NCBI GenBank assembly: GCA_016190825.1
Contig: JACPPV010000032.1
Coordinates: 4,364-68,363 of the forward strand
From: Chloroflexota bacterium
GTDB lineage: Bacteria > Chloroflexota > Dehalococcoidia > Dehalococcoidales > UBA2162
Length of the DNA stretch: 64,000 nt
Reading direction: 5' to 3'
How positions within the stretch are numbered: the first letter of the stretch is position 1; each line of letters opens with the position of its first letter. The notes below the pieces were generated by a model, which saw only the letters and a list, made by a program, of their open reading frames with translations, ran no database searches and had not been told where the DNA came from. Shown here one piece after another: positions 1-64,000 of the stretch. A program made the position numbers and the translations under genes.

Positions 1-107
1 GAGGGCCTGGACATAAGATTGGCGGAAACCAGGGCTTGTGGGCAGAGAATAGAAATCGCAGTAATCGCACTTTTTCACGCAGAAAGGAACATGAATATAG
101 ATCCCTC

Positions 108-1907
108 TCACTCATCCTCCATTTTCAACAACAGCAAGAAAGCCTCCTGCGGGACCTCTACAGAGCCCACCATTTTCATTCGCTTCTTGCCTTCCTTCTG
201 CTTTTCCAGGAGTTTCCTTTTTCGGGTAATGTCACCGCCATAGCACTTCGCCAGGACGTCCTTCTTAATGGGAGCGATGTCTTCGCGGGCGATTACTTTA
301 CCCCCGATGGCTGCCTGCAGTGGTATCTCAAAAAGATGACGGGGAATGACTTTTCTCAGTTTATGTATGAGCACTCTGGCGCGGGCAATGGCACCATCGC
401 GCACCGAAATGAAAGACAGGGCATCGGTCTGATTGCCTTTGACCAGTACATCCACTTTCACCAGATCGCCCGGGCGATAGCCGGCGAAATCATAGTCCAT
501 GCTGGCATATCCGCGGCTGACGCTCTTTAGTTTGTCATAGTAGCCGGTGATGATCTCAGCGAGCGGTAAATCATACGTGAGCAGCGTCCGCCTGCTATCC
601 GGATATTCCAGGGACACCATCGTACCGCGCTTCGATTCAGATAGCTCCATGCATGGTCCCACCAGGTCCGTCGGCACAATGATCTGTGCCCTTATTATCG
701 GCTCTTCGATACGGTCAATGGCGTTGGGAGCCGGAAAGCGGGAAGGGTTGTCAATCATGATGAATTCTCCATCAGAGGTAAACACCTTGTAGAGCACTGA
801 CGGCATGGTGGCGATGAGCTCCTGTCCGTACTCCCGCTTCAGTCTCTCGATAGTGATTTCCATGTGAAGCATACCCATAAATCCGAGACGGTAACCGTGC
901 CCCAATGCCGCCGAGCTCTCTTTCTCAAATGAAACGGAAGAATCATTGAGCTGGAATTTCTCCAGGGCGAGGGTCAGCTTAGGGAAATCGTTGCTATTCA
1001 CCGGATAGATTCCACAGAATACCATGGGCTGGGAGCGCCGGGACCCTGCAATCGCCGTGGTTTCCGAGTGCTCAGGTGATATAATGGTATCGCCCACATG
1101 GATATCCCCCACCTCTCTGATGGTGGCGCCGACATAGCCCACCTCTCCAGCCGTCAGTTGCTCGCACGGAGTAAGCTGCGGCTCGAAATACCCCACCTCA
1201 TCAACATCGAATACCCTTGAAGTCGATTTCACCATAATATGGTCGCCGCGGCGCAAACTGCCGGAAAATACGCGTATGTGAGGTATTACCCCGCGGTACG
1301 CGTCGTAATATGAATCGAAGACAAGGCATTGTAACGGCTCAGCAGCATTGCCCCGGGGCGGCAGGACCCTGGATACGATGGCCTCTAATAGCTCCGGAAC
1401 ACCCGCTCCGGTCTTGGCTGAGATCAATAAGGCATCCTTTCCTGGCAAACCAAGCATATCTTCAAGCTGCCGGCGGCATTCGTCTACCATGGCCCCAGGA
1501 AGGTCTATCTTGTTGATGACCTGGATGATCTCCAGCCCCGCATCGATTGCTAAATAGGCGTTGGCAATAGTCTGAGCCTCGACTCCCTGTGACGCATCGA
1601 CAAGCAAAATAGCGCCTTCACAGGCCTTCAGGCTCCTTGAGACCTCATAGTTAAAGTCCACATGCCCCGGTGTATCGATGAGGTTCAGAATGTAATCGTC
1701 ACCATTCCTGGAGCGATAGGGCATTCTTACAGCTTTCGCCTTGATGGTGATACCCCGCTCACGCTCAAGTGCCATGCTATCCAGGACTTGCTTGTTGTCA
1801 GTGGTGTGAATTACGCCGGTCAACTCGAGCATACGGTCGGCGAGGGTTGATTTGCCATGGTCGATGTGCGCAATAATACAAAAGTTTCTTATGTTATCCA
1901 TACACAA
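108..1907 (-). CDS. lepA: Elongation factor 4 (LepA)
   Basis: [29 protein letters not shown]-terminal [25 protein letters not shown]. Confidence 0.98.
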
Positions 1908-2145
1908 TGAATATTATCATGATTGCGGCTTTCCGAGCAAAGCGTGCGGCCGTAGCGGCTGATACGTCACTGACAGCAACATCACCCACCGGTTTCTGGA
2001 GGGACAATGCCATCCGTTCAATTAACGATTGATATGTTTAGCATGTCGCCCTGCGTCTTCAAAAGCATTAGCAATGAACCAACGGCACTAGCCGTCCACG
2101 TCTGTTCGGGAAGGTTGTCATAAGTGGGAATTCGCCAAAATAAAT

Positions 2146-2192
2146 TGGTAGCCCCGCATTGGAAGCATTCCGGACTGGTCTTTGAGAAGAAG
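2146..2192 (+). repeat. Direct repeat copy 1 (47 nt), att-like
   Basis: TGGTAGCCCCGCATTGGAAGCATTCCGGACTGGTCTTTGAGAAGAAG; differs from 3078-3123 by 1 indel and 2 substitutions. Confidence 0.9.
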
Positions 2193-2219
2193 GGGCTAAT
2201 TCCGGCGCTGCAGCAGGTA

Positions 2220-2912
2220 CTAAGTGAGAGAAGTCTTGCTCCAATCGGAATCGACATGCAGCTTGAACGTCTCAGACTTAGAGGCGCCGTTTTCCGGAAA
2301 TACCGTCAGTTTTATCTTGTAATCCCCTTCGTAGAATGCATCTTCGCCTCGTAGAGCAGGACCGAGGGGCATCGCGAAAACTTCGTTAGTTCCCGCCCAA
2401 GTAGTCAAAGGTCCCCATTTATTGTCCACTACTCCAGAACGGGCTGTGCTCGCCACGCTTGTATCGTCAATCACCGTGGCTAGTATAGCAGTACCTCCCC
2501 TCGGGGGTATCGTGTGCCTGTCCTCGACCCTCGGGGCAATCCAAATTAGAGCTTTCGGTTCAGGAGACGGAGCTGGGCAGCTTTCCCCATTCTTCTCTGG
2601 TCTTTTTAACACTCTCAGTTCTAAAGTGCAGTTTCTTGCTGGCGCAAAGCCCGTATTCTTGACAGGTAACCTTAGAAAATGCCATGTGGCCCCTCCCCTG
2701 TCAATCATTTTTTTAGAGTCTTTCCAAATGCCTTTCTTATCGAATGACACGAGCGAAACGTTTACGAAATGGTTGTAAAAGGCAATTGCGGACACTGGCC
2801 ATGCGCCTAAGAAGGCAGCAACATATATTGGCTCGGTGAAACGGTATAGAACCAAGATGACAACGATGGGTAAAACTACCCCGGTTCCAATAAACAGCCA
2901 AAATCTCTTCAC
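2220..2912 (-). CDS. Hypothetical membrane protein (two N-terminal TM helices)
   Basis: 230 aa ORF, hydrophobic N-terminus, GAGG SD, more AT-rich than its neighbours, lies between the direct repeats. Confidence 0.75.
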   Translation of the reverse strand: MKRFWLFIGTGVVLPIVVILVLYRFTEPIYVAAFLGAWPVSAIAFYNHFVNVSLVSFDKKGIWKDSKKMIDRGGATWHFLRLPVKNTGFAPARNCTLELRVLKRPEKNGESCPAPSPEPKALIWIAPRVEDRHTIPPRGGTAILATVIDDTSVASTARSGVVDNKWGPLTTWAGTNEVFAMPLGPALRGEDAFYEGDYKIKLTVFPENGASKSETFKLHVDSDWSKTSLT

Positions 2913-3077
2913 AGAAATCCACCTCTTGGTAGATTATACGATATGAGTGTCCGCAAGATGAAGTTGTAGTGAGCCAGATTAGATAATATAATTTCCAACG
3001 GCTGAATTCAGAAAATGGATGGTCTGTGGGAAGGAGAATTATTTGTGGCTAATTTGAGGTAATGATATTACCAAAGA

Positions 3078-3123
3078 TGGTAGCCCGCATTGGAAGCATT
3101 CCGAACTGGTGTTTGAGAAGAAG
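3078..3123 (+). repeat. Direct repeat copy 2 (46 nt), att-like
   Basis: TGGTAGCCCGCATTGGAAGCATTCCGAACTGGTGTTTGAGAAGAAG. Confidence 0.9.
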
Positions 3124-3142
3124 CTTCTTGACGAGGGCGCTT

Positions 3143-3709
3143 TCAGCCATTTACCTCTCCTTTCATCCGTACCGTCAGTTTTACCAGGTTCTCCACCAGC
3201 TCCTTGATCAGCTTTCTGCCTACCTCGTCAGTGAACCGGCCGTTTTCATCCACCTTTTTGTCAGCCTGGCCGACAAACACCTCCGGCCGGGTCACCGGAG
3301 TCATGTTTAAGAAAATGAAACATTGCCTCAGGTGGTACTGCGCCCTGGCTCCGCCGAGCATGCCGATTGACGCGCTCATGATTGCTACCGGTTTGCCATC
3401 AAAGGCACTGTCTCCGTAGGGACGCGAAGCGCAGTCTATGGCATTCTTGAGAACTCCCGAGACCGAGTAGTTGTACTCCGGCGTGGCGATGAGGATGGCG
3501 TCGGCTGCTCTTATCTTAGATTTGAACTCTGCGACCCTTTGCGGAGGAGTCATTTCCAGATCCTGGTCAAACAGCGGAATCCCTTCGAGGTCAAAAATCT
3601 CCAGTCTTGTGTTCGGGGGCAGCACTTCTCCGGCGGCACGGAGTATGGCTTTGTTGTATGAGCCTTTGCGCAGGCTGCCGGCAAAACCGAGAATGGTTAT
3701 TTCACTCAT
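3143..3709 (-). CDS. NAD(P)H-dependent FMN reductase (ChrR/SsuE flavodoxin-like family)
   Basis: GSLRKGSYN and ATPEYNYSVSGVLKNAID motifs; GGAGG SD. Confidence 0.93.
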   Translation of the reverse strand: MSEITILGFAGSLRKGSYNKAILRAAGEVLPPNTRLEIFDLEGIPLFDQDLEMTPPQRVAEFKSKIRAADAILIATPEYNYSVSGVLKNAIDCASRPYGDSAFDGKPVAIMSASIGMLGGARAQYHLRQCFIFLNMTPVTRPEVFVGQADKKVDENGRFTDEVGRKLIKELVENLVKLTVRMKGEVNG

Positions 3710-3863
3710 TTTTGGCCTCCTTTCCGGTCAGGGTTCCCCTGACAGGGCAGTTCATAATAAGAAATTATAGCATACCCCTTGACTAATGAGCCTGCCTGCC
3801 TTAATCTTGCTTAAGCCGCATACAGGGGCAGTTTTCTGGCGGCATTCAAAGGAGACATTCATT

Positions 3864-4613
3864 ATGGTGTGGTTCTACGCACTGGGCAGCGTAGTGTTGG
3901 TCAGCGTTATCTCTTTTGTTGGGATATTCTTTCTGTCAGTGGACAGGGCGAAACTGAACCGGATGCTTCTTATCCTGGTAAGCTTCGCCATTGGTGGACT
4001 TACCGGGGACGCCTTCATCCATCTCATTCCCGAGGCTTTTGAAGAACTGGGGACCGGCCTGTCCACCTCTCTTTTTATTATTGTTGGAGTGCTTATTTTT
4101 TTCAGCGTGGAGAAATTCATCCGGTGGCGCCACTGTCATATTCCCACTTCCGGAGGTCATGTGCACCCCGTAGCTACCTTGAATCTTATGGGGGAGGCGG
4201 TACACAACTTCATTGACGGGGTCCTCATTGGCGCCACCTACCTGGTGAGCATCCCTCTCGGCCTAACGACAACCCTGGCGGTCATACTGCACGAAATACC
4301 GCAGGAAGTAGGCGATTTTGGCGTCCTTGTCCACGCCGGGTTTCCGGTCAAGAGAGCGCTTTTTTACAACTTCATGGTCGCTCTCACAGCAGTATTTGGA
4401 ACGGTTCTTGCCCTCGCCGTGGGTCCGGTGCTGAAGTCATTTTCCCTTATCATGATCCCAATTACCGCCGGCGGCTTTATTTACATTGCCGGCGCCGACC
4501 TCGTCCCCCAGGTGCAGGAAGAATGCGGCAGCGCCGGCATCAGTTTTTCTCATTTCAGCGCCATTGTCCTCGGCATTGCCCTCATGGCCGCGCTGGTCCT
4601 GCTGGAAGGGTAG
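3864..4613 (+). CDS. ZIP family metal (Zn) transporter
   Basis: HNFIDG and LHEIPQEVGDFGVL motifs, His-rich loop; start moved to ATG 3864 after AAGGAG. Confidence 0.92.
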   Translation: MVWFYALGSVVLVSVISFVGIFFLSVDRAKLNRMLLILVSFAIGGLTGDAFIHLIPEAFEELGTGLSTSLFIIVGVLIFFSVEKFIRWRHCHIPTSGGHVHPVATLNLMGEAVHNFIDGVLIGATYLVSIPLGLTTTLAVILHEIPQEVGDFGVLVHAGFPVKRALFYNFMVALTAVFGTVLALAVGPVLKSFSLIMIPITAGGFIYIAGADLVPQVQEECGSAGISFSHFSAIVLGIALMAALVLLEG

Positions 4614-4630
4614 AAGCCGGTCAGCAATAC

Positions 4631-4834
4631 CTGGTACCTAATTGCATAAAAAGGCGTCACAGTGAGACCGTTTGCCCCCGTATCAAGTACGGGGCAGGCT
4701 CTGAGACTGTCGAAGGACGCGCAGGTGGTTTCATTCAGCTTCGCTCCCTCAACTTCGTTCGGGACAGGTCAGGACGGGCTACCTCACCATGAACGGCGCT
4801 TATTAGTAGGCTTTCTTGCACAATTAAGTACTAG
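4631..4834. mobile_element. MITE-like element with imperfect terminal inverted repeats enclosing nested palindromes
   Basis: Ends CTGGTACCTAATTGCATAAA / TTGCACAATTAAGTACTAG; related copy at 31378-31534. Confidence 0.6.
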
Positions 4835-5982
4835 GCATGTGATGGGCGGACGATTGGAAGGCGGAAGGAGAAGGTACTGCCTTTGCCGTGGGTGCTTTCG
4901 GCCCGGACTTCTCCACCCTGACTCTCAACAAGCTGTTTGACGATCGCCAGGCCCAGCCCGGAGCCGCCGGTACTCCTCGTGCGCGAGCGGTCTACCCGGT
5001 AGAAGCGGTCGAAAACGTGGGACAGATCCTCCGCCGGGATACCGGTGCCGGTGTCAATTACTGATACGGTCACAGCGCCGGCACCGGAGTGGAGCTTTAC
5101 GGTGATACTGCCGCCTTCCGGGCTGTATTGCATGGCATTGTTCAGAAGATTACGCAGGACCTGGGAAGTGCGCTCGGGATCCGCCCACGCTTCGGGCAGT
5201 TCCTTCGGAGCCTCAAGCTTGACGGACTGCTTCCTGGCGGTAAGCTGGGTCTGAAATCCATCAATAACCTGGGATGATAATACTTTCAGGTCGGCAGCCT
5301 GCAACTCAAACTTGAGTTGGCCGGCATCAGCCAGGGAGAGCGTCCGCAGGTCATCAACAAGCCTCGCCAGAAGCAGCGTTTCCTGGTGAAGTGAAGACAG
5401 GTTGTCTTTGTCCGGGGACAGAACGCCATCCAGCATTGCTTCAACGTTGCCCCTGAGCACGGTCAGGGGCGTCCGCAGTTCGTGGGCGATATCGGCGATC
5501 ATATTGCGCCGTAGCTCCTGATCACGTTTCAGGGCCACCGCCATCGAGTTGAATGATTGGCCAAGCTCCTCCAGTTCTCCTGAGCCGCCGATGTCTACCT
5601 TCTGGCTGAAATCGCCCCGGGCTACCCGCCCTGCCGCCGCCGAAACCTTCCCCAGTGGAGCTACGATCAGACGGGTAAACAGAGCGCCGAGCAGTATTGC
5701 TACGATAACCCCGGCTGTTCCGGCGATCCATAACGTTTGCCTGAGATTACCCAGGAAATCGCCTGCCGCCTGAGTCAGGGTGACACCGCCCATCATATCC
5801 GTCATCATGCCTGCTCCCATCATGCCCTCCATAGATTCCATATGGCTAAGGAAGGTGTTAAACTCGCTCGAGGTAGAGCGGTATGCCAGCATGGCCACCA
5901 TGACCACGCCGAGGACGGCAGCCACCACAAAGGCGGCAGTCAGCCTGGTGGAGAGGCGATTGAACAGCGGAAATCTAGCCAT
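4831..5982 (-). CDS. HAMP sensor histidine kinase (BaeS/CopS-like) with Met-rich sensor loop
   Basis: AHELRTPL H-box, NLLNNA, DTGTGI, GSGLGL; loop HMESMEGMMGAGMMTDMMGG; start moved to ATG 5982. Confidence 0.93.
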   Translation of the reverse strand: MARFPLFNRLSTRLTAAFVVAAVLGVVMVAMLAYRSTSSEFNTFLSHMESMEGMMGAGMMTDMMGGVTLTQAAGDFLGNLRQTLWIAGTAGVIVAILLGALFTRLIVAPLGKVSAAAGRVARGDFSQKVDIGGSGELEELGQSFNSMAVALKRDQELRRNMIADIAHELRTPLTVLRGNVEAMLDGVLSPDKDNLSSLHQETLLLARLVDDLRTLSLADAGQLKFELQAADLKVLSSQVIDGFQTQLTARKQSVKLEAPKELPEAWADPERTSQVLRNLLNNAMQYSPEGGSITVKLHSGAGAVTVSVIDTGTGIPAEDLSHVFDRFYRVDRSRTRSTGGSGLGLAIVKQLVESQGGEVRAESTHGKGSTFSFRLPIVRPSHA

Positions 5983-6682
5983 GCTGAGGTTCCTCGAGTT
6001 TATAGCCGATGCCGTGCACGGTAACGATATTGCAGCCTTCCCGGCCGTCGGCGGCACCGAGCTTGCGTCGGAGGTTCTTGATATGGACGTCTATGGTGCG
6101 CTCATAGCCTTCGTAGGTCTCGCCCAGGGCGCTGTCGAGAAGCTGTGCCCGGGAGAAGACCCGTCCTGGGGACCGCGCCAGAGCGGCCAGGATGTGGAAC
6201 TCGGCCGGAGTCAGCGCCAGCGGGTGTCCATGGCAGGCTGCCTCAAAACGCTCCTCGTCCAGCACCAGCTCGCCCAGCACCAGCCGTGACGGCGAAGGAA
6301 GGGGTACGGCATAAGGGCGGGAGCGGCGCAGAACGGCGCGGACCCTGGCTACCAGTTCCCTCGGGCTAAAAGGCTTGGTAATATAGTCATCAGCGCCGAG
6401 CTCAAGACCAACCAGCTTGTCCGCATCCTCACCGCGTGCCGTGAGCATGATTATTGGGACGTCCGAAGAGCGGCGTATCTCCCGGCAAACCTCCAGACCA
6501 TCCATCTCCGGGAGCATGATATCAAGGATGATGAGGTCGGGGATTTCACGCCGGAAAGCCTCCAGGGCACGGCGCCCATCGAGGGCATCGCTTACCTGGT
6601 AGTCCTCGCGCTCAAGGTAGGTGCGTACCAGGCTGACTATCTTCGGCTCGTCATCAACGACAAGAATCTTTCCCCTGGACAT
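5975..6682 (-). CDS. OmpR-family response regulator
   Basis: ILVVDDE, LDIMLP, GADDYITKPF, winged-helix C-terminus; overlaps the kinase start; start moved to 6682. Confidence 0.95.
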   Translation of the reverse strand: MSRGKILVVDDEPKIVSLVRTYLEREDYQVSDALDGRRALEAFRREIPDLIILDIMLPEMDGLEVCREIRRSSDVPIIMLTARGEDADKLVGLELGADDYITKPFSPRELVARVRAVLRRSRPYAVPLPSPSRLVLGELVLDEERFEAACHGHPLALTPAEFHILAALARSPGRVFSRAQLLDSALGETYEGYERTIDVHIKNLRRKLGAADGREGCNIVTVHGIGYKLEEPQHG

Positions 6683-6824
6683 AGCAGGCTCCTGCCTCCA
6701 GTAGAGCATACAACAGCCGGACAGAGAAGTAAAATTGGAAAACTGAGAGTGTTTAATCATAGCGAGCACATTCCCCTTCAACACAGTCTACACTGAACGT
6801 AGCGAATGTGTTGAAGAGGGTCAG

Positions 6825-6995
6825 TGCCTGCCCCGTATCCCGAATCAAGTACGGGAAAACTCTGATATGAGGTAAAACTCCGCGTGGCGATCTCAATACC
6901 TGTCCTGAGCGATTTATCCCGAACGAAGTTGAGGGAATCCTAAGGAAATCCTAGAGATTGCCTCGTCCCGATTTCATCGGGAATCGCAAGGACAA
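6825..6995. repeat. Cluster of nested REP-like palindromes
   Basis: CCCCGTATC..AAGTACGGG, GTGGCGATCT, AGATTGCCTCG-TCCCGATTTCATCGGGA-..GCAAGGACA. Confidence 0.7.
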
Positions 6996-7023
6996 AATGG
7001 GTTGCTAAACGCTCTCAAAACTG

Positions 7024-7404
7024 TCAGACGCTCTCAATAGCCTTCTTCAGCTTGCTCTCCACCTGCTCGGCAAGGCCGGCCAGTTTTTCGTTCTTCACCA
7101 CGCCCATGGTGACCGTGGGGCGGGTGGCGACGACAAATGTTTTGCCGCCATCCTCATAGACTATCACGTTGCATGGCATGACCAGCCCGATGTTCCGCTC
7201 GGCCTGGAGCGCCTGGTAGGCGAAGGGCGGATTGCATGCCCCGAGGATGACGTATTTATCGAAGTCCACATCGAGTTTCTTCTTCAGGGTCTCTTTGACA
7301 TTGATTTCGCTGAGGATGCCGAAGCCCTCATTCTGAAGCTCGGCCTTGACCTTTTCGACAGCGTCCTCGTAGGAAAGTGCTACCTGTCTCTTATTGCCGT
7401 ACAT
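7024..7404 (-). CDS. DUF302 domain protein
   Basis: GFGILSEINV, ILGACNPPFA, IGLVMPCNVIV motifs. Confidence 0.9.
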   Translation of the reverse strand: MYGNKRQVALSYEDAVEKVKAELQNEGFGILSEINVKETLKKKLDVDFDKYVILGACNPPFAYQALQAERNIGLVMPCNVIVYEDGGKTFVVATRPTVTMGVVKNEKLAGLAEQVESKLKKAIESV

Positions 7405-7495
7405 GTCTTTTCCCCTTCATTCTTTGCGTTATCGGGTCAAAAGCCGGGGGCACGCGCTGCATGCCCCCGGTGTCTCATTCATCCTTGCCGGCCAT

Positions 7496-7855
7496 TTACC
7501 AGCCCATCATGCCGCGGCCCGTGCCGCCACCCATCATCCCACCATTTCCCATCATGTCCTGCATACCGCCGTTGCCCATCATGCCGCCTGTTCCATGCAT
7601 GCTTTGATGGTCCATGTCCCCCATGACAGCATCGCATTCCTCATACATGCTTTCGTGGTCAACGTCTTCCATCACGATAGCACATTGAGCATGTTGCACA
7701 TCCGTAGGAGGGGCTCCCATAATGGGAACTGTGCCTCTGGGTGGGGTTGAGATTCCAGCAAAGGCAGTGCCCAACAGGGGAGTGCCGATGATGACTCCTG
7801 CGGCAAAAGCCAGTACGATGGCCGCTATCAATAGTATCTTCCGGGTTCCAAGCAT
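7496..7855 (-). CDS. Exported Met/His/Gly-rich protein (putative metal binder)
   Basis: Signal/TM N-terminus, repeated D(V/M)DH(E/Q)SM, GGMMG repeats; AAGGAGG SD. Confidence 0.8.
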   Translation of the reverse strand: MLGTRKILLIAAIVLAFAAGVIIGTPLLGTAFAGISTPPRGTVPIMGAPPTDVQHAQCAIVMEDVDHESMYEECDAVMGDMDHQSMHGTGGMMGNGGMQDMMGNGGMMGGGTGRGMMGW

Positions 7856-8000
7856 TTATGACCTCCTTAATTTTATTTTATTTTGAGCATTTCCTGCTCT
7901 CATGATTAATGCTATCAGGCTCTTATGTAGATGGTATCAGCAAAGTATGAAGAAATTATGTGGTTTTCCGGAGAGGGTGACAGAATCGCGTAGTGTTATT

Positions 8001-8019
8001 AGAACTCTTGTGCTACTAT
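8001..8019 (+). promoter_or_regulatory. LexA-like box overlapping an extended -10 upstream of the terminase pair
   Basis: AGAAC-TCTT-GTGCT (1 mismatch to AGAAC-N4-GTTCT); TG-c-TACTAT at 8011-8019. Confidence 0.55.
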
Positions 8020-8051
8020 TTGTCATTGATACGGCAGGCGGAGATAAAGCG

Positions 8052-8414
8052 ATGGAAGACGAAGAAAAGAAAAAAAGGGGCGCGCCGAAGGGCAACCAGA
8101 ACGCCCGGAAGCATGGTTTTTACTCCCGGGTCCTTGACGAGAAGGAGCGGGCTGACTTCGAGATGGCCACCTGCGTGGAGGGCATCGATGGCGAGATAGC
8201 CCTGCTGCGGGTAAAGATAAAATCGCTTGTGGAGCGGGACCCCGAGAATATGCGGCTCATCATGCAGGCAATAAATACGCTAGAAAGGCTGGTCAGAACG
8301 AAATACAGCATTGGCAAGGAAGACAAGAAAGGACTGAGGGGCGCCGTCGCCAACGTCCTCAAAGATATTGCTTTGCCGCTGGGTATCGGCGTGGGAACAG
8401 CGCTCAAGAAATAA
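8052..8414 (+). CDS. Putative terminase small subunit-like protein
   Basis: GAPKGNQNARKHGFYS motif seen in phage TerS N-termini; directly upstream of TerL. Confidence 0.7.
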   Translation: MEDEEKKKRGAPKGNQNARKHGFYSRVLDEKERADFEMATCVEGIDGEIALLRVKIKSLVERDPENMRLIMQAINTLERLVRTKYSIGKEDKKGLRGAVANVLKDIALPLGIGVGTALKK

Positions 8415-8508
8415 AGTAGCAAGGGTCAATCATCAAGTGTCAAGCCCCCTTTTCTACGGCGTTTGTTACTTGTGACTCGGCAATTGACACCTTTCTCCGG
8501 AGGCACTT

Positions 8509-9894
8509 ATTAATCCTCAGATCAGTCAGCTTCGTCCTTACCAGCAGGAGGTAGCCCTGGCGGTCCTGGACAGCGTCTTTGGCCGCAAGGGACTTACCTT
8601 TTCCGTGGAGATTGCCCGGCAGGGCGGCAAAAATGAGCTCTCCGCCCAGCTTGATCTCCTGCTGCTCACTCTCCACATGGCGCAGCCTAAGAACCTGGTG
8701 AAGTGCGCGCCTACCTTCAGGCCGCAGGCAGTTATTTCCATGGGCCGGCTAAAGGACCGCCTGAATGATGCCGGCTTTGACGGAATATGGACAGCCGAGC
8801 TTGGTTACATCATCCGGCTGGGCGCCGCCCGGGCGATTTTCCTCTCCGCCGATCGGTCAGCCAACGTCGTCGGACATACTGCCCATCTCCTGCTTGAGAT
8901 AGACGAGACGCAGGACGTGGACAAGGAAAAGTATGCCAAGGAATTCAAGCCGATGGGGGCAACTACCAACGTGACCACCGTGCTGTATGGGACAAGCTGG
9001 GATGATTCCACCCTTCTCGAAGAAATGAAGTACACGAACCTGGGGTTGCAGAAGCGGGATGGTATCCAGAGGCACTTCCGCTTCGACTGGCAGGAAGTTG
9101 CCAGATACAATCCCGATTACCTTGCCTACGTAGAAGGGGAAAAGGCGCGCCTGGGAGAAAATCATCCTCTGTTTCTGACGCAGTACCGCCTCATGCCCAT
9201 CCATGGCGGGGGCGGCTTTCTGTCCCCGCAACAACGGGCGCAGCTCCAGGGGGAACATTCCAGGAAGAGCCGGCCAGAGCCGGGGAAGGTTTATGTAGCC
9301 GGAATTGACCTTGCCGGGGAGGCGGAGGAAGGGGAAGGTGCCCGTTTGAGGGCGCTCAAGCCGCAGCAGGATTCCACCGTGGTTACCATCGGCGAAGTAG
9401 AATTTCCCGGCGGCGTTATGGCGCAAAAACAGCCGGCGGTCAAGATTGTGGAACACTACTGGTGGACGGGCAGGAAGCACACCGAGCTATACCCGCAGCT
9501 GGTGGATATCCTGAAAAACGTCTGGCGCTGCCGGCGGACAGCGGTGGATGCCACCGGAGTCGGGCAGCCGGTCGCGTCTTTTCTGAAGGAAGCGTTAGGC
9601 ACGATAGTGGTCCCCTTCACCTTTACACAGCCATCGAAATCTGAACTGGGGTTTAACCTGCTGGCGGCGGTCAACTCCGGCCGACTGAAGATGTATACCG
9701 GAGATGGATCGTTGGAGTACCGTGAGTTCTGGTCTGAAATGGAGAAAGCGCGGAGCCACTACCGTCCCAGCCAGACGATAGACTTCTACGTCGACCCGAC
9801 GCAGGGCCATGACGACTTCCTGATGAGCCTGGCGCTGCTGGCCGAGGCCGCCGGCAACTATTCGCCAAGGAGCGCGAGGGGAACAAGAGTTTGA
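8509..9894 (+). CDS. Phage-type terminase large subunit
   Basis: Q motif LRPYQ (8530), Walker A ARQGGKNE, Walker B LLEIDETQD, nuclease GIDLAG / DATGVG / HDDFLMSLAL; start extended upstream of the track's 8605. Confidence 0.88.
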   Translation: MNPQISQLRPYQQEVALAVLDSVFGRKGLTFSVEIARQGGKNELSAQLDLLLLTLHMAQPKNLVKCAPTFRPQAVISMGRLKDRLNDAGFDGIWTAELGYIIRLGAARAIFLSADRSANVVGHTAHLLLEIDETQDVDKEKYAKEFKPMGATTNVTTVLYGTSWDDSTLLEEMKYTNLGLQKRDGIQRHFRFDWQEVARYNPDYLAYVEGEKARLGENHPLFLTQYRLMPIHGGGGFLSPQQRAQLQGEHSRKSRPEPGKVYVAGIDLAGEAEEGEGARLRALKPQQDSTVVTIGEVEFPGGVMAQKQPAVKIVEHYWWTGRKHTELYPQLVDILKNVWRCRRTAVDATGVGQPVASFLKEALGTIVVPFTFTQPSKSELGFNLLAAVNSGRLKMYTGDGSLEYREFWSEMEKARSHYRPSQTIDFYVDPTQGHDDFLMSLALLAEAAGNYSPRSARGTRV

Positions 9895-9918
9895 CACCTC
9901 CCCCTTTCCAGCTATAAT
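9891..9918 (+). promoter_or_regulatory. sigma70 promoter of hom
   Basis: TTGACA-16-TATAAT. Confidence 0.8.
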
Positions 9919-9940
9919 ATACCCTGTTGGATGGAGAGCT

Positions 9941-11203
9941 GTGACTGAAGCCAAAATGAAGAATATCGCCGTCATCGGCTTTGGCAATATCGGCACCGGC
10001 GTGGTGGAGCTTCTTTACCGGAAGGGAATCGCCGGGTTGAAACTGGTTAGGGTGGTGGACACGGACCTGGAGAAGAAACGCCCGATCACCCTCCCGGCAG
10101 ACTATCTGAGCCGGGACTGGCGGGAAGCGGTCAGCGATCCCGGTATTGACGTCGTTGTCGAACTGATCGGCGGCATCGAGCCTGCCAGGACCATCCAGAT
10201 TGCCGCACTGCAAAAAGGCAAGGACGTGGTCACCGCCAATAAGAAGCTGCTTGCCAGAGAGGGGCAAAATATCTTCCAGATGGCGGCAAATTTAGACCGC
10301 CGCTTGGGCTTCCGCGCCGCTTTTGTGGGCTGCCATTCGCTTATCCACGAGTTCCGACAGGCCGGCACCGCCGCCAAAAAATTCCGGCGGATACATGCCA
10401 TTTTGAACGGCACCTCCAACTACATACTTTCGACGATGACCCGCGAGGGGAAAACCTTCGAGGAGGCCTTGAAGGAGGCCCAGGCGAAGGGCTTTGCCGA
10501 GGCCGACCCGTCCGATGATATTGACGGGCTGGATACGGCCAACAAGGTCCGCATCCTGCTGGCGCTTATCGCCAACTCCTACCAGCGGGCGGGCGATTTT
10601 CCGGTCGAGGGGATCCGTGATATCAGCGCTCAGGATATCCGGTATGCCGGGGAACTGGGCTACTCCGTGAAACTGGTCGGCGTGATTGAGCCGAAAGATG
10701 GCGTCTTCTACGTCAGCGTGCGTCCGGCACTGGTGCCGCAGATTTCCCTTCTCGGCTCCATAGACGGCGCCTATAACGGCACTGAGACGGAGGACGAATA
10801 CGGCGTGGTCTCAGGGCTGGTGGCGCCCGGCGCCGGGACCTATCCTACCGCCGATGCCGTCATCAAGGACCTGCTCGATATCGCCGAGGGCCGGCCGATG
10901 CCCATGCCCGATTCCGCCCGGCCGCTTGCCCTCGGCTCTGGTGAAAAGGAGGAGCGCCGGTACTACCTTCGCTTCAGCGTGGTTGACCAGGCCGGCGTTC
11001 TTGCCCGGATCTGCAACATTTTCTGGAACTACAACATCAGTATTGCCGCCGTTATCCAGAAGGAGGCGACCTCCAAGGATTTCGTGCCGGTGGTCATCAC
11101 CACCCACCTCGCCCGTGAGGGAGACATGATGACCGCTATCACCGAAGTTGATAAGCTGCCTGTGGTCAAAGCCCGGACAAAAGTCATCCGCATCCTTGCA
11201 TAG
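9941..11203 (+). CDS. hom: Homoserine dehydrogenase with ACT domain (divergent)
   Basis: GFGNIG, VVTANK, ILNGTSNYIL, EADPSDDIDGLDTANK, C-terminal ACT (DQAGVLA). Confidence 0.85.
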   Translation: MTEAKMKNIAVIGFGNIGTGVVELLYRKGIAGLKLVRVVDTDLEKKRPITLPADYLSRDWREAVSDPGIDVVVELIGGIEPARTIQIAALQKGKDVVTANKKLLAREGQNIFQMAANLDRRLGFRAAFVGCHSLIHEFRQAGTAAKKFRRIHAILNGTSNYILSTMTREGKTFEEALKEAQAKGFAEADPSDDIDGLDTANKVRILLALIANSYQRAGDFPVEGIRDISAQDIRYAGELGYSVKLVGVIEPKDGVFYVSVRPALVPQISLLGSIDGAYNGTETEDEYGVVSGLVAPGAGTYPTADAVIKDLLDIAEGRPMPMPDSARPLALGSGEKEERRYYLRFSVVDQAGVLARICNIFWNYNISIAAVIQKEATSKDFVPVVITTHLAREGDMMTAITEVDKLPVVKARTKVIRILA

Positions 11204-11235
11204 ACCTCCCATTGCCCATTCCCCGTAGTACCACG

Positions 11236-11315
11236 TAATAAATGCCAAATGCCAAGTAACCAATCAGTCTCCGTATCTGTAACTTGATTCTTGCTACTTG
11301 TCGCTTGATACTTCA
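11236..11315. repeat. Degenerate 7-bp tandem repeats forming two inverted arms
   Basis: AAATGCC AAATGCC AAGTAAC ... CTTGATT CTTGCTA CTTGTCG CTTGATA. Confidence 0.65.
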
Positions 11316-11318
11316 CTC

Positions 11319-11347
11319 TTGACACTTTACACTGAAACGTGTATTAT
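11319..11347 (+). promoter_or_regulatory. sigma70 promoter (leaderless transcript) with operator palindrome
   Basis: TTGACA-17-TATTAT, ATG 6 nt downstream; TACAC-tgaaac-GTGTA at 11328-11343. Confidence 0.8.
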
Positions 11348-11353
11348 TGAGTT

Positions 11354-11605
11354 ATGCCCAGGAAATACCGGTATGAGGTCGGGCGCGAGGGGTGGGACGC
11401 CGAACGTATTCGGGCGCTGAGGCGGCACCTCAACCTGACCCAGCGCGAGCTCGCCGATAGGCTGGGAACGCGCCAGCAGACTATCAGCGAGTGGGAAAAG
11501 GGGATGTACCGACCGCGCGGAGCTTCAGCTACTCTCCTTTCTATGGTCGCCGAGCGCGCTCGCTTCAAATACGATGCGGGACAGGAGAAGGGGGAGACGA
11601 GCTAG
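11354..11605 (+). CDS. XRE-family HTH regulator
   Basis: LRRHLNLTQRELADRLGTRQQTISEWEKG. Confidence 0.92.
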   Translation: MPRKYRYEVGREGWDAERIRALRRHLNLTQRELADRLGTRQQTISEWEKGMYRPRGASATLLSMVAERARFKYDAGQEKGETS

Positions 11606-11940
11606 CTTCCGATGCGAAAAAGAGTGTAGATAAGCCATTGGCTTGCCCGAGTGGTGCTGGCTCTGGATAGATACGGTCAAGCATGTTGTCCACTCGGGCA
11701 AGCCGGAACACGAAAGTGGCGAATCAGGCATGGTTTTTCAGCTTCCATGCCTTTGGAAGTCTTCAGAAGTATGAACCCGGCCTGGGACTCACGGTCGAAA
11801 AAGAGTTTACACAGTGCACGAGGCACATTGACAGCGCCAGGCGGGGGACGGCTTAGTAAGAGTGAGGGGATTAGGGAAGAGTTTTTGGCCGGCTGATACA
11901 CGATAACGTGTATAAATATGGTGGCAAAAGAGCAAGAGCT

Positions 11941-13230
11941 ATGAGTTTTCCTTCGGAAAATGAAGTTGTCCGCCTCTGGCAGCGGTTGCAGATGATAGAG
12001 GGGTTGGAGAGCGAAGACGGCTTGCCGGTGAAGGTCGTCTACCCCGGAAGGCCCGGTGATGGCCACGGTGCCGACTTCAGGGATGCCATCGTTTTCTGCA
12101 ATCATGGAGTAACAGCGGGCGATATCGAGATTCATGTGAGGTCCAGTGATTGGAGCCGCCACTGGCACCTGACAGACCCAGCCTATAACCGGGTCGTTCT
12201 CCATGTAGTGATGTGGCATGACACCCGGCAGCCCACTATCCTGCAGAATGGCCGGAGTGTGCCCGTCCTGGCGCTGGCGAGGTACCTGCCGGAAGGACCA
12301 GGCCACCGGGCAGACCAGCAGCCATTACCCTCGGGGCCGTGTCTCCCATGCAACCAGATGCAGCAGTCTTTCAATGCCGCGGCCATCGGCGGGGTCTTGG
12401 ATGGGGCCGGGGAGGTGCGGTTTTTCGCCAAGTCCGCCCGGTTCCGAATGCGGATAGAACAAGGGGAGACCGGCCAGACGCTCTACGAGGGAATCATGGA
12501 AGCGCTGGGTTATGTGAAAAACGTAACGCCGTTCCTGGAGCTGGCGCAGCGTCTGCCGCTGAAAACTTTGGAGGGAGCCGCTGGGAGCGGCGGCAGTACC
12601 GGCCTGCAAAAGCTACTGCTGATGACGGCGGGACTGGCCCCGCCGCCGCAGTATGGTGAGGGGGATCGAAAACTGGAATTCCGGCGTGAAAGACGCGCTT
12701 CCATTTTCGAGCCGGCGTCCCGTGAATGGTATCTCTGCGGCGTAAGGCCGAAGAACTCCCCGGTGCGCCGCCTGATAGCGCTGGGCCACCTGATCCGCCG
12801 CTACGGGGGAGAGGGGCTGGTTAAAGCACTAACAGGGAAAGTGAGAGACGTACCAGATAAAGGTGGACACCGGGAGCTGGAGGAAGCATTCATCGTCTCT
12901 GTTCCAGGCATTGGACGGAAAAGGGAAACCCTTCTTGGCCGGGAAAAGGCCGCCGTCATTGTCATCAACGTGCTGCTACCCTTCAGTCATGCCCTTGCCC
13001 GGTTCACCAGCCAGCCCGGGCTAGGGCAAAAGGCCAGTGACCTCTACCGGGCTTACCCGTTCCGGGCAACCAACTCAATAGAAAAGCACATGTGCCGCCA
13101 GCTTGGTGTGGACAGGAAGCTGGTCAACTCCGCGCGGCGGCAGCAAGGGCTGCTCCACATCTACAAGAACCTGTGCAGCCAGGGCAAATGTGGGGAGTGC
13201 GCTATAGCATCACGTCAGCCAAAAAAGTAA
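11941..13230 (+). CDS. DUF2851 family protein
   Basis: G.DF.DA, GDIEIHVRSSDW..H.H..DPAYNRVVLHVV, C-terminal QQGLLH..C...KC..C. Confidence 0.85.
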   Translation: MSFPSENEVVRLWQRLQMIEGLESEDGLPVKVVYPGRPGDGHGADFRDAIVFCNHGVTAGDIEIHVRSSDWSRHWHLTDPAYNRVVLHVVMWHDTRQPTILQNGRSVPVLALARYLPEGPGHRADQQPLPSGPCLPCNQMQQSFNAAAIGGVLDGAGEVRFFAKSARFRMRIEQGETGQTLYEGIMEALGYVKNVTPFLELAQRLPLKTLEGAAGSGGSTGLQKLLLMTAGLAPPPQYGEGDRKLEFRRERRASIFEPASREWYLCGVRPKNSPVRRLIALGHLIRRYGGEGLVKALTGKVRDVPDKGGHRELEEAFIVSVPGIGRKRETLLGREKAAVIVINVLLPFSHALARFTSQPGLGQKASDLYRAYPFRATNSIEKHMCRQLGVDRKLVNSARRQQGLLHIYKNLCSQGKCGECAIASRQPKK

Positions 13231-13552
13231 ACTCGTTCCGGCTGCCTCATCCTTTAAGCGTCCTCTCATTCTTTCTGGAGAAGCGTGAGACGTCAAATAC
13301 TGGGGCGATGATGTTCATGTTCAGGAACCATTTAATCAAAAGTCGTACTGCAGCCGATACCAGGAGTCGCGCTCCGACTCGTGGCTTCCGATTACTTCGT
13401 TGGTGTTAATCTACCACGACCCACAGGCTTAGTCAGTTATCTGAAGGTTTATTTCACCACTCTGCCAGATAATTAGTTTTGACTGGAACGGCCGTTAAGA
13501 CCTGAAGTAGCATGGCTCATCGCACCGGGTGTTGCCTTTGAATGTAGCTTCC

Positions 13553-14392
13553 CTAGCTGACCCCCACCCTGACCACCCGTTTGATCCCCCGCAAGTCGGG
13601 GATAAGATCAATTTCAGTCGAGTGATAGACCTGGCGAAGCAACTCAGCCACCGCTTCACTTTGCCCCGCCCCCACCTCCAGAAGTAACACGCCTCCGGGG
13701 CGGAGCTTGCCTTCCGCCTGAGCGACCAAACGGCGGATTACATCAAGCCCGTCAGCGCCTCCGTTCAGTGCCAGCGATGGTTCGAAAGGCTGCGTATTTA
13801 CTTTAGACAGTTCTTCTTCGCGCACGTAGGGCAGGTTGGCTACGATCAAATCGACTGGCTCGGGCAGAGGGTCAAGCAGATCGCCCTGCAACAGCGTGAC
13901 CCGGTCTAGAACGCCGTGTTTCTCGCAGTTCTTCCGCGCCACTTTCAGCGCCGCCGGAGAGACGTCAATAGCGTAGATTTTACATTTGGGCACGTGCACC
14001 GCCACGCTGACTGCAACCGCCCCGCTCCCTGTCCCAACATCTGATATTGAAATCCCTTGGCTTTCACGGGCAAATGCCAGCATCTGTTCAACCAGAAGCT
14101 CAGTTTCAGGCCGGGGTATGAGGACGTTTCTGTCTACGTAGAAATCCAGTCCGAAGAACTCGCGGTGCCCGGTAAGATAAGCTGCCGGCTCGCCACTCAG
14201 CCGGCGCTCAATGAACCATCGGAAGGCTTCGGAATCCTTTGTGCCAAGGTCATCATCGAAGGCAAGATATAGCTGCACCCTATCAAGTCCGAGAACATGC
14301 CGCAGCAGCACTTCTGCTTCCAGGCTGGCATCCTCGATACGGACGGATGCCAGGGTCTCGGTTGCCCAACGTAGCGCATGCCCGACCGTCAC
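13553..14392 (-). CDS. prmC: Release factor glutamine methyltransferase
   Basis: LIPRPETE, DVGTGSG, ANLPY; directly downstream of prfA. Confidence 0.95.
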   Translation of the reverse strand: MTVGHALRWATETLASVRIEDASLEAEVLLRHVLGLDRVQLYLAFDDDLGTKDSEAFRWFIERRLSGEPAAYLTGHREFFGLDFYVDRNVLIPRPETELLVEQMLAFARESQGISISDVGTGSGAVAVSVAVHVPKCKIYAIDVSPAALKVARKNCEKHGVLDRVTLLQGDLLDPLPEPVDLIVANLPYVREEELSKVNTQPFEPSLALNGGADGLDVIRRLVAQAEGKLRPGGVLLLEVGAGQSEAVAELLRQVYHSTEIDLIPDLRGIKRVVRVGVS

Positions 14393-15462
14393 ACCAACTG
14401 CGCCTCAAGTTGTTTTGTTTGCTCGCTGGTGGCCAGGATATCAATCAACGGGTCAAGCTCTCCCGCCAAAATCCGGGGCAGGTTATGCATGGTAACGCCA
14501 ATGCGGTGGTCGGTAACCCGGTCCTGCGGAAAATTATAGGTACGTATCTTTTCGGCGCGCTCGCCGGTGCCTACCTGAGACTGGCGCTCTTTGACCTGCG
14601 CCTCTTCCTGCTTCCGCCGCTCCATGTCCATTATCCGGGCACGGAGCACTGCCATCGCCTTCATTCTGTTTCTCAGCTGGGAGCGCTCATCTTGACAGGC
14701 GACAACAATGCCTGAGGGCAAATGGGTGATGCGCACAGCGGTGGCGACCTTGTTTACATTCTGTCCGCCGGCGCCGCCGCTATGGTAAATATCAATCCTG
14801 AGATCGCCCGGATCAATATCCACCTCTACATCCTCCACCTCGGGAAGCACCGCCACAGTAGCAGTGGAGGTATGAATCCGCCCCGAAGCTTCAGTCGTCG
14901 GCACCCTTTGTACGCGGTGGACTCCCCGTTCAAACTTGAACCGGCTGAAAGCGCCTCTGCCCTTTACTTCAAAAATGACTTCTTTGAACCCACCAGCGCC
15001 GCTCTCGCTGGTGTTCATGATGTCAACATCCCAGCCCTTTGATTGGGCATAGCGGCTGTACATACGAAAAAGGTCGGCGGCGAACAGGGCTGCTTCCTCT
15101 CCGCCGGTCCCCGAGCGGACCTCCACGATGATGTTCCGCTCGTCGTTTTCGTCTTTGGGCAGCAGAGACAGCTTCAACTCCTGTTCCAGCTCTTCGAGCT
15201 GCGACTCAAGGCTTTCGATTTCCTGCTTGACGAGAGCCCTCATTTCCTCGTCCAAGCCCTCTTTCAGCATCGCCCTGGTTTCCTCGAGCGTCCGGAACAG
15301 CGCTTCATGCCGCCGATACATGGTCACAACCTCTTCCAGAGAGGCCCTCTCACGCGCCAGTTTCTCCAGCTCCTTCCGGTCCGAAGCAACCTCAGGAAGG
15401 GCAATTTTTTCTTCCAATTCCTGGTAATGCTTGTTAATTTGTTCCAGTTTATCCCACATCAT
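14389..15462 (-). CDS. prfA: Peptide chain release factor 1
   Basis: VQRVPTTE (PxT), GGAGGQ, EKIRTYNFPQDR. Confidence 0.97.
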   Translation of the reverse strand: MMWDKLEQINKHYQELEEKIALPEVASDRKELEKLARERASLEEVVTMYRRHEALFRTLEETRAMLKEGLDEEMRALVKQEIESLESQLEELEQELKLSLLPKDENDERNIIVEVRSGTGGEEAALFAADLFRMYSRYAQSKGWDVDIMNTSESGAGGFKEVIFEVKGRGAFSRFKFERGVHRVQRVPTTEASGRIHTSTATVAVLPEVEDVEVDIDPGDLRIDIYHSGGAGGQNVNKVATAVRITHLPSGIVVACQDERSQLRNRMKAMAVLRARIMDMERRKQEEAQVKERQSQVGTGERAEKIRTYNFPQDRVTDHRIGVTMHNLPRILAGELDPLIDILATSEQTKQLEAQLV

Positions 15463-15698
15463 GATGTTTCTTCCTCGCTACCAAAATTATATCACAGGCG
15501 TGGCAGGTGCTCAAAAGCATGGGCAGTGTTGCCAGGTTCCGCCCGCTGGATGGCCCCAACCTTGTGCGGCGGAATTGGGCCTGGTAGTGTTAAGATTCAT
15601 AGAAACCCTATCATTTCTTCGTATCCTGTGCATATCTTCCTGGTATCCTGAGAATGGAGAGCAAAAGCTTTCCTGACAAACTGGCAGGGAGGGGTACC

Positions 15699-16046
15699 AT
15701 GAACAAAAATATCAAGACAGCATTAATAATCGGGGGTATCATTTTGGCCGTTCTCATTGTCCTGCTGCTGGTCTTCGGACTAATTCCGGGGCGGCAGGGT
15801 TACGGATACGGGATGATTGGTTCCGGTATGATGGGAGGTGTTGGGGCCATGTTTATTACGCCAATTTTATGGATAGGCATTCTCATCTTGATCATCTGGG
15901 CGATAACGGCGGCCGCCCGTGGCCCGTGGGAATCAAACATTCCTGCGCAATCGGCAGACTCAGCCCTGCAGGTACTGAAAAGGAGGTACGCCCGGGGCGA
16001 GATAGACAGAGAAGAATACGAAACCAGAAAGAAAGACATCACCTGA
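15699..16046 (+). CDS. SHOCT-domain membrane protein
   Basis: Two TM helices with GMM loop, C-terminal ALQVLKRRYARGEIDREEY; GGGAGG SD. Confidence 0.85.
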   Translation: MNKNIKTALIIGGIILAVLIVLLLVFGLIPGRQGYGYGMIGSGMMGGVGAMFITPILWIGILILIIWAITAAARGPWESNIPAQSADSALQVLKRRYARGEIDREEYETRKKDIT

Positions 16047-16099
16047 ACAGATGGCTTTACACTGAGGCGCGGATCGAATTTTCACGCAAAAGAAGCGTT

Positions 16100-16176
16100 T
16101 GGCGACCCCGAGGGGATTTGAACCCCTGATCTACGCCGTGACAGGGCGTTATGTTAGACCGCTACACCACGGGGCC
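16100..16176 (-). tRNA. tRNA-Asp(GTC)
   Basis: GGCCCCG..CGGGGTC-G-CCA acceptor, anticodon loop CTGTCAC, T-loop GGTTCAAATCC. Confidence 0.97.
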
Positions 16177-16418
16177 CCCCTCAGCATTCTAAGTCTAACA
16201 AGAAGCGCATTTTGTGTCAATCGGTTGGGCGATAATAATTTGGCAGCCGGACAGTTCACTTCAGCCCCCTTTTCGCACCACGCGCTCACCACCACATAGA
16301 TTATGGGCAGGCATTATTTCGGGTGCCCCATATTAGTCGATTCATTTCTGCTCTTGACTAAGCGAGAGATAAATGTTAAAACGGATTATCAAATCCTGGC
16401 TGCAAGGAGGCACCTATC

Positions 16419-16829
16419 TTGTTAGAAAAGCAGTTGGACTCTACTCACTACAAGCAGGTCGTTTTTTCCGATGCTGCGCCAAAGGCGGTCGGCCCGTATT
16501 CCCAGGCAATCAGGGCAGGGAACTTCCTGTTCGTATCGGGACAACTGGCGCTGGACCCCGCTACGGGGAACATGGTCGAAGGCGGCATCGAGGAGCAAAC
16601 AAGGCGGTCAATCGAGAATATTAAGGCCGTCCTTGCCGCCGTCGGCGCATCACTCACCGACGTGGTCAAGACCACGGTCTTTCTTAGAGATATGGGGCAT
16701 TTCGCCAGCATGAACGCGGTGTACCAGGAGTATTTCGGCGCGAACGCACCGGCGCGTTCGACCGTGGAGGTGGCCCGGCTGCCGAGGGACGGGATGGTAG
16801 AGATTGAAGCAGTAGCGATTATCGGATAG
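16419..16829 (+). CDS. RidA/YjgF enamine deaminase
   Basis: [33 protein letters not shown]. Confidence 0.93.
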
Positions 16830-16861
16830 GCTTGGATACGATAGTAACAGTCGAACTGCGC

Positions 16862-16922
16862 GCCGTTCGTGGTGAGCCTGTCGAACCATCGGCGCGCCCT
16901 TCGACAAGCTCAGGGCGAACGG
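16862..16922. repeat. REP-like palindrome pair
   Basis: GCCGTTCGTGGTGAGCCTGTCGAACC...CCCTTCGACAAGCTCAGGGCGAACGG. Confidence 0.8.
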
Positions 16923-16972
16923 GTCATTATGGCACTGCTTTATACAAGCCAGCAACTGGAAAGGAGGGCAAT

Positions 16973-17374
16973 ATGGTCCTAGACAAATACGCACTGAAAC
17001 GATTCGATGTTGAGCGGGAGGACGCCATTGACACGCAGATGCTTGAGGCGATCCCCTTCGATTACCCGGAATCAGCCACCGAGGTGGTCTACGAGACGGA
17101 CGAGTTCACCGCCGTCTGTCCGTGGACCGGTCTGCCGGATTTCGCCCGCCTGACGATAAAATATGTACCGGGCAACTCCCTGGTGGAGCTCAAATCCCTG
17201 AAATACTATCTCACTTCCTACCGTAACGTAGGCATCCTCCAGGAGCACGCCGTCAACCGCATCCTGAACGACCTGGTGGCGCTGCTCAAGCCCGTTTCGA
17301 TGACGGTGGAGGCCGAGTACCGGGAGCGGGGGGGGATAAAGACGCGGGCGGTGGCGGGGTTCAACGAAGGCTGA
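16973..17374 (+). CDS. queF: preQ0 reductase QueF (single T-fold type)
   Basis: [14 protein letters not shown] and [10 protein letters not shown] motifs; start ATG 16973 after AAGGAGG. Confidence 0.93.
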
Positions 17375-17390
17375 GGATAGCAACAACCGA

Positions 17391-17419
17391 TGTCATTCCC
17401 GCGAAAGCGGGAATCCAGG
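17391..17419. repeat. REP-like palindrome
   Basis: TGTCATTCCCGCGAAAGCGGGAATCCAG; relatives at 19263-19310, 59263-59311, 62055-62100. Confidence 0.75.
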
Positions 17420-17550
17420 GGAGGCGAGGGCTGGATTCTCCGGCTTGACCGGAGAAAGACGCTACTAAACAACCTCATGAATAGGAATTTCAGAATCGAA
17501 AAGCCCCCCGAGTTTTCCCGTGAAAGCGGGCGAAGGAGTGTCTCGGCAGG

Positions 17551-18492
17551 CTAGTTTCTTAGCGGGTACACCTCGGCTCTCCCGTCCTTGATATCAGGGG
17601 GAAACTCTCCCACCTGCCAACCATCTCCCGTAGTCTCCAGATAAAGGTATTTTTTGCCCTCATATAAATAGTGCGTACCGTACGCAGTTGATAACGAAAC
17701 CCCAACAGCCATGTGACTGTCATTCCTTAAAAGCAATAGAGCAACATCATATCCGAGCCGATCGAGTAGAGCCGCAACGAGAATCGATGTATCTTCACAG
17801 TCTCCGCCTCTATCAAAAAGAGTCTGTATGGGGTAGCGTGGATACTCATCGTAACCCGTCGTAACGTCGTCGGAAGTATAAGGCAGGCTTTGAACGAAAG
17901 CTATCACGAAATCGAGTTTCTGGAGTTCGCTAAAACCCTGTTGCAGGGCGGCGTTGTTTATATGTTCGACCATCTTGTCAATATAAACGTCGTCTGTTGT
18001 ATCTTTCGCCAGTTCGACGTAAGTAGAGCCTAATGAGGGTCTTTCCGTCTGTAAATATTCAAAATATAACGCTAACGATATTGGCAAATCCCAGTTCCAG
18101 TCCCATCCTTGATAAGCCCAGCCATAATGCTGGGTTACCGTAACCCCGAGGATTTTGTCCAACTTTCCTTGCGAGAGTGATAAGTCTGACTGTAAGCCAG
18201 CTATCCGATTCTCAAAGCTGATTAGCTGTCTTTCACTCCTTTCTAAATCTGCCTTCAGAATGGAATTCTTTTGTCCCAAAGTATCTCTCTCCGTTCGCAA
18301 GAACGCGGTTTGATTTTTCTGGACAGTATTCTCTTGCTCCAGTTCGGAGACTTCGTTGGTGAGAGTGGAGACCTGAATTTCAAGGTTTTCCATTACTGGC
18401 TGATATTTCTTGATTGCCAGCAGGTAACCAGTCCCAGCCCCTGCGAACAAACAAACGACAAAGATGACGATAAGGATTGACTTTTTACCCAT
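17551..18492 (-). CDS. Membrane-anchored coiled-coil transglutaminase-like protein
   Basis: N-terminal TM helix, coiled coil, FVQSLPY, GDCED(Cys)..HMAVG..YLETT. Confidence 0.82.
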   Translation of the reverse strand: MGKKSILIVIFVVCLFAGAGTGYLLAIKKYQPVMENLEIQVSTLTNEVSELEQENTVQKNQTAFLRTERDTLGQKNSILKADLERSERQLISFENRIAGLQSDLSLSQGKLDKILGVTVTQHYGWAYQGWDWNWDLPISLALYFEYLQTERPSLGSTYVELAKDTTDDVYIDKMVEHINNAALQQGFSELQKLDFVIAFVQSLPYTSDDVTTGYDEYPRYPIQTLFDRGGDCEDTSILVAALLDRLGYDVALLLLRNDSHMAVGVSLSTAYGTHYLYEGKKYLYLETTGDGWQVGEFPPDIKDGRAEVYPLRN

Positions 18493-18574
18493 GAGGCACC
18501 TCCCCGCTGACTAATAGCTTCGAGGAATCAACTGTCCAGAAAGTTTGCACTACTCTCCTTAATGGTTCTCTTTC

Positions 18575-18619
18575 TCTCCCCACCCCCACCCTCATCTCCG
18601 CCTTGAACGTGCCGCACGG
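18575..18619 (-). repeat. Degenerate duplicate of the radA 3' end (copy 3)
   Basis: Shares CTCCCCACCCCCACCCT with the radA end; translates PCGTFKAEMRVGVGRE. Confidence 0.7.
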
Positions 18620-18620
18620 T

Positions 18621-18875
18621 CTAAGCCTGGTACGCATCACCTCTTGACCTCACCCGGTAGATGGTGACCACCTTTGCTTCATCGTCAATCTGGTAAAGGA
18701 TGCGGTAGTCACCCATGCGAATCCGGTAGCCCTCTCTGGCGGTCAGTTTTTTGGCGCCGGGCGGACGGGAGTTCTCAGCCAGACCGGCGATAACCCTGTT
18801 GACTCTCTCCCGGATTTGCGTCGGAAGTCTCCCAACTTGCCGGTGGGAGCTGCGGCTAACCTCCAGCCGGTACAC
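18621..18875 (-). CDS. RelE/ParE family toxin
   Basis: GTG start; RPPGAKKL..YRIRMGDYRILYQIDD. Confidence 0.9.
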   Translation of the reverse strand: MYRLEVSRSSHRQVGRLPTQIRERVNRVIAGLAENSRPPGAKKLTAREGYRIRMGDYRILYQIDDEAKVVTIYRVRSRGDAYQA

Positions 18876-19143
18876 GGCTTTTCCGATGTTTCGCCTTGGC
18901 GAGGTGCTCCTCAAAGGGCATCGTTGGCTCTCTGTCAAGCTCAGCCTGAAGCAGATCGGCGGCATCGGACAGGTCTTCCAGGCGTTCTATCATATCGTTA
19001 TACTGGTCAATGCCGATTAGGACGGCCTTGACCCGGCTGCCGGAGACTATCAGATAAGGTTCTCCGCCTGCCGAGACCTCATCCACAAGCTGCGTCAGTT
19101 TTGGCCGGGCCTCCGCCATACCGATTGATTTGATCTTAGTCAT
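18856..19143 (-). CDS. Phd/YefM family antitoxin
   Basis: IGMAEARPKLTQLVDEV..GEPYLI..KAVLI; AAGGAG SD. Confidence 0.88.
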   Translation of the reverse strand: MTKIKSIGMAEARPKLTQLVDEVSAGGEPYLIVSGSRVKAVLIGIDQYNDMIERLEDLSDAADLLQAELDREPTMPFEEHLAKAKHRKSRVPAGG

Positions 19144-19167
19144 AGCGCTCTCCTTAATGGATACATT

Positions 19168-19185
19168 AACATTAATATTAATGTT
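19168..19185. promoter_or_regulatory. Perfect 18-bp palindrome, putative TA operator
   Basis: AACATTAATATTAATGTT just upstream of the antitoxin. Confidence 0.65.
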
Positions 19186-19332
19186 TGGCAAGTTGTTTAT
19201 GGGCAGCTACCCGTGGAACTGCCATGCCGGCCACCGAGCCAGAATCCAAGTGGGGTGGGAGTAGATTCCCGCTGGAGTTTACCCCTGCGAAGTCAGGGGC
19301 GGGAATGACAATAGAGGTGCGGAAATAGCACC

Positions 19333-19413
19333 TCACGCAATCTGTTCTTTTCCGCTGTCTCTCCCCACCCCCACCCGTATCGCCTCCCGCAGGGTGCTGA
19401 CAGGGTACGACCT
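19333..19413 (-). repeat. Duplicate of the radA 3' end (copy 2) with its own stop codon
   Basis: Translates RSYPVSTLREAIRVGVGRDSGKEQIA*; RadA ends ..PAATLREAIRVGVGRGKEASASE*. Confidence 0.88.
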
Positions 19414-19414
19414 T

Positions 19415-19615
19415 TCACACGGTCTCAAACTGGAGGCGCTTCAGTTCCTCGGGCGGAATACGCTTCTTAATACCAAGAATCTCAATGCCCACCGCCTGCC
19501 CATTGGCGTTATAGTCCACGATAATGCCGGGCTGAACTTCCTCGGATTCGACTATCTGGCTTTCGTCGAGGCGGAAATACAGGGCATCGCTGGACTCATC
19601 TATCTTGATTCTCAT
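19415..19615 (-). CDS. DUF2283 protein (putative antitoxin)
   Basis: DALYFRL..SEEVQPGIIVDYNANGQAVGIEIL; ATGA overlap with upstream gene. Confidence 0.88.
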   Translation of the reverse strand: MRIKIDESSDALYFRLDESQIVESEEVQPGIIVDYNANGQAVGIEILGIKKRIPPEELKRLQFETV

Positions 19616-19890
19616 ATGTTCCTCCATTCCCGGCGGTCGAAAAACAATGTGACAATAATCATCGGTGACTCGCCTTCTTGCCTGGTCACCACTCTCAGCA
19701 CGCGCCCGCCATGCTCCCGTATCGGCTTTAGATAGTGGACAGTGCCGTCTTCGTTTCGCTCTGTCCGCATCGGCTCCGCTATCGTGCGCTCGACCCACTC
19801 CAGGGCTATGTTACGCTCTTTGAGCATGTCCTCTGCGTGAGCGGTGAAGTTTAGCTCTATTATCAGCGTCTCCTGAGTTAATTTTACCAT
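19612..19890 (-). CDS. DUF4258 protein (putative toxin)
   Basis: FTAHAEDMLKERNI..WVERTIAEP..RVLRVV..IVTLFFDR. Confidence 0.85.
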   Translation of the reverse strand: MVKLTQETLIIELNFTAHAEDMLKERNIALEWVERTIAEPMRTERNEDGTVHYLKPIREHGGRVLRVVTRQEGESPMIIVTLFFDRREWRNI

Positions 19891-19920
19891 AAAGCGGGTG
19901 GCTACACTGAATTAAGTCCG

Positions 19921-21315
19921 TCATTCACTTGCGCTTGCTTCCTTCCCTCTCCCCACCCCCACCCTTATCGCCTCCCGGAGTGTGGCGGCGGGGATAAGCT
20001 CGATTTCGGGGGGAGCGTCAATCCGGGCATTGGCCTTGGGAATGATGCAGCGTTTGAAGCCAAGGCGGGCGGCTTCGTTCACCCGGCGGTCAAGCTGGGG
20101 GACGGCTCTTAGCTCGCCACCCAGCCCCACCTCCCCCACCACCGCCATGTGCGGGTCAACAACGGCATCGCGGAAGCTGGAGGCAATTGCCATGGCAATG
20201 CCCAAATCCGCCGCCGGCTCTTCGATTCTCAGCCCGCCGGTGACGTTGACCAGGACATCCTGGTTACCCAGCTTCAGGCCGGCCCTTCTGGATAGCACGG
20301 CGGAGATCAGGAGCAGTCGATTGAAGTCCACCCCGCTGGCGGTGCGCCGGGGTTGCCCGAAGCTCGTTGGATTGGTTAGTGCCTGTATCTCCACCAGCAG
20401 AGGGCGGGTGCCCTCGAAGGTGGGCACTACCACCGAGCCAATGGTCTCCTCACCTCTTTGGGACATGAACGCCTGTGATGGATTTGCCACTTCGACCAGA
20501 CCCTCCGATTTCATCTCGAAGACGCCGATTTCGTTGGTAGAGCCGAAGCGGTTCTTCACACTCCGCAGTAGGCGATAAGGACTGAAAGGCTCCCCCTCCA
20601 GGTAAATTACAACATCGACGATGTGCTCCAGGACGCGAGGCCCGGCAATGGCGCCGTCCTTGGTCACGTGGCCCACCAGGAAGATTGGCACGTTCCGCGT
20701 TTTTGCCCAGTGCATCAGCCTTGAGACGCACTCCCGCACCTGTGTGACGCTGCCGGAAGAGGAATCCACTTGAGGCGCGTACACCGCTTGCACCGAATCA
20801 ACCACAACCAGGCCGGGGGTAAGTGTTTCGACCTGGTCCAGGATGACTTCGAGGTTGGTCTCCGACAGGAGGTAAAGGTTTTCTCCCCTTATCCCCAGCC
20901 GCTCCGCCCGCAGCTTGATCTGGCGCTCTGTCTCTTCCCCCGAGACGTAAACCACTGTACTACCCCCTTGCGCCATCAAAGCGGAAACCTGGAGCAGCAG
21001 AGTTGATTTGCCGATGCCCGGGTCGCCCCCGATGAGCACCACCGAGCCCGGCACCAGCCCCCCTCCCAGCACCCGGTTAAATTCATTGATCGCCAGTGGC
21101 AGCCGGTCTCGGGCTTCGATGGAGACCCCCGACAGTTCTAGTGGCGGGCTCAGGGATGCATCCGGCTGAAATGCCGCTGAAACGACGACCGTTTTTTCGA
21201 CCAGGCTATTCCACTGCTGGCACTCGGGGCAGCGGCCCAACCATTTGAGGCTCTCCTTGCCACATTCCTGGCAGACAAAGATGGCGCGGCTTTCCGGGCG
21301 GTTGCTTCTGACCAT
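19921..21315 (-). CDS. radA: DNA repair protein RadA/Sms
   Basis: Zn finger CQECG..CPEC, GDPGIGKST, KNRFG, Lon-like C-terminus. Confidence 0.97.
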   Translation of the reverse strand: MVRSNRPESRAIFVCQECGKESLKWLGRCPECQQWNSLVEKTVVVSAAFQPDASLSPPLELSGVSIEARDRLPLAINEFNRVLGGGLVPGSVVLIGGDPGIGKSTLLLQVSALMAQGGSTVVYVSGEETERQIKLRAERLGIRGENLYLLSETNLEVILDQVETLTPGLVVVDSVQAVYAPQVDSSSGSVTQVRECVSRLMHWAKTRNVPIFLVGHVTKDGAIAGPRVLEHIVDVVIYLEGEPFSPYRLLRSVKNRFGSTNEIGVFEMKSEGLVEVANPSQAFMSQRGEETIGSVVVPTFEGTRPLLVEIQALTNPTSFGQPRRTASGVDFNRLLLISAVLSRRAGLKLGNQDVLVNVTGGLRIEEPAADLGIAMAIASSFRDAVVDPHMAVVGEVGLGGELRAVPQLDRRVNEAARLGFKRCIIPKANARIDAPPEIELIPAATLREAIRVGVGRGKEASASE

Positions 21316-21369
21316 GAAGTAACTTTACTTCATTCCGCCGGAGCGATGCAATATCAAGAGCGTCGTGCT

Positions 21370-23772
21370 TCAGACTCTTAACGTTGCGCCCAATTCCCTC
21401 CCCAGCCTGTCCAGGACTTGTTTGAGAACCCCGTTGACTTCTTCGTCCGTCAGCGTGCGGTCAGGTGAATAGAAGGTCACGCGGTAAGCCAGGGACTTCT
21501 TTCCTGGCGGCACCTGTTCGCCGGAGTAGACATCAAAGAGCGCTACCTGTATGACAAGAGGAAAGCCCTTTATGAGGTCAGCCACCTGCCGGTGGGGGAT
21601 TTCGGTACCCACTACCATCGCCATGTCCCTGACAACCGCCGGGAACCTGGGCAGCGGCTGGAACACCTTCGGCGTCAGAGTGAAGGGAAGCAACGCCGGC
21701 AGGTCTATTTCCAAAACACAGGTTATCCCCACAATCTCGAGGTTCTCCGCCACACGGGGATGGAGGTCACCAACCACGCCCACACGTGTGTCTGAGACAA
21801 GTATCGTCGCCTGCCGCGCCGGGTGTAGACCGGTGTCTGTCCCCCGCTCAAAGCCTGCCGGAACCCCGAGCTGACCGAGTAGCGTCTCGACCACGCCCTT
21901 AGCATCGAAGAAATCCAGCATCTTGTTGTCCCCGTGCCATGACCTCTCTGCCCTGGGACCGTTCAACACGGCACACAGCTTTTCCCGCTCCTCCGGCAGA
22001 TCGCCGGGGCGGGGCATATAGACCCGGCCCACCTCGAACAGCCTTATGCCGCTTTCTTCATATTTTCTGTTGGCAGAGAGGGCTGCCAGCAGCCCGGCGC
22101 GCAGGGTGGGACGAAGGTATTCCTGCTCCACTGTCATCGGGTTCATCAGGCGCAAAGTGTCTTGCCCGTCCGTCAATCCAGCAGGCAAAAGCTTGCCTAA
22201 CAAATCCCGGCTGGTCAGCGAATAGGAGACAATCTCCTGGAATCCGTAGCCCGCCAGCCTGTTCCTCACCTGACGCTTCAGCCCGATAATCGGCTCCGGG
22301 CTCTGCGGCGGTATCGCTTGGCAAAGCATCGTCGTCGGGATACGGTCGTAGCCCAAAATGCGGGCAACCTCTTCGATAAGGTCGACATTATAGCGGATAT
22401 CGGTGCGCCAGTAGGGCGCCGTCACCGAAATCTCCCGGGGTCCGCGTACCTGGCAATCGAAGCCGAGTAAAGCAAGCGTATTTACTGTCTCGTCCAGGCT
22501 GAAGTCCGCACCCAGGATGCGTCTAACATCACCGGTAGAGAGCAGGATGGGCTTCGCCTCCCTCTTTCCGGGGTAGACATCAACGTAACCCTGCGCCGCC
22601 TTGCCTCCGGCGAGTTCCATCATAAGCTGCGTCGCCCGCTTCAACGCCGGAACGGTCAGTTCCGGGCTGATGCCCCTCTCGAAGCGCTGGCTGGCCTCGC
22701 TGGGCAAGCCCAGTGTGCGTGCAGTGTAGTGGATGTTGACCGGATTAAAGCTGGCCGACTCAAGTAATATCGTGGTGGTCTCTGGCGCCACCTCGCTGTT
22801 GGCGCCACCCATCACCCCTGCTATCGCCACCGCCCGCTCGGCATCGGCGATGACCAGCATATCGCTGGAAAGAAGCCTATCATTCCCGTCCAGAGTGGTC
22901 ATCTTTTCACTGTCAATCGCCCGGCGTACGATGATCTTCTTCCCGCGCACCAGGCTGTAGTCGAAAGCATGAAGCGGCTGCCCGTACTCCAGCAGGACGT
23001 AATTGGTTATGTCCACAATGTTGTTTATCGGGCGCATGCCGCAGGCGAGAAGTCGGTGCTGCATCCATGGCGGTGATTCCCCGATCCTCACATCGGTAAC
23101 GATGCTGGCGCAGTAACGCGGGCACAGGTCAGACGCCCGGATTTCTATTGAAACCCGCTCCCCTGTGGGCGGAGGGAACTCCGCGTAATCTGTCGCGGGA
23201 AGACGCACCTTCTGTCCGGTCAACGCGGCGACTTCGCGAGCAAGCCCGATCACTGAAAGACAGTCTGGCCGGTTCGGCGTTACCTCCAGGGTAAAAACTG
23301 CATCGCCGAGATGGTCAGCCAGCGGCATCCCCACCGGCGCATCGGGGGCGAGTACCAGGATACCCTGATGCTCATCGGAAATACCAAGCTCTTTTTCCGA
23401 GCAGACCATCCCGGTGGACTCCACCCCGCGGATCCTGGCGGATTTCAGCCGAACGAACTCCCCGGTGTGCCCGTCAATTAGCTCAGCGCCGACACGCGCA
23501 AAGGCGATCTTATCGCCCACGGAAAGATTCGGTGCACCACATACTACGGTCACCCTCTCTGTGCCCAGGTCCGCGGTTGCCAGGCGCAGGCGGTCGGCAT
23601 TTGGGTGCGGGTTGACCGCTACCAGTTGGCCAACGAAGATGTTTTCCCATCTTCCGCCTGCATTCTCGATCGTTTTGACCTCAAGCCCGGCCATTGTCAG
23701 CTTTCGCGCCACCTCGGCGGCCGACAAAGTGACATCCACATATTCCTTGAGCCAGCTTAATGAAACTTTCAT
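21370..23772 (-). CDS. pheT: Phenylalanine-tRNA ligase beta subunit
   Basis: MKVSLSWL, VVCGAPN, TPNRPDCLS, FDX-ACB tail. Confidence 0.97.
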   Translation of the reverse strand: MKVSLSWLKEYVDVTLSAAEVARKLTMAGLEVKTIENAGGRWENIFVGQLVAVNPHPNADRLRLATADLGTERVTVVCGAPNLSVGDKIAFARVGAELIDGHTGEFVRLKSARIRGVESTGMVCSEKELGISDEHQGILVLAPDAPVGMPLADHLGDAVFTLEVTPNRPDCLSVIGLAREVAALTGQKVRLPATDYAEFPPPTGERVSIEIRASDLCPRYCASIVTDVRIGESPPWMQHRLLACGMRPINNIVDITNYVLLEYGQPLHAFDYSLVRGKKIIVRRAIDSEKMTTLDGNDRLLSSDMLVIADAERAVAIAGVMGGANSEVAPETTTILLESASFNPVNIHYTARTLGLPSEASQRFERGISPELTVPALKRATQLMMELAGGKAAQGYVDVYPGKREAKPILLSTGDVRRILGADFSLDETVNTLALLGFDCQVRGPREISVTAPYWRTDIRYNVDLIEEVARILGYDRIPTTMLCQAIPPQSPEPIIGLKRQVRNRLAGYGFQEIVSYSLTSRDLLGKLLPAGLTDGQDTLRLMNPMTVEQEYLRPTLRAGLLAALSANRKYEESGIRLFEVGRVYMPRPGDLPEEREKLCAVLNGPRAERSWHGDNKMLDFFDAKGVVETLLGQLGVPAGFERGTDTGLHPARQATILVSDTRVGVVGDLHPRVAENLEIVGITCVLEIDLPALLPFTLTPKVFQPLPRFPAVVRDMAMVVGTEIPHRQVADLIKGFPLVIQVALFDVYSGEQVPPGKKSLAYRVTFYSPDRTLTDEEVNGVLKQVLDRLGRELGATLRV

Positions 23773-23773
23773 A

Positions 23774-24811
23774 TCAGAATTGCCTCAAAAATCTCAGGTC
23801 GCTGCCGTAAAAAAGACGCACATCGTCAATGCCGTAGCGCAGCATCGGCAAACGGTCTATGCCGATGCCAAAGGCAAAGCTGGTGTACTCTGCGGGGTCT
23901 ATCCCTCCGCGCTCCAGCACGCGGGGATGGGTCATTCCGGCGCCGAGTATCTCGATCCAACCACTGTTGCCGCAAAGACGGCAACCCTCGCCGTGACAGA
24001 CGGCGCACTCGATGGCCATTTCAACGCCCGGCTCGACAAAGGGAAAAAAGTCGCACCGGAAGCGCACCCTTCTATCCGGGCCAAAAAAACGGCGGGCGAA
24101 CTCGTAGAGCGTGCCTTTAAGGTCAGCCATGGTGATGCCTTTATCAACCGCCACAGCGTCAACCTGGTGGAACATCGGCACATGGGTGGCATCGCTCGCC
24201 TCGTAGCGGAACACCCTCCCCGGCTCAATAGTGCGAATCGGGGGCTTCATCGTCTCAACAATCCGTGCCGTGACCGAAGTGGTATGGGTGCGGAGGAGCG
24301 CCATCCATTCCCTGTCAGACGGCGGCGTATCAAGCCAGTAGGTAGACATCGAATCACGTGCCGGATGTTCCTTCGGGATGTTTAGCGCCTCAAAGTTATA
24401 GTAGTCCCACTCCACCTCTGCCCCCTCGACCACCTGGAATCCTAGTGACGCGAAGATATCGCACATTTCGTAAATGGTCTGCGTGATGGGGTGCAGGCGG
24501 CCAGAGGGAAGAGGGCGGCCCGGCAGTGTAATATCAACGGACTCAGCACCGGTGACAGCTATCCCCGTTTGGCGTAAAGCCTGCTCCTTCTCTTTCAGAA
24601 GGTCCTCAAGCTCAACCCTGAGCTGGTTTGCCCGGCTGCCAACAGTCTTTCTCGCTTCAAGCGGCAGCGTTCCCAACCCCCGCAGAACGCGGGTCAGCTC
24701 GCTGTTCCTGCCGAGATACTTCACCCGCCAGGATTCCAGCCCCTTAGGACTGCCCGCCCCCGATAGCGCCTGCAGCGCCTCCGCCCTTAGTTCGCCAACA
24801 GGGTCCCGCAT
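23774..24811 (-). CDS. pheS: Phenylalanine-tRNA ligase alpha subunit
   Basis: HPARD, LLRTHT, FFPFVEP, WIEILGAG. Confidence 0.97.
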   Translation of the reverse strand: MRDPVGELRAEALQALSGAGSPKGLESWRVKYLGRNSELTRVLRGLGTLPLEARKTVGSRANQLRVELEDLLKEKEQALRQTGIAVTGAESVDITLPGRPLPSGRLHPITQTIYEMCDIFASLGFQVVEGAEVEWDYYNFEALNIPKEHPARDSMSTYWLDTPPSDREWMALLRTHTTSVTARIVETMKPPIRTIEPGRVFRYEASDATHVPMFHQVDAVAVDKGITMADLKGTLYEFARRFFGPDRRVRFRCDFFPFVEPGVEMAIECAVCHGEGCRLCGNSGWIEILGAGMTHPRVLERGGIDPAEYTSFAFGIGIDRLPMLRYGIDDVRLFYGSDLRFLRQF

Positions 24812-24855
24812 TTCCCACCATCCAGAACTGATATTTTGCTCGGCTTGTCTGTCCC

Positions 24856-24888
24856 AAAATACGGAGACCCTCCGCCTGGGAGGGTCTC
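24856..24888 (-). terminator. Attenuator-type hairpin upstream of pheS
   Basis: GAGACCCTCC-caggc-GGAGGGTCTC followed by CGTATTTT (weak U tract). Confidence 0.65.
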
Positions 24889-24953
24889 TTGCTCATGTCA
24901 ATTAAGTTGTGCTCCGTCAGAGGCGTCTTTCTTACGCCAACACCCTCCAGGCG

Positions 24954-25028
24954 TCAGTCCCGATACATCGGGACGCCGGTAAACGTAAAGATAAAGCTCT
25001 TTGCCTGGGAGAAGTCGTTGGTCCCCAT
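24954..25028 (-). CDS. Putative Phe-rich leader peptide (PheM-like) MGTNDFSQAKSFIFTFTGVPMYRD
   Basis: ATG after GCAGGA; 4 Phe codons including FIFTF; lies between promoter and hairpin before pheS. Confidence 0.65.
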   Translation of the reverse strand: MGTNDFSQAKSFIFTFTGVPMYRD

Positions 25029-25060
25029 ATTCCTGCCGCTCAAATATTTTTGTAAAAACA

Positions 25061-25089
25061 AGCCTAGCATAAGGAAAAAGGGTTGTCAA
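25061..25089 (-). promoter_or_regulatory. sigma70 promoter of the pheST leader
   Basis: TTGACA-17-TAGGCT with TGn extension. Confidence 0.7.
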
Positions 25090-25176
25090 TACGTTGGGAG
25101 GCTGGTTGTTTTAAGTATCTTGTGGCAGGAAAGTGCCGATGTTAGAATGTAGTCCTGTGTCAGAAGGAGAGAAATC

Positions 25177-25803
25177 ATGATTTTGGAAAGGCTTGAAGTC
25201 GGGCCGCTCGCTACAAATTGCTATGTAGTGGGAGATAAAGCAAGCCACGAGGGGATGGTCATTGACCCCGGTGGCGATGCCACGGCCATCCTTGAAAAGG
25301 TTGCGGCTCTGGAACTAAACATAAAGTTCATTGTATTGACCCATGCCCATTTCGACCATATCGGCGCACTGGGAAGAGTGAAGGACGCCATGAAGGCTGA
25401 GATACTCGTCCACCGGGGAGATGCAGAAGCGCTGAGCGGTGGGCACCGTGCCGCAGCCGAGTTCGGGTTTTCCATGCCGGAGGCTCCTCATCCAGACCGG
25501 CTGCTTGGCGATGGGGAAACCCTTCTGCTGGGCGCGTCCGATTTCCGGGTGCTGCATACTCCCGGGCATACGCCGGGCGGCATCTGCCTGGAGGGTGGGG
25601 GCGTGGTTTTCACTGGTGATACGCTATTTAACGGCAGCATAGGCCGTACTGATCTGCCTGGCGGAGACTACGGGATGATATTAGATAGCATAAAGACAAA
25701 ACTGCTAACCTTGCCAGATGGCACGACCGTATATCCCGGACATGGACTGGAAAGCACTATCGGCCGGGAGCGTCGGCTTAATCCCTTCTTGCTGAGCCAG
25801 TGA
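25177..25803 (+). CDS. MBL-fold metallo-hydrolase (glyoxalase II-like)
   Basis: THAHFDH, TPGHTPG, FTGDTLF, PGHG. Confidence 0.92.
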   Translation: MILERLEVGPLATNCYVVGDKASHEGMVIDPGGDATAILEKVAALELNIKFIVLTHAHFDHIGALGRVKDAMKAEILVHRGDAEALSGGHRAAAEFGFSMPEAPHPDRLLGDGETLLLGASDFRVLHTPGHTPGGICLEGGGVVFTGDTLFNGSIGRTDLPGGDYGMILDSIKTKLLTLPDGTTVYPGHGLESTIGRERRLNPFLLSQ

Positions 25804-25868
25804 CAAGCAATCCTAAGGAATTGGAGCGAAAAGTCAACCTGAAGATTCCCATGGTTGCTATCCGCAAA

Positions 25869-27938
25869 CTAAAATATACCGGTAAATCTGCTCAGCACCG
25901 GCGCCAGCAGGAGCGATATTACCGCCATCAGCTTCAGCATGATGTTGAGTGATGGGCCGGAGGTATCCTTCATCGGGTCGCCGGCTGTATCGCCGACGAC
26001 GGCGGCTTTATGTGCGTCTGAACCCTTACCGCCCAGATTTCCCGCCTCAATCCATTTTTTGGCATTGTCCCAGGCTCCGCCGGCATTGTTGAACATAATA
26101 GCAATGATGAAACCGGTGCCCAACGCGCCGACCAAGAAGCCGCCGAGGGCGTACTTCCCCAGAACTATACCTACCACGACCGGGGCGATTACCGTCATCA
26201 GGGCGGGCGCCAGCATCTGTCGGAGAGCGGCTCTGGTACAGATATCAACACACCGTCCGTATTGCGCTTTGGCAGTGCCTTCCCTCAATCCGGGTATTTC
26301 GCGCCACTGACGTCTGACCTCTTCTACGATCATTCCGGTGGTGATACCTACGGATTTCATTGTCATCGCCACAAATATGGCCGGTAAAAGGCCGCCAAGA
26401 ATCACGCCGACTATCACTGGCGCGTTAAGCAGGCTGAGTTCCGGCGTAGCCACTATCTTTCCATTTGGCGAAACGGAGACGAGTCCAGCAGCGACACCGT
26501 AAGAAAGAATCAATCCCAGGGCGTTAAGTATCGCCGCACCGATGGCGAAGCCTTTGCCGGTGGCGGCGGTGGTATTGCCCAACGAATCCAGTGCATCTGT
26601 TTTCTCCCGCACTTCCGGCGGCAAGCCGGCCATGGTGCTGATGCCGCCGGCATTATCCGCCACTGGCCCATAGGCGTCAGTGGCAAGAGTCACGCCCAGA
26701 GTGGAAAGCATGCCGGTGGCGGCTATGGCCACGCCGTAAAAGCCACCGAATTTATAGGCAATCACAGTGGCGAAGCCTACCAGAATCACCGATGGCCAGC
26801 AGCTTTCCAGCCCCACTGCCAGGCCGCGGATTACCGTAGCGCCGGCACCAAAAGTAGATGCCTCGGAAATCTCTCTGGTCGGCTTAAAGCTGTAAGAAGT
26901 GAAGTAGCTTGTGGCTTCGCCCATTAGCACCCCGGCGACGAGCCCCCCCAGGACCGCCCAGAAAAGGCCGATATCCGCTTTCAGGAAGAAGATAACCAGG
27001 AAGGAAAAGGCGGCGGTCAAAATCGAAGAGCTAAGTGTGCCCCGCCGGAGAGCACCAAGAAGGGCGCCCATCTCGGGGGTTTCGCCCACCTTAACCATAA
27101 AGCTGCCGATTATCGACGCGATTATTCCGCCAGCAGCGATCAGGATCGGCAGATACCAGGCCGTCTGAATATCGGCAACCACACCGATGCCGACTGCTAT
27201 CGCGGCCAGGGTCATAGAGGCAATGATGGACTCTACATATGACTCAAAAAGGTCTGCTCCCATACCGCAAACATCGCCGACGTTATCCCCCACGAAGTCG
27301 GCAACTACGGCTGCGTTTCTTGGGTCGTCTTCAGGGATACCGGCCTCAACCTTCCCTACCAGGTCCGAGCCGGCATCAGCGCCCTTAGTGAAGATGCCCC
27401 CGCCGACTCTGGCGAAAAGGGCTACCAGAGAAGCCCCGGTGGCATAGGCAGGAACAATGACGATGAATTGGGGATCGTTATGCCAGACAAAGTAAAGGAT
27501 TGAAATGCCGATAATACCAATGCTGACCACGGTCAGTCCCATGACCGCCCCGGCACGGAAGGAAACACGCAGCCCCTGGTTCAGACTCTTCTCGGCGGCA
27601 GCCGTCGTCCGCCCGTTTGCCCTCACCGCAATGTTCATTCCCGCATAACCGGCTGCCATCGAGCAGACAGCACCAAAGACGAAGGCAATCGCTGCGTTCC
27701 AGCTAAGGTCGGGGCTGACAGCGCCCAGCAAGCCCAGGATGATTGCGACCACGATGACAACCGCGGCCAAAGTTCGATATTCCCGGCCGATGAAAGCCAT
27801 GGCGCCTTCCTGGATGGCGGTTGATATTTCCCTGATTCTCGGCGTGCCCGGGCTCTCCCGCAAAACGCTGCGGACAAAATAGGCAACCGCCGCCGCCCCG
27901 AGTATGCCGCTGATTACGGCGATCCAGACCAAGTCCAT
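25869..27938 (-). CDS. hppA: Membrane-integral pyrophosphatase, K+-dependent type (Na+ or H+ pumping)
   Basis: DLVGKVEAGIPEDDPRN, DNVGD, GNTTAA (Ala at the K+-dependence position), GDTAGDPMKDT. Confidence 0.95.
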   Translation of the reverse strand: MDLVWIAVISGILGAAAVAYFVRSVLRESPGTPRIREISTAIQEGAMAFIGREYRTLAAVVIVVAIILGLLGAVSPDLSWNAAIAFVFGAVCSMAAGYAGMNIAVRANGRTTAAAEKSLNQGLRVSFRAGAVMGLTVVSIGIIGISILYFVWHNDPQFIVIVPAYATGASLVALFARVGGGIFTKGADAGSDLVGKVEAGIPEDDPRNAAVVADFVGDNVGDVCGMGADLFESYVESIIASMTLAAIAVGIGVVADIQTAWYLPILIAAGGIIASIIGSFMVKVGETPEMGALLGALRRGTLSSSILTAAFSFLVIFFLKADIGLFWAVLGGLVAGVLMGEATSYFTSYSFKPTREISEASTFGAGATVIRGLAVGLESCWPSVILVGFATVIAYKFGGFYGVAIAATGMLSTLGVTLATDAYGPVADNAGGISTMAGLPPEVREKTDALDSLGNTTAATGKGFAIGAAILNALGLILSYGVAAGLVSVSPNGKIVATPELSLLNAPVIVGVILGGLLPAIFVAMTMKSVGITTGMIVEEVRRQWREIPGLREGTAKAQYGRCVDICTRAALRQMLAPALMTVIAPVVVGIVLGKYALGGFLVGALGTGFIIAIMFNNAGGAWDNAKKWIEAGNLGGKGSDAHKAAVVGDTAGDPMKDTSGPSLNIMLKLMAVISLLLAPVLSRFTGIF

Positions 27939-28061
27939 AACATTCTCCTTTGTGTGAGATACTGTGGTCGGCATTCTTCACCCGGCCACTTTGGCTCTCA
28001 CTAAGCTAGTGAGTTTAGCTTATTTTCCGGCGGAAATCAATGGCTGACGGTTGCAGCCTTA

Positions 28062-28090
28062 TTGACAAATCACTCACACTTTGTTAACAT
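28062..28090 (+). promoter_or_regulatory. sigma70 promoter of the pan operon
   Basis: TTGACA-17-TAACAT. Confidence 0.75.
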
Positions 28091-28154
28091 TCAAACTACG
28101 CAAGGGGAGAAACCATCGACGATTGCGGTGAGTTTCTGCCCGTGGGCTTTAAGA

Positions 28155-28242
28155 TACTGGGTCGCTTGGATCGGGGACGACCGAGACGGCATGAAGAGAC
28201 TGCTAAGTTTGCCTTCTCTGGTTGTTCCGGAGAAGGCTTTTT
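28155..28242 (+). promoter_or_regulatory. Probable pan RNA motif leader with intrinsic terminator
   Basis: CGCTTGGATC..GACCGAGACGG stem (recalled from pan leaders), then GCCTTCTCTGG/CCGGAGAAGGC-TTTTT before the first gene. Confidence 0.65.
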
Positions 28243-28264
28243 GGTTTATTGGCAGGAGGCGGGA

Positions 28265-29152
28265 ATGCTCAGGCTAGGCTTTATCGGAGCAGGGACGGTG
28301 GGTTCGGCTTTAGCCCTTCGACTAAGCGAGAAGGGCTACCCGGTAGTGGCCGTTTCAAGCAGGAGCCACACCTCGGCGGAGAAGTTGGCGCAGGCGATAC
28401 CCGGCTGCCGCGCTGAGCACGATAATCAGGTTGTCGCCGATAGGGCTGAGCTCGTTCTTATTACTACGCCCGATGATGCTATTCCCCGTGTTGCCGCCGA
28501 GACAAAATGGCGCGCCAGGCAAAGCGTGGTCCACTGTAGCGGCGCCGATTCCACGGCGACCCTTGAGCCAGCCAGAAAGGTGGGCGCGCATGTGGGCGCC
28601 TTTCATCCCCTCCAGACATTCGCCAGTGCCCAGCAGGCAATTGAGAACCTCCCCGGTTCCACTTTCGCCATCGAGGCTGAAGAGCCGCTTCTGTCCGTTC
28701 TGAAAGACATGGCTGCTGCTCTTGGTGGGCATTCGATTGAGTTAAGGGCGGAGGATAAAGTGGTCTACCACGCCGCCGCCGTGATGGCCTGCAACTACCT
28801 GGTGACGCTAGTTAAGCTGGCTACGGACTTGTGGCAAAGCTTCGGAGTCCCGCCCCAGGAGGCCACGCGCGCTCTGCTCCCGCTTCTCAGTGGCACAGTG
28901 CACAATATCGAAACAGTTGGCATCCCGCGTTGCCTCACCGGTCCCATTGCCCGAGGGGATGCTGGCACAATCAGAAAGCATCTCGATGCCCTGGAGAAGG
29001 TCGCGCCGGAGCTGCTTGCTGTCTACCGCGAACTCGGCAGGCAGACCATTCCGGTCGCCCTAGGAAAGGGCAGGATAAACCAGCGGCAGGCGGAGGAGTT
29101 GAATACTTTGCTGGGGGAGCCGAGCCTGGCTGGCAGTCAAAGAAAGGGGTAA
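28265..29152 (+). CDS. panG: Rossmann-like + DUF2520 protein, PanG-type ketopantoate reductase
   Basis: [37 protein letters not shown]; first gene of the pan operon. Confidence 0.85.
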
Positions 29153-29156
29153 GTCA

Positions 29157-29540
29157 ATGCGAACAATGCTGAGGAGTAAAATCCACCGCGCCCGCGTAAC
29201 CGATGCTAATATCGATTACGAGGGGAGTGTCACCATAGACCGGACGCTGATGCAGGAAGCAGATATTCTGCCATATGAGCAGGTACACGTGCTCAATGTC
29301 AATAACGGGGCTCGTTTTACTACCTATGCTATCGAGGGGGAAAAGGGCGAGGTCTGCATCAACGGCGCGGCTGCCCGCCTGGCGGCCAAAGGAGATATAA
29401 TCATTATCCTGGCTTACTCCACCGTGGATGACGAAGAGGCGCGCAACTTCAAGCCAAAATTGGTATATGTTGACGCTAAGAACAGCAAGACTGGTGCCAG
29501 GCGCGGCATACGGGCAATGACTCTGTTGGAGACGGAATGA
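29157..29540 (+). CDS. panD: Aspartate 1-decarboxylase
   Basis: SKIHRA, YEG-S cleavage site, [14 protein letters not shown]. Confidence 0.96.
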
Positions 29541-30373
29541 TGCGTATTTCAATAAACCAGGTCAGGGAGATGAAGCAAAATGGTGAGAAGATCACCATGC
29601 TTACAAGCTATGACTATGCTACGGCTAAGATTGTGGACGAAGTGGGCATACCCCTCATTCTGGTGGGAGACAGCCTGGGGATGGTGGTGCTCGGCTACGA
29701 ATCAACCATCCCGGTCACTATGGAGGACATGCTGCATCATACCAAGGCCGTGGTCCGTGCGACGAAGAACGCGTTGGTGGTCGGTGACATGCCCTTCATG
29801 ACCTATCAGGTCAGTGTTGAGGACGCCCTGCGCAATGCCGGACGGTTTATCCAGGAAGCCGGTTGCCAGGCCGTGAAGCTGGAGGGAGGGGTGACCGTTG
29901 CCGAGAAGGTAAGGCGGATTGTGCAGTGCGGCATACCCGTGATGGGACACATCGGCCTTACGCCACAGTCAATCAACCAGCTTGGCGGCTACCGGATCCA
30001 GGGCAGGAGCCCCGAGGCCGCTTCGCGACTATTGCAGGATGCACTCGCGCTGGAAGATGCCGGGGCCTTTTCTATTGTCCTTGAGACCGTGCCGGCACCG
30101 CTGGCAACACTCATTTCGCAGAGGTTGACGATTCCCACCATCGGCATTGGCGCGGGCGCCGGCTGCGATGGCCAGGTCCAGGTGATCAATGACATCCTGG
30201 GGTCATTTACTGATTTCGTTCCCAAGCACGCCAGGCAGTATGCGAAACTGACCGATGTTATCCGCAAGGCCGTGTCCGATTATTTCAGCGAGGTCAAGTC
30301 AGGCGCTTTCCCTACGGACAAGCAAAGCTTCACCATGGACGAAAGCGTTCTGGCCGAGCTAAAGGCGAAGTAG
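29537..30373 (+). CDS. panB: 3-methyl-2-oxobutanoate hydroxymethyltransferase
   Basis: [26 protein letters not shown]. Confidence 0.97.
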
Positions 30374-30418
30374 ACACTGGCTTTACTCATTGAATAGCCG
30401 ACCAGTACTACCATCAGC

Positions 30419-31255
30419 ATGAAAGTCATTGAAACCATCGCAGAGATGAAACGTGTCAGGCTGGAGCTACCCGGCTCGGTGGCTCTTGTGCCGACGATGG
30501 GCTACCTCCATGATGGGCATCTCGAGCTGGTGAGGCGTGCCAAAGCGGAAAACAGGTGGGGAGTCGTCAGCATTTTCGTTAATCCTACGCAGTTCGCGCC
30601 GCATGAGGACTATACCGCCTATCTCAGGGATATCCCGCGGGACCTCGCCATGCTGGAAAAGGTGAATGCGGACATGGTCTTTATCCCGTCGGCGGATGAG
30701 ATGTACCGCACAGGGCACCATACCTGGGTGAACGTGGAACAGATTACCGACCGACTGGAGGGGGAAATACGCCCCGGGCATTTTCGTGGTGTAGCCACGG
30801 TATGTAACAAGCTGTTTAATATCGTCCAGCCAGCGAGGGCATACTTCGGGCAGAAGGATGCACAGCAGCTTGTGGTCATCAGAAGGATGGTTTCCGATCT
30901 GAATATGAACCTTGAGGTCGTGAATGTGCCGACAGTGCGTGAGGCGGATGGTCTGGCGATGAGTAGCCGTAATACGTACCTTTCTCCCGATGAGCGTCGG
31001 GCTGCCGTAGTGCTGTATCATGCGCTGAAGCTGGCGCAGAAAATGTGGTCGCAGGGCGATCGGGACCCCCACCGCATGCGGCATGAGATGATCAAACTCA
31101 TTGAAGAAGAGCCGCTGGTGGAGAAGATTGACTACGTGAGCGTAGCCGACTCCGAGACCCTGGAGGAGCTGCATGAGGTCAGTCCGCGGGCGCTGGTATC
31201 GCTGGCGGTAAAGATCGGCCGCCCGAGGCTGATAGACAATATTGTGCTGGAATAG
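30419..31255 (+). CDS. panC: Pantoate-beta-alanine ligase
   Basis: PTMGYLHDGH, RPGHFRGV, FGQKDAQQ, GLAMSSRN, RLIDN. Confidence 0.97.
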   Translation: MKVIETIAEMKRVRLELPGSVALVPTMGYLHDGHLELVRRAKAENRWGVVSIFVNPTQFAPHEDYTAYLRDIPRDLAMLEKVNADMVFIPSADEMYRTGHHTWVNVEQITDRLEGEIRPGHFRGVATVCNKLFNIVQPARAYFGQKDAQQLVVIRRMVSDLNMNLEVVNVPTVREADGLAMSSRNTYLSPDERRAAVVLYHALKLAQKMWSQGDRDPHRMRHEMIKLIEEEPLVEKIDYVSVADSETLEELHEVSPRALVSLAVKIGRPRLIDNIVLE

Positions 31256-31377
31256 CAAGCGTCGTGCTCGGCATTCACCATCCCTCCGGTCAAAAGTGGG
31301 GTTCAAAGTTCCACCTGCGAAGCCAAGCATGGTGTAGCGACAGCGCCTGCAGTGCGAGTTTACTGCATAGCTGTTCA

Positions 31378-31534
31378 CTGGTGTTTGGTTACGCAAAAAG
31401 CATAAAACTGAGACCGTTCGCCCTGACCTTCCTTGAGCTTGTCGAAAAAGCCTGTCGAAGGGCGCGGCGATGGTTCGACGAGCTGACGATGAACGGCGTG
31501 AATCATAACGGTTATTTATGCAACTAAGTACTAG
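31378..31534. mobile_element. MITE-like element, second copy of the 4631-4834 family
   Basis: Right end TTTATGCAACTAAGTACTAG; inner GAGACCGTTCGCCC..ATGAACGGCG shared with copy 1. Confidence 0.6.
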
Positions 31535-31560
31535 ACTGTCAACAGGCTGGTCTCACTTTC

Positions 31561-32901
31561 CTACAGACTGAACGCCAGTTGATAGCTGGTTTGCCGAGGA
31601 GCGGACTCATTCTGGCGGTTCAGCTTGGCCGGTGCTGGCAAAACGGGATTATGGAAGGTAAAGATTTTACCCTCGTAGTTTCTCGCCACCAGTTCATCTT
31701 CAGTTTGAGACAGCACGTAGTTCGGCTGGAGCGGTATCTTGCCTCCACCGCCTGGCAGGTCAACGACGAATGTTGGGATAGCCAATCCGGAGGTATGCCC
31801 CCGCATTCCTTCGATGATCTTTATGCCCACCCGTACCGGCGTCCGCAGGTGCTCTGTCCCCTGGACCTCGTCGCACTGGAAGAGATAGTAGGGGCGCACC
31901 TTGATTTTGAGCAACCCCTGGCAGAGCTTGAGCTGCGTCTTGACGGTATCATTAACACCGCGCAGCAGCACTGATTGGTTGTTCACCACAATCCCGGCGC
32001 GTACCAGCCGATCGCAGGCAGCCGCCGCTTCAAGCGTTATCTCCCGATAGTGATTGAAATGTGTGTTCAGCCATATCGGCCCGTACTTCGAAAGCATGGC
32101 GCAAAGCTCACCATCAATCCGCTGGGGCAGGACGACGGGGAATCTCGTGCCGATGCGGATAATCTCCACGTGCTCTATCTGCCTCAGCCTGGCGATGACC
32201 CCTTCGAGGCGGTCGGTGGAAAGAGTCAGAGGATCGCCCCCGGATATGATGACGTCTCTAACGGCTTTGGTCTTTCGGATATAGTTGAGCATAGCCTCAA
32301 TTTCTTCGTCCGAACGCACCCAGCCGCCATCGTGCCATTCACGTTTGCGGGTGCAGTGCCGGCAGAGCATGGGGCATATATCCGTCAGGACCATCACCAG
32401 TCGGTCCGGATAGCGGTGCACCAGTCCCGGGACCACGGAGTGCTTTCTCTCCTCAAGGGGGTCCTCGAAACCCATACTGGAAAGGGCGATCTCCCGAAAA
32501 GAAGGCACAGCCTGCTTCTTGATGGGATCATGCGGGTCACTCGGGTTAATTAATGATAAATAGTAAGGGGTTATCGAAAGGGGATATCTTTCGGTGACCA
32601 GTTTGAGGCGGAGCTTTTCCTTGTCCGAAAGGGGAATGAATCTCGCCAGTTGATCTATGCTGGTGATCCGGTTGCGGAATTGCCACTTCCAGTCGTTCCA
32701 GGTTCCCCTGGGAATCCGGGCGAAAGAGGCAATATCAAATGAGGCTAGATTACTGCCTGGAGGTTCTTCATCCTCCTGGGCGTGCTTTGATACGGGGCAA
32801 CTGGGGGGTTCTTCCTCCAGGTCCTTGAGAGGTTCACTTGTCGCCGGGGCTGACTTGGTCGTCACTTTGTACTCCTTGTATTCTAATTTTTCAGCGCTCA
32901 C
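31561..32901 (-). CDS. kamA: KamA-family radical SAM, lysine 2,3-aminomutase type
   Basis: LVHRYPDR, CPMLCRHC, YLFQCD, FVVDLPGGGGKIP (PLP Lys). Confidence 0.9.
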   Translation of the reverse strand: MSAEKLEYKEYKVTTKSAPATSEPLKDLEEEPPSCPVSKHAQEDEEPPGSNLASFDIASFARIPRGTWNDWKWQFRNRITSIDQLARFIPLSDKEKLRLKLVTERYPLSITPYYLSLINPSDPHDPIKKQAVPSFREIALSSMGFEDPLEERKHSVVPGLVHRYPDRLVMVLTDICPMLCRHCTRKREWHDGGWVRSDEEIEAMLNYIRKTKAVRDVIISGGDPLTLSTDRLEGVIARLRQIEHVEIIRIGTRFPVVLPQRIDGELCAMLSKYGPIWLNTHFNHYREITLEAAAACDRLVRAGIVVNNQSVLLRGVNDTVKTQLKLCQGLLKIKVRPYYLFQCDEVQGTEHLRTPVRVGIKIIEGMRGHTSGLAIPTFVVDLPGGGGKIPLQPNYVLSQTEDELVARNYEGKIFTFHNPVLPAPAKLNRQNESAPRQTSYQLAFSL

Positions 32902-33004
32902 CGCGCTTATGCTTCAACATCACTTATAGCATCAGGGAAACCAGTTGTCAATGGCTTCTGAAGCTGCCTGCCATAATTCTATGATTCTTTTGTGTCATGC
33001 GGCA

Positions 33005-33038
33005 AATTGAAAGGGGGGCCCTTCGGTGGCACCCCCTT
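33005..33038 (-). terminator. Intrinsic terminator after the small basic ORF
   Basis: GC-rich hairpin (G-run/C-run stem, cgaa loop) followed by TTTCAATTT on the minus strand. Confidence 0.6.
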
Positions 33039-33063
33039 ATACAGTCCTTTCAAGTAATGACAG

Positions 33064-33186
33064 CTATTTACCCAATGCGGTCTCTTCCTTCTTCCTTATC
33101 GGCCGAGTGCCGTGGCCATGCTTCACTCCCTTGAAGGCCGCTTGATATTTGGCTCTTTGTTCCGCCTTAGCCTGTTTCCTCCCCAA
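33064..33186 (-). CDS. Small basic protein, 40 aa (not in the ORF track)
   Basis: AAGGGAGG SD, TTG start, MGRKQAKAEQRAKYQAAFKGVKHGHGTRPIRKKEETALGK, downstream terminator. Confidence 0.65.
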   Translation of the reverse strand: MGRKQAKAEQRAKYQAAFKGVKHGHGTRPIRKKEETALGK

Positions 33187-33243
33187 TTGTTTCCTCCCTT
33201 GTTCCGTTGCTCGTTTTCAGTGTAACGTTCTCAGGAGATGCTG

Positions 33244-34341
33244 TCAAGCCGTCCTTTCCACCACCGTCCCGGACGCAATCCGGCTGCCGGGGGTTATGTG
33301 AGAACCTTCACAAACGGTGACGTTGTCGCCGAGGACGGCTTCTTCGACGACGCTGTTCGCTTGAAAGTAGCAGTGGTCCGCCACAATCGAGTTCTTAACG
33401 CAGACCCTCGGGCCTATCCAAGCTCCGGTCCAGATGACGGAATTTTCGATGACGCTCTCAGCCGAAATGTTGCAGCCATCGCCGATGGTCAGGGGGCCGA
33501 CAAGTTGCACCCTGTTTCCGATGAAGCAACCACTTCCGATAAGCACCGGCCCGGTTATCTGAGCGGAAGGGCTTACATTGCTGTCCTGCCCGACCCGCAC
33601 ACTTTGCGCGGGGTTGAAAATGTCCAGACCCGACAGGTCGGGACTCATAATGTCGGCTTGCAGCTTGAGATACTTGTCCGGGGTGCCGATATCAAGCCAG
33701 TACGCTGAAGAAGCATAAGCGTAAAGTGGCTTTCCCTGCGTCAGCAGTTGCGGAAAAGTCTGCCGTTCGATACTAACTTCAGTCCGGGACATAATTTGAG
33801 CCAGGGCCTCCGGCTCAAGCACGTAGGTGCCGATATTCACCATATTGCCGGTCGCCTCGCCGGCGGCGGGCTTTTCCCTGAAGCTCAGTATCCTGCTCTC
33901 GGCATCGGTCTCAATTACGCCGTAGTGGGTGGGATCATCCGCCCGAGCAAGGGCGATGGTTGCCAGTGCTTTTTTTTGTCGGTGGAAATCAATCATGACA
34001 GAGATATCGAGGTCGGTAAAGACGTCACCGTTTAAAGCGATGAAGGTGCCATCAAGGAGTTTCTCCACGTTCTTGATTCCCCCGGCAGTGCCGCGGGGAG
34101 AGTCTTCCAGAACGTATTTGAGCTTGACGCCAAAACCGCTGCCATCCTTGAAATAGGCTTCGACAGGTTCCGCGAGGTGACCCAGCGACAGGACTATCTC
34201 CGTTATCCCGTGCCGGCTGAGGTGGCGAATAACGTGTTCAAGAAAAGGAGTGTTCAGCACCGGTACCATGGCTTTGGGCAAGTTGGCGGTCAGCGGATGA
34301 AGCCTGGTTGCCTTACCCCCGACCAGTATGACGGCTTTCAT
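33244..34341 (-). CDS. NDP-sugar pyrophosphorylase (mannose-1-P guanylyltransferase-like) with LbH domain
   Basis: ILVGGKATRLHPLT..PK, GTAGGI, NGDV, WLDIGTP, hexapeptide repeats. Confidence 0.92.
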   Translation of the reverse strand: MKAVILVGGKATRLHPLTANLPKAMVPVLNTPFLEHVIRHLSRHGITEIVLSLGHLAEPVEAYFKDGSGFGVKLKYVLEDSPRGTAGGIKNVEKLLDGTFIALNGDVFTDLDISVMIDFHRQKKALATIALARADDPTHYGVIETDAESRILSFREKPAAGEATGNMVNIGTYVLEPEALAQIMSRTEVSIERQTFPQLLTQGKPLYAYASSAYWLDIGTPDKYLKLQADIMSPDLSGLDIFNPAQSVRVGQDSNVSPSAQITGPVLIGSGCFIGNRVQLVGPLTIGDGCNISAESVIENSVIWTGAWIGPRVCVKNSIVADHCYFQANSVVEEAVLGDNVTVCEGSHITPGSRIASGTVVERTA

Positions 34342-34404
34342 TGCGGTTCTCCAGCGTAGATATTCGCAGTTGCGGAATTTTAGCACATTTTAGCGGAGTT
34401 GTTA

Positions 34405-35139
34405 CTATCCCCCTGGCCCTTTCCTCAACGTCAGCGCCGCCAGCACCGAAGTCAGCACGGCAAATCCTGCCAGTACCGCAAGGTCTACCCATACATCCGG
34501 AAGACCCTTGCCGGTGAGCATAATTTCCCGCATGCCGTCAACGGCGTAGGTCAGCGGTAAAATGTGAGCAAACCATTGCAGGTAGTCCGGCATCTGCTCG
34601 ACCGGCCAGAGAAGGCCTCCCATGAACATCTGCGGCAGGATAACCAGCGGGATGAACTGTACCATCTGGAACTCGTTACGGGCGAAAGAGGAGATAAATA
34701 TGCCCAGGTTCACCGCCCCGATAATTACGGCCACCTGGAATACCAGAATCTCCCAGAGCTGCCCGCGATAGGTGATATCGAAAACATAGATGGTGTAAAA
34801 CAGGATGATGAGGGTTTGTATCAGGGCAAAGACGAAAAAGCCGAAGAGGTAGCCCACGACAATATCTAGCCTGGTAACCGGCGATACCGTAAGGCGCTCC
34901 ATTGTCCCCTGGGAACGCTCCCGCAGGAAACTGATACCGGTAAGCAGGAAGCCGAAGAAAAAGGCTAGGGCGGCAAGCAGAGCAGGGGCGATGTAGTCCA
35001 GCACTTTCAAATCCGGGAAGCTCAGGCCAATGAGCGTCATGACCACCAGCGGAACAACCAGGATCATGGCTAGCGTCCGGTGGTCACGCCTTATCTGGGT
35101 AATTACCCGTTTTGCGATTGTCCACACGGCGTCAGTCAT
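34405..35139 (-). CDS. ABC-2 type permease
   Basis: Six TM helices, RERSQGTMERL, LPLTYAVDG. Confidence 0.9.
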   Translation of the reverse strand: MTDAVWTIAKRVITQIRRDHRTLAMILVVPLVVMTLIGLSFPDLKVLDYIAPALLAALAFFFGFLLTGISFLRERSQGTMERLTVSPVTRLDIVVGYLFGFFVFALIQTLIILFYTIYVFDITYRGQLWEILVFQVAVIIGAVNLGIFISSFARNEFQMVQFIPLVILPQMFMGGLLWPVEQMPDYLQWFAHILPLTYAVDGMREIMLTGKGLPDVWVDLAVLAGFAVLTSVLAALTLRKGPGG

Positions 35140-35878
35140 CTGGGGTCTCCTTTCCCCGGCGGACGAAGTAAAGGAAAGCATCTTCCAGGCTCGCCCGGGG
35201 GCTGCCGGTAGCCAGCCTCAATTCGTCTGGCGTTCCTTCGGCGATGACCTTCCCATCCCGGATAAAGCCCAGCCGGTCGCAATGGGCGGCGTCATCCATC
35301 GTGTGACTTGAAATGACGAGGGTAGTGCCCTGTTTGGTCAGCGAAGAAAAGAATTCCCAGAAACTCGCCCGCAGCTCGGGGTCCAGACCCACAGTGGGTT
35401 CATCCAGGAAGAGGAGCGGTGGACTGTGCACAATAGCGCAAGCGAGACTAGTCCTCTGTTTCATACCGCCGCTCAGGTTTTGCACGGCATCGTCCCGCCG
35501 CCCCCAGAGGTCAACGAGCTTGAGTGCTTTTTCCACCTGCTGCGCCCGTTTGGCATTATCGTGCAGGCGGTAGATATGGGCAAAGAAATCCACATTTTGC
35601 AGGACGGTAAGCTCGCCATAAAGGGATTGGAGCTGGGGCATGTAGCCGATAAACGGCGATTTCTTCCTGGAAATCAGTTGTCCCATGATGTGTATATCAC
35701 CGGATTTCGGTCTCAACAGGCCCACCAGCAGGCGGATAAGCGTAGTTTTCCCGGCGCCGTTGGGTCCCAATAACCCGAAGGCAGTACCAGCGGGAATATC
35801 TAGTGAAAGGTCTTTCAGCACTTCCCGACGCCCGAAACCAAACGTAACATGATTTACGGAAACGGCGATGCTCGTCAT
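35132..35878 (-). CDS. ABC transporter ATP-binding protein
   Basis: GPNGAGKT, LSGGM, LDEPT. Confidence 0.95.
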   Translation of the reverse strand: MTSIAVSVNHVTFGFGRREVLKDLSLDIPAGTAFGLLGPNGAGKTTLIRLLVGLLRPKSGDIHIMGQLISRKKSPFIGYMPQLQSLYGELTVLQNVDFFAHIYRLHDNAKRAQQVEKALKLVDLWGRRDDAVQNLSGGMKQRTSLACAIVHSPPLLFLDEPTVGLDPELRASFWEFFSSLTKQGTTLVISSHTMDDAAHCDRLGFIRDGKVIAEGTPDELRLATGSPRASLEDAFLYFVRRGKETPDD

Positions 35879-36000
35879 TGGACACCATCCTTCCACATCC
35901 CACGTGTTAACAGCGTCTCCATATTATAGGACATTTTTCGCTTTCATTGAACGTCTTCTGAAACTTTCGTGGGGCAGTCGGTTATGCTATCATGTTCGGC

Positions 36001-36615
36001 GTGTTGCTTTTTGGCCATATCGGGATTACCCTCGGTGCTGTCTGGGCAACTAATCGTTTTTTACAGGCAAGGGAGCGCCGCCGGGCAAAAGCTCCGGTTG
36101 ATGCTCAGAACGTCACCTCTTCGCGGACGTCATTTTCTCAAAAAGTCCTTTCCTTTACCGGCAAGCTGGACTACCGGCTCGTCTTGTTTGCCGCAATGCT
36201 GCCCGATGTCATTGATAAACCCATCGGGCAATTTTTCTTCAGGGAGGTCTTTAGCTACGGCCGGATATTCGCCCATACGCTCCTTTTTCTGATCCTTATT
36301 ACGCTGGGCGGGCTGTACCTGTATCGGAGCCGCTGCCAGACATGGCTGCTCACCCTGTCCATCGGCACTTTCGCTCATCTGGTTCTCGACCAGTTATGGA
36401 GGGTGCCCCGGACTCTTTTCTGGCCGCTCCTGGGTTTCACCTTCGACAGAATCAGCCTGAGCGAATGGATGCCAAATATTTTTCGTGCCCTTTTGACAGA
36501 CCCACAATCATATGTTCCGGAACTTGTTGGGTTGGCGATCCTCACCTATCTGGCGGTAAGGCTGAGGCAGAGAAAAGCGGTTCTCACTTTTTTCAGGTCG
36601 GGAAAGCTGGATTGA
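36001..36615 (+). CDS. Membrane-bound metal-dependent hydrolase (YdjM-like)
   Basis: GH, LPDVIDK, AHTLLF, HLVLD; GTG 7 nt after TGcTATCAT (likely leaderless). Confidence 0.85.
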   Translation: MLLFGHIGITLGAVWATNRFLQARERRRAKAPVDAQNVTSSRTSFSQKVLSFTGKLDYRLVLFAAMLPDVIDKPIGQFFFREVFSYGRIFAHTLLFLILITLGGLYLYRSRCQTWLLTLSIGTFAHLVLDQLWRVPRTLFWPLLGFTFDRISLSEWMPNIFRALLTDPQSYVPELVGLAILTYLAVRLRQRKAVLTFFRSGKLD

Positions 36616-36623
36616 CCTTTATT

Positions 36624-38174
36624 TCAAACTGTAATTACGGCGTGTCCCTTCCTGCCAAGCTCGAAGGTGTTGAATGCCAGCGCTTCGGCGTCGTGATTAC
36701 GACATGAAATGATCACCACGTTCGCCTGTTTGTCCCCTTTAGCCAGAACGTCAGCCAGCGCTCTGGTTGCCGGATTGAGGCGGGCGTTAGCGCTGAGGGC
36801 TCCGTATTCCAGCCGTAGTAGCCCGGCCAGCTTTTCTGAGGCCTGGCTCTCTGCCGACTGGAGACGGCTGATATTCGCCTTCAGCCGCAAAATATCGGGC
36901 GGATTCAGGTATCTTTTGGGGTTGACAATGGTAACTATTTCCCGGGCAAGCTGAATAGATTGTGGGAGCAACCGCTGCCCGGACAGCGAACCAGTGGTCA
37001 GCTTCACACCCCGGTGATCATAGGCAGCCAGCGCTGCCGGGATGCTGTCCTGAGCCAGTGAAAGCGCTGTGACTATGATATTGTAAGCCAGCTTGTCCGC
37101 CTCTTCGGCATTACCGGCAGCCAGGTTTATCAGCAATATGGCCGACCGCCCGTGAAACTCGGTAAATTCCTTGGAAACCAGCTCGTTGTATTTTACCGAG
37201 TGCTTCCAATCTATGTTTTTCAGGCTGTCCCCCGGCTGGTATTGCCGGTTGCCGTAATATTCGACGCCTCTCCTCAGACCGTAGGTTGGTTTCAGCGCGG
37301 CCACGTTTGATATCAGCGGCAGGATGCCGGGGTTGCTTCCAGCCATGTACTTCCTTGCCAGCCAATCGGCATATCTGGCCCGCGGAATTACAAAGAGCCG
37401 CAGCGGTTCAAGTTCAAAGTTAACACGGAAAAGCCCCCAACGGTCGGTAGCCTGGGCTTCGAGTTTGACCAGCGAAGGACCTGACAGCTCCGGCGAGAAA
37501 GAAATATCGATGTTCAGTTCGCCGCCCTGCAACGGCATTCTGGCGGGGGCTGCTCTAAGCCACTTGTACGGCGATCTGACAAACAAAAGCCCTCCAATCT
37601 CTGTCTGAACGGTCAGCTTGACGCTTGCGTCAGCCCTGGCGCCGGCAAGTATCCGCTGCTGGAGTTGTATCTCCTTCACCGGCCTGCCGGGCAGCTTCCG
37701 GTAAGCGAATGCCCCCAGCACGGCGAGGTATGCGCTTGCTGCCAGACACGCCAGAAGAAGGGAAAAACTGTTAAGGAGCAGGGAAACCAGCAGTACCAGC
37801 GCTGTAATTGCGCCGAGGGTGACAAATGTGTCCGTCGGGCGGCGGTCCCCTTTGCTTTTTCGATAGTTAGCTGAAGCGGCGGCCACTTCCAGGTGTAAAT
37901 GGAAGAGTAAGAGTGCCGGCAGGGCAATAAGTGGTGAAAAGAGCGGACCGGTACGGGCTGAGAACAGCAGGGCGATGGCGAGAAACATGAAATATCCGGT
38001 CAGAAGTTGCACAACCGGAGCGAGACGCCAGCGCCAGAGGAAAAGATGCCAGATGAGGAGCAATATCGGAACAAAAGAGAGGGCTGCCGGCGACAGCGCC
38101 GCGGCGGCTGCCAGTGCTATCGCGATGTAAGTCATTAAGAAAGGGACAAGGTGCCGGTTCCGGAGTATGCTCAT
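36624..38174 (-). CDS. Membrane-anchored DUF58 protein
   Basis: EYYGNRQYQPGDSLKNIDWKHS..LVSKEF; N-terminal TM helices; follows MoxR. Confidence 0.88.
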   Translation of the reverse strand: MSILRNRHLVPFLMTYIAIALAAAAALSPAALSFVPILLLIWHLFLWRWRLAPVVQLLTGYFMFLAIALLFSARTGPLFSPLIALPALLLFHLHLEVAAASANYRKSKGDRRPTDTFVTLGAITALVLLVSLLLNSFSLLLACLAASAYLAVLGAFAYRKLPGRPVKEIQLQQRILAGARADASVKLTVQTEIGGLLFVRSPYKWLRAAPARMPLQGGELNIDISFSPELSGPSLVKLEAQATDRWGLFRVNFELEPLRLFVIPRARYADWLARKYMAGSNPGILPLISNVAALKPTYGLRRGVEYYGNRQYQPGDSLKNIDWKHSVKYNELVSKEFTEFHGRSAILLINLAAGNAEEADKLAYNIIVTALSLAQDSIPAALAAYDHRGVKLTTGSLSGQRLLPQSIQLAREIVTIVNPKRYLNPPDILRLKANISRLQSAESQASEKLAGLLRLEYGALSANARLNPATRALADVLAKGDKQANVVIISCRNHDAEALAFNTFELGRKGHAVITV

Positions 38175-39118
38175 AGTTTCAGCTTCGGCACCGCTACACT
38201 TTCCAGCGCCCTTTTCAGAACAATTTGCGGGGTAATATCATCCATTTCAGACTCGGGCTTGATCTTGAGCCTATGCTCCATGGAGGGACACACCAAGTGC
38301 TTGATGTCATCGGGAATAACGAAATCACGGCCATCCAGTAAGGCTAACGCCCGCGAGCATTTGTAGAGCGCGATGCTGCCCCTGATGCTGGGCCCCCCTG
38401 CCACGTCCGTGTCCGAACGCACGGCTTCAACAATCGACATTGCGTATTCCACTATCTCCGGGGAGACGTGGACTGTTTTTGTCAGATCTCGCAGTTCCGC
38501 TATTTCATCCAGCGTGGTCACCGGGGTGATGGCAGTCTCATCAATCCGGTCAATATTGTTCAAAATCTGCGTCTCCTCTTCCTTCGTGGAATACTTGCTG
38601 AACACTCGCAGCAGGAACCGGTCCGCCTGCACATCCGTCAGGGGATAGGTGCCCTCGGCCCCTGCCTGGACCTGTGTGGCTATGACCATGAACGGCTCGG
38701 GCAGGTGGAAGGTCGTCCTTTCAATGGTAACCTGGTGTTCCTGCATGGACTCGAGGAGGGCGGACTGTGTTCTGGGCGTGGTGCGGTTAAGCTCATCGGC
38801 AAGGACGATATTGGCGAATATCGGACCCTCGATCAGCCGGGAGTCACCGTTGGGAGAATAGATGTAAAAGCCGGTGATATCCGCCGGCAGCATATCTGGG
38901 GTGAACTGGACCCTCTTGAACTTGCCGCCGATTGCCTGGGCAAAGGCTTTGGCAAGGGTGGTCTTGGCAGTGCCCGGGAATCCCTCGATTAGCAGGTGCC
39001 CGCCGGCAATAAGTGCCAGCATCAGGGCTTCTTTAACATCGTCTTTGCCGATGGTCGCCCTGGAGACTTCCTTGAGGACCCTCTGGTACAGGTCTGCGAC
39101 TCTGGTAATTTCAGCCAA
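38171..39118 (-). CDS. MoxR-family AAA+ ATPase
   Basis: EGFPGTAKT, QFTPDMLPAD, DELNR, QSALLE, DRF. Confidence 0.95.
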   Translation of the reverse strand: MAEITRVADLYQRVLKEVSRATIGKDDVKEALMLALIAGGHLLIEGFPGTAKTTLAKAFAQAIGGKFKRVQFTPDMLPADITGFYIYSPNGDSRLIEGPIFANIVLADELNRTTPRTQSALLESMQEHQVTIERTTFHLPEPFMVIATQVQAGAEGTYPLTDVQADRFLLRVFSKYSTKEEETQILNNIDRIDETAITPVTTLDEIAELRDLTKTVHVSPEIVEYAMSIVEAVRSDTDVAGGPSIRGSIALYKCSRALALLDGRDFVIPDDIKHLVCPSMEHRLKIKPESEMDDITPQIVLKRALESVAVPKLKL

Positions 39119-40013
39119 TGGATTCTCCTCTCTTGATGTTGTATCTGGATACTGCCAGAAATATCAACGCCACGATCCCCAGGAGGGAATAAGGGCTTCT
39201 AATGATTTCCATCAAATTGGTCAATCTTGTTCTTGACGTATCGAGGGGGGTCTTCGTCAAAAGGGAATGGTCAACCAGCACGGTATTTGGGCGCTCCGCC
39301 CCCGGCGGGCTGGACAGGTACTTGATGAAGCGAGAGTTATCGTCTCGGTTTACCATCGAATTTATCATAATACTCGGGTCGGAAACAAGGGTTACTGTTC
39401 CCTGTCCATGCTTGAATCTTGCCACTACTGGAAAAGGTCCTGCGGGCTCACCGGCGTTGTACGCCTCGTTGCCATCGGTATCAAGAAAACTGTTTGATGA
39501 CGACCACGCGAGCGCCTGGCTCTCTTCTACGTTAATCAGGCTGGTGGCATGATTAAGCGTCAGCGCGCTTATGCCCGCGTTTCTTATCTCGGGGCTGAAG
39601 TCTGTCACGCGCGGCATCCGCTGGTTCTTATAGGAAAAAAGGGGGTCGAGAAGTGGCCGGTTATCGAAACGGGTCGGCAGTTCCAGGTATTTCAGGATAT
39701 TGTTGCCGTAGCCGTAGTCGTCCATCAGTAGCAGCGAGCCGCCGTTGTCGACAAACTGTCTTATCCGGGATAGCTCTTCAGGCGTGGGGTCGACATAGGG
39801 CACGACGATCAGCGTATGTTCCCGGGGAAGGCTGGGCAATTTGGACAGGGAGTCGACGCTCTGGGCGCCGCTTTCGCTGGAAAAGCTCTTTATCCCGTTC
39901 CACGTCCGGTTGCTCTCCATGAAGTCCTGTGCCGAAGGGTAAAACCAGACGGAGAGTAGCGAGCCGAGCAGTATCACCACTACCACGGCAAAGAGAACGT
40001 CAGATACCCTCAC
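39111..40013 (-). CDS. DUF4350-like membrane-anchored protein
   Basis: N- and C-terminal TM helices, FVDNGGSLLLMDDYG, LVSDPSIMINSM; usual position before MoxR. Confidence 0.75.
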   Translation of the reverse strand: MRVSDVLFAVVVVILLGSLLSVWFYPSAQDFMESNRTWNGIKSFSSESGAQSVDSLSKLPSLPREHTLIVVPYVDPTPEELSRIRQFVDNGGSLLLMDDYGYGNNILKYLELPTRFDNRPLLDPLFSYKNQRMPRVTDFSPEIRNAGISALTLNHATSLINVEESQALAWSSSNSFLDTDGNEAYNAGEPAGPFPVVARFKHGQGTVTLVSDPSIMINSMVNRDDNSRFIKYLSSPPGAERPNTVLVDHSLLTKTPLDTSRTRLTNLMEIIRSPYSLLGIVALIFLAVSRYNIKRGESIG

Positions 40014-41967
40014 CCTTGAATGCCTCCCGTATGTCATGAGTGAGCTGTTCGCTCTTTCTGACCTCTTCCTCAGTGGGCTGGTGGCGCGAGTAAAGCAATC
40101 TTTCAACAGTCCGGCTGAGCTCCAGGAAATGCCTGGCGAATGGACCGAGCGCCTTGCTGTGGCTATCGGCGAACTCCCGCAGGGTCTGCTGCGGCGGCAG
40201 AAGAGTCTTTGTCAGCCTTTGCAGAAGTCCCAACACCAGCCGATATAAACCCAGTATTCTGCCCCGCGGTCCCTGGCTTGCTTCATCGATGGCGAATGCC
40301 ACTGGCGTCTGACTGTTTGTGGCAGCTGTCTGCGGTGAGGGGGTGGGGTGGGGGCTAACGGCAGGCTTTCTGCCAACCTGCATTTCAAGCCCGAACTTTT
40401 TTCTAAGCTGGCGGGGAAGATAGACGCCAAGCAGTGCGATGATGACAATGAAACTACCGCTGTTAATTACGTTTACGGTGAACAGGTTGCCGGTTATACT
40501 CAAAGGTGCGTGCCATGGTTCTTGGGGGGTGATTTCCCATTCAAGCGATTGCCACCCCGCCAGTCCCGGGTGAAGTCCCATGGCCATTCTCACGTCAAAG
40601 GAACCATCAACAGAGGTTATCGCTGCAGCTTCGGAGCCGCCAAGTTTCATCTTGACCGAGGCGCCGCCTAACGCTCCAATCTCGGAAGACAGCCTGCCGT
40701 TCAGGTTCATGCTGCCCGGTATTATGACCAATCCTGGCAAATCAGTCACCAGGACGGGAACCGCCTTCGTAACGTTCAGGGTGGCGCTGACAGTTACCGG
40801 GGCGTATCTCTTCAATGGGCCTGCCGAGAATGTGACGGTGTGCTTGCCTGTAAGTGTCTCTGGCGGGATTTTCACTATCGTGGAAAAGTTCTCTTGCGCC
40901 GTTATCCGGGACAGAAAACCGTCATCGAGGTAGATTTCAACCGTTCTCTCCGCAGGTGCCGTGGCTTGTCCGTAATCGAACCGGCCATTGATGATTGTCT
41001 CAAGCCCCGGATAGGACTTGGCCGGCACATCCAGTTTCAACAGAGCCTCGTAAAACAATACTTTGAGCTTTACCCCCGGGCTTAACGCGGCCGAATAAAT
41101 ACCGGCATCGCCGTCTTTCGGGTAGTAGAGCGCCTGTAGCTCCATCTCCGGCTGGTAACGGTAAGGGACCGGGAGCGTGCCGGCAAAATGTCCCGCTCCG
41201 TCTGTCCTGGCAGCGGCGTATTCAGAACTATCCAGAAGAATGACAATATCGCGACTAGCCAGAGTCCGTTTCTCAGAGGTCAGTTCACCCTCGAAGGCAA
41301 TAGCATCGCCCACGAAAGCAGTAGCCGGAACTATGTTGAAGGTAAGCTGCGTTTGTTTCGACTGCCGTTCGGCCGGAATATTTGCCACCAGTTCCCTGTA
41401 AGCGGCAAGCATGGCTCTTATCTTCTCAATGCGGTCCGTTACCTCGTCGAAAGAGCGCCGCAGGTCGGTTTCCGGTGAGGCTGAGGATATTCTTAGCTCT
41501 CTCCCGATGGTTGATATAGCCTGTTCCATCTCATTGAGCCTGATCTCGGAGTCCACTATGCTTGCCAGGATTTTCTCCGTGAACTCAGCGGCTTCGTCGA
41601 ATCGCGATTGCCTCGCGAGACTCATCAACTTAGTGATGGCACGGTCAATATCAAAAACCAGGTAGGAAAGGTTGGTGCTTGATGAGGCGAAGACGCCGGT
41701 AGCCCTCGAAAGACCTTCCGGCACATTGGCGAAAGGCATCTTCTTCAGCCGGGCCTCAACTTCGTCCGGGACCTTTTTCAGCAATAAGTCCAGGGAGTCC
41801 GAGTAGTAGCGAAAGAGGGAGATGGCGTTGAATATTACCCTGGCCTGTTCTGGGTCTTCATGGATTTCAATGGCGTGCGCTGTAAGAGGACTCAAGGTGG
41901 CAAGGACGAGAGCCACCGTAATCGTAATCAGCAGAGCCTTCTTGAGACTGCGAAATAGCGTTTTCAT
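40000..41967 (-). CDS. Large exported Ig-like repeat protein with TM helix and DUF4129-like tail
   Basis: Signal peptide, TDGAGHF/SVDGSF beta repeats, C-terminal QTLREF..ERLLYS. Confidence 0.75.
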   Translation of the reverse strand: MKTLFRSLKKALLITITVALVLATLSPLTAHAIEIHEDPEQARVIFNAISLFRYYSDSLDLLLKKVPDEVEARLKKMPFANVPEGLSRATGVFASSSTNLSYLVFDIDRAITKLMSLARQSRFDEAAEFTEKILASIVDSEIRLNEMEQAISTIGRELRISSASPETDLRRSFDEVTDRIEKIRAMLAAYRELVANIPAERQSKQTQLTFNIVPATAFVGDAIAFEGELTSEKRTLASRDIVILLDSSEYAAARTDGAGHFAGTLPVPYRYQPEMELQALYYPKDGDAGIYSAALSPGVKLKVLFYEALLKLDVPAKSYPGLETIINGRFDYGQATAPAERTVEIYLDDGFLSRITAQENFSTIVKIPPETLTGKHTVTFSAGPLKRYAPVTVSATLNVTKAVPVLVTDLPGLVIIPGSMNLNGRLSSEIGALGGASVKMKLGGSEAAAITSVDGSFDVRMAMGLHPGLAGWQSLEWEITPQEPWHAPLSITGNLFTVNVINSGSFIVIIALLGVYLPRQLRKKFGLEMQVGRKPAVSPHPTPSPQTAATNSQTPVAFAIDEASQGPRGRILGLYRLVLGLLQRLTKTLLPPQQTLREFADSHSKALGPFARHFLELSRTVERLLYSRHQPTEEEVRKSEQLTHDIREAFKGEGI

Positions 41968-42221
41968 TTGCCAGAAAGGAATTCCACGATTTTCAGGGCG
42001 ATTATAACCGCGAAGCCGCCGAACAGGACCGCGTTTATTCCGTTGAGCGCCGTCCGGGCGCGGGGATTCAGGTGAACGAAAAGCAAGGTGATTCCCAGAC
42101 AGATGATGATATTTACGACGAAGTAGTTCGTCAGATCATTGTTGCCCAGAAACGCCAGCAGCGAGTTTGCCGCTCCCATGACCAGCGCCAGAGTCAGAAG
42201 GTATTTATTATATATTCTCAA
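41964..42221 (-). CDS. Small 3-TM membrane protein
   Basis: Hydrophobic; TTG start overlaps the upstream stop; translationally coupled within the operon. Confidence 0.65.
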   Translation of the reverse strand: MRIYNKYLLTLALVMGAANSLLAFLGNNDLTNYFVVNIIICLGITLLFVHLNPRARTALNGINAVLFGGFAVIIALKIVEFLSGK

Positions 42222-42955
42222 GAGAGTACCTCGAGCACTATCCGGCCTTTTCCCTGGCCGTAGTCTTCTTCTTTTATCCGGACAGGTTTTCCCAGTGCCT
42301 CGCATGAAATCGCCGCCGCTATTGACGCTATGGGGCTGCCGAGACAGCGGTAAAACCAGATATCTTCGTATCGCAATTTCGCTCCCTTAACTTCGATGTG
42401 TACCTGGGAATCGGCCATGTTCACGCTGACCGAACTGGCGATATCCAGGAGACCGGTCAAGACGTAGGTTACGGCAGCCTCAATATCGTCAGCAGTTGGG
42501 CCAGGCTTTGTCGCCAGCATATCGATGTTCAAGCTGCCGGGAGTTGACACAGCCACTGCCATGTCATCCGGATTGGCGCCGTACCGTACGACCAGACGCC
42601 CGGGGACTTTGTCCCGCGCCAGATTGAGCTCCCGGTTGTCCACCAGCGGGATGAGTGCCTGGGAACGGCCATCGCGCATCGCAGATGGAAGGTAAACCGC
42701 CTTTCCCCTGAGCCCCAGCTCCTCGATGAGCGCCGCGGTATTCTCCATTCCGGTTTTCAATATCAAATCGCACGCTTCAGGAGAAATGTAGGGACGCGTG
42801 TTTGCCAGCGCAACGCTAATGAGCCCGATAATAATGGCGGACATCCCTACGGCGGCGAGCGGCGCAGAACCGACAATAAAGTATGCTACGGGGGCGAACG
42901 CAGCCCCGGCTAGAGAGAGTCCTAATCCCAGTAGTCTGTATGGATTGCTCGTCAG
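42218..42955 (-). CDS. Hypothetical membrane protein (C-terminus V4R-like)
   Basis: Frame is open from CTG 42955 after GGAGG, adding TM segments to the track ORF; CLGSPIASIAAAISCEALGKPV. Confidence 0.7.
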   Translation of the reverse strand: MTSNPYRLLGLGLSLAGAAFAPVAYFIVGSAPLAAVGMSAIIIGLISVALANTRPYISPEACDLILKTGMENTAALIEELGLRGKAVYLPSAMRDGRSQALIPLVDNRELNLARDKVPGRLVVRYGANPDDMAVAVSTPGSLNIDMLATKPGPTADDIEAAVTYVLTGLLDIASSVSVNMADSQVHIEVKGAKLRYEDIWFYRCLGSPIASIAAAISCEALGKPVRIKEEDYGQGKGRIVLEVLS

Positions 42956-43335
42956 TTTCCTCCAGGATAATGGCTAAGAATCTTTACTGAATATCCTATA
43001 CTCTGGAAAATGTGAAGTCAACGTCTTTACATATTGTTGCGTAGGGAAAGAAAGGCAAAAAATCGAACTTTAGTATTTCTTGGTGACGCCGGTTCATGGA
43101 AAATTAACTAGTTGACAAATGTCTATAAGTGCGGTAATCTTTTTGTCAACTAATTGGACTATGGTTGGGTAGTCCTAACGAACTAGTCAGACATAGTCTC
43201 TTTGGGCAAGAAGAGAGAATAAGGCTTGTCTGCAGAGGACCGGCTCCCCTCCCCCATTAACGGGGAGACGGTCAGAGTGAATACGGCATGTTGAATAAAG
43301 GAAAGGTGTCCAGTAGCTTTCAGGAAGAGGTGGCA

Positions 43336-44502
43336 ATGGAGATAAAGCGGGATATGAGACCCCCCGAGTACCGCTACTGGAAACAGCTTATGGACCACCT
43401 TCAGGGTGATGCCACAACATTCTTCAACGGTAAGTTCATCTATCCTCGTCAGTTAGAGATTCATCTTCCGGGGAACCATTTGAAGCCTTGCGACCTCCAT
43501 TGTCCCCATTGCGCCGGCAGATATGTGCAAAAGGACCTGGGCACCTGGGAAATGGATGCGCTGGAGCTTCTCAATAAGCTGCAAGGGAAAATCCCTTTCC
43601 ACATTTATGGCGGCAACTATACCGAACCTCTGTTAAATCCCTATTTCATGACTTTCCTGCACACCACCAAAAGGTATAGCAACCATTTTGGCATACATAC
43701 CAGCGGGGTGCTGCTCCAGCAGTTAGAAGACCAGCTGGGATGGCTGAGTGAGCTGAATCGTATTTCGACCGATATGGTGGACTATCTCTCTGTCAGCCTC
43801 GATGCCGGCTTTCCGTGGTCATGGGCCAAGACGAAAGGACACCGGCAAGAGGAGCTGTTTAATCAGATAATCCGGGGATTGAAGACTGCCGTCGATATAA
43901 GAAATAGTGTTGGCAAAGGCCATGCGCTCAGGCTGTGCTATCTTATTTCACCGTTCAGTGATTCTCCGGAAAATTTTGGCGCAATTGTGAACATTGCGCG
44001 GGAAATCGGCGTGGACTCTTTGCGGTTCTCTATTCCTTTCGCCCCCTATAACCAGTCCTTTGAAAAAGTGCGGGAGTACAAGCGGGACCGCGAAGTGCCA
44101 ATGACCGATGTATACGAGCAAAGATTAGCGCCGTATCTCTCCAAGAGTGAGGATGAGAAACCCTACATATTCTACACGGGACCCGAGTTCACCGATATTG
44201 ACAAGTTTGATTTTAAGCATTGCGTCTATTGCTATTACCAGATCACCTACGGCGCTGACGGGTATGTTTACAAGTGCTCAACTACTGCCTCTCCCACTAT
44301 GGCAATGGCCCGGCTAGGCAAGGTAACCGGCGACCTTGACGAATTCCATCAGCTATTGGAAGCAAACGCCAATCCGGACTGGAATGCCTTCACGTGCTTC
44401 TCCAAAGGCGGCCGGTGTAACCGCATGGGGCTGGAAATTAATCGCATGTATGCTTATTTACGCAACGGCGCCGTTCCTGCTGCAAAGGAAAAAGTATGGT
44501 AA
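43336..44502 (+). CDS. Radical SAM protein with C-terminal Cys cluster (SPASM/twitch-like)
   Basis: CDLHCPHC, GGNYTEPL, C..GADGYVYKC..C..C. Confidence 0.85.
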   Translation: MEIKRDMRPPEYRYWKQLMDHLQGDATTFFNGKFIYPRQLEIHLPGNHLKPCDLHCPHCAGRYVQKDLGTWEMDALELLNKLQGKIPFHIYGGNYTEPLLNPYFMTFLHTTKRYSNHFGIHTSGVLLQQLEDQLGWLSELNRISTDMVDYLSVSLDAGFPWSWAKTKGHRQEELFNQIIRGLKTAVDIRNSVGKGHALRLCYLISPFSDSPENFGAIVNIAREIGVDSLRFSIPFAPYNQSFEKVREYKRDREVPMTDVYEQRLAPYLSKSEDEKPYIFYTGPEFTDIDKFDFKHCVYCYYQITYGADGYVYKCSTTASPTMAMARLGKVTGDLDEFHQLLEANANPDWNAFTCFSKGGRCNRMGLEINRMYAYLRNGAVPAAKEKVW

Positions 44503-44644
44503 ACAGCGTGGGAAACAGTGGTAGGGATGAGACGCAGGAAAATTCCGGTGGCTATTTGGTTTGGGCTTTGCTTCTTTCAAGTTCCGGCTGTTGCCGCTGG
44601 CTCAGCCCGTCACAACGTCATTGTCACGCCAAAAGGGCAGCGAG

Positions 44645-45559
44645 ATGATCGGCTGCGCCCTGATCGGTAACGGCTACTGGGGCTCGAAACTCAAGAAATA
44701 TATTGAGGAGAATCCCAATTTCGACCTCAAATATGTCTGCAATTCCAGATCGGACCTGAATAGAGTGTGGCGTGATGGAACAATCTCCGCTGTCGTCGTA
44801 GCCACGCCCAATGAGACGCATTATCCTATTATCAGGGCGGCCCTGTTGCACGGCAAAAACGTCCTGTCCGAGAAGCCGCTAACGCTGGAAGGTGGGCAAT
44901 GCCGTGAGCTCGGTCAGATTGCTTCCGATGCGGACCGGATATTGGCGGTTGAATATGTGTACACTTTCTCCCGCGCTCTGAAACAAGCCCAGGGCCTTAT
45001 TGGAGCCGGAGAAATCGGGAATATTCTCGGTATGGAAATGGCGGTCAAACACCTCGGCAGGTTCAAGGGTGGGAGCGTCTACTGGCTGCTTGGTTCACAT
45101 ATGCTTTCCGTGCTTGATATGTTCGTTCCGCTTACGGATTTGTCCTTTGAAAAGAGGGACATGGTTACCTGCGAGGGGGAGGTAGAGACCGGGGTAATCT
45201 CTTTCGGTAAGCCCGGCTTCGAGGGACAGATTGTGGTCAGTCTAAATTACCCGGGAAAAGATACGAGCGTGGTGATTTACGGCGAGAATGGAACGATTAT
45301 CTACGATCCCGTTAATCAGCCTGCCCTCCGCTTAGACAAGTATCAAAGAATGAAGTGGACGATCGCCGATAAGCTGCCGCGAGAGCACAAGGAGTTTTGC
45401 ATCGATGAGAACAACAACCTGCGCTATGCGATCGAGTATTTTTACGAGGCGTTAAGCGGAAGAGCTAAAAGCAACGCGGGTCTGGCCACCGAGATAACTA
45501 CGGTCCTTCAAATGCTGCAGGTTGACAAGGGTGTGGGTGGTGGCGAAGGCAGGTCTTGA
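44645..45559 (+). CDS. Gfo/Idh/MocA family oxidoreductase
   Basis: IGNGYWG, ATPNETH, GKNVLSEKP. Confidence 0.9.
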   Translation: MIGCALIGNGYWGSKLKKYIEENPNFDLKYVCNSRSDLNRVWRDGTISAVVVATPNETHYPIIRAALLHGKNVLSEKPLTLEGGQCRELGQIASDADRILAVEYVYTFSRALKQAQGLIGAGEIGNILGMEMAVKHLGRFKGGSVYWLLGSHMLSVLDMFVPLTDLSFEKRDMVTCEGEVETGVISFGKPGFEGQIVVSLNYPGKDTSVVIYGENGTIIYDPVNQPALRLDKYQRMKWTIADKLPREHKEFCIDENNNLRYAIEYFYEALSGRAKSNAGLATEITTVLQMLQVDKGVGGGEGRS

Positions 45560-46319
45560 TGAGCTGCACAGGCAGGCTCTTGCCGACTTCTTGGGCCGGA
45601 GGACCCATCAGTTTCATGGCTCGGAGGCGCTGGTCTTCATACCGGTCCATAACGAAGAAAATACCATCGCCAGGGTAGTAGCGGGGGTGAGGGCAAGCTG
45701 TCCCTTTGACATACTGGTGATAAACGATGGCTCGAATGATTCCACATCCCGCATCCTGAAAAAATTGGGTGTGGAGGTGCTTGATCACCCCATGCCGTTG
45801 GGGGCAAACAGGATAATCGGCGGGCTGGAGGTGGGGCTGGCGTTGGGATACAACTACGTCATAAAAATTGATGGTGATGGTCAGCACAGTCCACAGGATA
45901 TTCCAAGGTTGTTCAGGCACGCAACGGAAACCGGCGTCGATATAGTGATAGGCTCCCGACACCTCGAGAGATTCAATGGCAAAGTCTTGAGCACCGCAGG
46001 CGCGGGGATGTGGTTTTGCTCCCGCCTCGTCTCCCTGGTCTACGGAAAACGGATCACCGACACTACGTCTGGATTGAAGATATGGAGCCGCCGAGCCTGC
46101 CAGGTGGCAATCGAGGCTTCGAAAAAGGGGAAACTGAAAGACGGCTCCACTTATCATGTCGAGGAGCTGATGATTGCTGCCAGAAAAAGGCTCAGGGTGG
46201 CAGAAATAGGTGTGGTGATGCAGCCAAGAGAATTCGGGGAAACGAAATCCTTTTCACCAAAAAAGCTGGTATCATTTCCGCTTAACCTGGTAGTCAGCAC
46301 AGTCAGGGCTTTGCTATAG
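45522..46319 (+). CDS. Glycosyltransferase family 2 (DPM1-like)
   Basis: IPVHNEE, INDGSND, DGDGQH, VIGSR, DTTSG. Confidence 0.92.
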   Translation: MTRVWVVAKAGLDELHRQALADFLGRRTHQFHGSEALVFIPVHNEENTIARVVAGVRASCPFDILVINDGSNDSTSRILKKLGVEVLDHPMPLGANRIIGGLEVGLALGYNYVIKIDGDGQHSPQDIPRLFRHATETGVDIVIGSRHLERFNGKVLSTAGAGMWFCSRLVSLVYGKRITDTTSGLKIWSRRACQVAIEASKKGKLKDGSTYHVEELMIAARKRLRVAEIGVVMQPREFGETKSFSPKKLVSFPLNLVVSTVRALL

Positions 46320-46439
46320 CCGGGGCGGATTTCATGATGTGACTGCTGGCACTTTTGTAACATAATTGTAATAATTGTCTGGTATGTTTACATAAATTTG
46401 CCGGGACGAAGAAGGGTTCCGGCCACGGAGGAGGAAATA

Positions 46440-47615
46440 ATGGTGAAAACGATGGAGAAGACCTTTGACATGACGCTGAAAAGGTGTACGAGATGCGTCT
46501 TGCCAGAGACGTTTCCGGGGATTACCTTTGACCATGACGGCGTCTGCAACTATTGTCTGAGTCACCAGCCGGTAAAGGTGCGCGGGGAGGAAGAACTTCT
46601 CAAAGTGCTCTCCGAAAACCGCAACAAAGGTGATAAATATGATTGCGTCGTTCCCATAAGCGGGGGGCGGGACAGTTCTTTTGTGCTCCACCAGATGGTC
46701 AAAAAATACAAGATGAGATGCATCTCCCTCACTGTTGACAGCGGTTTTATCCTGCCGGAAGGCATCCGGAACATAGAGACGGTTACCAAAGCCCTCGGTG
46801 TGCCCCATGTCTGGCTGCGCGATGACAACAAGATAGGGGTTGCCCAGCAGAACTGCATAATAAAGTTTCATGGTTGGCTGAAGAACCCCTCAATCAATAC
46901 TATCGTGCCCGTCCTTAACGCCGGCGATAAAACGATGAATCTCCGCATGGCGCGCTTCGCCCACGAAAACAGGATTCCGCTCGTCTGGGGCGGCAACTAC
47001 GTGGGAAATTGCAGCTTCGAGGAGGAGCATTGGAAAAGGGGATTCATGGGAGTATTCCCGGACGACCGTGGCACATTTACTACAGGCCAAAAAATCAAGC
47101 TGGTGACATACTTCGTCACTAAAGAATTCCTTCCGAATTCCTATAATTTCAAATGGCCCATTTTCAAGGAGTATATGACCGGAGGAGCGGTCTATTTCTT
47201 TGAAGCGCTGTTCCGGCCCAAGGATGTCCGCTTTCTTGGTTTCTGGGACTATATCTACTGGAGAGAGAAAGAGGTTGAGGCTACCGTTATCAATGAACTC
47301 GGCTGGGAAGGCGCGCCGGACCATACCACCACCTGGCGGATTGATGACAGCGCATATCCGCTACTCAACTACATGTTCCTGAAAATCGTGGGCTTCACCG
47401 AGCACGATGAGATGTACAGCAAAATGATTCGCGAGAACCAACTCACACGGGAAGAGGGTCTGAGGAGGACCTTTGCCGACCATCACTCGGATTGGGTCAC
47501 TGGCCCGAGGGTGACTGCCAGTATCAAGGAGCTGGGCGCTACCAGGGAGCAGGTGGACGAGGTCCTGGAGAGGTACAGCGAGAAGTTCCTGGCGCAGATC
47601 CTCAAGAAAGATTGA
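46440..47615 (+). CDS. N-acetyl sugar amidotransferase-like PP-loop ATPase (WbpG-like)
   Basis: CTRCVLP..GVCNYC, YDCVVPISGGRDSS. Confidence 0.82.
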   Translation: MVKTMEKTFDMTLKRCTRCVLPETFPGITFDHDGVCNYCLSHQPVKVRGEEELLKVLSENRNKGDKYDCVVPISGGRDSSFVLHQMVKKYKMRCISLTVDSGFILPEGIRNIETVTKALGVPHVWLRDDNKIGVAQQNCIIKFHGWLKNPSINTIVPVLNAGDKTMNLRMARFAHENRIPLVWGGNYVGNCSFEEEHWKRGFMGVFPDDRGTFTTGQKIKLVTYFVTKEFLPNSYNFKWPIFKEYMTGGAVYFFEALFRPKDVRFLGFWDYIYWREKEVEATVINELGWEGAPDHTTTWRIDDSAYPLLNYMFLKIVGFTEHDEMYSKMIRENQLTREEGLRRTFADHHSDWVTGPRVTASIKELGATREQVDEVLERYSEKFLAQILKKD

Positions 47616-47648
47616 AGTGCCATTGTTGGCAGGTCCAAAGATAACCCG

Positions 47649-48845
47649 ATGAAAATTCTTTACGTTCAGGATACCGATTGGATCAGGCGGAACCCGATGC
47701 AGCACAATCATCTGGCGGAAAGAATGGTGCTCCGGGGACATGAAGTAAGGGTAATTGACTACGAGATTCTGTGGCGGGCAGAAGGCAAGAAAGAGCTATT
47801 CTCAAAGAGGCAGACTTTCCGCGTCGCCCGGTTGCTTAGGGATGCTTATCATACGGTCATCCGCCCGGGAATAGTGAAGATTCCCCTTCTGGACTATGTT
47901 TCCATGCTCTTTACCTACACGCAGGAAATCAACCGCCAGGTAGGGGAGTTCAAACCGGACGTCATCATCGCCGACTGTATCCTCACGCCTTTCCTTGCCT
48001 TTAGAGTGGCGAAGAGGAAGCATGTGCCGGTGGTGTACTATGTGCTGGACGTCAGCCATAAGCTGATTCCCTTCAGGCTCCTTCATCCCCTGGGACGGAT
48101 GATTGAGAGATGGAACTTCCGCTCCGCCGACCTGGTTATCTCTGGGCATTCAGGTCTCAGGGAGTATTGTCTGCGAATGGGGGCTGCGCCGGAGAAGACC
48201 CGTGCGATCACTGCTGGCATAGATGTCAGCCGCTTTCGCCCCGCTGCCGATGGCGCAGAAGTGCGAAAAAAGTACAAGATTGACAGAAATGACCTTGTCC
48301 TCTTCTTTGTTGGCTGGATACACCATTTTCAGGGATTGAAAGAAGTGGCCATAGAAATGGCTAAGGTAGGTGACAGCAGAATTAAGCTGATGGTCGTTGG
48401 GGATGGGGATGGCTACGATGACCTGGATAAAATCAGAAGGGAATCCGGTCTTAACGGAAGGCTTATCCTGACCGGCCGGAAACCCTATGACGAAGTGCCT
48501 TCATTCCTCGCCGCCGCCGATATTTGCATCCTTCCCTCTCCCCAGGACGAGCCGGTTATGCAGGGCATCGTGCCGATAAAAATATATGACTATGTGACGG
48601 CCAGGAAACCGGTTATATCTACCCGCCTCTCCGGCGTTGTGAATGAAATTGGAGAGGGCAACGGCATCGTCTATGTAGAAAGGCCGGAGGACACGGTGCG
48701 CCAAGCCATGGAGCTTGCCCGGAACGGGGCAATCAAACAACTGGCTGAGCAGGCGGGACAGTTCGCCGCCAGACATAGCTGGGACAAAGTCACCGATGAA
48801 TTTGAGCAAACCCTCCTGAACGTTGCCGGGGGTAAAGAGCTTTAG
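47649..48845 (+). CDS. Glycosyltransferase family 4
   Basis: RGHEV, FFVGW, VVGDG, PIKIYDY..KPVIST. Confidence 0.9.
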   Translation: MKILYVQDTDWIRRNPMQHNHLAERMVLRGHEVRVIDYEILWRAEGKKELFSKRQTFRVARLLRDAYHTVIRPGIVKIPLLDYVSMLFTYTQEINRQVGEFKPDVIIADCILTPFLAFRVAKRKHVPVVYYVLDVSHKLIPFRLLHPLGRMIERWNFRSADLVISGHSGLREYCLRMGAAPEKTRAITAGIDVSRFRPAADGAEVRKKYKIDRNDLVLFFVGWIHHFQGLKEVAIEMAKVGDSRIKLMVVGDGDGYDDLDKIRRESGLNGRLILTGRKPYDEVPSFLAAADICILPSPQDEPVMQGIVPIKIYDYVTARKPVISTRLSGVVNEIGEGNGIVYVERPEDTVRQAMELARNGAIKQLAEQAGQFAARHSWDKVTDEFEQTLLNVAGGKEL

Positions 48846-48866
48846 ATGCCACTCTCCACTAGCCGA

Positions 48867-48895
48867 TTGCACTTCTCACTGCTGGTTGTTATAAT
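48867..48895 (+). promoter_or_regulatory. sigma70 promoter of the thrS leader
   Basis: TTGCAC-17-TATAAT with TGn extension. Confidence 0.75.
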
Positions 48896-48989
48896 GGAGC
48901 AACAGTAGACATTTGCCTGCGGAGTCCAGGAACAGGCGTGAGTGAATCTGTGCTTGTGCTGAGTCTGGAATAGATACAGAGACGTCATC

Positions 48990-49026
48990 ACCTCTCGTCC
49001 CGGAAGGGGGTGGGAGGTTTTTGTTT
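48990..49026 (+). terminator. Terminator within the thrS leader
   Basis: ACCTCTCGTCCC-ggaa-GGGGGTGGGAGGT followed by a T-rich tract. Confidence 0.7.
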
Positions 49027-49045
49027 GTGGAGGCGATGGTCCCGG

Positions 49046-50806
49046 GTGGTAATTAAAAAAGGGGGGGAACAAGATATCGAGAAAGTGCGCCATTCGGCGG
49101 CCCATGTAATGGCGGAGGCGGTCCAGTCCCTTTTTCCCGGGACGAAGTTTGGGATCGGTCCGGCCATTGAGGATGGGTTCTACTATGACTTTGAACTGCC
49201 GCGGGCGTTGACGGCGGAGGACCTTCCACTCATTGAAACCCGGATGGCGGAGATAGTGGCTTCGGGAGTCCCCTTTGTCCGGGAAGAGATGAGCCGGGGG
49301 GAGGCGCGTGCGCTATTCGCCGCTCAGCCGTACAAGCTGGAGCTGATTGATGAAATCCCGGAGGACAAGCTCAGTGTATACCGGCAGGGGGCGTTCGTTG
49401 ATTTATGCCGGGGCCCCCATGTGGCGAATACCCGGGATATCAAGGCTTTTAAGCTCATTAATATCGCCGGCGCTTACTGGCGCGGCGACGAGCATCGTCC
49501 CATGCTCCAGAGGATATACGGCGTTGCCTTTCACACTGAGAAAGAAATAGAGGAGCACCTGGCGCGCCTCGAGGAAGCGAAAAGGCGCGACCACCGGAAA
49601 CTGGGCAAAGAGCTGGACATATTCACCTTTGATGATGACGTTGGGCCGGGTCTGCCGCTCTGGCTACCCAATGGTGCGGCAATGATTGAGGAAATCGAGA
49701 AACTGGCCGTGGAGACTGAGTTCAGGCATGGCTATGTGAGGGTCAGGACTCCCCATCTTGCCAAGGAAGACTTGTTCAGGCGGAGCGGGCACCTGCCCTA
49801 CTACGAGGAGAGCATGTATCCGCCGATGGAGCTGGAAGGAGTCCGCTATTACGTTAAGCCGATGAACTGCCCGATGCATCATCGGATATTCGGCAGCAGA
49901 CCGCGCAGCTATCGGGACCTGCCTCTGCGCCTCGCCGAGTACGGAACATGCTACCGCTACGAGAAATCCGGCGAACTGTTCGGGCTGATGCGGGTACGCT
50001 CGATGCAAATGAATGATTCCCATATCTATTGCATGGAGAAGCAGTTTGAAGAGGAGTTTGCCGGGGTTATTTTTCTGTACCTGGAGTACTTCAAGCTGTT
50101 TGATATCAAGGAATTTGCCATGCGCTTGAGCACCCACGCTCCGGGCGGGCTGGGGAAGAAATATGTGAACAATCCGGAGCTATGGCTGAAAACTGAAGAG
50201 ATGGTGCGCAAGGCGCTTGACCACAACCACATCCCGTATTATGAAGTCGCCGATGAAGCGGCGTTTTATGGCCCGAAGATTGATGTGCAGATTAAGAGTG
50301 TTATAGGCAGGGAGTTCACGCTGGCGACAAACCAGGTGGACTTCGCTCAGGCGGAGCGCTGCGGTTTGACCTTTGTGAATGAGGAGGGCAAAGAAGAACG
50401 GCCGTTGATTATTCATCGCGCTCCGCTCGGCACACATGAGCGGCTGATCGGCTTCCTGCTTGAGCACTACGGCGGGGCATTCCCGGTATGGCTGGCGCCT
50501 CTCCAGGTGGCGGTTATCCCGATCGCTGACCGCCATCTTGACTATGCCCGCAGCCTCGCGACGCAATTGAAAAGCGATGGGATCCGGGTAAAGCTTGACG
50601 CGCGTTCGGAAAGTGTAAATTATAAGATACGCCAGGCGCAGTTGGAAAAGGCGCCGTATATGCTGGTGGTCGGCGACAGGGAAGTAGCCGCATCCACCAT
50701 CTCGGTGCGCCTGCGCACCGGTGAGCAGTTGCCTTCTCAGCCATTCGAAAGCTTTCGGGAGATGCTGAGAACGATTATTGCCACAAGGTCCGGGGACTTA
50801 AGATAA
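49046..50806 (+). CDS. thrS: Threonine-tRNA ligase (lacks the N-terminal TGS domain)
   Basis: RHSAAH, DLCRGPH, KPMNCP, AAFYGPKID; start uncertain. Confidence 0.96.
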   Translation: MVIKKGGEQDIEKVRHSAAHVMAEAVQSLFPGTKFGIGPAIEDGFYYDFELPRALTAEDLPLIETRMAEIVASGVPFVREEMSRGEARALFAAQPYKLELIDEIPEDKLSVYRQGAFVDLCRGPHVANTRDIKAFKLINIAGAYWRGDEHRPMLQRIYGVAFHTEKEIEEHLARLEEAKRRDHRKLGKELDIFTFDDDVGPGLPLWLPNGAAMIEEIEKLAVETEFRHGYVRVRTPHLAKEDLFRRSGHLPYYEESMYPPMELEGVRYYVKPMNCPMHHRIFGSRPRSYRDLPLRLAEYGTCYRYEKSGELFGLMRVRSMQMNDSHIYCMEKQFEEEFAGVIFLYLEYFKLFDIKEFAMRLSTHAPGGLGKKYVNNPELWLKTEEMVRKALDHNHIPYYEVADEAAFYGPKIDVQIKSVIGREFTLATNQVDFAQAERCGLTFVNEEGKEERPLIIHRAPLGTHERLIGFLLEHYGGAFPVWLAPLQVAVIPIADRHLDYARSLATQLKSDGIRVKLDARSESVNYKIRQAQLEKAPYMLVVGDREVAASTISVRLRTGEQLPSQPFESFREMLRTIIATRSGDLR

Positions 50807-51014
50807 CTGTGCCCGGCCTGGGCTTGACAAATCTCGCAGAAAAAGGGTAAATGGAGGATAAAGGGGCTGCGTTTGGGGGGGCGCTTTGGAACCGGCCCGG
50901 CGGGACGCAGTGCCGGAGGAAATTTTGATACTATTGGACTTGATGTTTGATTGGATGTGAGACATATGGTATATTCCTTCTTAAATCTTGAAACATTTGG
51001 GGGCGGAGTAACAG

Positions 51015-51572
51015 ATAGTTAGAAAACTGCGTGTTAACGAGGAGATCAGGGCGCGGGAAGTACGGCTGGTGGGGGAGCAGGGGGAGCAACTTGGAGTCAT
51101 GCCCCTCTACCAGGCGCGAGAGGTAGCCAAAGCTCACGGTCTCGATCTTGTTGAGGTGGCGGCGACTTCTGTGCCGCCAGTGTGCCGTCTGCTTGATTAC
51201 GGCCGGTTTAAGTATGAGCAGGCGAAAAAAGAGCGTGAGGCAAAAAAGGGCCAGAAAATTCCCACCGTGAGGGAAATGCGGTTTCGACCGAGCATCAGCG
51301 ATCATGACCTGGCTTCCAAGATCAAGCTGGTGGAAAAGTTCCTTGTCGATCGGGATAAGGTCAGGGTGGTGATCATGTTCCGGGGACGGGAGATTACCCA
51401 TAGTGATCTTGGGTGGAAATTGCTGCAAAAGGTGGCAGAGCTTCTGAAAGATGTGGCGACACTCGAAGGACATCCCGTGATGGAGGGAAGAAGGATGGTT
51501 GCCGTCCTGGCTCCGGGGGCGGCGGTAAAGGCCAGGAAAAATAGAGAAACGGAAGAAGTGAAGGGAAGCTAG
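51015..51572 (+). CDS. infC: Translation initiation factor IF-3 (non-canonical ATA start)
   Basis: Frame extends to ATA 51015 after GGAG, restoring [14 protein letters not shown]. Confidence 0.93.
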
Positions 51573-51574
51573 AA

Positions 51575-51775
51575 ATGCCAAAAATCAAGACTCACAAAGG
51601 GGCGCAGAAGCGGTTTCATATTACCGGCAGCGGCAAGATCATGCGGGTCAAGATTGGTAAGAGTCACCTGCGCATAAACAAACCGAAACGTGTTAAGGCC
51701 CAGTTCAGTGAGAAGCTGTCATTGAGTTCGGTGGATAAGAAAAGGATAAGCAGGCTGCTGCCTTACGGAGTGTAG
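51575..51775 (+). CDS. rpmI: 50S ribosomal protein L35
   Basis: [14 protein letters not shown]. Confidence 0.96.
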
Positions 51776-51792
51776 GAAGAGGAGAAGCTACA

Positions 51793-52152
51793 ATGCCAAG
51801 AGCGAAAACTAATGTCCCTGCCCACCACCGGCACAAGAAAGTGCTTGAACTGACCAAAGGACACCGGGCAAGCCGCCATAAGCTTTACCGGCGAGCCCAT
51901 GAGTCCATGATGCACGCTTTGAACTATGCCTTTTTTCACCGGCGCGAGCGTAAAGGTGATATGCGGCGTCTCTGGATTATCCGTATCAACGCGCTCAGCC
52001 GCGCCAATGGTCTCAATTATGCCCAGTTAATTGATGGTCTGAACAGGGCAGGGATTGAGGTCAACCGAAAGGTACTGGCTGACATGGCTGTCAGGGACCC
52101 GCAAGCCTTTACCAGCCTGGTGACCATGGCAAAAAGCAAGATTCAGGAGTAG
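51793..52152 (+). CDS. rplT: 50S ribosomal protein L20
   Basis: [20 protein letters not shown]. Confidence 0.96.
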
Positions 52153-52379
52153 ATTGTAGTCTTCACGTTCTTTGGTTCACCTTTTCCCTAAAGGCGATAT
52201 CGCTTTCGAGGGGACTGTTCCATTCGATCGCTTTGGATCTCAGAGCGGTGGGCGTAATGGGAAAGTGGAATGGAAACTGAATCCAGCGTTTGCTCACGTG
52301 CACTTCCCCGCCAGCGTTGTTTCATCAGGCATGCAGGGCGCTAATCTTGGGTTAGGGGCAAACAGGGAGGACCAGCAAT

Positions 52380-53882
52380 ATGGCTCAGCACCAGCCGCAA
52401 AATGAGCGAAGAATTTTGCTTGTGGAACCGCCGTTTTACAGGCTCTACGATACAAGATTTGGAGTAAACATATTCCCCTTATCTCTCGGCTATTTGTCAG
52501 CAGCAATCATGAGCCGGACGTCCTGGAAAGTCCAGGCTTACAACGCGGAGTTTTCTGGCCAGCAGGTGGGCATTTCAATCGATTTCCTTATGAAGAAGGG
52601 ATATAAAAGCTATCTGAACAGCCTTGAAAATACGTCTGGCGGGATATGGGAAGAGGTAAAAGCAGCCATTGCCGACTTTGCTCCCGACGTTCTGGGGATT
52701 ACGTGTAAATCACAGAATTTTGCTTCAGTCAGGATTGTGGCTAGACTGGCCAAGGAAATCGATAAAGAAATCATTGTGGTGGTCGGAGGTCCACATCCTT
52801 CCATGGATGGGGTTAACGTAATGAAATGTCCGGATATTGACATTTGTGTCAGAGGTGAAGGAGAAGAGACGGCAGTTGAATTGCTCAGCGCAATAGACGA
52901 AGGCAAAGATTGGGGTGATGTCAGCGGAATCATGTTTAGAAAGAATGGTGACGTATGCCAGACTCCTCCAAGGAGCTATATCGGAGATTTAGACTCCCTT
53001 CCCTTTCCGCATGAAGTAGCGCCCGAGGTATTGAAGGATTACAGTAGGTATCCATTAACTGCCTTCCATCGGATCTTTGCCATCAGGGGATGTCCTTTCA
53101 ATTGCTCTTTCTGTGGTTCGAGATATGTATGGAGCAGGAGGGCAAGACATCGTTCCGTTGAGAATGTGGTCAGACAAATCCAGTCACTGCAGAAGATGGG
53201 GCTGACCTTTATTCATTTTGATGATGATACATTCGGAGTAAACAAAGAATATATCAGAGATTTGTGCCACGCCATAAAGTCGAATTGTCCGGGGTTAACC
53301 TGGGGTTCCGAGATTCATGTGAATCTCGTTGATAGAGAAACAATTGGGCTTATGAAATCGGCAGGTTGCGTCTTTCTTCAACTTGGAATCGAATCAGGCA
53401 GTAATCGGATGTTGGAGCTTATTAGAAAAGGGATCACTGTGGAGAAAGCCCTTTCAGTGTGCGAAATGATAAAAGGCGTTGGTGGGATCCATTTGAATAC
53501 CTTTTTTATGGCTGGTTTCCCTCAAGAGACGGAAGAGACTTTGCGAGATACTTGCAATGTCATGGAAGCGGTCAAATGTGATTCAATATCCTTCAGCATT
53601 TTTACTCCTTATCCAGGTACAGAGCTGTTTGAGCTCTGCAAAGAGAGGGGATTAATCGGAAGTGACTTTGACATTTCCCTGTATAACCATCAGAGCCCCA
53701 ATAACTATTTTTGCCCAAATATTCCCCGGCAGAAATTCCGCGAACTTGTTTCGGAAATGGTAAGACTGGTTGATGCGAAGAACCGCCGTGGCACAAGCCT
53801 GTTTCGAAGAGTTCGTGAGTTGGGGTTGAGAGAGAGTTTCAGAAGGTTCAAGCAAAGAATGAAGGTTGGTCGTCCAGCTTGA
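52380..53882 (+). CDS. Cobalamin-binding radical SAM protein (class B methyltransferase-like)
   Basis: PLSLGYL, VVGGPHPS, GEGE, RGCPFNCSFC, GIESGS; more AT-rich than the flanks. Confidence 0.9.
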   Translation: MAQHQPQNERRILLVEPPFYRLYDTRFGVNIFPLSLGYLSAAIMSRTSWKVQAYNAEFSGQQVGISIDFLMKKGYKSYLNSLENTSGGIWEEVKAAIADFAPDVLGITCKSQNFASVRIVARLAKEIDKEIIVVVGGPHPSMDGVNVMKCPDIDICVRGEGEETAVELLSAIDEGKDWGDVSGIMFRKNGDVCQTPPRSYIGDLDSLPFPHEVAPEVLKDYSRYPLTAFHRIFAIRGCPFNCSFCGSRYVWSRRARHRSVENVVRQIQSLQKMGLTFIHFDDDTFGVNKEYIRDLCHAIKSNCPGLTWGSEIHVNLVDRETIGLMKSAGCVFLQLGIESGSNRMLELIRKGITVEKALSVCEMIKGVGGIHLNTFFMAGFPQETEETLRDTCNVMEAVKCDSISFSIFTPYPGTELFELCKERGLIGSDFDISLYNHQSPNNYFCPNIPRQKFRELVSEMVRLVDAKNRRGTSLFRRVRELGLRESFRRFKQRMKVGRPA

Positions 53883-54101
53883 GAGGCTTTGTCAAGGGCA
53901 CGTAAGCCCAAGTGGCGTCCAGTTGTCTGGGCTATCGTCAAAGTAGTGCCAAGATGGAAACTCAACTTCTGAAACAAGATTGGCGCGTTTCTCGAACGGT
54001 TCAGCGGGGCAATCAACGCCAGAGCTTTTGCCGGCAAATGGTTGCTTTACCCCACAATCTGCGCACCGGACAGTTCTCCCCTATTATGGACAGGCGCTGC
54101 G

Positions 54102-54287
54102 TCAATCCCTGATCAGCACCATCACAAGCGCGAATAGCAGGAAACCGGCTCCCATCCCGATGAACAGGCCCGGCACAAGTTCGCCAGTTGCGAAGCCGAT
54201 ACCCATGCCGACAAATAGACCTGCCGGTATGAACAACGCGCTGGCTCCTTTTCTGCTCTTCTTCTTCGGTTCTGCTTCCTGAGACAT
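54102..54287 (-). CDS. Small Gly-rich 2-TM membrane protein
   Basis: AAGGAGG SD; GLFVGMGIG/GLFIGMGAG repeat. Confidence 0.75.
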   Translation of the reverse strand: MSQEAEPKKKSRKGASALFIPAGLFVGMGIGFATGELVPGLFIGMGAGFLLFALVMVLIRD

Positions 54288-54548
54288 AGCACGCCTCCTT
54301 CGGTTGCGGTGATTAATTCTAGTAGGTGGGCATACCGGCGTCAATCGGGAGAGCGTCTCGCCAAGACTGTCAGCCTCAGGAAGTCTCGATATGTCGGGAT
54401 TGCATAAAGTGGATTTTTCCCTGAGTCAACCCGCGCGGCGATACGGGGGATGACGATAATGACGCTGAAATTGGATACAAAGCGCATCTAACGGAAAGCC
54501 CCTGTTGGTTGCATCTTGACAAGTTGCGTACGGCATGGAATAATAATA

Positions 54549-54812
54549 ATGAAGCTACCTGATACCACTCGAGATAGCTGAGGAGGTGTCCAATGAAGCT
54601 TCAGGCAGTTCTTGGAGTCTGGCAGGTTGACAGTTAAGACCCTGCCGCAAGGCAGGGTAGTTGGAACACTTAGACCGGACTCTGTGACCCAACCTGGACT
54701 GGTTCTGGTTAAGAACAAAACAGTAGTCACTACGGTGTAACATCGTGACGAGTCAGGTTTGAGTAAAGGGGAAACCAGATAGAGGACGCTGAAAAGCGTC
54801 CTCTATTGTTTT
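54549..54812 (+). ncRNA. Candidate stand-alone structured RNA carrying a sORF (54593-54637)
   Basis: TTGACA 54516, AGGAGG-ATG MKLQAVLGVWQVDS*, GCAA-capped hairpin, multibranch stem, terminator. Confidence 0.5.
54779..54812 (+). terminator. Intrinsic terminator
   Basis: ATAGAGGACGCT-gaaa-AGCGTCCTCTAT-TGTTTT. Confidence 0.85.
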
Positions 54813-54942
54813 ATCCAGTCTTAGGCGACCCGGCCATGAGACGCTCCCCCAAAATCCGGATACATTCCTGGCAGCACCCGGCCAAACGTGCTATCATTTT
54901 CACCAGACAACTCTTATAATCTGTCTAATCAAGGTATAGCCA

Positions 54943-55452
54943 ATGAGACATGACAATACGGGGCATCTATACAGCCAACTCACCAATACTGCAAGGGAAT
55001 TCAGGAGTTCGTGGAAGAACTATTTCTATCAAAGTTTCCTGGCCACTTTAGTAACGCTGGTAGTTGTCTGGCTTCTTTCAGCGGAACATGCAGTCATAAT
55101 CGCATCCATAGGCTCGACGGCTTTCATAGTCTTCACAATGCCTACATCTTTTGCAGCCAAATCCAGGAAAATCATAGGTGGCCATACTGTGGGGTTTCTT
55201 TGTGGCACCATCGGCGCCCTTGCCATCCAGCAGTTGACCATCCCTTCCATTGTTACATATTCGTTGACCGTTGGACTATCCATATTCTTAATGGTGGCTT
55301 TGGACTTCGAGCATCCACCTGCCAGCGGGACCGCCCTGGGAGTAGCCATCAGTGGTTTCTCATTTAAGGTCATGGTTGCAATCTTGACCAGTGCCATAAT
55401 ATTATCTTTGGCCCATCACTACACGAAAAAGCATCTGAGAGATTTGGCGTAA
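54943..55452 (+). CDS. HPP family membrane protein
   Basis: ASIGSTAF, IIGGH, EHPPASG. Confidence 0.88.
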   Translation: MRHDNTGHLYSQLTNTAREFRSSWKNYFYQSFLATLVTLVVVWLLSAEHAVIIASIGSTAFIVFTMPTSFAAKSRKIIGGHTVGFLCGTIGALAIQQLTIPSIVTYSLTVGLSIFLMVALDFEHPPASGTALGVAISGFSFKVMVAILTSAIILSLAHHYTKKHLRDLA

Positions 55453-55470
55453 AGAACATCCATTCGGTGA

Positions 55471-56829
55471 CTACTCCGTGCCTTCTTTTTGCGGGCTATC
55501 GTCTTTATATCTCAGCGGCCACCAGCTTTTAAGCCGCTCAAGTACCTGCTTCTCGAAACCCTGGTCGCTCGGCGTGTAGAAACGCTTGCCCTGGAGAGAT
55601 TCCGGCAGATTCTGCTGCTCGACGAAATGGCCCGGGAAATTGTGGGCATATTTGTAGTCCTTGCCGTAGCCGATCCCTTTCATCAGCCCCGTAATCGGAT
55701 TACGCAGATGGAGCGGCACAACATCGCTGGCACCTTTTCTTATCTCCTCTTGCACCTTCGAGTAGGCCGCGTAGAGGGAGTTACTCTTCGGGGCTTGAGC
55801 CAGGTAGACCACTGCCTGAGCCAAAGCAAGGCTGCCCTCCGGCATGCCGATGAAGTGGACTGCCTGCTGGGCTGCCATCGCCACCACCAGCGCCTGCGGG
55901 TCCGCCATACCGACGTCCTCCGAGGCAAAGCGCACCAGCCTGCGGGCGATATACAGTGGGTCCTCGCCCGCCTCAATCATCACCGCCAACCAGTATAGAC
56001 CGGCATCCGGATCTGAGCCTCGCAGGGACTTGTGCAAAGCAGAGATCACATCGTAGTGGCGGTCGGCGGCGCGGTCGTAGCGCAAAGCCCGTCGCTGGAT
56101 GGCATCCTCGATTGTCTCCAGGGCAATGCGGCGCGCGCCTTCAGCGTCAGGGGCGGTGTTCATCGCGGCCAGCTCCAACGCGGTAAGGGCGATGCGCGCA
56201 TCATGGTCGGCCATGGTGACCAGGTGGTTCGTGGCGGCTTCTTCCAGCACCACATTCATTTCGCCCAGGCCATATTCTTTATCATGCAAAGCCCTCGCAA
56301 TTATGCGGCGCATATCGCCATCGGAAAGGGCATTGAGGACAAACACCCGGCAACGGGACAACAGTGGTGAATTGACCTCAAAAGATGGATTTTCAGTGGT
56401 GGCGCCGATAAAGGTGACGGTGCCGTCCTCGACAAAGGGCAGCACGGCGTCCTGCTGCGACTTATTGAAACGGTGGATTTCATCAATGAAGAGGATGGTC
56501 TTGTGCCCGTAGAGCTTGCGGCGCTCCTTGGCGTCCTGGATAACCCGGCGCAGGTCGGCCACGCCGGCGGTGACGGCGCTGAGGGCATCGAAGTGGGACT
56601 TGGTCATCCGGGCGATGATGTAGGCGAGGGTGGTCTTGCCGCTGCCCGGCGGCCCCCAGAGAATCATGGAGGGAAGCTGGCCGGTCTCGATCGCCTTTCT
56701 CAGCACCCGCCCTGGTCCGATGATATGTTCCTGGCCCACGAAGTCTTCAAGCGTAGCCGGCCGCATCCGCGCCGCCAGCGGCTCGTCTTTTTTCTTCTCC
56801 TGTTCGAAATGGTGCTCAAAAAGGTCCAT
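55471..56829 (-). CDS. rarA: Replication-associated recombination protein RarA/MgsA
   Basis: PLAARMRP, WGPPGSGKTT, DEIHRFNKSQQD, ATTENP, SALHKSLRGSD. Confidence 0.96.
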   Translation of the reverse strand: MDLFEHHFEQEKKKDEPLAARMRPATLEDFVGQEHIIGPGRVLRKAIETGQLPSMILWGPPGSGKTTLAYIIARMTKSHFDALSAVTAGVADLRRVIQDAKERRKLYGHKTILFIDEIHRFNKSQQDAVLPFVEDGTVTFIGATTENPSFEVNSPLLSRCRVFVLNALSDGDMRRIIARALHDKEYGLGEMNVVLEEAATNHLVTMADHDARIALTALELAAMNTAPDAEGARRIALETIEDAIQRRALRYDRAADRHYDVISALHKSLRGSDPDAGLYWLAVMIEAGEDPLYIARRLVRFASEDVGMADPQALVVAMAAQQAVHFIGMPEGSLALAQAVVYLAQAPKSNSLYAAYSKVQEEIRKGASDVVPLHLRNPITGLMKGIGYGKDYKYAHNFPGHFVEQQNLPESLQGKRFYTPSDQGFEKQVLERLKSWWPLRYKDDSPQKEGTE

Positions 56830-56832
56830 AAC

Positions 56833-57102
56833 TTAGAACAAGTCCTTCAGCCGGTCGTAGGTGTCTTCGGAACGACGTGCGATTTTCACTACGGCTATGC
56901 GCCGCTCTCTGTCAAGGATTGCATAAATGACTCGCCATTCGCCTACTCTAATACGATGTATCACGCCGCTTAATTTCTTGACTCCTATTGGCCGCGGGTT
57001 ATTCTCAAGTTCACCGATGACGGCATCCAGACGCTTCTGGTCATTTGCAGCTAGTTTTTCGAACTCACGTCGGGCGCGCGGAGTGAACCCGACCTCATAC
57101 AT
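56833..57102 (-). CDS. RelE/ParE family toxin
   Basis: NPRPIGVKKL..HRIRVGEWRVIY. Confidence 0.9.
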   Translation of the reverse strand: MYEVGFTPRARREFEKLAANDQKRLDAVIGELENNPRPIGVKKLSGVIHRIRVGEWRVIYAILDRERRIAVVKIARRSEDTYDRLKDLF

Positions 57103-57328
57103 TCACTTTTTTCCGCCGGCGCACTTCGGCTAAACTGACTGCCGAAGCTGGATTGGCCAAATACTTTTTCAGTTCTTCCTCGCCATCACGGATATCCTCG
57201 ATATCTTCCCCATAGACCGCTTCCACCGCACGCCTGACTAATTCAGCGATTGAAGTATTGGCTTCAAAAGCCAGCTTTCTAAGCCCCTCGTGTGCTTCCT
57301 CCGATAGGTAAATCATCGTTCTTTTCAT
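57095..57328 (-). CDS. RHH/CopG-type antitoxin
   Basis: MKRTMIYL..SIAELVRRAV; upstream palindrome ACATATATATGT (57361-57372). Confidence 0.85.
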   Translation of the reverse strand: MKRTMIYLSEEAHEGLRKLAFEANTSIAELVRRAVEAVYGEDIEDIRDGEEELKKYLANPASAVSLAEVRRRKKVNV

Positions 57329-57380
57329 TGGTTTCTCCACATCATTTTTTAGATATTGTAACATATATATGTCATAATAT

Positions 57381-57436
57381 CTATATGCCACTTGCTGTCT
57401 TCTTCTCCCCAAACTCGTGCTCAAAAAGGTCCATAA
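57381..57436 (-). repeat. Duplicate of the rarA 5' end
   Basis: 20 nt (57417-57436) identical to 56812-56831; reads MDLFEHEFGEKKTASGI*; RarA starts MDLFEHHFEQEKK. Confidence 0.88.
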
Positions 57437-57445
57437 GATGCCTTC

Positions 57446-58624
57446 CTATTTGGGCGGAGCCCAATGCCCAGCCTCATCATAGTATGGGTCTTTCGGGAAG
57501 CCACAGGCGTTCCAAATCGAATCAAAGCATAGTTTGAGAACGGATTCTGCTTTAGCGTCAAAAGTTTCGATGGTCGCTTCAGGTAACTGTAAGACATCTC
57601 TGTCAATGGCATAATCATCATCGACGAAGCGATGCCGCACACCCATTTTGTAGCCCTTTACTCCCACCAAAGTCAAGAACACCCAGATATATGGCTCAAT
57701 ACCCAATTTGTTTAACACAGAGCAATATCTCGTAAGTGCCTTGATGAGTTCCTCTTCGTAAGCGACGCTGGGTATTATTAGTGACTCACCAGCACCCGAA
57801 TAAGGCCTCAAAAGCCTAGTATCCACGGCCTCAATAATTCCATTTCTGAAAAGCTGGACATACGAGGATGATATTCCTTCCTGCACTCTGAAGTTGGTCA
57901 AAAAGCCATCCAGGTTATATCTGTTGTCCCATCCAAGCGCATATATCGGTGGCATTGTATCGGGATGAGAGGATATTATGGTTAGATCGTAGCTCTGACC
58001 GGGATTGAACGAAACTAACGGAATCAGATGCAGGATTATCTTCGCGCTGCCACTCAGGGGCACCTGTATTTCGTCTGCGAGTATCTTTGATATTCTATCT
58101 ATCCTGAAGTTTCTGATTCTATCTGTTATGGTTTCTGACAGATTGAAAGCTACGCGTAGCTCTCCAACGTCAAGAGCATATTTGCCGTTTGAACCTCTGG
58201 AATAAAACTTATCATGGCTTCCGTAAGTGACTCTATGTGGACTATTCCAACTTTTCGCAACCCTGACTAGCACAATGATTTTTGAGTTTGTTAGGGGGAC
58301 GGACTTTAGACTTACACCTGAGATTCTCGGTTCTATCCCGCTCCGAATCATGCTTTCAAGTCTGAGAATTTCGCCGTCGGCATCGGCACCGCTTAAACCT
58401 TCCAATAATTTTGGGGTTCCATTTTCCGCATTCATGCCATATATTAGGTACCCGCCGCTTGCATTAGCAAACGAAGAAACATCGGCAAGAAATTCTTTCT
58501 TATCAGCATCCGAATTATTCGGGAGGGATCGTTTATACTCTACAGTTTTCCCTTCCGGCACCGAATTATCTATCAAAGCCTGCAAATCCTGCTCTGCAAT
58601 TTTGTCAATATCTTGTTGAATCAT
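57446..58624 (-). CDS. Schlafen/AlbA_2 domain protein
   Basis: EGKTVEYK..DVSSFANASGGYLIYG; AT-rich. Confidence 0.85.
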   Translation of the reverse strand: MIQQDIDKIAEQDLQALIDNSVPEGKTVEYKRSLPNNSDADKKEFLADVSSFANASGGYLIYGMNAENGTPKLLEGLSGADADGEILRLESMIRSGIEPRISGVSLKSVPLTNSKIIVLVRVAKSWNSPHRVTYGSHDKFYSRGSNGKYALDVGELRVAFNLSETITDRIRNFRIDRISKILADEIQVPLSGSAKIILHLIPLVSFNPGQSYDLTIISSHPDTMPPIYALGWDNRYNLDGFLTNFRVQEGISSSYVQLFRNGIIEAVDTRLLRPYSGAGESLIIPSVAYEEELIKALTRYCSVLNKLGIEPYIWVFLTLVGVKGYKMGVRHRFVDDDYAIDRDVLQLPEATIETFDAKAESVLKLCFDSIWNACGFPKDPYYDEAGHWAPPK

Positions 58625-58627
58625 ACC

Positions 58628-59197
58628 CTACCCCACAATAACATCTTCCAGCCTGCGCTTGGGGACGTGGTGGACACCATTGTCATCGCGCCAGTAGGCG
58701 GTCTTGCCGTCGGGGCCAACGGTCTCGATTACCACCGTTTCCTTTGGCTTGCCCAGTGCCAGCACCAGGAGTATCTCATATTTCTCCGGGATATTCAGGC
58801 TCGCCATCAGTTCCGGTCTCTTCGCTGAGCCAAGCATGACGCCGCCCAACCCCTTCTCCACCGCCCCCAGCAGGATGCTCTGCGCCGCGATGCCGTGGTC
58901 GCAGCCGAAGTTCTGGGTCGCCTCCTTATCGCCAAGAATAATGATATAGCCTGAGGGGCGTTCTCCTTCCGCCGGGCCGGACCAGTTGAGCTGACGGGCA
59001 AAGGTGAGGTGCTTGAATATTTTGGCGTTCCTTTCCGGCTCACAGGAAAGCATGAATCTTAACGCCTGCCGGTTTGTGCTGGATGCCGAGCATCTCGCCA
59101 GGTCAATGAGTTCCTTCAGGGTTTTCTCATCAATCCGATGGCTCTCATCAAAACGGCGATAGCTCCTGTTCCTGATTACCAGGTCTCTTAGTGTCAT
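58628..59197 (-). CDS. Nitroreductase family protein
   Basis: RNRSYRRF, SASSTNRQ, DHGIAAQSILLGAVEKGLG. Confidence 0.9.
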   Translation of the reverse strand: MTLRDLVIRNRSYRRFDESHRIDEKTLKELIDLARCSASSTNRQALRFMLSCEPERNAKIFKHLTFARQLNWSGPAEGERPSGYIIILGDKEATQNFGCDHGIAAQSILLGAVEKGLGGVMLGSAKRPELMASLNIPEKYEILLVLALGKPKETVVIETVGPDGKTAYWRDDNGVHHVPKRRLEDVIVG

Positions 59198-59262
59198 CTC
59201 ACTCTCCTTCTTTTATTGTCATTTCAGTCTCGATAGTCGACAGATTCGGGTAGGGCAGGAGT

Positions 59263-59445
59263 AGATTCCAGCCGGAGTTTACCCCGTACTTGATACGGGG
59301 CTGGAATGACAATAGCGGGACGGATTGCTTCGTCACTGCGTTCCTCGCAAAGACAGAATAGTTAGGCTCTCGGTATTCTCCTTTGGTTATTGTATCTTGT
59401 CCCTTGTCCTTTGTTACTTGCTACTTGCTACTTGTCACTTTGGTC
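59263..59445. repeat. REP-like palindromes followed by a 7-bp tandem repeat
   Basis: CCCCGTACTTGATACGGGG nested in ATTCCAGC..GCTGGAAT; GATTGCTTCG..CCTCGCAAAGACA; (CTTGCTA)-like array 59383-59440. Confidence 0.75.
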
Positions 59446-60753
59446 TTATTTGTATCTCTTCACCTCAAACCGGTAAAGGGTCTTCGGTTCGTCCGGGGAG
59501 ATGCCGCCCTTGAGGCAGCAGATGTTTATCTGCTCTTTAACGGTGTCCACGCCATCGAGGTCAGGGAGCAGAAGTCCCCGCCGCCACCCGCACTCCACAA
59601 TCGCTCCGTATTTTTTGCAGTCCAGGTAGCTTTCATCCAGCACCGGCTCCGGCCTGGTCAGCACGTCCACGCTGTATTCAAGGTCTGGCAATTCATGGGG
59701 TGCGATAGGGGGAAAGCGGGGGTCCCGCGTGGCGGAACTGATGGCGTTGACAATGATTTCCATGGCAACGTTCTCCTCGGTTGGCTCAAACGTGCCGATG
59801 CAGCCGCGCAGCTCGCCATGTTTATGGATGGAAACAAATACGCCCGCCCTTTCCCGCATCTCCGGGGGCAGTTCTCCGAGCCACGGTATATTGTGATTTT
59901 TGACATAGGTCTCCACCGTCTCCCTGGCCAGGCGGGTGATGCTTGACATCGCCCGAATGGTAATCCCCGCGTAGCCGACCACGCTGGAATAATCGCCGCT
60001 GACTTCGCCGCTGGTCTGGTATCTGACAAGCTCGGTGCTGCCTGCCCCGAGTTCTTTCGCCGCCGAAATGAGACAGGCAGCCGGGGCGAAGCCACACATT
60101 GATATGTCCGCGTCCCGTACCCGCCGCAACAATTCTTGCTCATTCAATTTCAGCATCGCCTCTATCGCCTGGGAGTCCTTCTCCCGCGCCGATTCCTGCG
60201 GCTCGTAGTGGGTCATATCGCTCGATGCGATTATCACCACCTTCCTGTTCAACTCTTGTACCGCGCGGGCGATCTCTTTGCCGATTTCACTGAAAACGCC
60301 AGCAGGAACATAACCGAGCACAATGGGCACCAGCTTGAAATCGGGGCGGAAATACTGCAAAAATGGAAGCTGCACCTCGATGGAATGCTCGTGCAAGTGC
60401 GCGCCGGTGTCCTCTTCCAGATGCTTTGAACTGGCCAGAACCTTTTTCGCCAGCTCGGAATCAACCTCAACATCGCCCAGTGGAGTTTTCCACATGCCTT
60501 CGGTCATGATGCTGAGCGGCTTGCCCAGACCGGTATGGTTGGGACCGATAATGATGAACGTGTCCTTGTGTTTGATCCGGGAAAATACGGCGCCGGCCAC
60601 GGTGCCCGAGTAAATATACCCCGCATGCGGTGAGACCACGCCGATGACATCCTCTTTTGGCAGGGTTTCGTCCACCATGCCTTTTATCATCGCCCTAAGC
60701 CGGTCGGGTGAAACGGGATAAAACTGTCCCGCTACGGCGGGATTTCTTATCAT
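59446..60753 (-). CDS. amrB: AmmeMemoRadiSam system protein B (Memo) fused to protein A (AMMECR1)
   Basis: [37 protein letters not shown]; C-terminal LRGCIGT, DPRFPP. Confidence 0.9.
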
Positions 60754-60783
60754 CTTTAAATCTGTCCTCCTGAAATTCAACTT

Positions 60784-60893
60784 GTCATCGCGAGAAGCAC
60801 ATTCGCCTTGCTCAGTGTAAACTCCGCGATGTGGCGATCTAACGAATGAGGAATATGTTGCCGAGAGTTTGCCACGTTTCGCTCGCAATGACA
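60784..60893. repeat. REP-like long palindrome
   Basis: TGTCATCGCGAG..GTGGCGATCT..TTGCCAC..CTCGCAATGACA. Confidence 0.75.
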
Positions 60894-60921
60894 ACAATAA
60901 GACTAATGTTCTTGTTAGCCG

Positions 60922-61962
60922 TTAACCACTTTGATCATCTCCACTTTTGACCCTGAAGTCAAGCCTGGCGCCGCAATTGCGGCACTGCGAGCCGTCCAAA
61001 GCCACAATCCTGGTCTGGTAGCCGATCCTCTCCGCTATCAGCTCACCGCAAGAATAACAATAAGTATTTTCGTCCTTATGGCCGGGGATATTCCCCACAT
61101 AGACAAATTTGAGCCCCGCCTTAATGCCGATATCCCGGGCACGCTCGATGGTGGAAATTGGGGTGGGAGGCAACTCGCGCAGGCGATGGTGGGGATAGAA
61201 ACGGGTAACGTGCCATGGCGTAAGCTCGCCAAGCTCATCGTGTATCCAGCGGGAGATGCCCGAAAGCTGCTCATCGTCATCATTCATTGTCGGAATGATA
61301 TTGGTCACCACCTCCACATGCATTCCCCACTTTGTTTTGGCGCGTTTCGCTACATCGAGTATGTTACGCCAGCGGATCACCTTTGCCAGGTCACTGTAAA
61401 AAGCATCGGAAAAGCCCTTGATGTCCACACGCCAGGCATCCAGATATGGCCCGATGGTATCCATTGCCTCAGGGGTGGAGTAACCATTGGTCACATAAAC
61501 GGTGTACAGGCCATTTTCCTTAGCCAGCCGGGCGCAATCAAGCGTATATTCGAACCAGATGGCCGGCTCATTGTAAGTCCAGGCCATGCCCTGGCACTGG
61601 CTGCGCTTCGCGGCTTCTATGGCTTCTTTGGCGGACATCTCACGGCAGCCGAACTTGGCAGCGCTGGCTTCGGCCGTGGAGATTTCCCAGTTCTGGCAGT
61701 GCTTGCATTGGAAATTACAGCCCAGCGTACCCAGGGAAAAGACATCGCTCCCGGGGAAAAAATGAAACAACGGCTTCTTCTCGATTGGGTCGACCGCCAC
61801 CGCCGACACGCGGCCATAGTTCAGATTGTAAAGAATTCCGCCATTGTTCTGGTACATGCCGCAGACACCGAGCTTATCCGTACCAATGCGGCAGCGCCAC
61901 TGGCAGGTATGACAGCGCACCCGCGAATCAGTCAGCTTCTCGTAAATAAGCGCCTCGCGCAA
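60922..61962 (-). CDS. amrS: AmmeMemoRadiSam system radical SAM enzyme
   Basis: DPIEKKPLFHF, GCNFQCKHCQNWEIS, TYNEP, YVGNIPG; adjacent to amrB/A. Confidence 0.93.
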   Translation of the reverse strand: MREALIYEKLTDSRVRCHTCQWRCRIGTDKLGVCGMYQNNGGILYNLNYGRVSAVAVDPIEKKPLFHFFPGSDVFSLGTLGCNFQCKHCQNWEISTAEASAAKFGCREMSAKEAIEAAKRSQCQGMAWTYNEPAIWFEYTLDCARLAKENGLYTVYVTNGYSTPEAMDTIGPYLDAWRVDIKGFSDAFYSDLAKVIRWRNILDVAKRAKTKWGMHVEVVTNIIPTMNDDDEQLSGISRWIHDELGELTPWHVTRFYPHHRLRELPPTPISTIERARDIGIKAGLKFVYVGNIPGHKDENTYCYSCGELIAERIGYQTRIVALDGSQCRNCGARLDFRVKSGDDQSG

Positions 61963-62206
61963 TTTTCACCTACCTTCGTAATTATAGCATCGAGTAGCCC
62001 TTAAAATAAAAATTGGTTCGGACGTCGCTCAATATGTCCGTTCCATTTCTTGCCACTCCTGCCCCGTATCAAGTACGGGATAAGCTGCGGTGGGAATCTA
62101 CTCCCGTCCTGCTCCCGATCCATCGTGAGTTCCAAAAACCAAATTTTACGGGACCTCTTATCTTTGTCTCTCGTTTTCTTGGCATGAACATGGTAAAATG
62201 AATATC

Positions 62207-62220
62207 AGAACACATGTTCT
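62207..62220. promoter_or_regulatory. LexA (SOS) box
   Basis: AGAAC-ACAT-GTTCT just downstream of TGgTAAAAT, upstream of dinB. Confidence 0.88.
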
Positions 62221-62252
62221 TGGCGAAATAGAAAAACCGAGAAACAGGGCAT

Positions 62253-63476
62253 ATGTCTAACCGCACCATTATGCATATCGACCTAGACGCTTTTTTTGTC
62301 TCGGTCGAGCAGATAATGAACCCATCACTCCGGGGCAAACCGGTGGTGGTCGGTGGAAAGCCGGGCGGGAGGGGAGTGGTGGCCTGTGCGTCATACGAAG
62401 CAAGGGCTTTTGGCTTGCATGCCGGGATGCCCATATCCAGGGCTTACCGTCTCTGTCCCCAGGCAATCTTCATCGAGGGCGGTTATCCGAAATACCGCGA
62501 GGCTTCACGGAAGTTCATGCTCATCCTGGCTGATTTCTCGCCCTTTATTGAGCCAGTGGGTATTGATGAAGCCTACCTCGATGTCACTGGCTTTGAGTCC
62601 ATTCACGGCTCGATTCACCGGATGGCGGTGGCTATCAGGGAACGCACCAGAAAAGAGTTGGGGCTATGCGCCTCGGTGGGCATTGCCGGAGGCAAGGTGG
62701 TGGCGAAGGTCGCTTCTGAACTATCCAAACCAGATGGCTTGATTGAGGTGCCACCTGGCATGGATGCGGCTTTTCTATCACCCTTTTCCATTGACAGGCT
62801 GCCGGGAATCGGCGAGAGGACAGAGCAGGCGCTGAAGGGGCTGGGTATCAGGAGCATCGGTCAACTGGCCAGGTTGCCGCTAGAGGTTATGAAGAGGCAT
62901 TTCGGTGTCTATGGACAGGGCATACACCTTTGGGCGAATGGCATTGACGAAAGGAAGGTGGAGCTGCCCGGAGGGGTAAAGTCAATCAGCCGTGAAACCA
63001 CCTTTCCCGAAGATACAAGGAATAAAGTGGTCCTTAAAGCGATGCTGTGCTATCTTGCCGAAAGGGTGGCGGCTGAATTACGCGAACAGCAAAAGCGGGC
63101 GAAGTGCATCGCCATAAAGGTCCGCTATGCTGATTTCACCACCATAAGCCGCCAGCAGACCTCGCCGCAAAGCATGGATAGCGACCGGATGATATTCGGT
63201 AGCGGCGCCAGGCTGCTGGATAAGGCGCTACTGCTGGAAAGACAGCCGGTCCGCCTTGTCGGCATTGGCGCAAGCAACCTGGTGGAATTGGGCAGCCAGC
63301 TGAACATGTTCGACGCTTCGACGCAGAGGCAGGAGCAACTAAACCGGGCCGTTGACCGCATCCGCAAGAAATATGGCTTTACCGCCATCCAGACCGGCCG
63401 CACCCTGCCGCTAAAAGACCTTTTCCCCGAGACAGAGGCTGGCTATGCGCTTCATACAGCGAGTTTGTCACGGTAG
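62253..63476 (+). CDS. dinB: DNA polymerase IV
   Basis: HIDLDAFFVSVE, ASYEAR, GIDEAYLD, KPDG. Confidence 0.96.
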   Translation: MSNRTIMHIDLDAFFVSVEQIMNPSLRGKPVVVGGKPGGRGVVACASYEARAFGLHAGMPISRAYRLCPQAIFIEGGYPKYREASRKFMLILADFSPFIEPVGIDEAYLDVTGFESIHGSIHRMAVAIRERTRKELGLCASVGIAGGKVVAKVASELSKPDGLIEVPPGMDAAFLSPFSIDRLPGIGERTEQALKGLGIRSIGQLARLPLEVMKRHFGVYGQGIHLWANGIDERKVELPGGVKSISRETTFPEDTRNKVVLKAMLCYLAERVAAELREQQKRAKCIAIKVRYADFTTISRQQTSPQSMDSDRMIFGSGARLLDKALLLERQPVRLVGIGASNLVELGSQLNMFDASTQRQEQLNRAVDRIRKKYGFTAIQTGRTLPLKDLFPETEAGYALHTASLSR

Positions 63477-63598
63477 AACTGTTGTTCAGCTACCCTCTCC
63501 GCCGGAGTTTTTGGGGGGTTCAGCCTCTTCGAAACTACGCATTTATGATGGGAAGTAAAGAGATAGTCTGATGCGCACAGCTCTGGTTGAGTATCCTC

Positions 63599-63847
63599 TT
63601 ACACCTTCAACCCGAGGACTTCCTCGAAGGACTCCAGGTTGGGCTGGATGGCGTAGGACCGAACCATATCGGCGACTACTTCCTGGGTTCGGGGGTCAGC
63701 GCCCGGCTTCTGCCGGCTGTAGATGATGCGCGCCCCTACCCCATACCCCCCGATGAAGTCCCAGTAAAGCTTTTCATCAAAGACCTCGCTGGTTATCTCA
63801 CCCGTTGCAAGGTTGACCCAGAGATTCTTGCCCATGTAGCCCGCCAT
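63599..63847 (-). pseudogene. Truncated aldehyde:ferredoxin oxidoreductase N-terminus with an unrelated tail
   Basis: MAGYMGK.L.VNL..G....FIGGYGVGA..PGADP matches an AOR start, then stops at 82 aa. Confidence 0.7.
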
Positions 63848-64000
63848 ACAACACCCCCTTCGGTTTCTAGGGTAAGTTTAGAGAAGAGGAATGGGGGGTG
63901 TCAAATTTGCAAGTAGCAGTTTAGTGCGGGAATCTTGGTGAAAAAAGCCCGGGTTCAGTTCAGTCGTGGTTGACGCTTATTTAGGGGAGATGTAGAATGG

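Follow-up and report, generated by a model that had tools for sequence, protein, structure and literature searches.

We propose, with a probability of roughly two in three, that a terminase pair lying among the core genes of a Dehalococcoidia genome is the packaging enzyme of a gene set descended from a small temperate element, podophage-like and about 18 kb long. The descendant, defective and resident in the host, would have been deprived of integrase and replication genes and split here into at least two loci. The pair occurs in the window, by which we mean the whole stretch of 64,000 nucleotides that was analysed, within an assembly of 41 contigs and about 1.8 Mb (genome 91% complete). A dispersed, co-opted packaging locus is the best reading because structural genes are found unlinked to the pair, because a wide, integrase-free set of such genes is under purifying selection and because both loci have a LexA-type operator in common. 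The pair would then be the packaging locus of a domesticated, multi-locus particle system that is probably SOS-induced.

The terminase pair and its host context

The TerL gene (8509-9894, plus strand) is present in single copy in the genome and encodes a large terminase subunit with ATPase and RNase-H-like nuclease domains. In Pfam it reaches Terminase_6C alone, at 22.5 bits, just below the cut-off of 22.6, and it matches phrog_5909 (TerL) with an E of 1.8e-5. The best PDB matches of its AlphaFold model (pLDDT 90, pTM 0.85) are all large terminases, namely HK97, D6E, T4 gp17 and Sf6 gp2 (Foldseek E 1e-18 to 1e-13). In this predicted model the ATPase domain aligns to P74-26, T4 and D6E, and the nuclease domain matches the nuclease domains of G20c and P74-26 (TMt 0.72-0.80). 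Across 22 aligned TerL homologues, the Walker A residues R37, Q38, G40, K41 and N42, the Walker B residues D132 and E133 together with G161 and T162, and the nuclease residues D267, D347, H434, D435 and D436 are invariant. To judge from sequence and model, the protein is a large terminase, with a predicted ASCE ATPase carrying the Walker A lysine and the Walker B D-E pair, and a predicted RNase-H-like nuclease. The small-subunit and portal genes that adjoin a large terminase are found beside its relatives, the portal gene being unlinked in this genome. It shares the two-domain fold and catalytic residues with large terminases of cultured phages (best matches Bacillus phage vB_BboS-125 and BCD7; solved structures as above), but is at most 32% identical to any of the 50,697 phage records searched, and its Walker A ends in an N where terminases usually have S or T.

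The preliminary description held all ATPase and nuclease motifs to be intact, which is true of the catalytic residues but not of the gene as a whole, where a canonical start codon is absent. The TerL frame is open over 8488-9894 with no ATG, GTG or TTG ahead of the conserved N-terminus, and the first canonical start, GTG 8605, falls within that N-terminus and would remove conserved elements of it. ATT 8509, five bases past a GGAGG (8499-8503), is the sole plausible start and would give a protein of 461 aa. The two genes are separated by a 94-nt spacer (8415-8508, plus strand) with an in-frame TGA at 8485-8487, and this spacer is found in this genome only; in relatives TerL starts at an ATG overlapping the end of TerS, or at a TTG. 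Because the canonical start is missing, TerL in this genome may be poorly translated or dead. This point favours a plain remnant, that is, undegraded leftovers of an 18-kb temperate phage torn apart by chromosomal rearrangement and devoid of host function, whose conservation would reflect recent phage ancestry and host-bound phage lineages. We regard that explanation as unlikely, and it fits poorly with the fact that all reading frames of both loci other than TerL are full length.

The gene preceding TerL (8052-8414, plus strand) would encode a TerS-like small terminase subunit of 120 aa. Its frame is open from 7902 and ends with a stop at 8412-8414; ATG 8052 is the most likely start because the promoter/operator described below sits at 7976-8015. 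The protein matches phrog_1889 'terminase small subunit' weakly and over residues 7-62 only (E 3.3e-8), scores 30.6 bits against NF040601 (E 2.6e-7), far below the cut-off of 120, and matched no Pfam family in a Pfam profile search. A TerS homologue directly precedes TerL in 21 of 29 related genome loci, and the TerS identity fits by position and conservation.

The occurrence of this pair among core genes is confirmed, and so is the reported absence from the 64 kb of genes for a portal, a capsid, a tail or an integrase: the 52 other ORFs of at least 90 aa in the window are all housekeeping or ordinary host genes, including LepA, RF-1, PrmC, RadA, PheST, H+-PPase, ThrRS, L20 and DinB. A tblastn search with the module proteins detected no structural genes elsewhere on this contig (C27). 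Downstream, the stop codon of TerL (9892-9894) does lie inside the -35 box of the hom promoter (9891-9918, plus strand), a host feature outside the module. This promoter consists of TTGACA (9891-9896), a 16-nt spacer and TATAAT (9913-9918), agrees with the sigma-70-type consensus at 12 of 12 positions and precedes hom (9941-11203); promoter-like sites are frequent in the region, with 8 found for 1.2 expected. The overlap had been taken as a tight interlock with host sequence. Since hom follows TerL in none of the 29 related loci, their adjacency is peculiar to this genome and says nothing on domestication, and functional coupling through the overlap was rejected.

Head genes on a second contig and a common operator

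The pair had been called an orphan, which describes the window correctly but not the genome. The neighbour genes of TerL in relatives match contig C16 at 25480-33841 by tblastn, with 67-69% identity for the portal and 78-82% for the capsid protein, so that the unlinked portal and capsid genes whose search had been suggested do exist, together with an adaptor and other virion-type genes. This second locus (C16:25346-33845) begins with an operator, followed by genes for an HTH (Mor/sigma-r4-like) protein, an SPP1-type portal, a coiled-coil scaffold-like protein, an HK97-fold major capsid protein of SU10/GP7-like type and three accessory proteins including a ConA-like lectin. The remainder comprises an SU10-like adaptor, a 63-aa holin-like peptide with two TM segments, a 666-aa beta-propeller protein and a 70-aa protein. 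Family matches on C16 include PF05133 (8e-27), phrog_64 (2e-38), phrog_212 (6e-70), PF13385 (5e-28) and SU10_adaptor (2.4e-5). The cluster is flanked by the host genes enolase, DNA methylase and phosphorylase.

The particle that these genes could build would be short-tailed or tailless. Tape-measure (PF10145) and sheath (PF04984) families were not found in this 91% complete genome, and no tail tube gene is recognisable in it. A tail or nozzle identity was considered for the 666-aa protein and could not be assigned: its model has a pLDDT of 63 with a disordered C-terminal third, and its matches in PDB and BFVD are generic beta-propellers and lectins with TMq of 0.31 at most. Profiles for a portal-like protein and a capsid fusion (A1/A2), built from other Chloroflexota classes where the neighbours of TerL are a portal of another kind and a Phage_capsid_4 fusion of 670 aa, had no match in this genome (G000), G008, G021, G057 or G105; this negative is uninformative because G008 and the present genome have different families, an SPP1-type portal and a GP7-like capsid.

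A set of TerS, TerL, portal, scaffold, capsid and adaptor genes with no long tail is similar to the head-only modules found in capsid-forming PICIs, and with an assembly in 41 contigs one might think of an intact inducible prophage or of such a satellite island spanning a contig gap. We consider this very improbable. At least 38 kb of housekeeping genes must separate the two loci. Neither C16 nor C27 carries an integrase, tyrosine recombinases being found on C2, C3, C20, C21 and C29 only, and neither locus has nearby a homologue of the integrase, of the Rep-O-like gene or of any other early gene known from the phage-like relatives. These observations speak against an intact temperate prophage; against a capsid-forming satellite speak the same observations and the presence of TerL in 103 of 151 genomes with family-level congruence.

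The two loci have their upstream element in common. Ahead of TerS (7976-8015, plus strand) it reads GGTGACA (7976-7982), 17 nt, then TAGAAC-TCTT-GTGCTA (8000-8015), a palindrome that overlaps the -10-like TAGAAC and departs at one position from the LexA box AGAAC-N4-GTTCT. The composite GGTGACA-N16/17-TTAGAAC-N3-TGTGCTA has exactly two occurrences in the 1.8-Mb genome, ahead of TerS and ahead of the HTH gene at C16:25346-25386, and these are also the sites from which the motif was derived. Perfect AGAAC-N4-GTTCT boxes precede lexA (C26:21066-21764) and dinB in this genome. The dinB box, AGAACACATGTTCT (62207-62220), is a perfect palindrome 32 nt before dinB (62253-63476, IMS family E 2.9e-46) and serves as the reference for the SOS operator within the window. 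The LexA box of Dehalococcoides was reportedly the subject of a 2002 paper in J Bacteriol.

Among related loci, 15 of 21 from genomes have a LexA-type box in the 400 nt upstream of TerS, versus 5 of 67 from IMG/VR, against a background of 0.017 sites per kb. It stands ahead of both loci in the split genomes G475, G448 and G471, and is missing from integrase-bearing contigs. We infer that LexA would control both loci at this predicted operator. The same composite element at both loci, and a box found on chromosomal copies but not on integrase-bearing contigs, argue against a plain remnant.

Distribution, selection and phage-like relatives

In a sample of 151 genomes of the class, TerL was found in 103 and the capsid gene, single copy in nearly all its carriers, in 84; by hand tally, 79 genomes have both, 24 TerL only, 5 the capsid only and 43 neither. 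The last figure is in keeping with a remnant. In 12 complete genomes, TerL and capsid genes are 45 kb to about 0.7 Mb apart. The split set is also seen in genus g4, where G057 and G069 (1.7-1.9 Mb) have the genes for TerL, portal, capsid and adaptor and the 666-aa gene. A one-dimensional correlation of identities with enolase was dropped and trees were used instead, since the enolase identity range across the class, only 51-73%, is too narrow. With this one marker gene standing in for the species tree, the same six within-family pairs (f3, f9, f15, f103, f111 and f119, SH-aLRT 80-100) come out in the tree of the capsid, in that of TerL and in that of enolase, and all three unite f1 with f2. 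Median end branches measure 0.12 for the capsid and 0.29 for both TerL and enolase.

Within families, where dS is near saturation for several pairs, dN/dS is 0.09-0.58 for TerL, 0.05-0.33 for the capsid and 0.08-0.30 for enolase. By this comparison TerL and the capsid are, like enolase, under purifying selection. In genus g10, both split loci are syntenic with their flanks across species (dS about 1, dN/dS 0.05-0.09). Selection equal to that on enolase and this synteny of split loci both speak against a plain remnant. Yet decay does occur elsewhere, as a remnant would have it: the TerL of G033 has a broken C-terminus, and in G021 a deletion fuses the portal to the 666-aa gene.

A plain remnant also finds support in IMG/VR, where the set has 367 relatives. 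Contig L241 (IMGVR_UViG_2721755314_000003) looks autonomous, with 18.4 kb, a 62-bp terminal repeat, an integrase, an HNH gene and a methyltransferase, and L168, L192 and L214 also carry an integrase. In the TerL tree, L168 clusters with the present genome and G008 (SH-aLRT 97) and L241 with f17/f10. Integrase-bearing, apparently autonomous relatives are thus nested, as placed by sequence, inside the clade that holds this TerL and among chromosomal copies. Their gene order, TerS-TerL-portal-scaffold-capsid-adaptor followed by large beta-propeller/lectin proteins, is that of the present set, to which they are 57-79% identical in TerL and 45-75% in capsid. They differ in lacking the LexA-type box and in their additional genes: besides an integrase they encode an HNH nuclease, a methyltransferase and a Rep-O-like protein, along with numerous small early genes. 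In this genome none of these genes adjoins either locus, and the set is boxed and split. No homologue of their early genes was found beside any of the 47 chromosomal loci examined. The nearest integrase-bearing contig has a TerL only 70% identical to ours; the insertion is therefore not recent, which again weakens the remnant explanation.

Because of this nesting, a single ancient domestication is not established, and the family-level congruence could also come from phage lineages that are bound to their hosts and became endogenised more than once. The comparison of trees and dN/dS advised in the preliminary description gives in this respect a mixed answer, with family pairs recovered and enolase-like constraint on one side and nested integrase-bearing relatives on the other. 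The dispersed GTA-like or otherwise co-opted packaging locus that it had proposed is supported in part, by the unlinked head genes, the shared operator and purifying selection.

Alternatively, TerS-TerL could be a free-standing unit lacking a capsid of its own, which would load the heads of other phages, resident or infecting (satellite-like piracy or packaging interference), or process DNA after damage, the head genes on C16 being a separate matter. Five near-complete genomes (G021, G033, G096, G105 and G141, 98-100% complete) have the pair and no match to a 23-sequence capsid profile, and the four of them searched for it (all except G141) have no SPP1-type portal. An unrelated HK97-type capsid is present elsewhere in G021, G096 and G105; G033 lacks one, and it is there that TerL is broken. 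In genus g3, the stretch from the portal to the 666-aa gene is deleted while TerS and TerL are kept and still constrained (dN/dS 0.02-0.07 for TerS, 0.10 for TerL and 0.05-0.07 for enolase), a pattern that comes from three genomes only. Extra pairs stand alone amid host genes in G057 and G479, the latter with four pairs and one capsid gene. A cognate capsid gene is nevertheless present in this genome and in 79 of the 103 TerL-bearing genomes, 75 of 80 IMG/VR loci have the portal gene directly joined to the pair, and one operator is common to both loci here. We know of no capsid-independent activity of a terminase, and we consider the free-standing unit an improbable explanation. These duplicated or retained pairs nonetheless suggest a bolder corollary of the GTA-like system proposed below, in which TerS-TerL would be semi-autonomous, perhaps with a second, capsid-independent or capsid-borrowing role.

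A possible particle system and its known counterparts

For the host-resident, split element that we favour, the following course of events can be proposed. LexA would sit on the TAGAAC-N4-GTGCTA palindrome overlapping the -10 of both promoters, and its removal upon DNA damage would let both loci be expressed together. Procapsids would be assembled from portal, scaffold and capsid protein; TerS would choose the DNA, which TerL would cut and pump through the portal. The adaptor and the beta-propeller protein could close the head and supply a short attachment device, and the holin-like peptide could aid release. From the genes, we infer LexA binding, co-induction, particle formation and packaging of host DNA, in a GTA-like or PBSX-like manner.

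A GTA-like system in Dehalococcoidia is plausible in view of the head genes that stand behind the same predicted DNA-damage operator as the pair. As in GTAs, the host chromosome keeps head and packaging genes of phage type but none for integration or replication beside them. Going further, an undescribed and independently domesticated GTA-like system in Dehalococcoidia, perhaps in the wider Chloroflexota, in which dispersed loci totalling 8-13 genes would be freed directly from LexA after DNA damage and yield a minimal, short-tailed (SU10-like) particle that packages host DNA, is a tentative proposal that we hold to be possible rather than probable. To our knowledge, all known GTAs come from Alphaproteobacteria, spirochaetes, Deltaproteobacteria and methanogens. 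The literature searched, whose matches were surveyed in part, yielded no account of a GTA, nor of any conserved terminase/capsid set, in Dehalococcoidia or Chloroflexi.

GTAs of the RcGTA type (Rhodobacter capsulatus, Alphaproteobacteria) consist of chromosomal, phage-derived head and packaging genes in several unlinked, host-controlled loci; RcGTA is siphovirus-like, wide in one bacterial class and under purifying selection. The present set shares with it head and packaging genes devoid of integrase and replication functions, unlinked loci, a wide spread within one class and purifying selection. It is of unrelated lineage and architecture: the portal is of SPP1 type, the capsid SU10/GP7-like and the adaptor SU10-like, and neither a tail tube nor a tape measure was recognised. 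It differs as well in its apparent control by a LexA-type box that overlaps the two promoters themselves, and in that apparently autonomous integrase-bearing relatives still circulate. PBSX of Bacillus subtilis is an SOS-induced defective prophage whose particles package host DNA. Like PBSX, our set is defective, chromosomally fixed and predicted to be damage-induced, and keeps its terminase; PBSX, in contrast, forms a single unbroken element of myovirus-like type that has a repressor of its own, whereas the present set is split, is much smaller with about 11-13 genes and would be short-tailed or tailless.

Dehalococcoidia include organohalide respirers of use in bioremediation, with small streamlined genomes and dehalogenase genes on genomic islands. 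If our reading is true, the spread of dehalogenase genes could be directly explained by damage-induced particles that move host DNA. Several stages are found side by side: elements with an integrase that still circulate, chromosomal copies that are contiguous, others that are split and have host operators, and lineages left with the terminase pair alone. They make the system a good natural series for studying phage domestication.

The terminase pair amid host genes

Upstream in the pair, the TerS-like gene (8052-8414, 120 aa) has weak small-terminase profile matches (phrog_1889 at 3.3e-8; NF040601 at 30.6 bits, cut-off 120). The large terminase TerL, open in frame from 8488 to 9894, matches Terminase_6C alone in Pfam (22.5 bits, cut-off 22.6), and the best PDB matches of its AlphaFold model (pLDDT 90, pTM 0.85) are large terminases throughout (HK97, D6E, T4 gp17, Sf6 gp2). 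The preliminary description called TerL intact. This holds for the ATPase and nuclease residues, which do not vary in an alignment of 22 homologues, but not for the start: in this genome no ATG, GTG or TTG precedes the conserved N-terminus (LRPYQ...ARQGGKN). A TGA lies in frame at 8485, and ATT 8509, 5 bases past GGAGG, is judging from the sequence the sole likely candidate. Relatives start TerL at an ATG overlapping the TerS end or at a TTG; in place of this arrangement there is a 94-nt TerS-TerL spacer peculiar to this genome. Walker A ends in N, whereas other terminases have S or T there. Protein search gave more than 3,800 TerL relatives; the window's own protein (100%) apart, the best 120 are 77-84% identical, and the named entries among these are annotated hypothetical. 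Source labels of close homologues are Dehalococcoidales or Chloroflexota.

The window (C27:4364-68363) belongs to a 1.82-Mb genome in 41 contigs, 91% complete. Host genes account for its 52 remaining ORFs of at least 90 aa; profile annotation shows no phage family, integrase or structural family among these, and the preliminary observation of the pair is confirmed. G+C content is not unusual. The hom promoter (TTGACA 9891-9896, 16-nt spacer, TATAAT 9913-9918) indeed overlaps the TerL stop codon (9892-9894), exactly as first described. The interlocking with hom is peculiar to this genome: in 29 related loci, the gene directly upstream of TerL is TerS in 21, but hom lies downstream in none.

Some features of the neighbourhood deserve mention. 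pheT and pheS (21373-24811) are 11.5 kb from TerL here, whereas in two relatives, G008 and G021, they lie 3.7-5.3 kb from TerS on the other side of the pair; a local inversion, in a position that is otherwise ancestral, is the likely cause. A ParE-toxin-like ORF (PF05016, 18624-18965) and a Schlafen/AlbA_2-domain ORF (PF04326, 57449-58624) stand amid housekeeping genes. In family f10 (L035 = G105, L036 = G078), CetZ-like tubulin/FtsZ-family genes (PF00091 + CetZ_C) flank the pair.

Head genes at an unlinked locus

In four relatives (G008, G168, G292, G021) the pair is adjoined by a cluster with an HTH gene, an SPP1-type portal (PF05133, 4e-32), a ~190-aa protein, a GP7/Phage_capsid major capsid protein and further conserved genes. 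By tblastn with these proteins the window's genome matches at C16:25480-33841, on another contig (identity: portal 67-69%, capsid 78-82%, 666-aa protein 64%, adaptor 62%), and profile annotation agrees; the unlinked portal and capsid genes for which the preliminary description proposed a search are present. The cluster (L052) comprises an HTH gene (Mor/sigma-r4-like, weak match), the portal (phrog_64, 2e-38), a coiled-coil scaffold-like protein, the major head protein (phrog_212, 6e-70; SU10_MCP/GP7), two proteins of 136 and 154 aa, a lectin (Laminin_G_3, 5e-28), a 70-aa protein, an SU10-adaptor-like gene (2.4e-5, below cut-off), a holin-like peptide (63 aa, two hydrophobic segments, basic tail), a 666-aa protein that begins with a beta-propeller and has generic matches only, and a second 70-aa protein. 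It is flanked by enolase, N6/N4 DNA methylase and phosphorylase genes. A family search of the genome found no tape-measure or sheath family, and its tyrosine recombinases are on five contigs other than C16. Contig coordinates put at least 12.4 + 25.4 = 37.8 kb between the two loci.

The preliminary interpretation is partly supported: on the best reading, the window holds the packaging genes of a phage-derived particle gene set that is dispersed, lacks an integrase and is under purifying selection. Unlinked head genes without an integrase, purifying selection and a LexA-type operator at both loci argue for a dispersed co-opted system, and we put a functional domesticated multi-locus particle system at roughly two chances in three. 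Likeness to a GTA, as to a PBSX-type defective prophage, lies in gene content and predicted control; true transfer of host DNA is conceivable but rather doubtful.

In relatives, large Ig-domain (TIG/Big) proteins recur as opposite-strand insertions that separate TerL from the HTH/portal genes (L031 6801-9239, L045 5919-9283). In the window's genome such genes lie at C27:340-2379 and C32:71570-73490, the C27 paralogues ~10 kb upstream of TerS, just beyond the window edge.

Distribution, descent and selection

TerL matches occur in 140 of 401 genomes of a phylum sample, mostly one per genome; the unpublished G038, G145 and G173 are counted in this tally and bear on no other result here. In a class sample of 151 genomes, TerL is found in 103, capsid in 84, nearly everywhere as one copy, and enolase in 147; by hand tally 79 have both genes, 24 TerL alone, 5 capsid alone and 43 neither, a few weak matches possibly coming from other phages. 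Quick trees built with IQ-TREE (27 sequences for capsid, 31 for TerL, 25 for enolase) all recover six same-family pairs (f3, f9, f15, f103, f111, f119; SH-aLRT 80-100) and join f1 with f2, and the median end branch is shorter for capsid (0.12) than for enolase (0.29).

Within families, Nei-Gojobori dN/dS is 0.09-0.58 for TerL, 0.05-0.33 for capsid and 0.08-0.30 for enolase, at dS of 0.4 to above 1, saturated in part. TerL and capsid are under purifying selection alongside enolase, and we hold it unlikely that the set is a plain remnant. The two genes adjoin (3-13 kb) in six complete genomes and lie 25 kb to ~0.7 Mb apart in twelve others. An intact mobile element hidden by the assembly of the window's genome appears highly improbable. 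In genus g10 (G458, G438, G475, G518) both separate loci are syntenic, flanks included, so the split is older than these species, and dN/dS of 0.05-0.09 for TerL and capsid indicates strong constraint on both since. No other observation speaks as strongly for a set retained to the host's benefit, as opposed to one that persists as a phage.

A role of the pair independent of the capsid, or borrowing one, stays alive through lineages with the terminase alone and through extra pairs. In G021, a deletion fuses the portal N-terminus (first ~68 residues' worth) to the last ~410 residues encoded by the 666-aa gene (ORF 7682-9127 of L032, G021:C1:366000-385999), removing scaffold, capsid and adaptor and leaving LexA-type boxes on both sides. 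A 23-sequence capsid profile has no match in G021, G033, G096, G105 and G141 (98-100% complete), nor was the SPP1-type portal found in the four of them searched; an unrelated HK97-type capsid lies elsewhere in G021, G096 and G105, none in G033, whose TerL has lost its C-terminus. Even so, in genus g3 constraint persists in genomes without this capsid (dN/dS: TerL, G021 against G096, 0.10; TerS 0.02-0.07; enolase 0.05-0.07). TerS-TerL pairs number two in G057 and four in G479, amid host genes, with one capsid gene per genome. We nonetheless judge such a role improbable and prefer the particle system.

In genus g232, the genomes G479 (L133-L136), G414, G444, G494 and G508 each carry at least four full-length pairs but one capsid gene only, the extra pairs having host neighbours such as YidC, Jag and an MFS transporter; two copies in G479 are 98% identical, and one copy adjoins a DDE transposase. 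Six other genomes (G268, G140, G095, G406, G374, G463) match TerL in two halves within one open frame of 500-610 aa, a pattern suggestive of an insertion in frame, conceivably an intein. In other Chloroflexota classes, TerL homologues (L037 and L047, f69; L039, f54; L040, f51; 39-51% identity) precede a portal-like gene of another kind and a ~670-aa fusion with a Phage_capsid_4/Mu gpT-like C-terminal half. Amidase_2 or GH25 genes lie close by, as do, in the f69 loci, homologues of both the adaptor and the 666-aa protein.

Free-living relatives and a predicted LexA-type operator

The gene set derives from a family of ~18-kb temperate podophage-like elements. Cultured phages reach only 32% TerL identity, but IMG/VR holds 367 relatives, the best 80 of which have contiguous genes with TerL in 79, portal in 75 and capsid in 61. 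The contig L241 (18.4 kb, 62-bp terminal repeat) encodes an integrase together with an HNH nuclease and a methyltransferase, and has many small genes on the same strand; an integrase is also encoded by L168, L192 and L214, and a Rep-O-like gene by L168. No homologues of the early genes of these four contigs lie beside the 47 chromosomal loci examined. Their matches in the window's genome, none of them on C16 or C27, are generic recombinases and one match on C32 to DNA-polymerase-beta-thumb-like ORFs (27-28% identity). In the TerL tree these integrase-bearing contigs nest among chromosomal genes (L168 with G008 and the window's genome, SH-aLRT 97; L241 with f17/f10). This nesting would reflect either repeated endogenisation from host-bound phage lineages or exchange of terminase genes between resident and free elements; a single ancient domestication is conjectural.

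Both loci have a predicted LexA-type operator. One element, GGTGACA-N16/17-TTAGAAC-N3-TGTGCTA, is common to the 200 nt upstream of TerS and the 260 nt upstream of the HTH gene. A scan of both strands of the genome finds it exactly twice, at these sites, from which it was itself defined. Within it, GTGACA-N17/18-TAGAAC can be taken for a -35/-10 pair, in which case the box would overlap the -10. The core is the palindrome AGAAC-N4-GTGCT; Dehalococcoides LexA reportedly binds a Gram-positive-type GAAC-N4-GTTC box (a 2002 study). Perfect AGAAC-N4-GTTCT is found at three loci only: before a response regulator and, independently of the choice of motif, immediately before lexA (Peptidase_S24 + LexA_DNA_bind, C26:21053) and as AGAACACATGTTCT at window 62207-62220, 32 nt before dinB (Y-family polymerase, IMS family E 2.9e-46; box to gene end 62207-63476).

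Allowing one mismatch, a box lies within 400 nt upstream of TerS in 15 of 21 loci of species-representative genomes against 5 of 67 IMG/VR loci, and within 800 nt in 16 of 21, in 7 of 9 complete genomes with split loci and in 9 of 67 IMG/VR loci, at a genomic background of 0.017 sites per kb. It is absent from the four integrase-bearing contigs, and also from G057 and G479. In G475, G448 and G471 the unlinked locus has a box as well, 45-70 nt upstream of its scaffold or capsid gene. The putative operator is a mark of the chromosomal copies.

One-mismatch boxes number four in the window's genome: one each before TerS, the HTH gene and an HD-domain gene, and a fourth elsewhere. The HD-domain/HD_assoc_2 protein (448 aa, C35:47863-49262, L138) is preceded by TAGAACTTTTGTGCTA, the same variant as at the two module loci, and its gene may be a third member of the regulon.

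Follow-up and report, generated by a model that had tools for sequence, protein, structure and literature searches.

A predicted LexA-type operator merged with an extended -10 element in two matching promoters of domesticated, GTA-like particle genes

Introduction

PBSX of Bacillus subtilis and the R/F pyocins are domesticated phage structures that are made after DNA damage. They comprise tails and lysis genes, and they are governed by dedicated regulators (Xre; PrtR/PrtN); control through a LexA box on their structural promoters is not known. The SOS box of Gram-positive bacteria, the Cheo-type palindrome GAAC-N4-GTTC, is reportedly also that of Dehalococcoides ethenogenes. Members of the Dehalococcoidales are abundant, hard to cultivate and key in subsurface carbon and halogen cycling; their genomes are small, and few routes of gene exchange are known for them. 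For Dehalococcoidia, we found no literature on LexA control of terminase genes or on any GTA-like system.

A close described case is phage GIL01 of Bacillus thuringiensis, for which host LexA, rather than a phage repressor, is described as acting at LexA boxes in the phage promoters P1 and P3, the latter being the late promoter of the virion genes (PMC6182141, PMC4551915). Activation of the late promoter is ascribed to gp6, a GIL01 protein homologous to LexA (PMC6182141), and the accounts of this phage place a small phage-encoded DNA-binding protein at the same promoter. Two gene transfer systems offer further parallels. For RcGTA of Rhodobacter capsulatus, lexA is described as required for production, acting through CckA (PMC6363796); for CcGTA of Caulobacter crescentus, the LexA-like protein RogA is described as repressing the GTA activator genes (PMC9632790).

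The locus described here resembles GIL01 in that host LexA is predicted to act at boxes in the promoters of virion genes. Unlike GIL01, which is described as a replicating temperate phage with tandem boxes and the corepressor gp7, the genes studied here are chromosomal, integrase-less and vertically inherited, and each promoter has one box, the right arm of which is merged with an extended -10; we recognised no gene here that resembles gp7 or gp6. As in RcGTA and CcGTA, phage head and packaging genes occur without integrase or replication genes, at several loci, with vertical inheritance, purifying selection and, as described for those two systems and predicted here, host control and ties to DNA-damage circuitry. 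In RcGTA and CcGTA the role of LexA is described as indirect, or as that of a paralogue acting on activators, whereas here a predicted LexA-type operator lies in the structural and packaging promoters themselves, and the particle, known from its genes alone, would be podovirus-like (SU10-type capsid and adaptor). PBSX and the pyocins differ in their dedicated regulators, with no LexA-type box known to control their structural promoters, and in their lysis genes, of which none was recognised here. Palindrome and spacing are those of the Cheo-type box, which the lexA promoter of this lineage also carries; however, one arm reads GTGC, and the terS site overlaps its -10, in contrast to the lexA operators, which are 3' of theirs.

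Results

The window, by which we mean the whole 64,000-nucleotide stretch that was analysed, comes from a 1.82-Mb genome (G000). The initial annotation had described a LexA-like box, one mismatch from perfect, that overlaps an extended -10 about 30 nt before terS, and each of these particulars holds. The sequence AGAAC-TCTT-GTGCT (AGAACTCTTGTGCT) lies at 8001-8014 on the forward strand, and departs from AGAAC-N4-GTTCT solely at position 12, where G replaces T, so that it agrees with the core at 9 of 10 positions. It shares bases with the extended -10 TGcTACTAT (8011-8019; TG at 8011-8012, TACTAT at 8014-8019), and 32 nt separate the end of the -10 from the terS ATG at 8052. With its flanks (TAGAAC..GTGCTA) this predicted LexA-type operator covers the spacer between -35 and -10 together with the first base of the -10, and its placement is identical in relatives. 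A site between -35 and -10 is in the position of a repressor. Upstream on the same strand are a weak -35-like hexamer, TAGTGT (7991-7996), 17 nt 5' of the -10 and replaced by TAGCnn or TTGACn in relatives, and the element GACAGAA (7979-7985; GACAAAA in relatives), 15 nt 5' of the box, which would be an UP-like or activator site. A putative ribosome-binding site, GGAGA, precedes terS at 8040-8044. A scanner built on the sigma-70 consensus missed this forward-strand promoter because its -35 matches at just two of six positions; with a TGn, a TAnnnT hexamer and a weak -35, the terS promoter can be classed as an extended -10 promoter. The runs listed as containing the part of the window from 7600 to 9900 are four DNA sequencing runs, all from one groundwater study, with no RNA run among them.

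As a bare motif, the terS box is at background level. The window has 24 sites of GAAC-N4-GTTC with at most one mismatch, where shuffles give 23.1 +/- 5.1, and at the same tolerance AGAACN4GTTCT occurs 31 times in the whole genome (three sites perfect), against about 54 by our own arithmetic assuming equal base use. It is conservation in relatives that makes the box significant despite this frequency. The initial annotation had proposed looking for the box upstream of orthologous terS genes, and there it is indeed conserved: 57 of 75 distinct informative terS promoters have it with at most one mismatch, and five more have it with two. Information content across these promoters is highest in the box and falls to zero downstream of the -10, the consensus being aaaa..GACAAAA.c...TAGc.a.a.TAGAACAtaTGTgCTAtTaT, with nothing conserved 3' of that. 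Among the 57 boxes, positions 1, 2, 4, 5, 10, 13 and 14 are invariant, and free variation is confined to position 12 (G 44, T 7, A 6, C 0). Some of these boxes are perfect (GTTCT), and two are inverted (AGTAC..GTTCT). The exact pattern AGAACNNNNGTGCTANNNT finds matches in 33 of 41 related genomes, mostly one to five apiece; its reversed control finds two in total.

The remaining particle genes of G000 are on another contig (C16, 25372-34425), behind AGAACATCTGTGCT. This operon encodes a Zn-finger/HTH protein of 116 aa, a portal of the SPP1 type, a scaffold-like protein, a capsid protein of the SU10/GP7 type, a Laminin_G_3 protein, an adaptor of the SU10 type and a protein of 666 aa. Its promoter reads GACAAAA-N5-TTGAC-N5-TAGAACAtATGTGCTAaTTT in all 21 informative genomes. 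Thus terS and the separate HTH-portal-capsid operon have in common a module of about 50 bp consisting of GACAAAA, -35, box and -10, with a constant distance between the GACAAAA-type element and the box. G occupies position 12 in every one of the 21 portal-operon boxes. In more distant lineages terS is preceded by GACAG..TTGAA..GTACTAATAT, without AGAAC although lexA is present, so that LexA-type control seems to have been either added to an older promoter or lost from it.

The lexA gene of G000 (contig C26, 21066-21761; TIGR00498, 149.7 bits against a cut-off of 110.95) has a perfect box, AGAACAGCTGTTCT, 13 nt upstream, and 28 of 29 relatives have the operator TAGAACAnnTGTTC(G/T) just 3' of the lexA -10. 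From the lexA operators of 28 relatives, with the window's own genome excluded, we derived a symmetrised 20-nt matrix and scanned G000 with it, restricting the scan to segments with at least one perfect half-site. The HTH-portal box came first (18.0 bits), an accessory HD/dNTPase gene third, a DNA-repair radical SAM gene fourth, lexA fifth, dinB sixth and the terS box 11th (12.3 bits); with its TCTT centre, the window's box is a weaker match than those of its relatives. The portal box can be ranked first by a matrix made from lexA operators alone because flank and centre preferences (T at -1, A6, T9) match those of the lexA operators. Position 12 is where the two groups part: G is found there in none of 37 lexA autoregulatory operators examined. 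In distant Dehalococcoidia, five of eight lexA operators read AGAAC-N4-GTAC, and across these eight genomes we saw no simple pattern of co-variation between the lexA-operator variant (GTTC/GTAC) and the terS-box variant. The radical SAM gene (box at contig C2, 190205-190218; TIGR03916, 338 bits, slightly below cut-off) has TTGACA-N17-TAT-AGTAC-N4-GTTCT or a perfect box in seven of nine relatives, and its single mismatch, a T, is forced, being the last T of the -10. Bona fide SOS-type sites are thus soft at position 12 and at its mirror, position 3.

The initial annotation had taken the perfect box before dinB as its reference. That box (AGAACACATGTTCT, 62207-62220, forward strand) lies 32 nt upstream of dinB, a Y-family DNA polymerase gene (62253-63476, forward strand; Pfam IMS, IMS_C, IMS_HHH), but is specific to G000, with none of 28 relatives having a box within 200 nt of dinB. 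The proper reference is instead the lexA autoregulatory operator, and the lack of conservation at dinB leaves the SOS regulon of the group poorly defined. Several relatives have dinB a few kb away from lexA. A further site with a perfect GAAC-N4-GTTC core, AGAACTGTTGTTCA (63475-63488), sits exactly on the dinB stop codon and may be a chance occurrence. The recA gene of G000 has no convincing box. A LuxR-type response regulator gene has a perfect box, AGAACTGGGGTTCT (contig C8, 14592-14605), that shares bases with its -35, TTGACA. The accessory gene ranked third encodes an HD/HD_assoc_2 dNTPase-like protein of 448 aa, with AGAACTTTTGTGCTATTAT (contig C35, 49249-49262, minus strand) 40 nt upstream. 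We asked whether it might be a conserved host gene with the GTGCT variant and rejected this, as the gene is specific to G000, with no close orthologue in 40 relatives. Its box is not accompanied by a GACAAAA element, and it is an accessory gene, possibly of the defence type.

The G at position 12 had been counted as a plain mismatch, which does not fit its retention in 44 of the 57 terS boxes and throughout the portal boxes. It is kept because the right arm doubles as a promoter element: TGTGCTAnnAT appears to be an ordinary, generic extended -10 of this lineage, with 63 copies of GTGCTAnnAT in G000. A TRTGn '-16 region' has been described for Gram-positive promoters, and TGTGCTAnnAT fits it. 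Among the 63 motifs, AGAAC stands 4 nt upstream only at terS and the HD gene; the portal operon, whose -10 is TATTTT, is a third case. The left arm, TAGAACA, agrees in full with a LexA half-site, and the right arm, TGTGCTA, matches the LexA right arm at six of seven positions. Since the generic extended -10 fully explains the right arm, the left half-site TAGAACA is the only operator-specific evidence at these promoters.

In one relative, G020, the module has a far wider distribution. This genome has 26 matches to the AGAACNNNNGTGCTANNNT pattern, and a search with the upstream half of the module alone found 31 modules, all 31 with a box, of the form (A/G)GAAC-N4-GT[G 23, T 4, A 4]CT. The full module reads GACAAAAC-TTGACA-N4/5-AGAAC-N4-GT(G/T/A)CT-A(t)TAT; AGAAC and GTGCTATTAT are fixed, and the 4-5 nt before AGAAC and the centre of the box vary. 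A consensus TATAAT accompanies T12 in three of four cases and G12 in one of 23, which fits a trade-off between operator and extended -10; by our own hypergeometric estimate (about 0.004), the copies being related to one another, this is only a hint. For 21 copies we named the downstream ORFs by eye from N-terminal translations. Some resemble recA, the radical SAM repair gene and the HTH-portal operon; others resemble gyrB, thrS, trpS, trmD, nadC, etfB and further genes. At the radical SAM gene, the module replaces the usual operator-promoter. The leaders are 180-470 nt long, and in 15 of the 21 copies a repeated sequence ends 100-300 nt 3' of the module; about 10 of these 15 have a conserved motif followed by a hairpin. 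An Rfam search of 14 leaders returned only a tRNA and one sub-threshold match. The G020 module may be a mobile promoter under regulation, or it may be a family of small RNAs, and the data fit a regulated promoter cassette that spread; we speculate that a normally repressed promoter is cheap to tolerate upstream of existing promoters.

The predicted packaging genes are alone in the window, flanked by genes for a DUF302 protein, a two-component system and homoserine dehydrogenase (hom). The terS-like gene (8052-8414, forward strand) encodes 120 aa with matches to terminase small subunits (PHROG 1889, E 3e-8; PHROG 509, 1e-5) and an NCBIfam TerS_not_xtmA match of 30.6 bits, under the cut-off. In many relatives (L006-L008, L012, L017, L018, L021, L023, L025, L030, L031) TerS has an N-terminal extension of 35-60 aa, M.LL.LAVE..RWDLAAHTIVLA...; the window's protein is the short form without this extension, and the promoter is directly before it. 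The terL-like gene (8509-9894, forward strand; Terminase_6C, E 1e-4; PHROG 5909) likely starts at an ATT at 8509, 5 nt behind GGAGG (8499-8503). The first canonical start (ATG, GTG or TTG) is the GTG at 8605, and the conserved TerL N-terminus (LRPYQQEVALAVLDSVFGRKGLTFSVEIARQGGKN, in the 8476-8605 region) lies upstream of it. Close relatives have ATA at the position of the ATT, others ATG, and still others an ATG some 20 codons farther 5', in out-of-frame overlap with terS. The ORF from 8605 to 9894 has weak matches to the nuclease domain of large terminases, and by eye we identified a Walker A-like ARQGGKN, a Walker B-like LLLEIDE and three acidic nuclease motifs. The Walker A of a terminase usually has S or T where this one (8617-8637) has N, and N is found there in all 28 aligned relative loci.

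The initial annotation had suggested domestication of the packaging genes, and this is strongly supported by signs of vertical inheritance (judged from identities, synteny and dN/dS), purifying selection, housekeeping flanks and a free cousin that has an integrase but no box. Of 40 relatives, 25 have TerL (63-80% identity) and 24 the portal (63-79%), at or above the values for LexA (48-69%) and DinB (47-70%) in the same genomes. For terL, the median dN/dS is 0.075 and the maximum 0.206 (126 of 210 pairs with finite dS). The gene hom lies 3' of terL in 15 of 29 loci, and the portal-capsid cluster on C16 is flanked by genes for enolase and a DNA methylase and by a glycogen phosphorylase gene. 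The best 80 matches among named species genomes are to uncultured Dehalococcoidales, Dehalococcoidia or Chloroflexota MAGs, save one labelled Zixiibacteriota. In the window's own family the terS-terL and HTH-portal operons are separated; in other families of the order (G026, G027, G031, G040) they are 3-4.5 kb apart on one contig, and the annotated contiguous locus of G027 has no integrase, repressor or cI-like gene. In the ORFs that were scanned we recognised no lysis gene. The gene set is thus GTA-like, without integrase, replication or repressor genes.

The free cousin is a 15.4-kb viral contig (L330) with a terminal repeat and a TerL 57% identical to that of the window. Genes for an integrase and an HNH endonuclease are present besides those for TerS, TerL, portal, capsid and tail proteins; terS-terL-portal form one block, and the contig has no HTH gene and no GAAC-N4-GTNC site (1.5 expected). 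Other distant relatives in IMG/VR have neither a box-bearing promoter nor an HTH gene, save L325, which has a perfect box about 200 nt upstream of terL.

Discussion

On balance we favour the view that a LexA-type operator, fused to an extended -10, is present in each of two matching promoters of domesticated, GTA-like particle genes. We propose that the 14-bp element is the operator within a composite promoter of about 50 bp (GACAAAA, weak -35, TAGAACA-N2-TGTGCTA and -10) that would drive terS-terL, with the near-identical module on the other contig driving the genes for the HTH protein, portal, scaffold, capsid, adaptor and nozzle-like protein. A LexA dimer seated between -35 and -10 would block RNA polymerase; after DNA damage, RecA-stimulated self-cleavage of LexA would release both operons together. 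LexA binding, repression, induction by damage and production of particles are steps that we infer from the sequence. The lexA gene itself was not found in four of 25 cluster-bearing relatives (G012, G014, G028, G037), where by our own arithmetic about 3.5 misses are expected from genome completeness.

We give next to no credence to the simplest alternative, a chance resemblance without function. One-mismatch sites are indeed at background in window and genome, but the box recurs in 57 of 75 terS promoters and all 21 portal promoters of families whose proteins are only 60-80% identical, and the pattern found in 33 of 41 genomes gave two control matches in total; this conservation refutes chance. 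A strong, possibly mobile general-purpose promoter, in which AGAAC is read by RNA polymerase or sigma with no repressor involved, would account for a right arm that is a generic extended -10, for the 31 copies in G020 before diverse housekeeping genes (15 of 21 sharing a downstream repeat), and for the distant lineages that keep the promoter without AGAAC. However, conservation is not normally expected of a spacer, and AGAAC is better conserved than any other part of the module, the -35 included; in G020 it is fixed while the neighbouring bases and the centre of the box vary. Moreover, AGAAC accompanies only three of about 64 GTGCTA-type promoters in G000, and perfect palindromes recur. We know of no sigma-70 element at -25 to -21, and we consider this explanation quite improbable.

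Harder to dismiss, though in our judgement still unlikely, is that the palindrome is the operator of another dimeric regulator, resembling a LexA box, so that control would not pass through the SOS response. Candidates would be a dedicated regulator of the particle genes, the 116-aa Zn-finger/HTH protein of the cluster or an unrecognised host factor. G12, fixed in the portal boxes and prevalent at terS, never occurs in the lexA operators examined; the HTH gene comes first in the structural operon of every chromosomal copy and is missing from the free cousin; and the 31 modules of G020 suit a general regulator better than SOS. There are precedents in GIL01 gp6 and Caulobacter RogA, as these are described (PMC6182141, PMC9632790). 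Nonetheless, position 12 can be G, T or A while the other arm positions are fixed, which suggests that the binder does not read the G, and perfect as well as inverted LexA boxes occur at the same place. The flank and centre preferences shared with lexA operators, and the first rank of the portal box under a lexA-only matrix, likewise argue for LexA. The HTH protein has only weak sigma region-4-like matches, which suit contact with the -35 or GACAAAA rather than with the palindrome; we regard it as a candidate activator at one of those elements and not as the palindrome's reader. A second S24-like protein encoded by G000 is not co-conserved with the cluster, and no other conserved regulator besides LexA is evident.

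That S24-like protein, the only one in G000 other than LexA, is a 230-aa XRE-HTH protein (contig C26, 6223-6909, minus strand). By eye it has no GDSM serine motif, and it would then be non-cleavable, as reported for Caulobacter RogA. We rejected it as a dedicated repressor: most cluster-bearing relatives have no full-length orthologue, and full-length relatives were found only in G033, G038 and G039, at no more than 35% identity.

We therefore return to LexA as the predicted occupant of the box, with a reservation about what the module controls. The initial annotation had placed the packaging genes under direct host SOS control rather than phage late control. The conserved box speaks for this claim; its other components, LexA binding and induction by damage, are predictions. 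Host rather than late control is plausible because the free cousin has terS-terL-portal without the box and without the HTH gene. Nor is the module confined to genes of phage origin. In G020 it precedes about 30 genes, most of them apparently housekeeping genes and some of them tRNA synthetase genes by eye; this would be an unusual SOS regulon and complicates a simple SOS reading.

A fuller picture is possible, and we offer it tentatively and with some doubt: uncultured Dehalococcoidales of groundwater and sediment may have a podovirus-derived, vertically inherited particle system, both operons of which are wired directly to the SOS repressor, such that damage would lead to DNA packaging and release. 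This would be a Chloroflexota GTA operated directly by LexA through a single half-site beside an extended -10, and the same trick would have spread the promoter to about 30 genes in one relative. If so, it would be the first case in which the structural and packaging promoters of a GTA-like system themselves have a LexA-type operator, and the particle set, whose conservation exceeds that of LexA and DinB, could be a vehicle by which this group transfers genes or templates DNA repair. A half-site beside a generic extended -10 also provides a simple, testable model of how host regulons capture foreign genes. For motif scans there is a caution, in that a conserved "mismatch" can be a promoter base.

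One complete genome (G033, contig C1, 362001-380000; locus L102) has a decayed copy of the structural operon. A truncated portal gene is fused into the last two thirds of the 666-aa gene, the capsid genes are gone, and both box-bearing promoters are kept.

Follow-up and report, generated by a model that had tools for sequence, protein, structure and literature searches.

In the 64,000-nt window, a stretch of the 76.6-kb contig C27 of a Chloroflexota genome, two toxin-antitoxin cassettes are stacked behind the 3′ end of radA, and each of them is followed by a copy of the last radA codons. The order on the minus strand is radA, DUF4258-DUF2283, a radA-tail copy, Phd-ParE, a further-decayed copy and a gene encoding a 313-aa protein, beyond which lies the convergent queF. 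A first-pass annotation of this DNA had described radA cassettes separated by tail copies in this gene order, and we could confirm it, with a core that is exact in all three copies and unique in the genome. Most likely, the array grew at radA, with the oldest relic now lying farthest from the gene.

The radA gene (19921..21315, minus strand) is intact and encodes 464 aa, of which residues 10–450 match the TIGR00416 RadA equivalog at 604 bits; the Pfam domains AAA_25, Zn ribbon and ChlI/Lon_C were also found. Copy 1 is its working tail, which runs from P442 to the stop codon (19921..19992, minus strand: PAATLREAIRVGVGRGKEASASE and stop). Cassette 1 (19415..19890, minus strand) consists of the overlapping genes of DUF4258 (19612..19890, 92 aa, PF14076, E 1.4e-8) and DUF2283 (19415..19615, 66 aa, PF10049, E 1.4e-17). 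DUF4258 starts 30 nt past the radA stop, leaving scant space for a promoter of its own, and the cassette appears to be read through from radA. Copy 2, the displaced radA tail (19333..19404, minus strand: PVSTLREAIRVGVGRDSGKEQIA and stop), precedes cassette 2 (18621..19143, minus strand), in which a Phd/YefM antitoxin (18856..19143, 95 aa, PF02604, E 1.2e-12) and a ParE/RelE-type toxin (18621..18875, 84 aa, PF05016, E 6.1e-10) are encoded behind their own A/T-rich, palindromic leader. Copy 3, the most decayed relic (18574..18610, minus strand: TFKAEMRVGVGR), is followed by the 313-aa ORF (17551..18492, minus strand) and queF (16832..17374, plus strand, Pfam QueF E 1.6e-28). Copies 2 and 3 each lie 10 nt past the stop codon of the cassette before them (DUF2283 and ParE, respectively), in line with the annotated distance of a few nucleotides, and the spacing from copy to copy, start to start, is 588 and 785 nt.

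As expected of type II toxin-antitoxin systems, the two genes of each pair are adjacent and intact, and all four products score above the Pfam cut-offs, cassette 2 being supported by TIGR01552 as well. For the DUF4258/DUF2283 pair we take this role to be the one predicted in the literature; across the class, 16 of 19 homologous loci have the two genes side by side. Homologues of cassette 2 at L177–L179 are 59–66% identical in the toxin and 74–83% in the antitoxin. Toxin-antitoxin genes are the only cargo at radA, where the cassettes contain neither restriction nor modification genes and no mobility gene.

The window contains three exact occurrences of the G-rich 18-nt sequence GGGTGGGGGTGGGGAGAG, where 0.01 would be expected, and none of 100 shuffles reached this number. 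When up to two mismatches were allowed, no further matches were found in the 1,816,772-base genome, a 41-contig metagenome assembly. Since a control with the reversed pattern under the same tolerance likewise gave three matches in the genome, the weight rests on the exactness and clustering of the core. This core comprises 19 nt that are exact in all three tail copies (18574–18592 in copy 3); in copies 1 and 2 it extends to 31 nt, 30 of them identical, at 19947–19977 and 19359–19389, respectively. In copy 1 it codes for R447–R456 and spans the end of the conserved RadA model (residue 450).

A chance likeness of low-complexity G-runs, or a chimera of strains created by the assembly, is an extremely improbable explanation. 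The core is indeed G-rich and the assembly metagenomic, but three exact 18-mers far exceed the expectation, and the similarity reaches in frame into codons that are not G-rich, so it does exceed the low-complexity run to which the annotation had allowed that it might be limited. Moreover, contigs of four runs from one study, two of which may be the source sample, bridge every copy with its unique flanks and 0 differences (for instance, X2 records 12 and 13), and the depth at the array is even, about 45–75, in runs X1 and X2. In the contigs of these four runs we detected no joint between tail copies, no circular form, no empty radA site and no variant of the array.

Copies 1 and 2 are identical at 35 of 38 nt, have equal length and place the stop at the same position, whereas copy 3 has in common with copy 1 the 19-nt core and, ahead of it, 14 of 21 nt. 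In the P-to-R stretch of copies 1 and 2, six codons differ, four of them silently, the part upstream of the core taken by itself having five differing codons, three of them silent; between copies 1 and 3, seven differ and one is silent, these counts being small and the silent-site comparison having been picked after the data were seen. Downstream of the core the last 8 codons of copies 1 and 2 are unlike, radA ending in GKEASASE and stop. Outside the identical core, copy 2 keeps radA-like codons (PVSTL), and its segment PVSTLREAIRVG matches the radA tails of relatives, such as L006. Copy 2 is a full-length alternative RadA tail. Such a succession of diverged, identical and diverged segments is predicted by a reciprocal crossover in the core, unlike by a simple duplication, and the full length of copy 2 and its mostly silent differences fit the earlier proposal that a new C-terminus was supplied and the old one displaced.

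Among the radA loci of 29 relatives, queF is located downstream of radA in 12 and is directly adjacent, again convergent, in 4 (L006, L007, L013 and L028, gaps of 3–55 nt). L011 has radA, a homologue of the 313-aa gene and then queF, and L019 has the homologue with queF out of reach. On this pattern, queF is the ancestral neighbour of radA and marks where the variable region ends on the far side. Because relatives have radA-queF or radA-313-aa homologue-queF, the two toxin-antitoxin pairs are insertions, and the annotation was right to place them at the radA 3′ end. The 313-aa gene, found behind radA only in these 2 of the 29 relatives (identity about 50%), has a G+C content of 0.43–0.49, compared with 0.58–0.64 in radA and queF. 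Its product has a coiled-coil and a weakly transglutaminase/LapG-like C-terminal region; the matches to Transglut_core (E 0.037) and to LapG (E 0.0013) fail the family cut-offs, so that a gene stands at the annotated place while its label 'transglutaminase-like' has weak support.

The annotation had also anticipated relics downstream of radA across relatives, as at a recurrent hot spot, and this was not borne out. A search within 0.7–1.5 kb of radA gave a relic in 0 of 29 relatives, and 66 metagenome radA loci yielded two matches, a 13-nt chance match and one in the A/T-rich L040. The closest RadA match was 76% identical in genomes and 69% in metagenomes, the collections being without a close relative. 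The empty-site comparison for radA was made with more distant relatives (radA-queF, no relic), and the filled versus less-filled pair is provided by carB of G075 and G166, described below.

The explanation that we favour, at about an even chance, is that cassettes carry a copy of a gene end and integrate by a crossover within that copy. Two compact type II toxin-antitoxin cassettes (588 and 785 nt) would have entered the last codons of radA sequentially, each incoming DNA bringing its own radA-tail copy as a 'gene-end mimic'. A reciprocal, Campbell-type crossover with the chromosome inside the short common segment, the G-rich core, would at each event leave radA intact and give it a new, non-conserved C-terminal end, and the previous tail would be pushed downstream, untranslated and decaying. 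Growth of the array would thus take place next to radA and leave the oldest relic at its far end. The cassettes themselves encode no recombinase; we take it that the crossover is carried out either by the host's own recombination, acting on short homology, or by an enzyme whose gene lies elsewhere, and the toxin-antitoxin pairs would make loss costly. We infer the circular or terminus-bearing intermediate, the position of the crossover in the core and that no dedicated integrase is needed. Several points count against this mechanism: homologous recombination is inefficient on 19–31 nt, the ispG and L198 repeats described below are too diverged for it, an exact and sharply bounded core is also a hallmark of att sites, the tyrosine and serine recombinases on other contigs could act in trans, and radA is not a recurrent target.

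Insertions flanked by repeats of gene ends recur at other loci of this genome. A repeat of the mutL tail, identical at 40 of 40 nt and with sharp edges, surrounds a restriction-modification insert with an N6_N4 methylase (PF01555), a BglII-like endonuclease (PF09195) and no mobility gene. The purD 5′ start is repeated (37 nt) around a Phd-ParE pair, the ispG tail (36–55 nt) around an antitoxin-ParE pair and the thrC tail (110 nt at 97%) around a 3.6-kb insert. Of the 4 ParE homologues of the genome, 3 sit in cassettes between gene-end repeats. In other genomes of the class, flanking repeats of at least 33 nt were present at 4 of 29 fetched ParE loci, involving the argJ tail (50 nt), the 3′ end of tRNA-Pro (33 nt), the 5′ start of a gene which we take to have a PLD-like N-terminus (125 nt) and the 5′ start of carB (four copies), and among 19 DUF4258 loci, one shows a perfect repeat of 23 nt. 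Control housekeeping loci gave such repeats in 0 of 29 and 0 of 28 cases, and metagenome loci in 1 of 80. Repeat-flanked insertion, a point that the annotation had missed, is a general feature of gene ends both in this genome and in the class. At least nine unrelated sequences were used as targets (radA, mutL, purD, ispG, thrC, argJ, tRNA-Pro, carB and the L198 gene), with repeats of 23–125 nt, and the cassettes are co-oriented with the target gene in 7 of 7 cases (radA, mutL, purD, argJ, tRNA-Pro, carB).

The carB locus was compared between two species of one genus. G075 has three cassettes and four copies of the carB start, G166 one cassette and two copies, and the cassette common to both is the distal one; this and the decay gradient at radA fit the age order, oldest farthest, that the annotation had put forward. 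Repeat lengths vary within the carB array (87 nt or more between the outer two, 56–60 nt in the inner copies). Since the two copies of G166 resemble each other at 56 of 60 nt but their positional counterparts in G075 at only 51 and 53, the history of carB has been blurred by gene conversion. Differences between relic and working end are silent in 4 of 4 cases at argJ and in 8 of 9 (A–D), 4 of 5 (A–C) and 4 of 6 (A–B) at carB; at ispG, where 8 of 21 codons differ, and at L198 they are mostly conservative replacements, with frame and stop retained. These silent-site counts, too, are small and come from the comparison that was picked post hoc. The relics look like gene ends of different lineages.

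These differences bear on a true insertion with long target duplication, in which foreign DNA would be joined into a widely staggered break, or copied in by template switching during replication, and 30–110 nt of recipient sequence would be duplicated. The perfect mutL repeat, the perfect 23-nt repeat at L169 and the long, variable repeat lengths favour it. We nevertheless regard it as quite unlikely for radA, because a local duplicate that decays neutrally would be expected to lose its frame and to accumulate mainly replacements; instead, copy 2 has an equal-length tail, PVSTL codons outside the core and mainly silent differences from copy 1, the argJ and carB differences are silent as listed, and the ispG relic retains its frame and stop.

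Insertion with long target duplication has been proposed for restriction-modification systems, and Nobusato et al. in 2000 reportedly dealt with it. According to the accessible part of Furuta, Abe and Kobayashi 2010 (PMC2853133), the insert must have both R and M genes and be below 20 kb, and the repeat must be above 30 bp. The mutL insert, with both genes and no mobility gene, agrees with the criteria stated there. The radA units, at 588 and 785 nt, are within that size and without a mobility gene but have no R and M genes, and the repeat that joins copies 1 and 2 measures 31–38 nt, copy 3 keeping 19 exact nt beside a flank that has decayed. Common to that accessible description and our loci are a small selfish 'addiction' module without a mobility gene and direct target repeats above 30 bp of variable length. 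They differ in that the radA cargo is toxin-antitoxin, a term that occurs 0 times in the accessible text of PMC2853133, that the repeats here are gene ends whose relic resembles the allele of another lineage and not a fresh duplicate, and that the insertions are stacked as arrays.

Cis-mobilisable elements built by accretion are said to have been treated by Pavlovic et al. in 2004. In a model of tandem accretion, a site-specific recombinase would act in trans, its gene lying on another part of the genome or in a neighbouring element since lost, as has been proposed for ssrA islands of Dehalococcoides that have no integrase. The cassettes would then be minimal cis-mobilisable elements with the radA-tail core as their att site; we consider this unlikely. 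Its precedent is the tandem ssrA islands of Dehalococcoides, which according to the accessible part of McMurdie et al. 2011 (PMC3146451) are kilobases long, have 20-bp repeats and reuse the site across strains, 16 with a module for a 540-residue serine integrase and 15 without an integration module. With these islands, as far as described there, the radA array shares tandem units behind a single-copy housekeeping gene, short direct repeats of its 3′ end, which bound every unit at radA, and the frequent lack of an integration module. In contrast, the radA units are 0.5–0.8 kb in an array without integrase, many gene ends including 5′ starts are used here, and radA is reused in 0 of 29 relatives.

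Further support for a recombinase in trans comes from the sharp boundary of the 19-nt core, exact three times with 7 of 21 nt differing upstream in copy 3, from the gene 3′ ends and tRNA 3′ end typical of integrases, and from the motif [GC]CGGGAG-N7-GGRKGGGG, derived post hoc from the radA and mutL repeats and confined to them in this genome. PF00589 matches were found on C2, C3, C20, C21 and C29, four of them uninterrupted tyrosine recombinase frames (C2, C3, C21 and C29); C3 also encodes a serine recombinase of 536 aa. Against it, at least nine unrelated targets of varied repeat length, including 5′ gene starts, would require many recombinase specificities, repeat lengths vary even inside the carB array, and no integrase lies within or beside the arrays of the window contig, L206 and L212. 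Comparison of the cassette junctions revealed no common motif, the cassettes having no common site of their own. The annotated lack of a local recombinase held for the whole 76.6-kb contig, on which no tyrosine or serine recombinase gene was found.

The annotation had further called the array 'integron-like'; as a mechanism, we give this next to no probability. Like integron gene cassettes, in which toxin-antitoxin cargo is common on chromosomes, the units are compact, co-oriented, tightly packed and mostly promoterless, with no room for a promoter before cassette 1. However, the separators are coding gene-end copies with in-frame RadA codons and not attC sites, and folding of the tail repeats as DNA on both strands gave z-scores of −1.81 to +1.00 and no common hairpin. 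Membership among integrons was rejected, as no IntI or attI accompanies the array and no attC-type hairpin or core was found.

SCC elements form tandem units at the orfX/rlmH 3′ end in staphylococci, with short repeats between them and some units without ccr recombinases, but their integration needs Ccr serine recombinases and one fixed site. The 'minimal mobile elements' of Neisseria are cassettes which, once DNA has been taken up, are swapped through homologous recombination between conserved flanking sequences, and unlike the radA array they are not known to have a flanking gene-end duplication. We see the radA array as a variation on both insertion with long target duplication and tandem accretion, so that it has printed precedents.

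More tentatively, there might be a class of recombinase-free minimal mobile cassettes (toxin-antitoxin, restriction-modification or single genes) that are addressed solely by a short copy of the first or last codons of a host gene, a generalization that we think somewhat unlikely. A cassette would circularize between the copies at its two sides, leave its genome in that form and, once inside a related genome, cross over into the gene end, resulting in a terminus swap and in age-ordered arrays read through from the host gene. If true, such cassettes would amount to an integron counterpart that works without a recombinase, and they would supply the mechanism that 'insertion with long target duplication' has lacked.

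A palindromic REP-like element (19264..19310) also lies within the cassette 2 leader; it belongs to a genome-dispersed family separate from the tail repeat. It forms an inverted repeat (I17) with 17391–17402, similar elements occur on C10 and C37, and in each of the four runs its depth was high and 'joints' linked it to 17418.

On the minus strand, pheT is followed by radA (21315..19921), a DUF4258/DUF2283 pair (cassette 1, 19890..19415), a second copy of the radA tail (copy 2, 19404..19333), a Phd/ParE pair (cassette 2, 19143..18621), a third copy, which is shorter and more decayed (copy 3, 18610..18574), and a gene for a 313-aa protein (18492..17551), beyond which lies the convergent queF. 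The first-pass annotation had described this region as cassettes stacked behind radA and separated by copies of its tail, and this was confirmed by the gene order, by contigs bridging each copy and by the 18-mer GGGTGGGGGTGGGGAGAG, which occurs exactly in all three tail copies (0.01 occurrences expected in the window; 0 of 100 shuffles gave three). When up to two mismatches were allowed, no matches besides the three tail copies were found in the 1.8-Mb genome, and a reversed-pattern control of the same laxness gave three matches as well, so that the argument for the tail copies rests on their exactness and clustering. A short-word BLAST search of the genome with the three tails returned only one another below an E value of 1e-3. 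The working tail (copy 1) and copy 2, which read PAATLREAIRVGVGRGKEASASE and PVSTLREAIRVGVGRDSGKEQIA, respectively, each followed by a stop, are identical at 35 of 38 nt and agree in length and stop position. Both relics, copies 2 and 3, start 10 nt past the stop codon of the cassette before. The RadA family model stops at residue 450, within the G-rich segment common to the tail copies (the core), for which G-quadruplex potential was noted by eye. An assembly chimera could be ruled out, because contigs from four public sequencing runs of one study, two of which may be the source sample, bridged every copy without differences and at even depth. A minor variant contig (runs X4 and X1) carried 8–9 differences at 19803–19919, over the DUF4258 start and the radA stop region, and therefore represents a second strain with the same cassette behind radA.

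The comparison was then extended to the radA loci in 29 relatives belonging to other genera (RadA identity 62–76%). Convergent queF directly followed radA in four of them (L006, L007, L013 and L028; gaps of 3–55 nt), two had a gene homologous to that for the 313-aa protein behind radA (L019, and L011, where queF came next), and the remaining relatives had other genes there. Neither toxin-antitoxin pair was found behind radA in any of the 29, and both cassettes are thus evidently insertions. The 313-aa gene may itself be an older arrival; its G+C content is 0.43–0.49, much below the 0.58–0.64 of its neighbours. As for its earlier label ‘transglutaminase-like’, matches to the family do exist but lie below the cut-offs. 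The expectation that variable cassettes with tail relics would recur behind radA across relatives was not borne out, since no relic was seen in the 0.7–1.5 kb read behind radA in the 29 relatives. Among metagenome relatives of RadA, the best 80 of 591 were kept (top identity 69%), and these 80 included no radA locus of the same species or genus; 14 were dropped (tail uncovered in 8, downstream part too short in 5, off the end in 1), and in the other 66 the relic search gave two matches, namely a 13-nt chance match and a metagenome contig, L040. From these comparisons, radA does not appear to be a general hot spot. In L040 (4600–6400), whose RadA is 53% identical, the radA stop carries an A/T-rich repeat, about 31 nt long or longer, that recurs 1.6 kb downstream with one 513-aa ORF between; this may be a further tail duplication or only a repeated intergenic element.

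Other gene ends of this kind came to light when the source genome was compared with itself and 2,552 long open frames were scanned for 3′ tails present in duplicate. At mutL (C2:114925-118811, equal to L125:1426-5312), an N6_N4 DNA methylase and a BglII-like restriction endonuclease are followed by a tail copy and an RNase H gene; the copy is a perfect 40-nt match including the stop codon, lies 1,665 nt downstream and starts 1 nt past the endonuclease stop. [quoted passage not shown] The order mutL-rnhA is not conserved among 28 relatives, and rnhA, methylase or endonuclease genes occurred within 1.5 kb of mutL in none of the 28 loci; no empty mutL site was found among them. At purD (C30:1283-1860), a Phd-ParE pair lies within the first codons, where a 37-nt copy of these codons, together with the former ribosome site and TTG start, is stranded upstream of the pair and the present ATG start falls within the 3′ end of ParE. 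Behind ispG (C10:27100-27960), an antitoxin-ParE pair is followed by a diverged ispG tail, IGVAQEEDFLAALMREVERI, which retains both frame and stop. At thrC (window 63594-63703 and past the window end; C27:67957-72825; L126), a 110-nt tail copy (97%) adjoins the convergent dinB beyond a 3.6-kb insert that carries, besides three ORFs that matched no family, a gene for an IS240-type DDE transposase with a zinc ribbon. An intergenic direct repeat of 47 nt (window 2146-2192 and 3078-3123; one indel, two mismatches), located downstream of an FMN-reductase-like gene, encloses a single 230-aa ORF (2220-2912 on the minus strand), which had no Pfam match. Of the genome's four ParE homologues, three sit in cassettes with gene-end repeats; the remaining one, on C8, is not flanked by any repeat of at least 15 nt. 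The radA (window 19947-19977) and mutL (C2:116606-116628) repeats have in common the motif [GC]CGGGAG-N7-GGRKGGGG, which within the genome is confined to these two repeats but was itself derived from them, so that it is a hint only. The DNA-uptake genes ComEC and DprA are present in the genome, which we regard as weak evidence.

Searching 401 genomes of the class for ParE yielded more than 250 matches, of which the 30 loci with the best scores, the window's own among them, were retrieved (the tally includes one genome flagged as unpublished, G282, on which no result rests). Direct repeats of at least 33 nt were found on both sides of the ParE pair in 4 of the 29 other best-scoring loci, and derived from the argJ tail (L187, 50 nt, with argB next), the 3′ end of tRNA-Pro (L190/L212, 33–36 nt), the first 41 codons of a gene with what we take to be a PLD-like N-terminus (L198, 125 nt) and the carB start (L204, four copies). 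In a cruder count of repeats of at least 30 nt spanning the locus centre, 5 of the 29 best-scoring ParE loci were positive, compared with 0/29, 0/28, 1/80 and 0/19 in comparison sets; in the fifth ParE locus, L201, the repeat does not flank the toxin. In one of 19 DUF4258 loci (L169), a gene start is repeated perfectly over 23 nt, the copies enclosing a GNAT gene and the DUF4258 pair.

The carB locus of genome G075 (L204/L206) is a second stacked array, in which four copies of the carB 5′ start divide three cassettes between carA and carB. Reading towards carB, the stretch includes a carB-start copy with ATG, an IS200-type gene resembling Y1 transposases, copy two, the Phd-ParE pair, copy three, a gene for a 200-aa membrane protein and finally the working start. 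In the congener G166 (L208), only the distal copy, the gene resembling Y1 transposases and the working start are present, i.e. one cassette and two copies; its two alignments with G075 have an overlap of 63 nt where carB starts. The cassette common to both is the one farthest from carB, which fits growth of the array at the gene; loss in G166 through recombination between copies would look the same. The two G166 copies agree with each other at 56 of 60 nt and with their G075 counterparts at 51 and 53, and therefore conversion between copies occurs as well.

In order to read the relics, codons differing between working end and relic were counted in the frame of each gene (silent/differing: argJ 4/4, including stop to stop; carB A-D 8/9, A-C 4/5, A-B 4/6; radA copies 1–2, P to R, 4/6; thrC 1/2; purD 1/1, within the repeat; ispG 1/8; L198 6/18; radA copies 1–3 1/7); these silent-site counts are small and the comparison was picked after the data had been seen. 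Replacements in ispG and L198 are conservative ones; both relics stay in frame, and that of ispG also keeps the stop. In a local duplicate left to decay, replacements should predominate; most relics therefore resemble the same gene end as carried by another lineage. The exception is radA copy 3, which looks truly decayed. This resemblance of the displaced ends to alleles of another lineage makes a local duplication of the gene end less favoured, and is a new clue for an intermediate that bears the terminus. Moreover, radA copies 1 and 2 are diverged, then identical, then diverged, which is the exact product expected of a reciprocal crossover in the core between two different tails. One-sided homology-facilitated illegitimate recombination is expected to leave identity upstream of the crossover; this is absent in copies 1–2, and we ranked it below the reciprocal crossover. 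We conclude from these patterns that each cassette probably brought its own copy of the target gene's end, which would have crossed over with the resident end inside a short common stretch, leaving the gene whole, giving it a new non-conserved tip and pushing the previous tip aside.

The historical part of the first reading, an age-ordered stack built without a local integrase, was largely right, and no tyrosine or serine recombinase gene was found on the 76.6-kb contig, though such genes are present on C2, C3, C20, C21 and C29. As a mechanism, the proposed likeness to integrons failed on the same absence of a recombinase gene from the contig and on the lack of a hairpin shared among the tail repeats on either strand. 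A site-specific enzyme acting in trans is alive as a rival, as the core is exact and sharply bounded, one of the targets is a tRNA and recombinase genes exist elsewhere in the genome. Against a single dedicated integrase, no junction motif common to the cassettes was seen, the targets are many and unrelated, and the repeats range from 23 to 125 nt, unequal even inside one array; these points favour recombination by the host or some non-specific route.

Insertion with long target duplication has been described for R-M systems, mostly in naturally competent species and by an unknown mechanism, with criteria of R and M genes, an insert of <20 kb and repeats of >30 bp (PMC2853133), and a review restates it for R-M systems only (PMC3874152). 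The radA, purD, ispG, argJ and carB loci extend this scheme to toxin-antitoxin pairs, and further to stacked arrays and to relics resembling foreign alleles. The nearest published array is that of the tandem ssrA islands of Dehalococcoides, which have 20-bp ssrA repeats between them; many are without an integration module, and these have been proposed as cis-mobilisable elements (PMC3146451). The islands, however, rely on a serine integrase that uses a single site repeatedly. For comparison with them, ARAGORN found no tmRNA gene in the 41 contigs. Literature on radA as an integration site and on toxin-antitoxin modules with target duplications or flanking direct repeats, searched by title and abstract with subscription journals excepted, gave no description of minimal toxin-antitoxin cassettes bounded by gene-end copies.

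The spread of toxin-antitoxin and R-M modules outside plasmids, phages and transposons is poorly understood, and these loci offer concrete material, with several targets within a single small genome and two stacked arrays, as well as an array that differs between two congeners. The terminal codons of essential genes (radA, mutL, purD, ispG and carB) appear to be repeatedly replaceable without loss of the gene, and relic gene ends by small cassettes can serve as an annotation marker for recent gene gain in uncultured groundwater bacteria.

In the contigs of the four runs no joint from one tail copy to another, as expected of an excised or empty-site form, was seen, which is uninformative either way, as contigs drop rare variants. 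Joints from 17416-17420 to 19263-19264 did appear and are the product of a dispersed REP-like element. REP-like palindromic elements, of the types GTCATTCCCGC...GCGGGAATGAC and CCGTTCGCCCTGAGC..., lie at window 17390-17530 and 19264-19310 and on C10, C16, C17 and C37, i.e. dispersed through the genome, and their very high depth in the runs was a source of false ‘joints’. A CRISPR-like array with the 32-nt repeat GTTTCAATCCACGCACCCGCGCAGGGTGCGAC at a spacing of about 67 nt was also observed at C38:1-1030.
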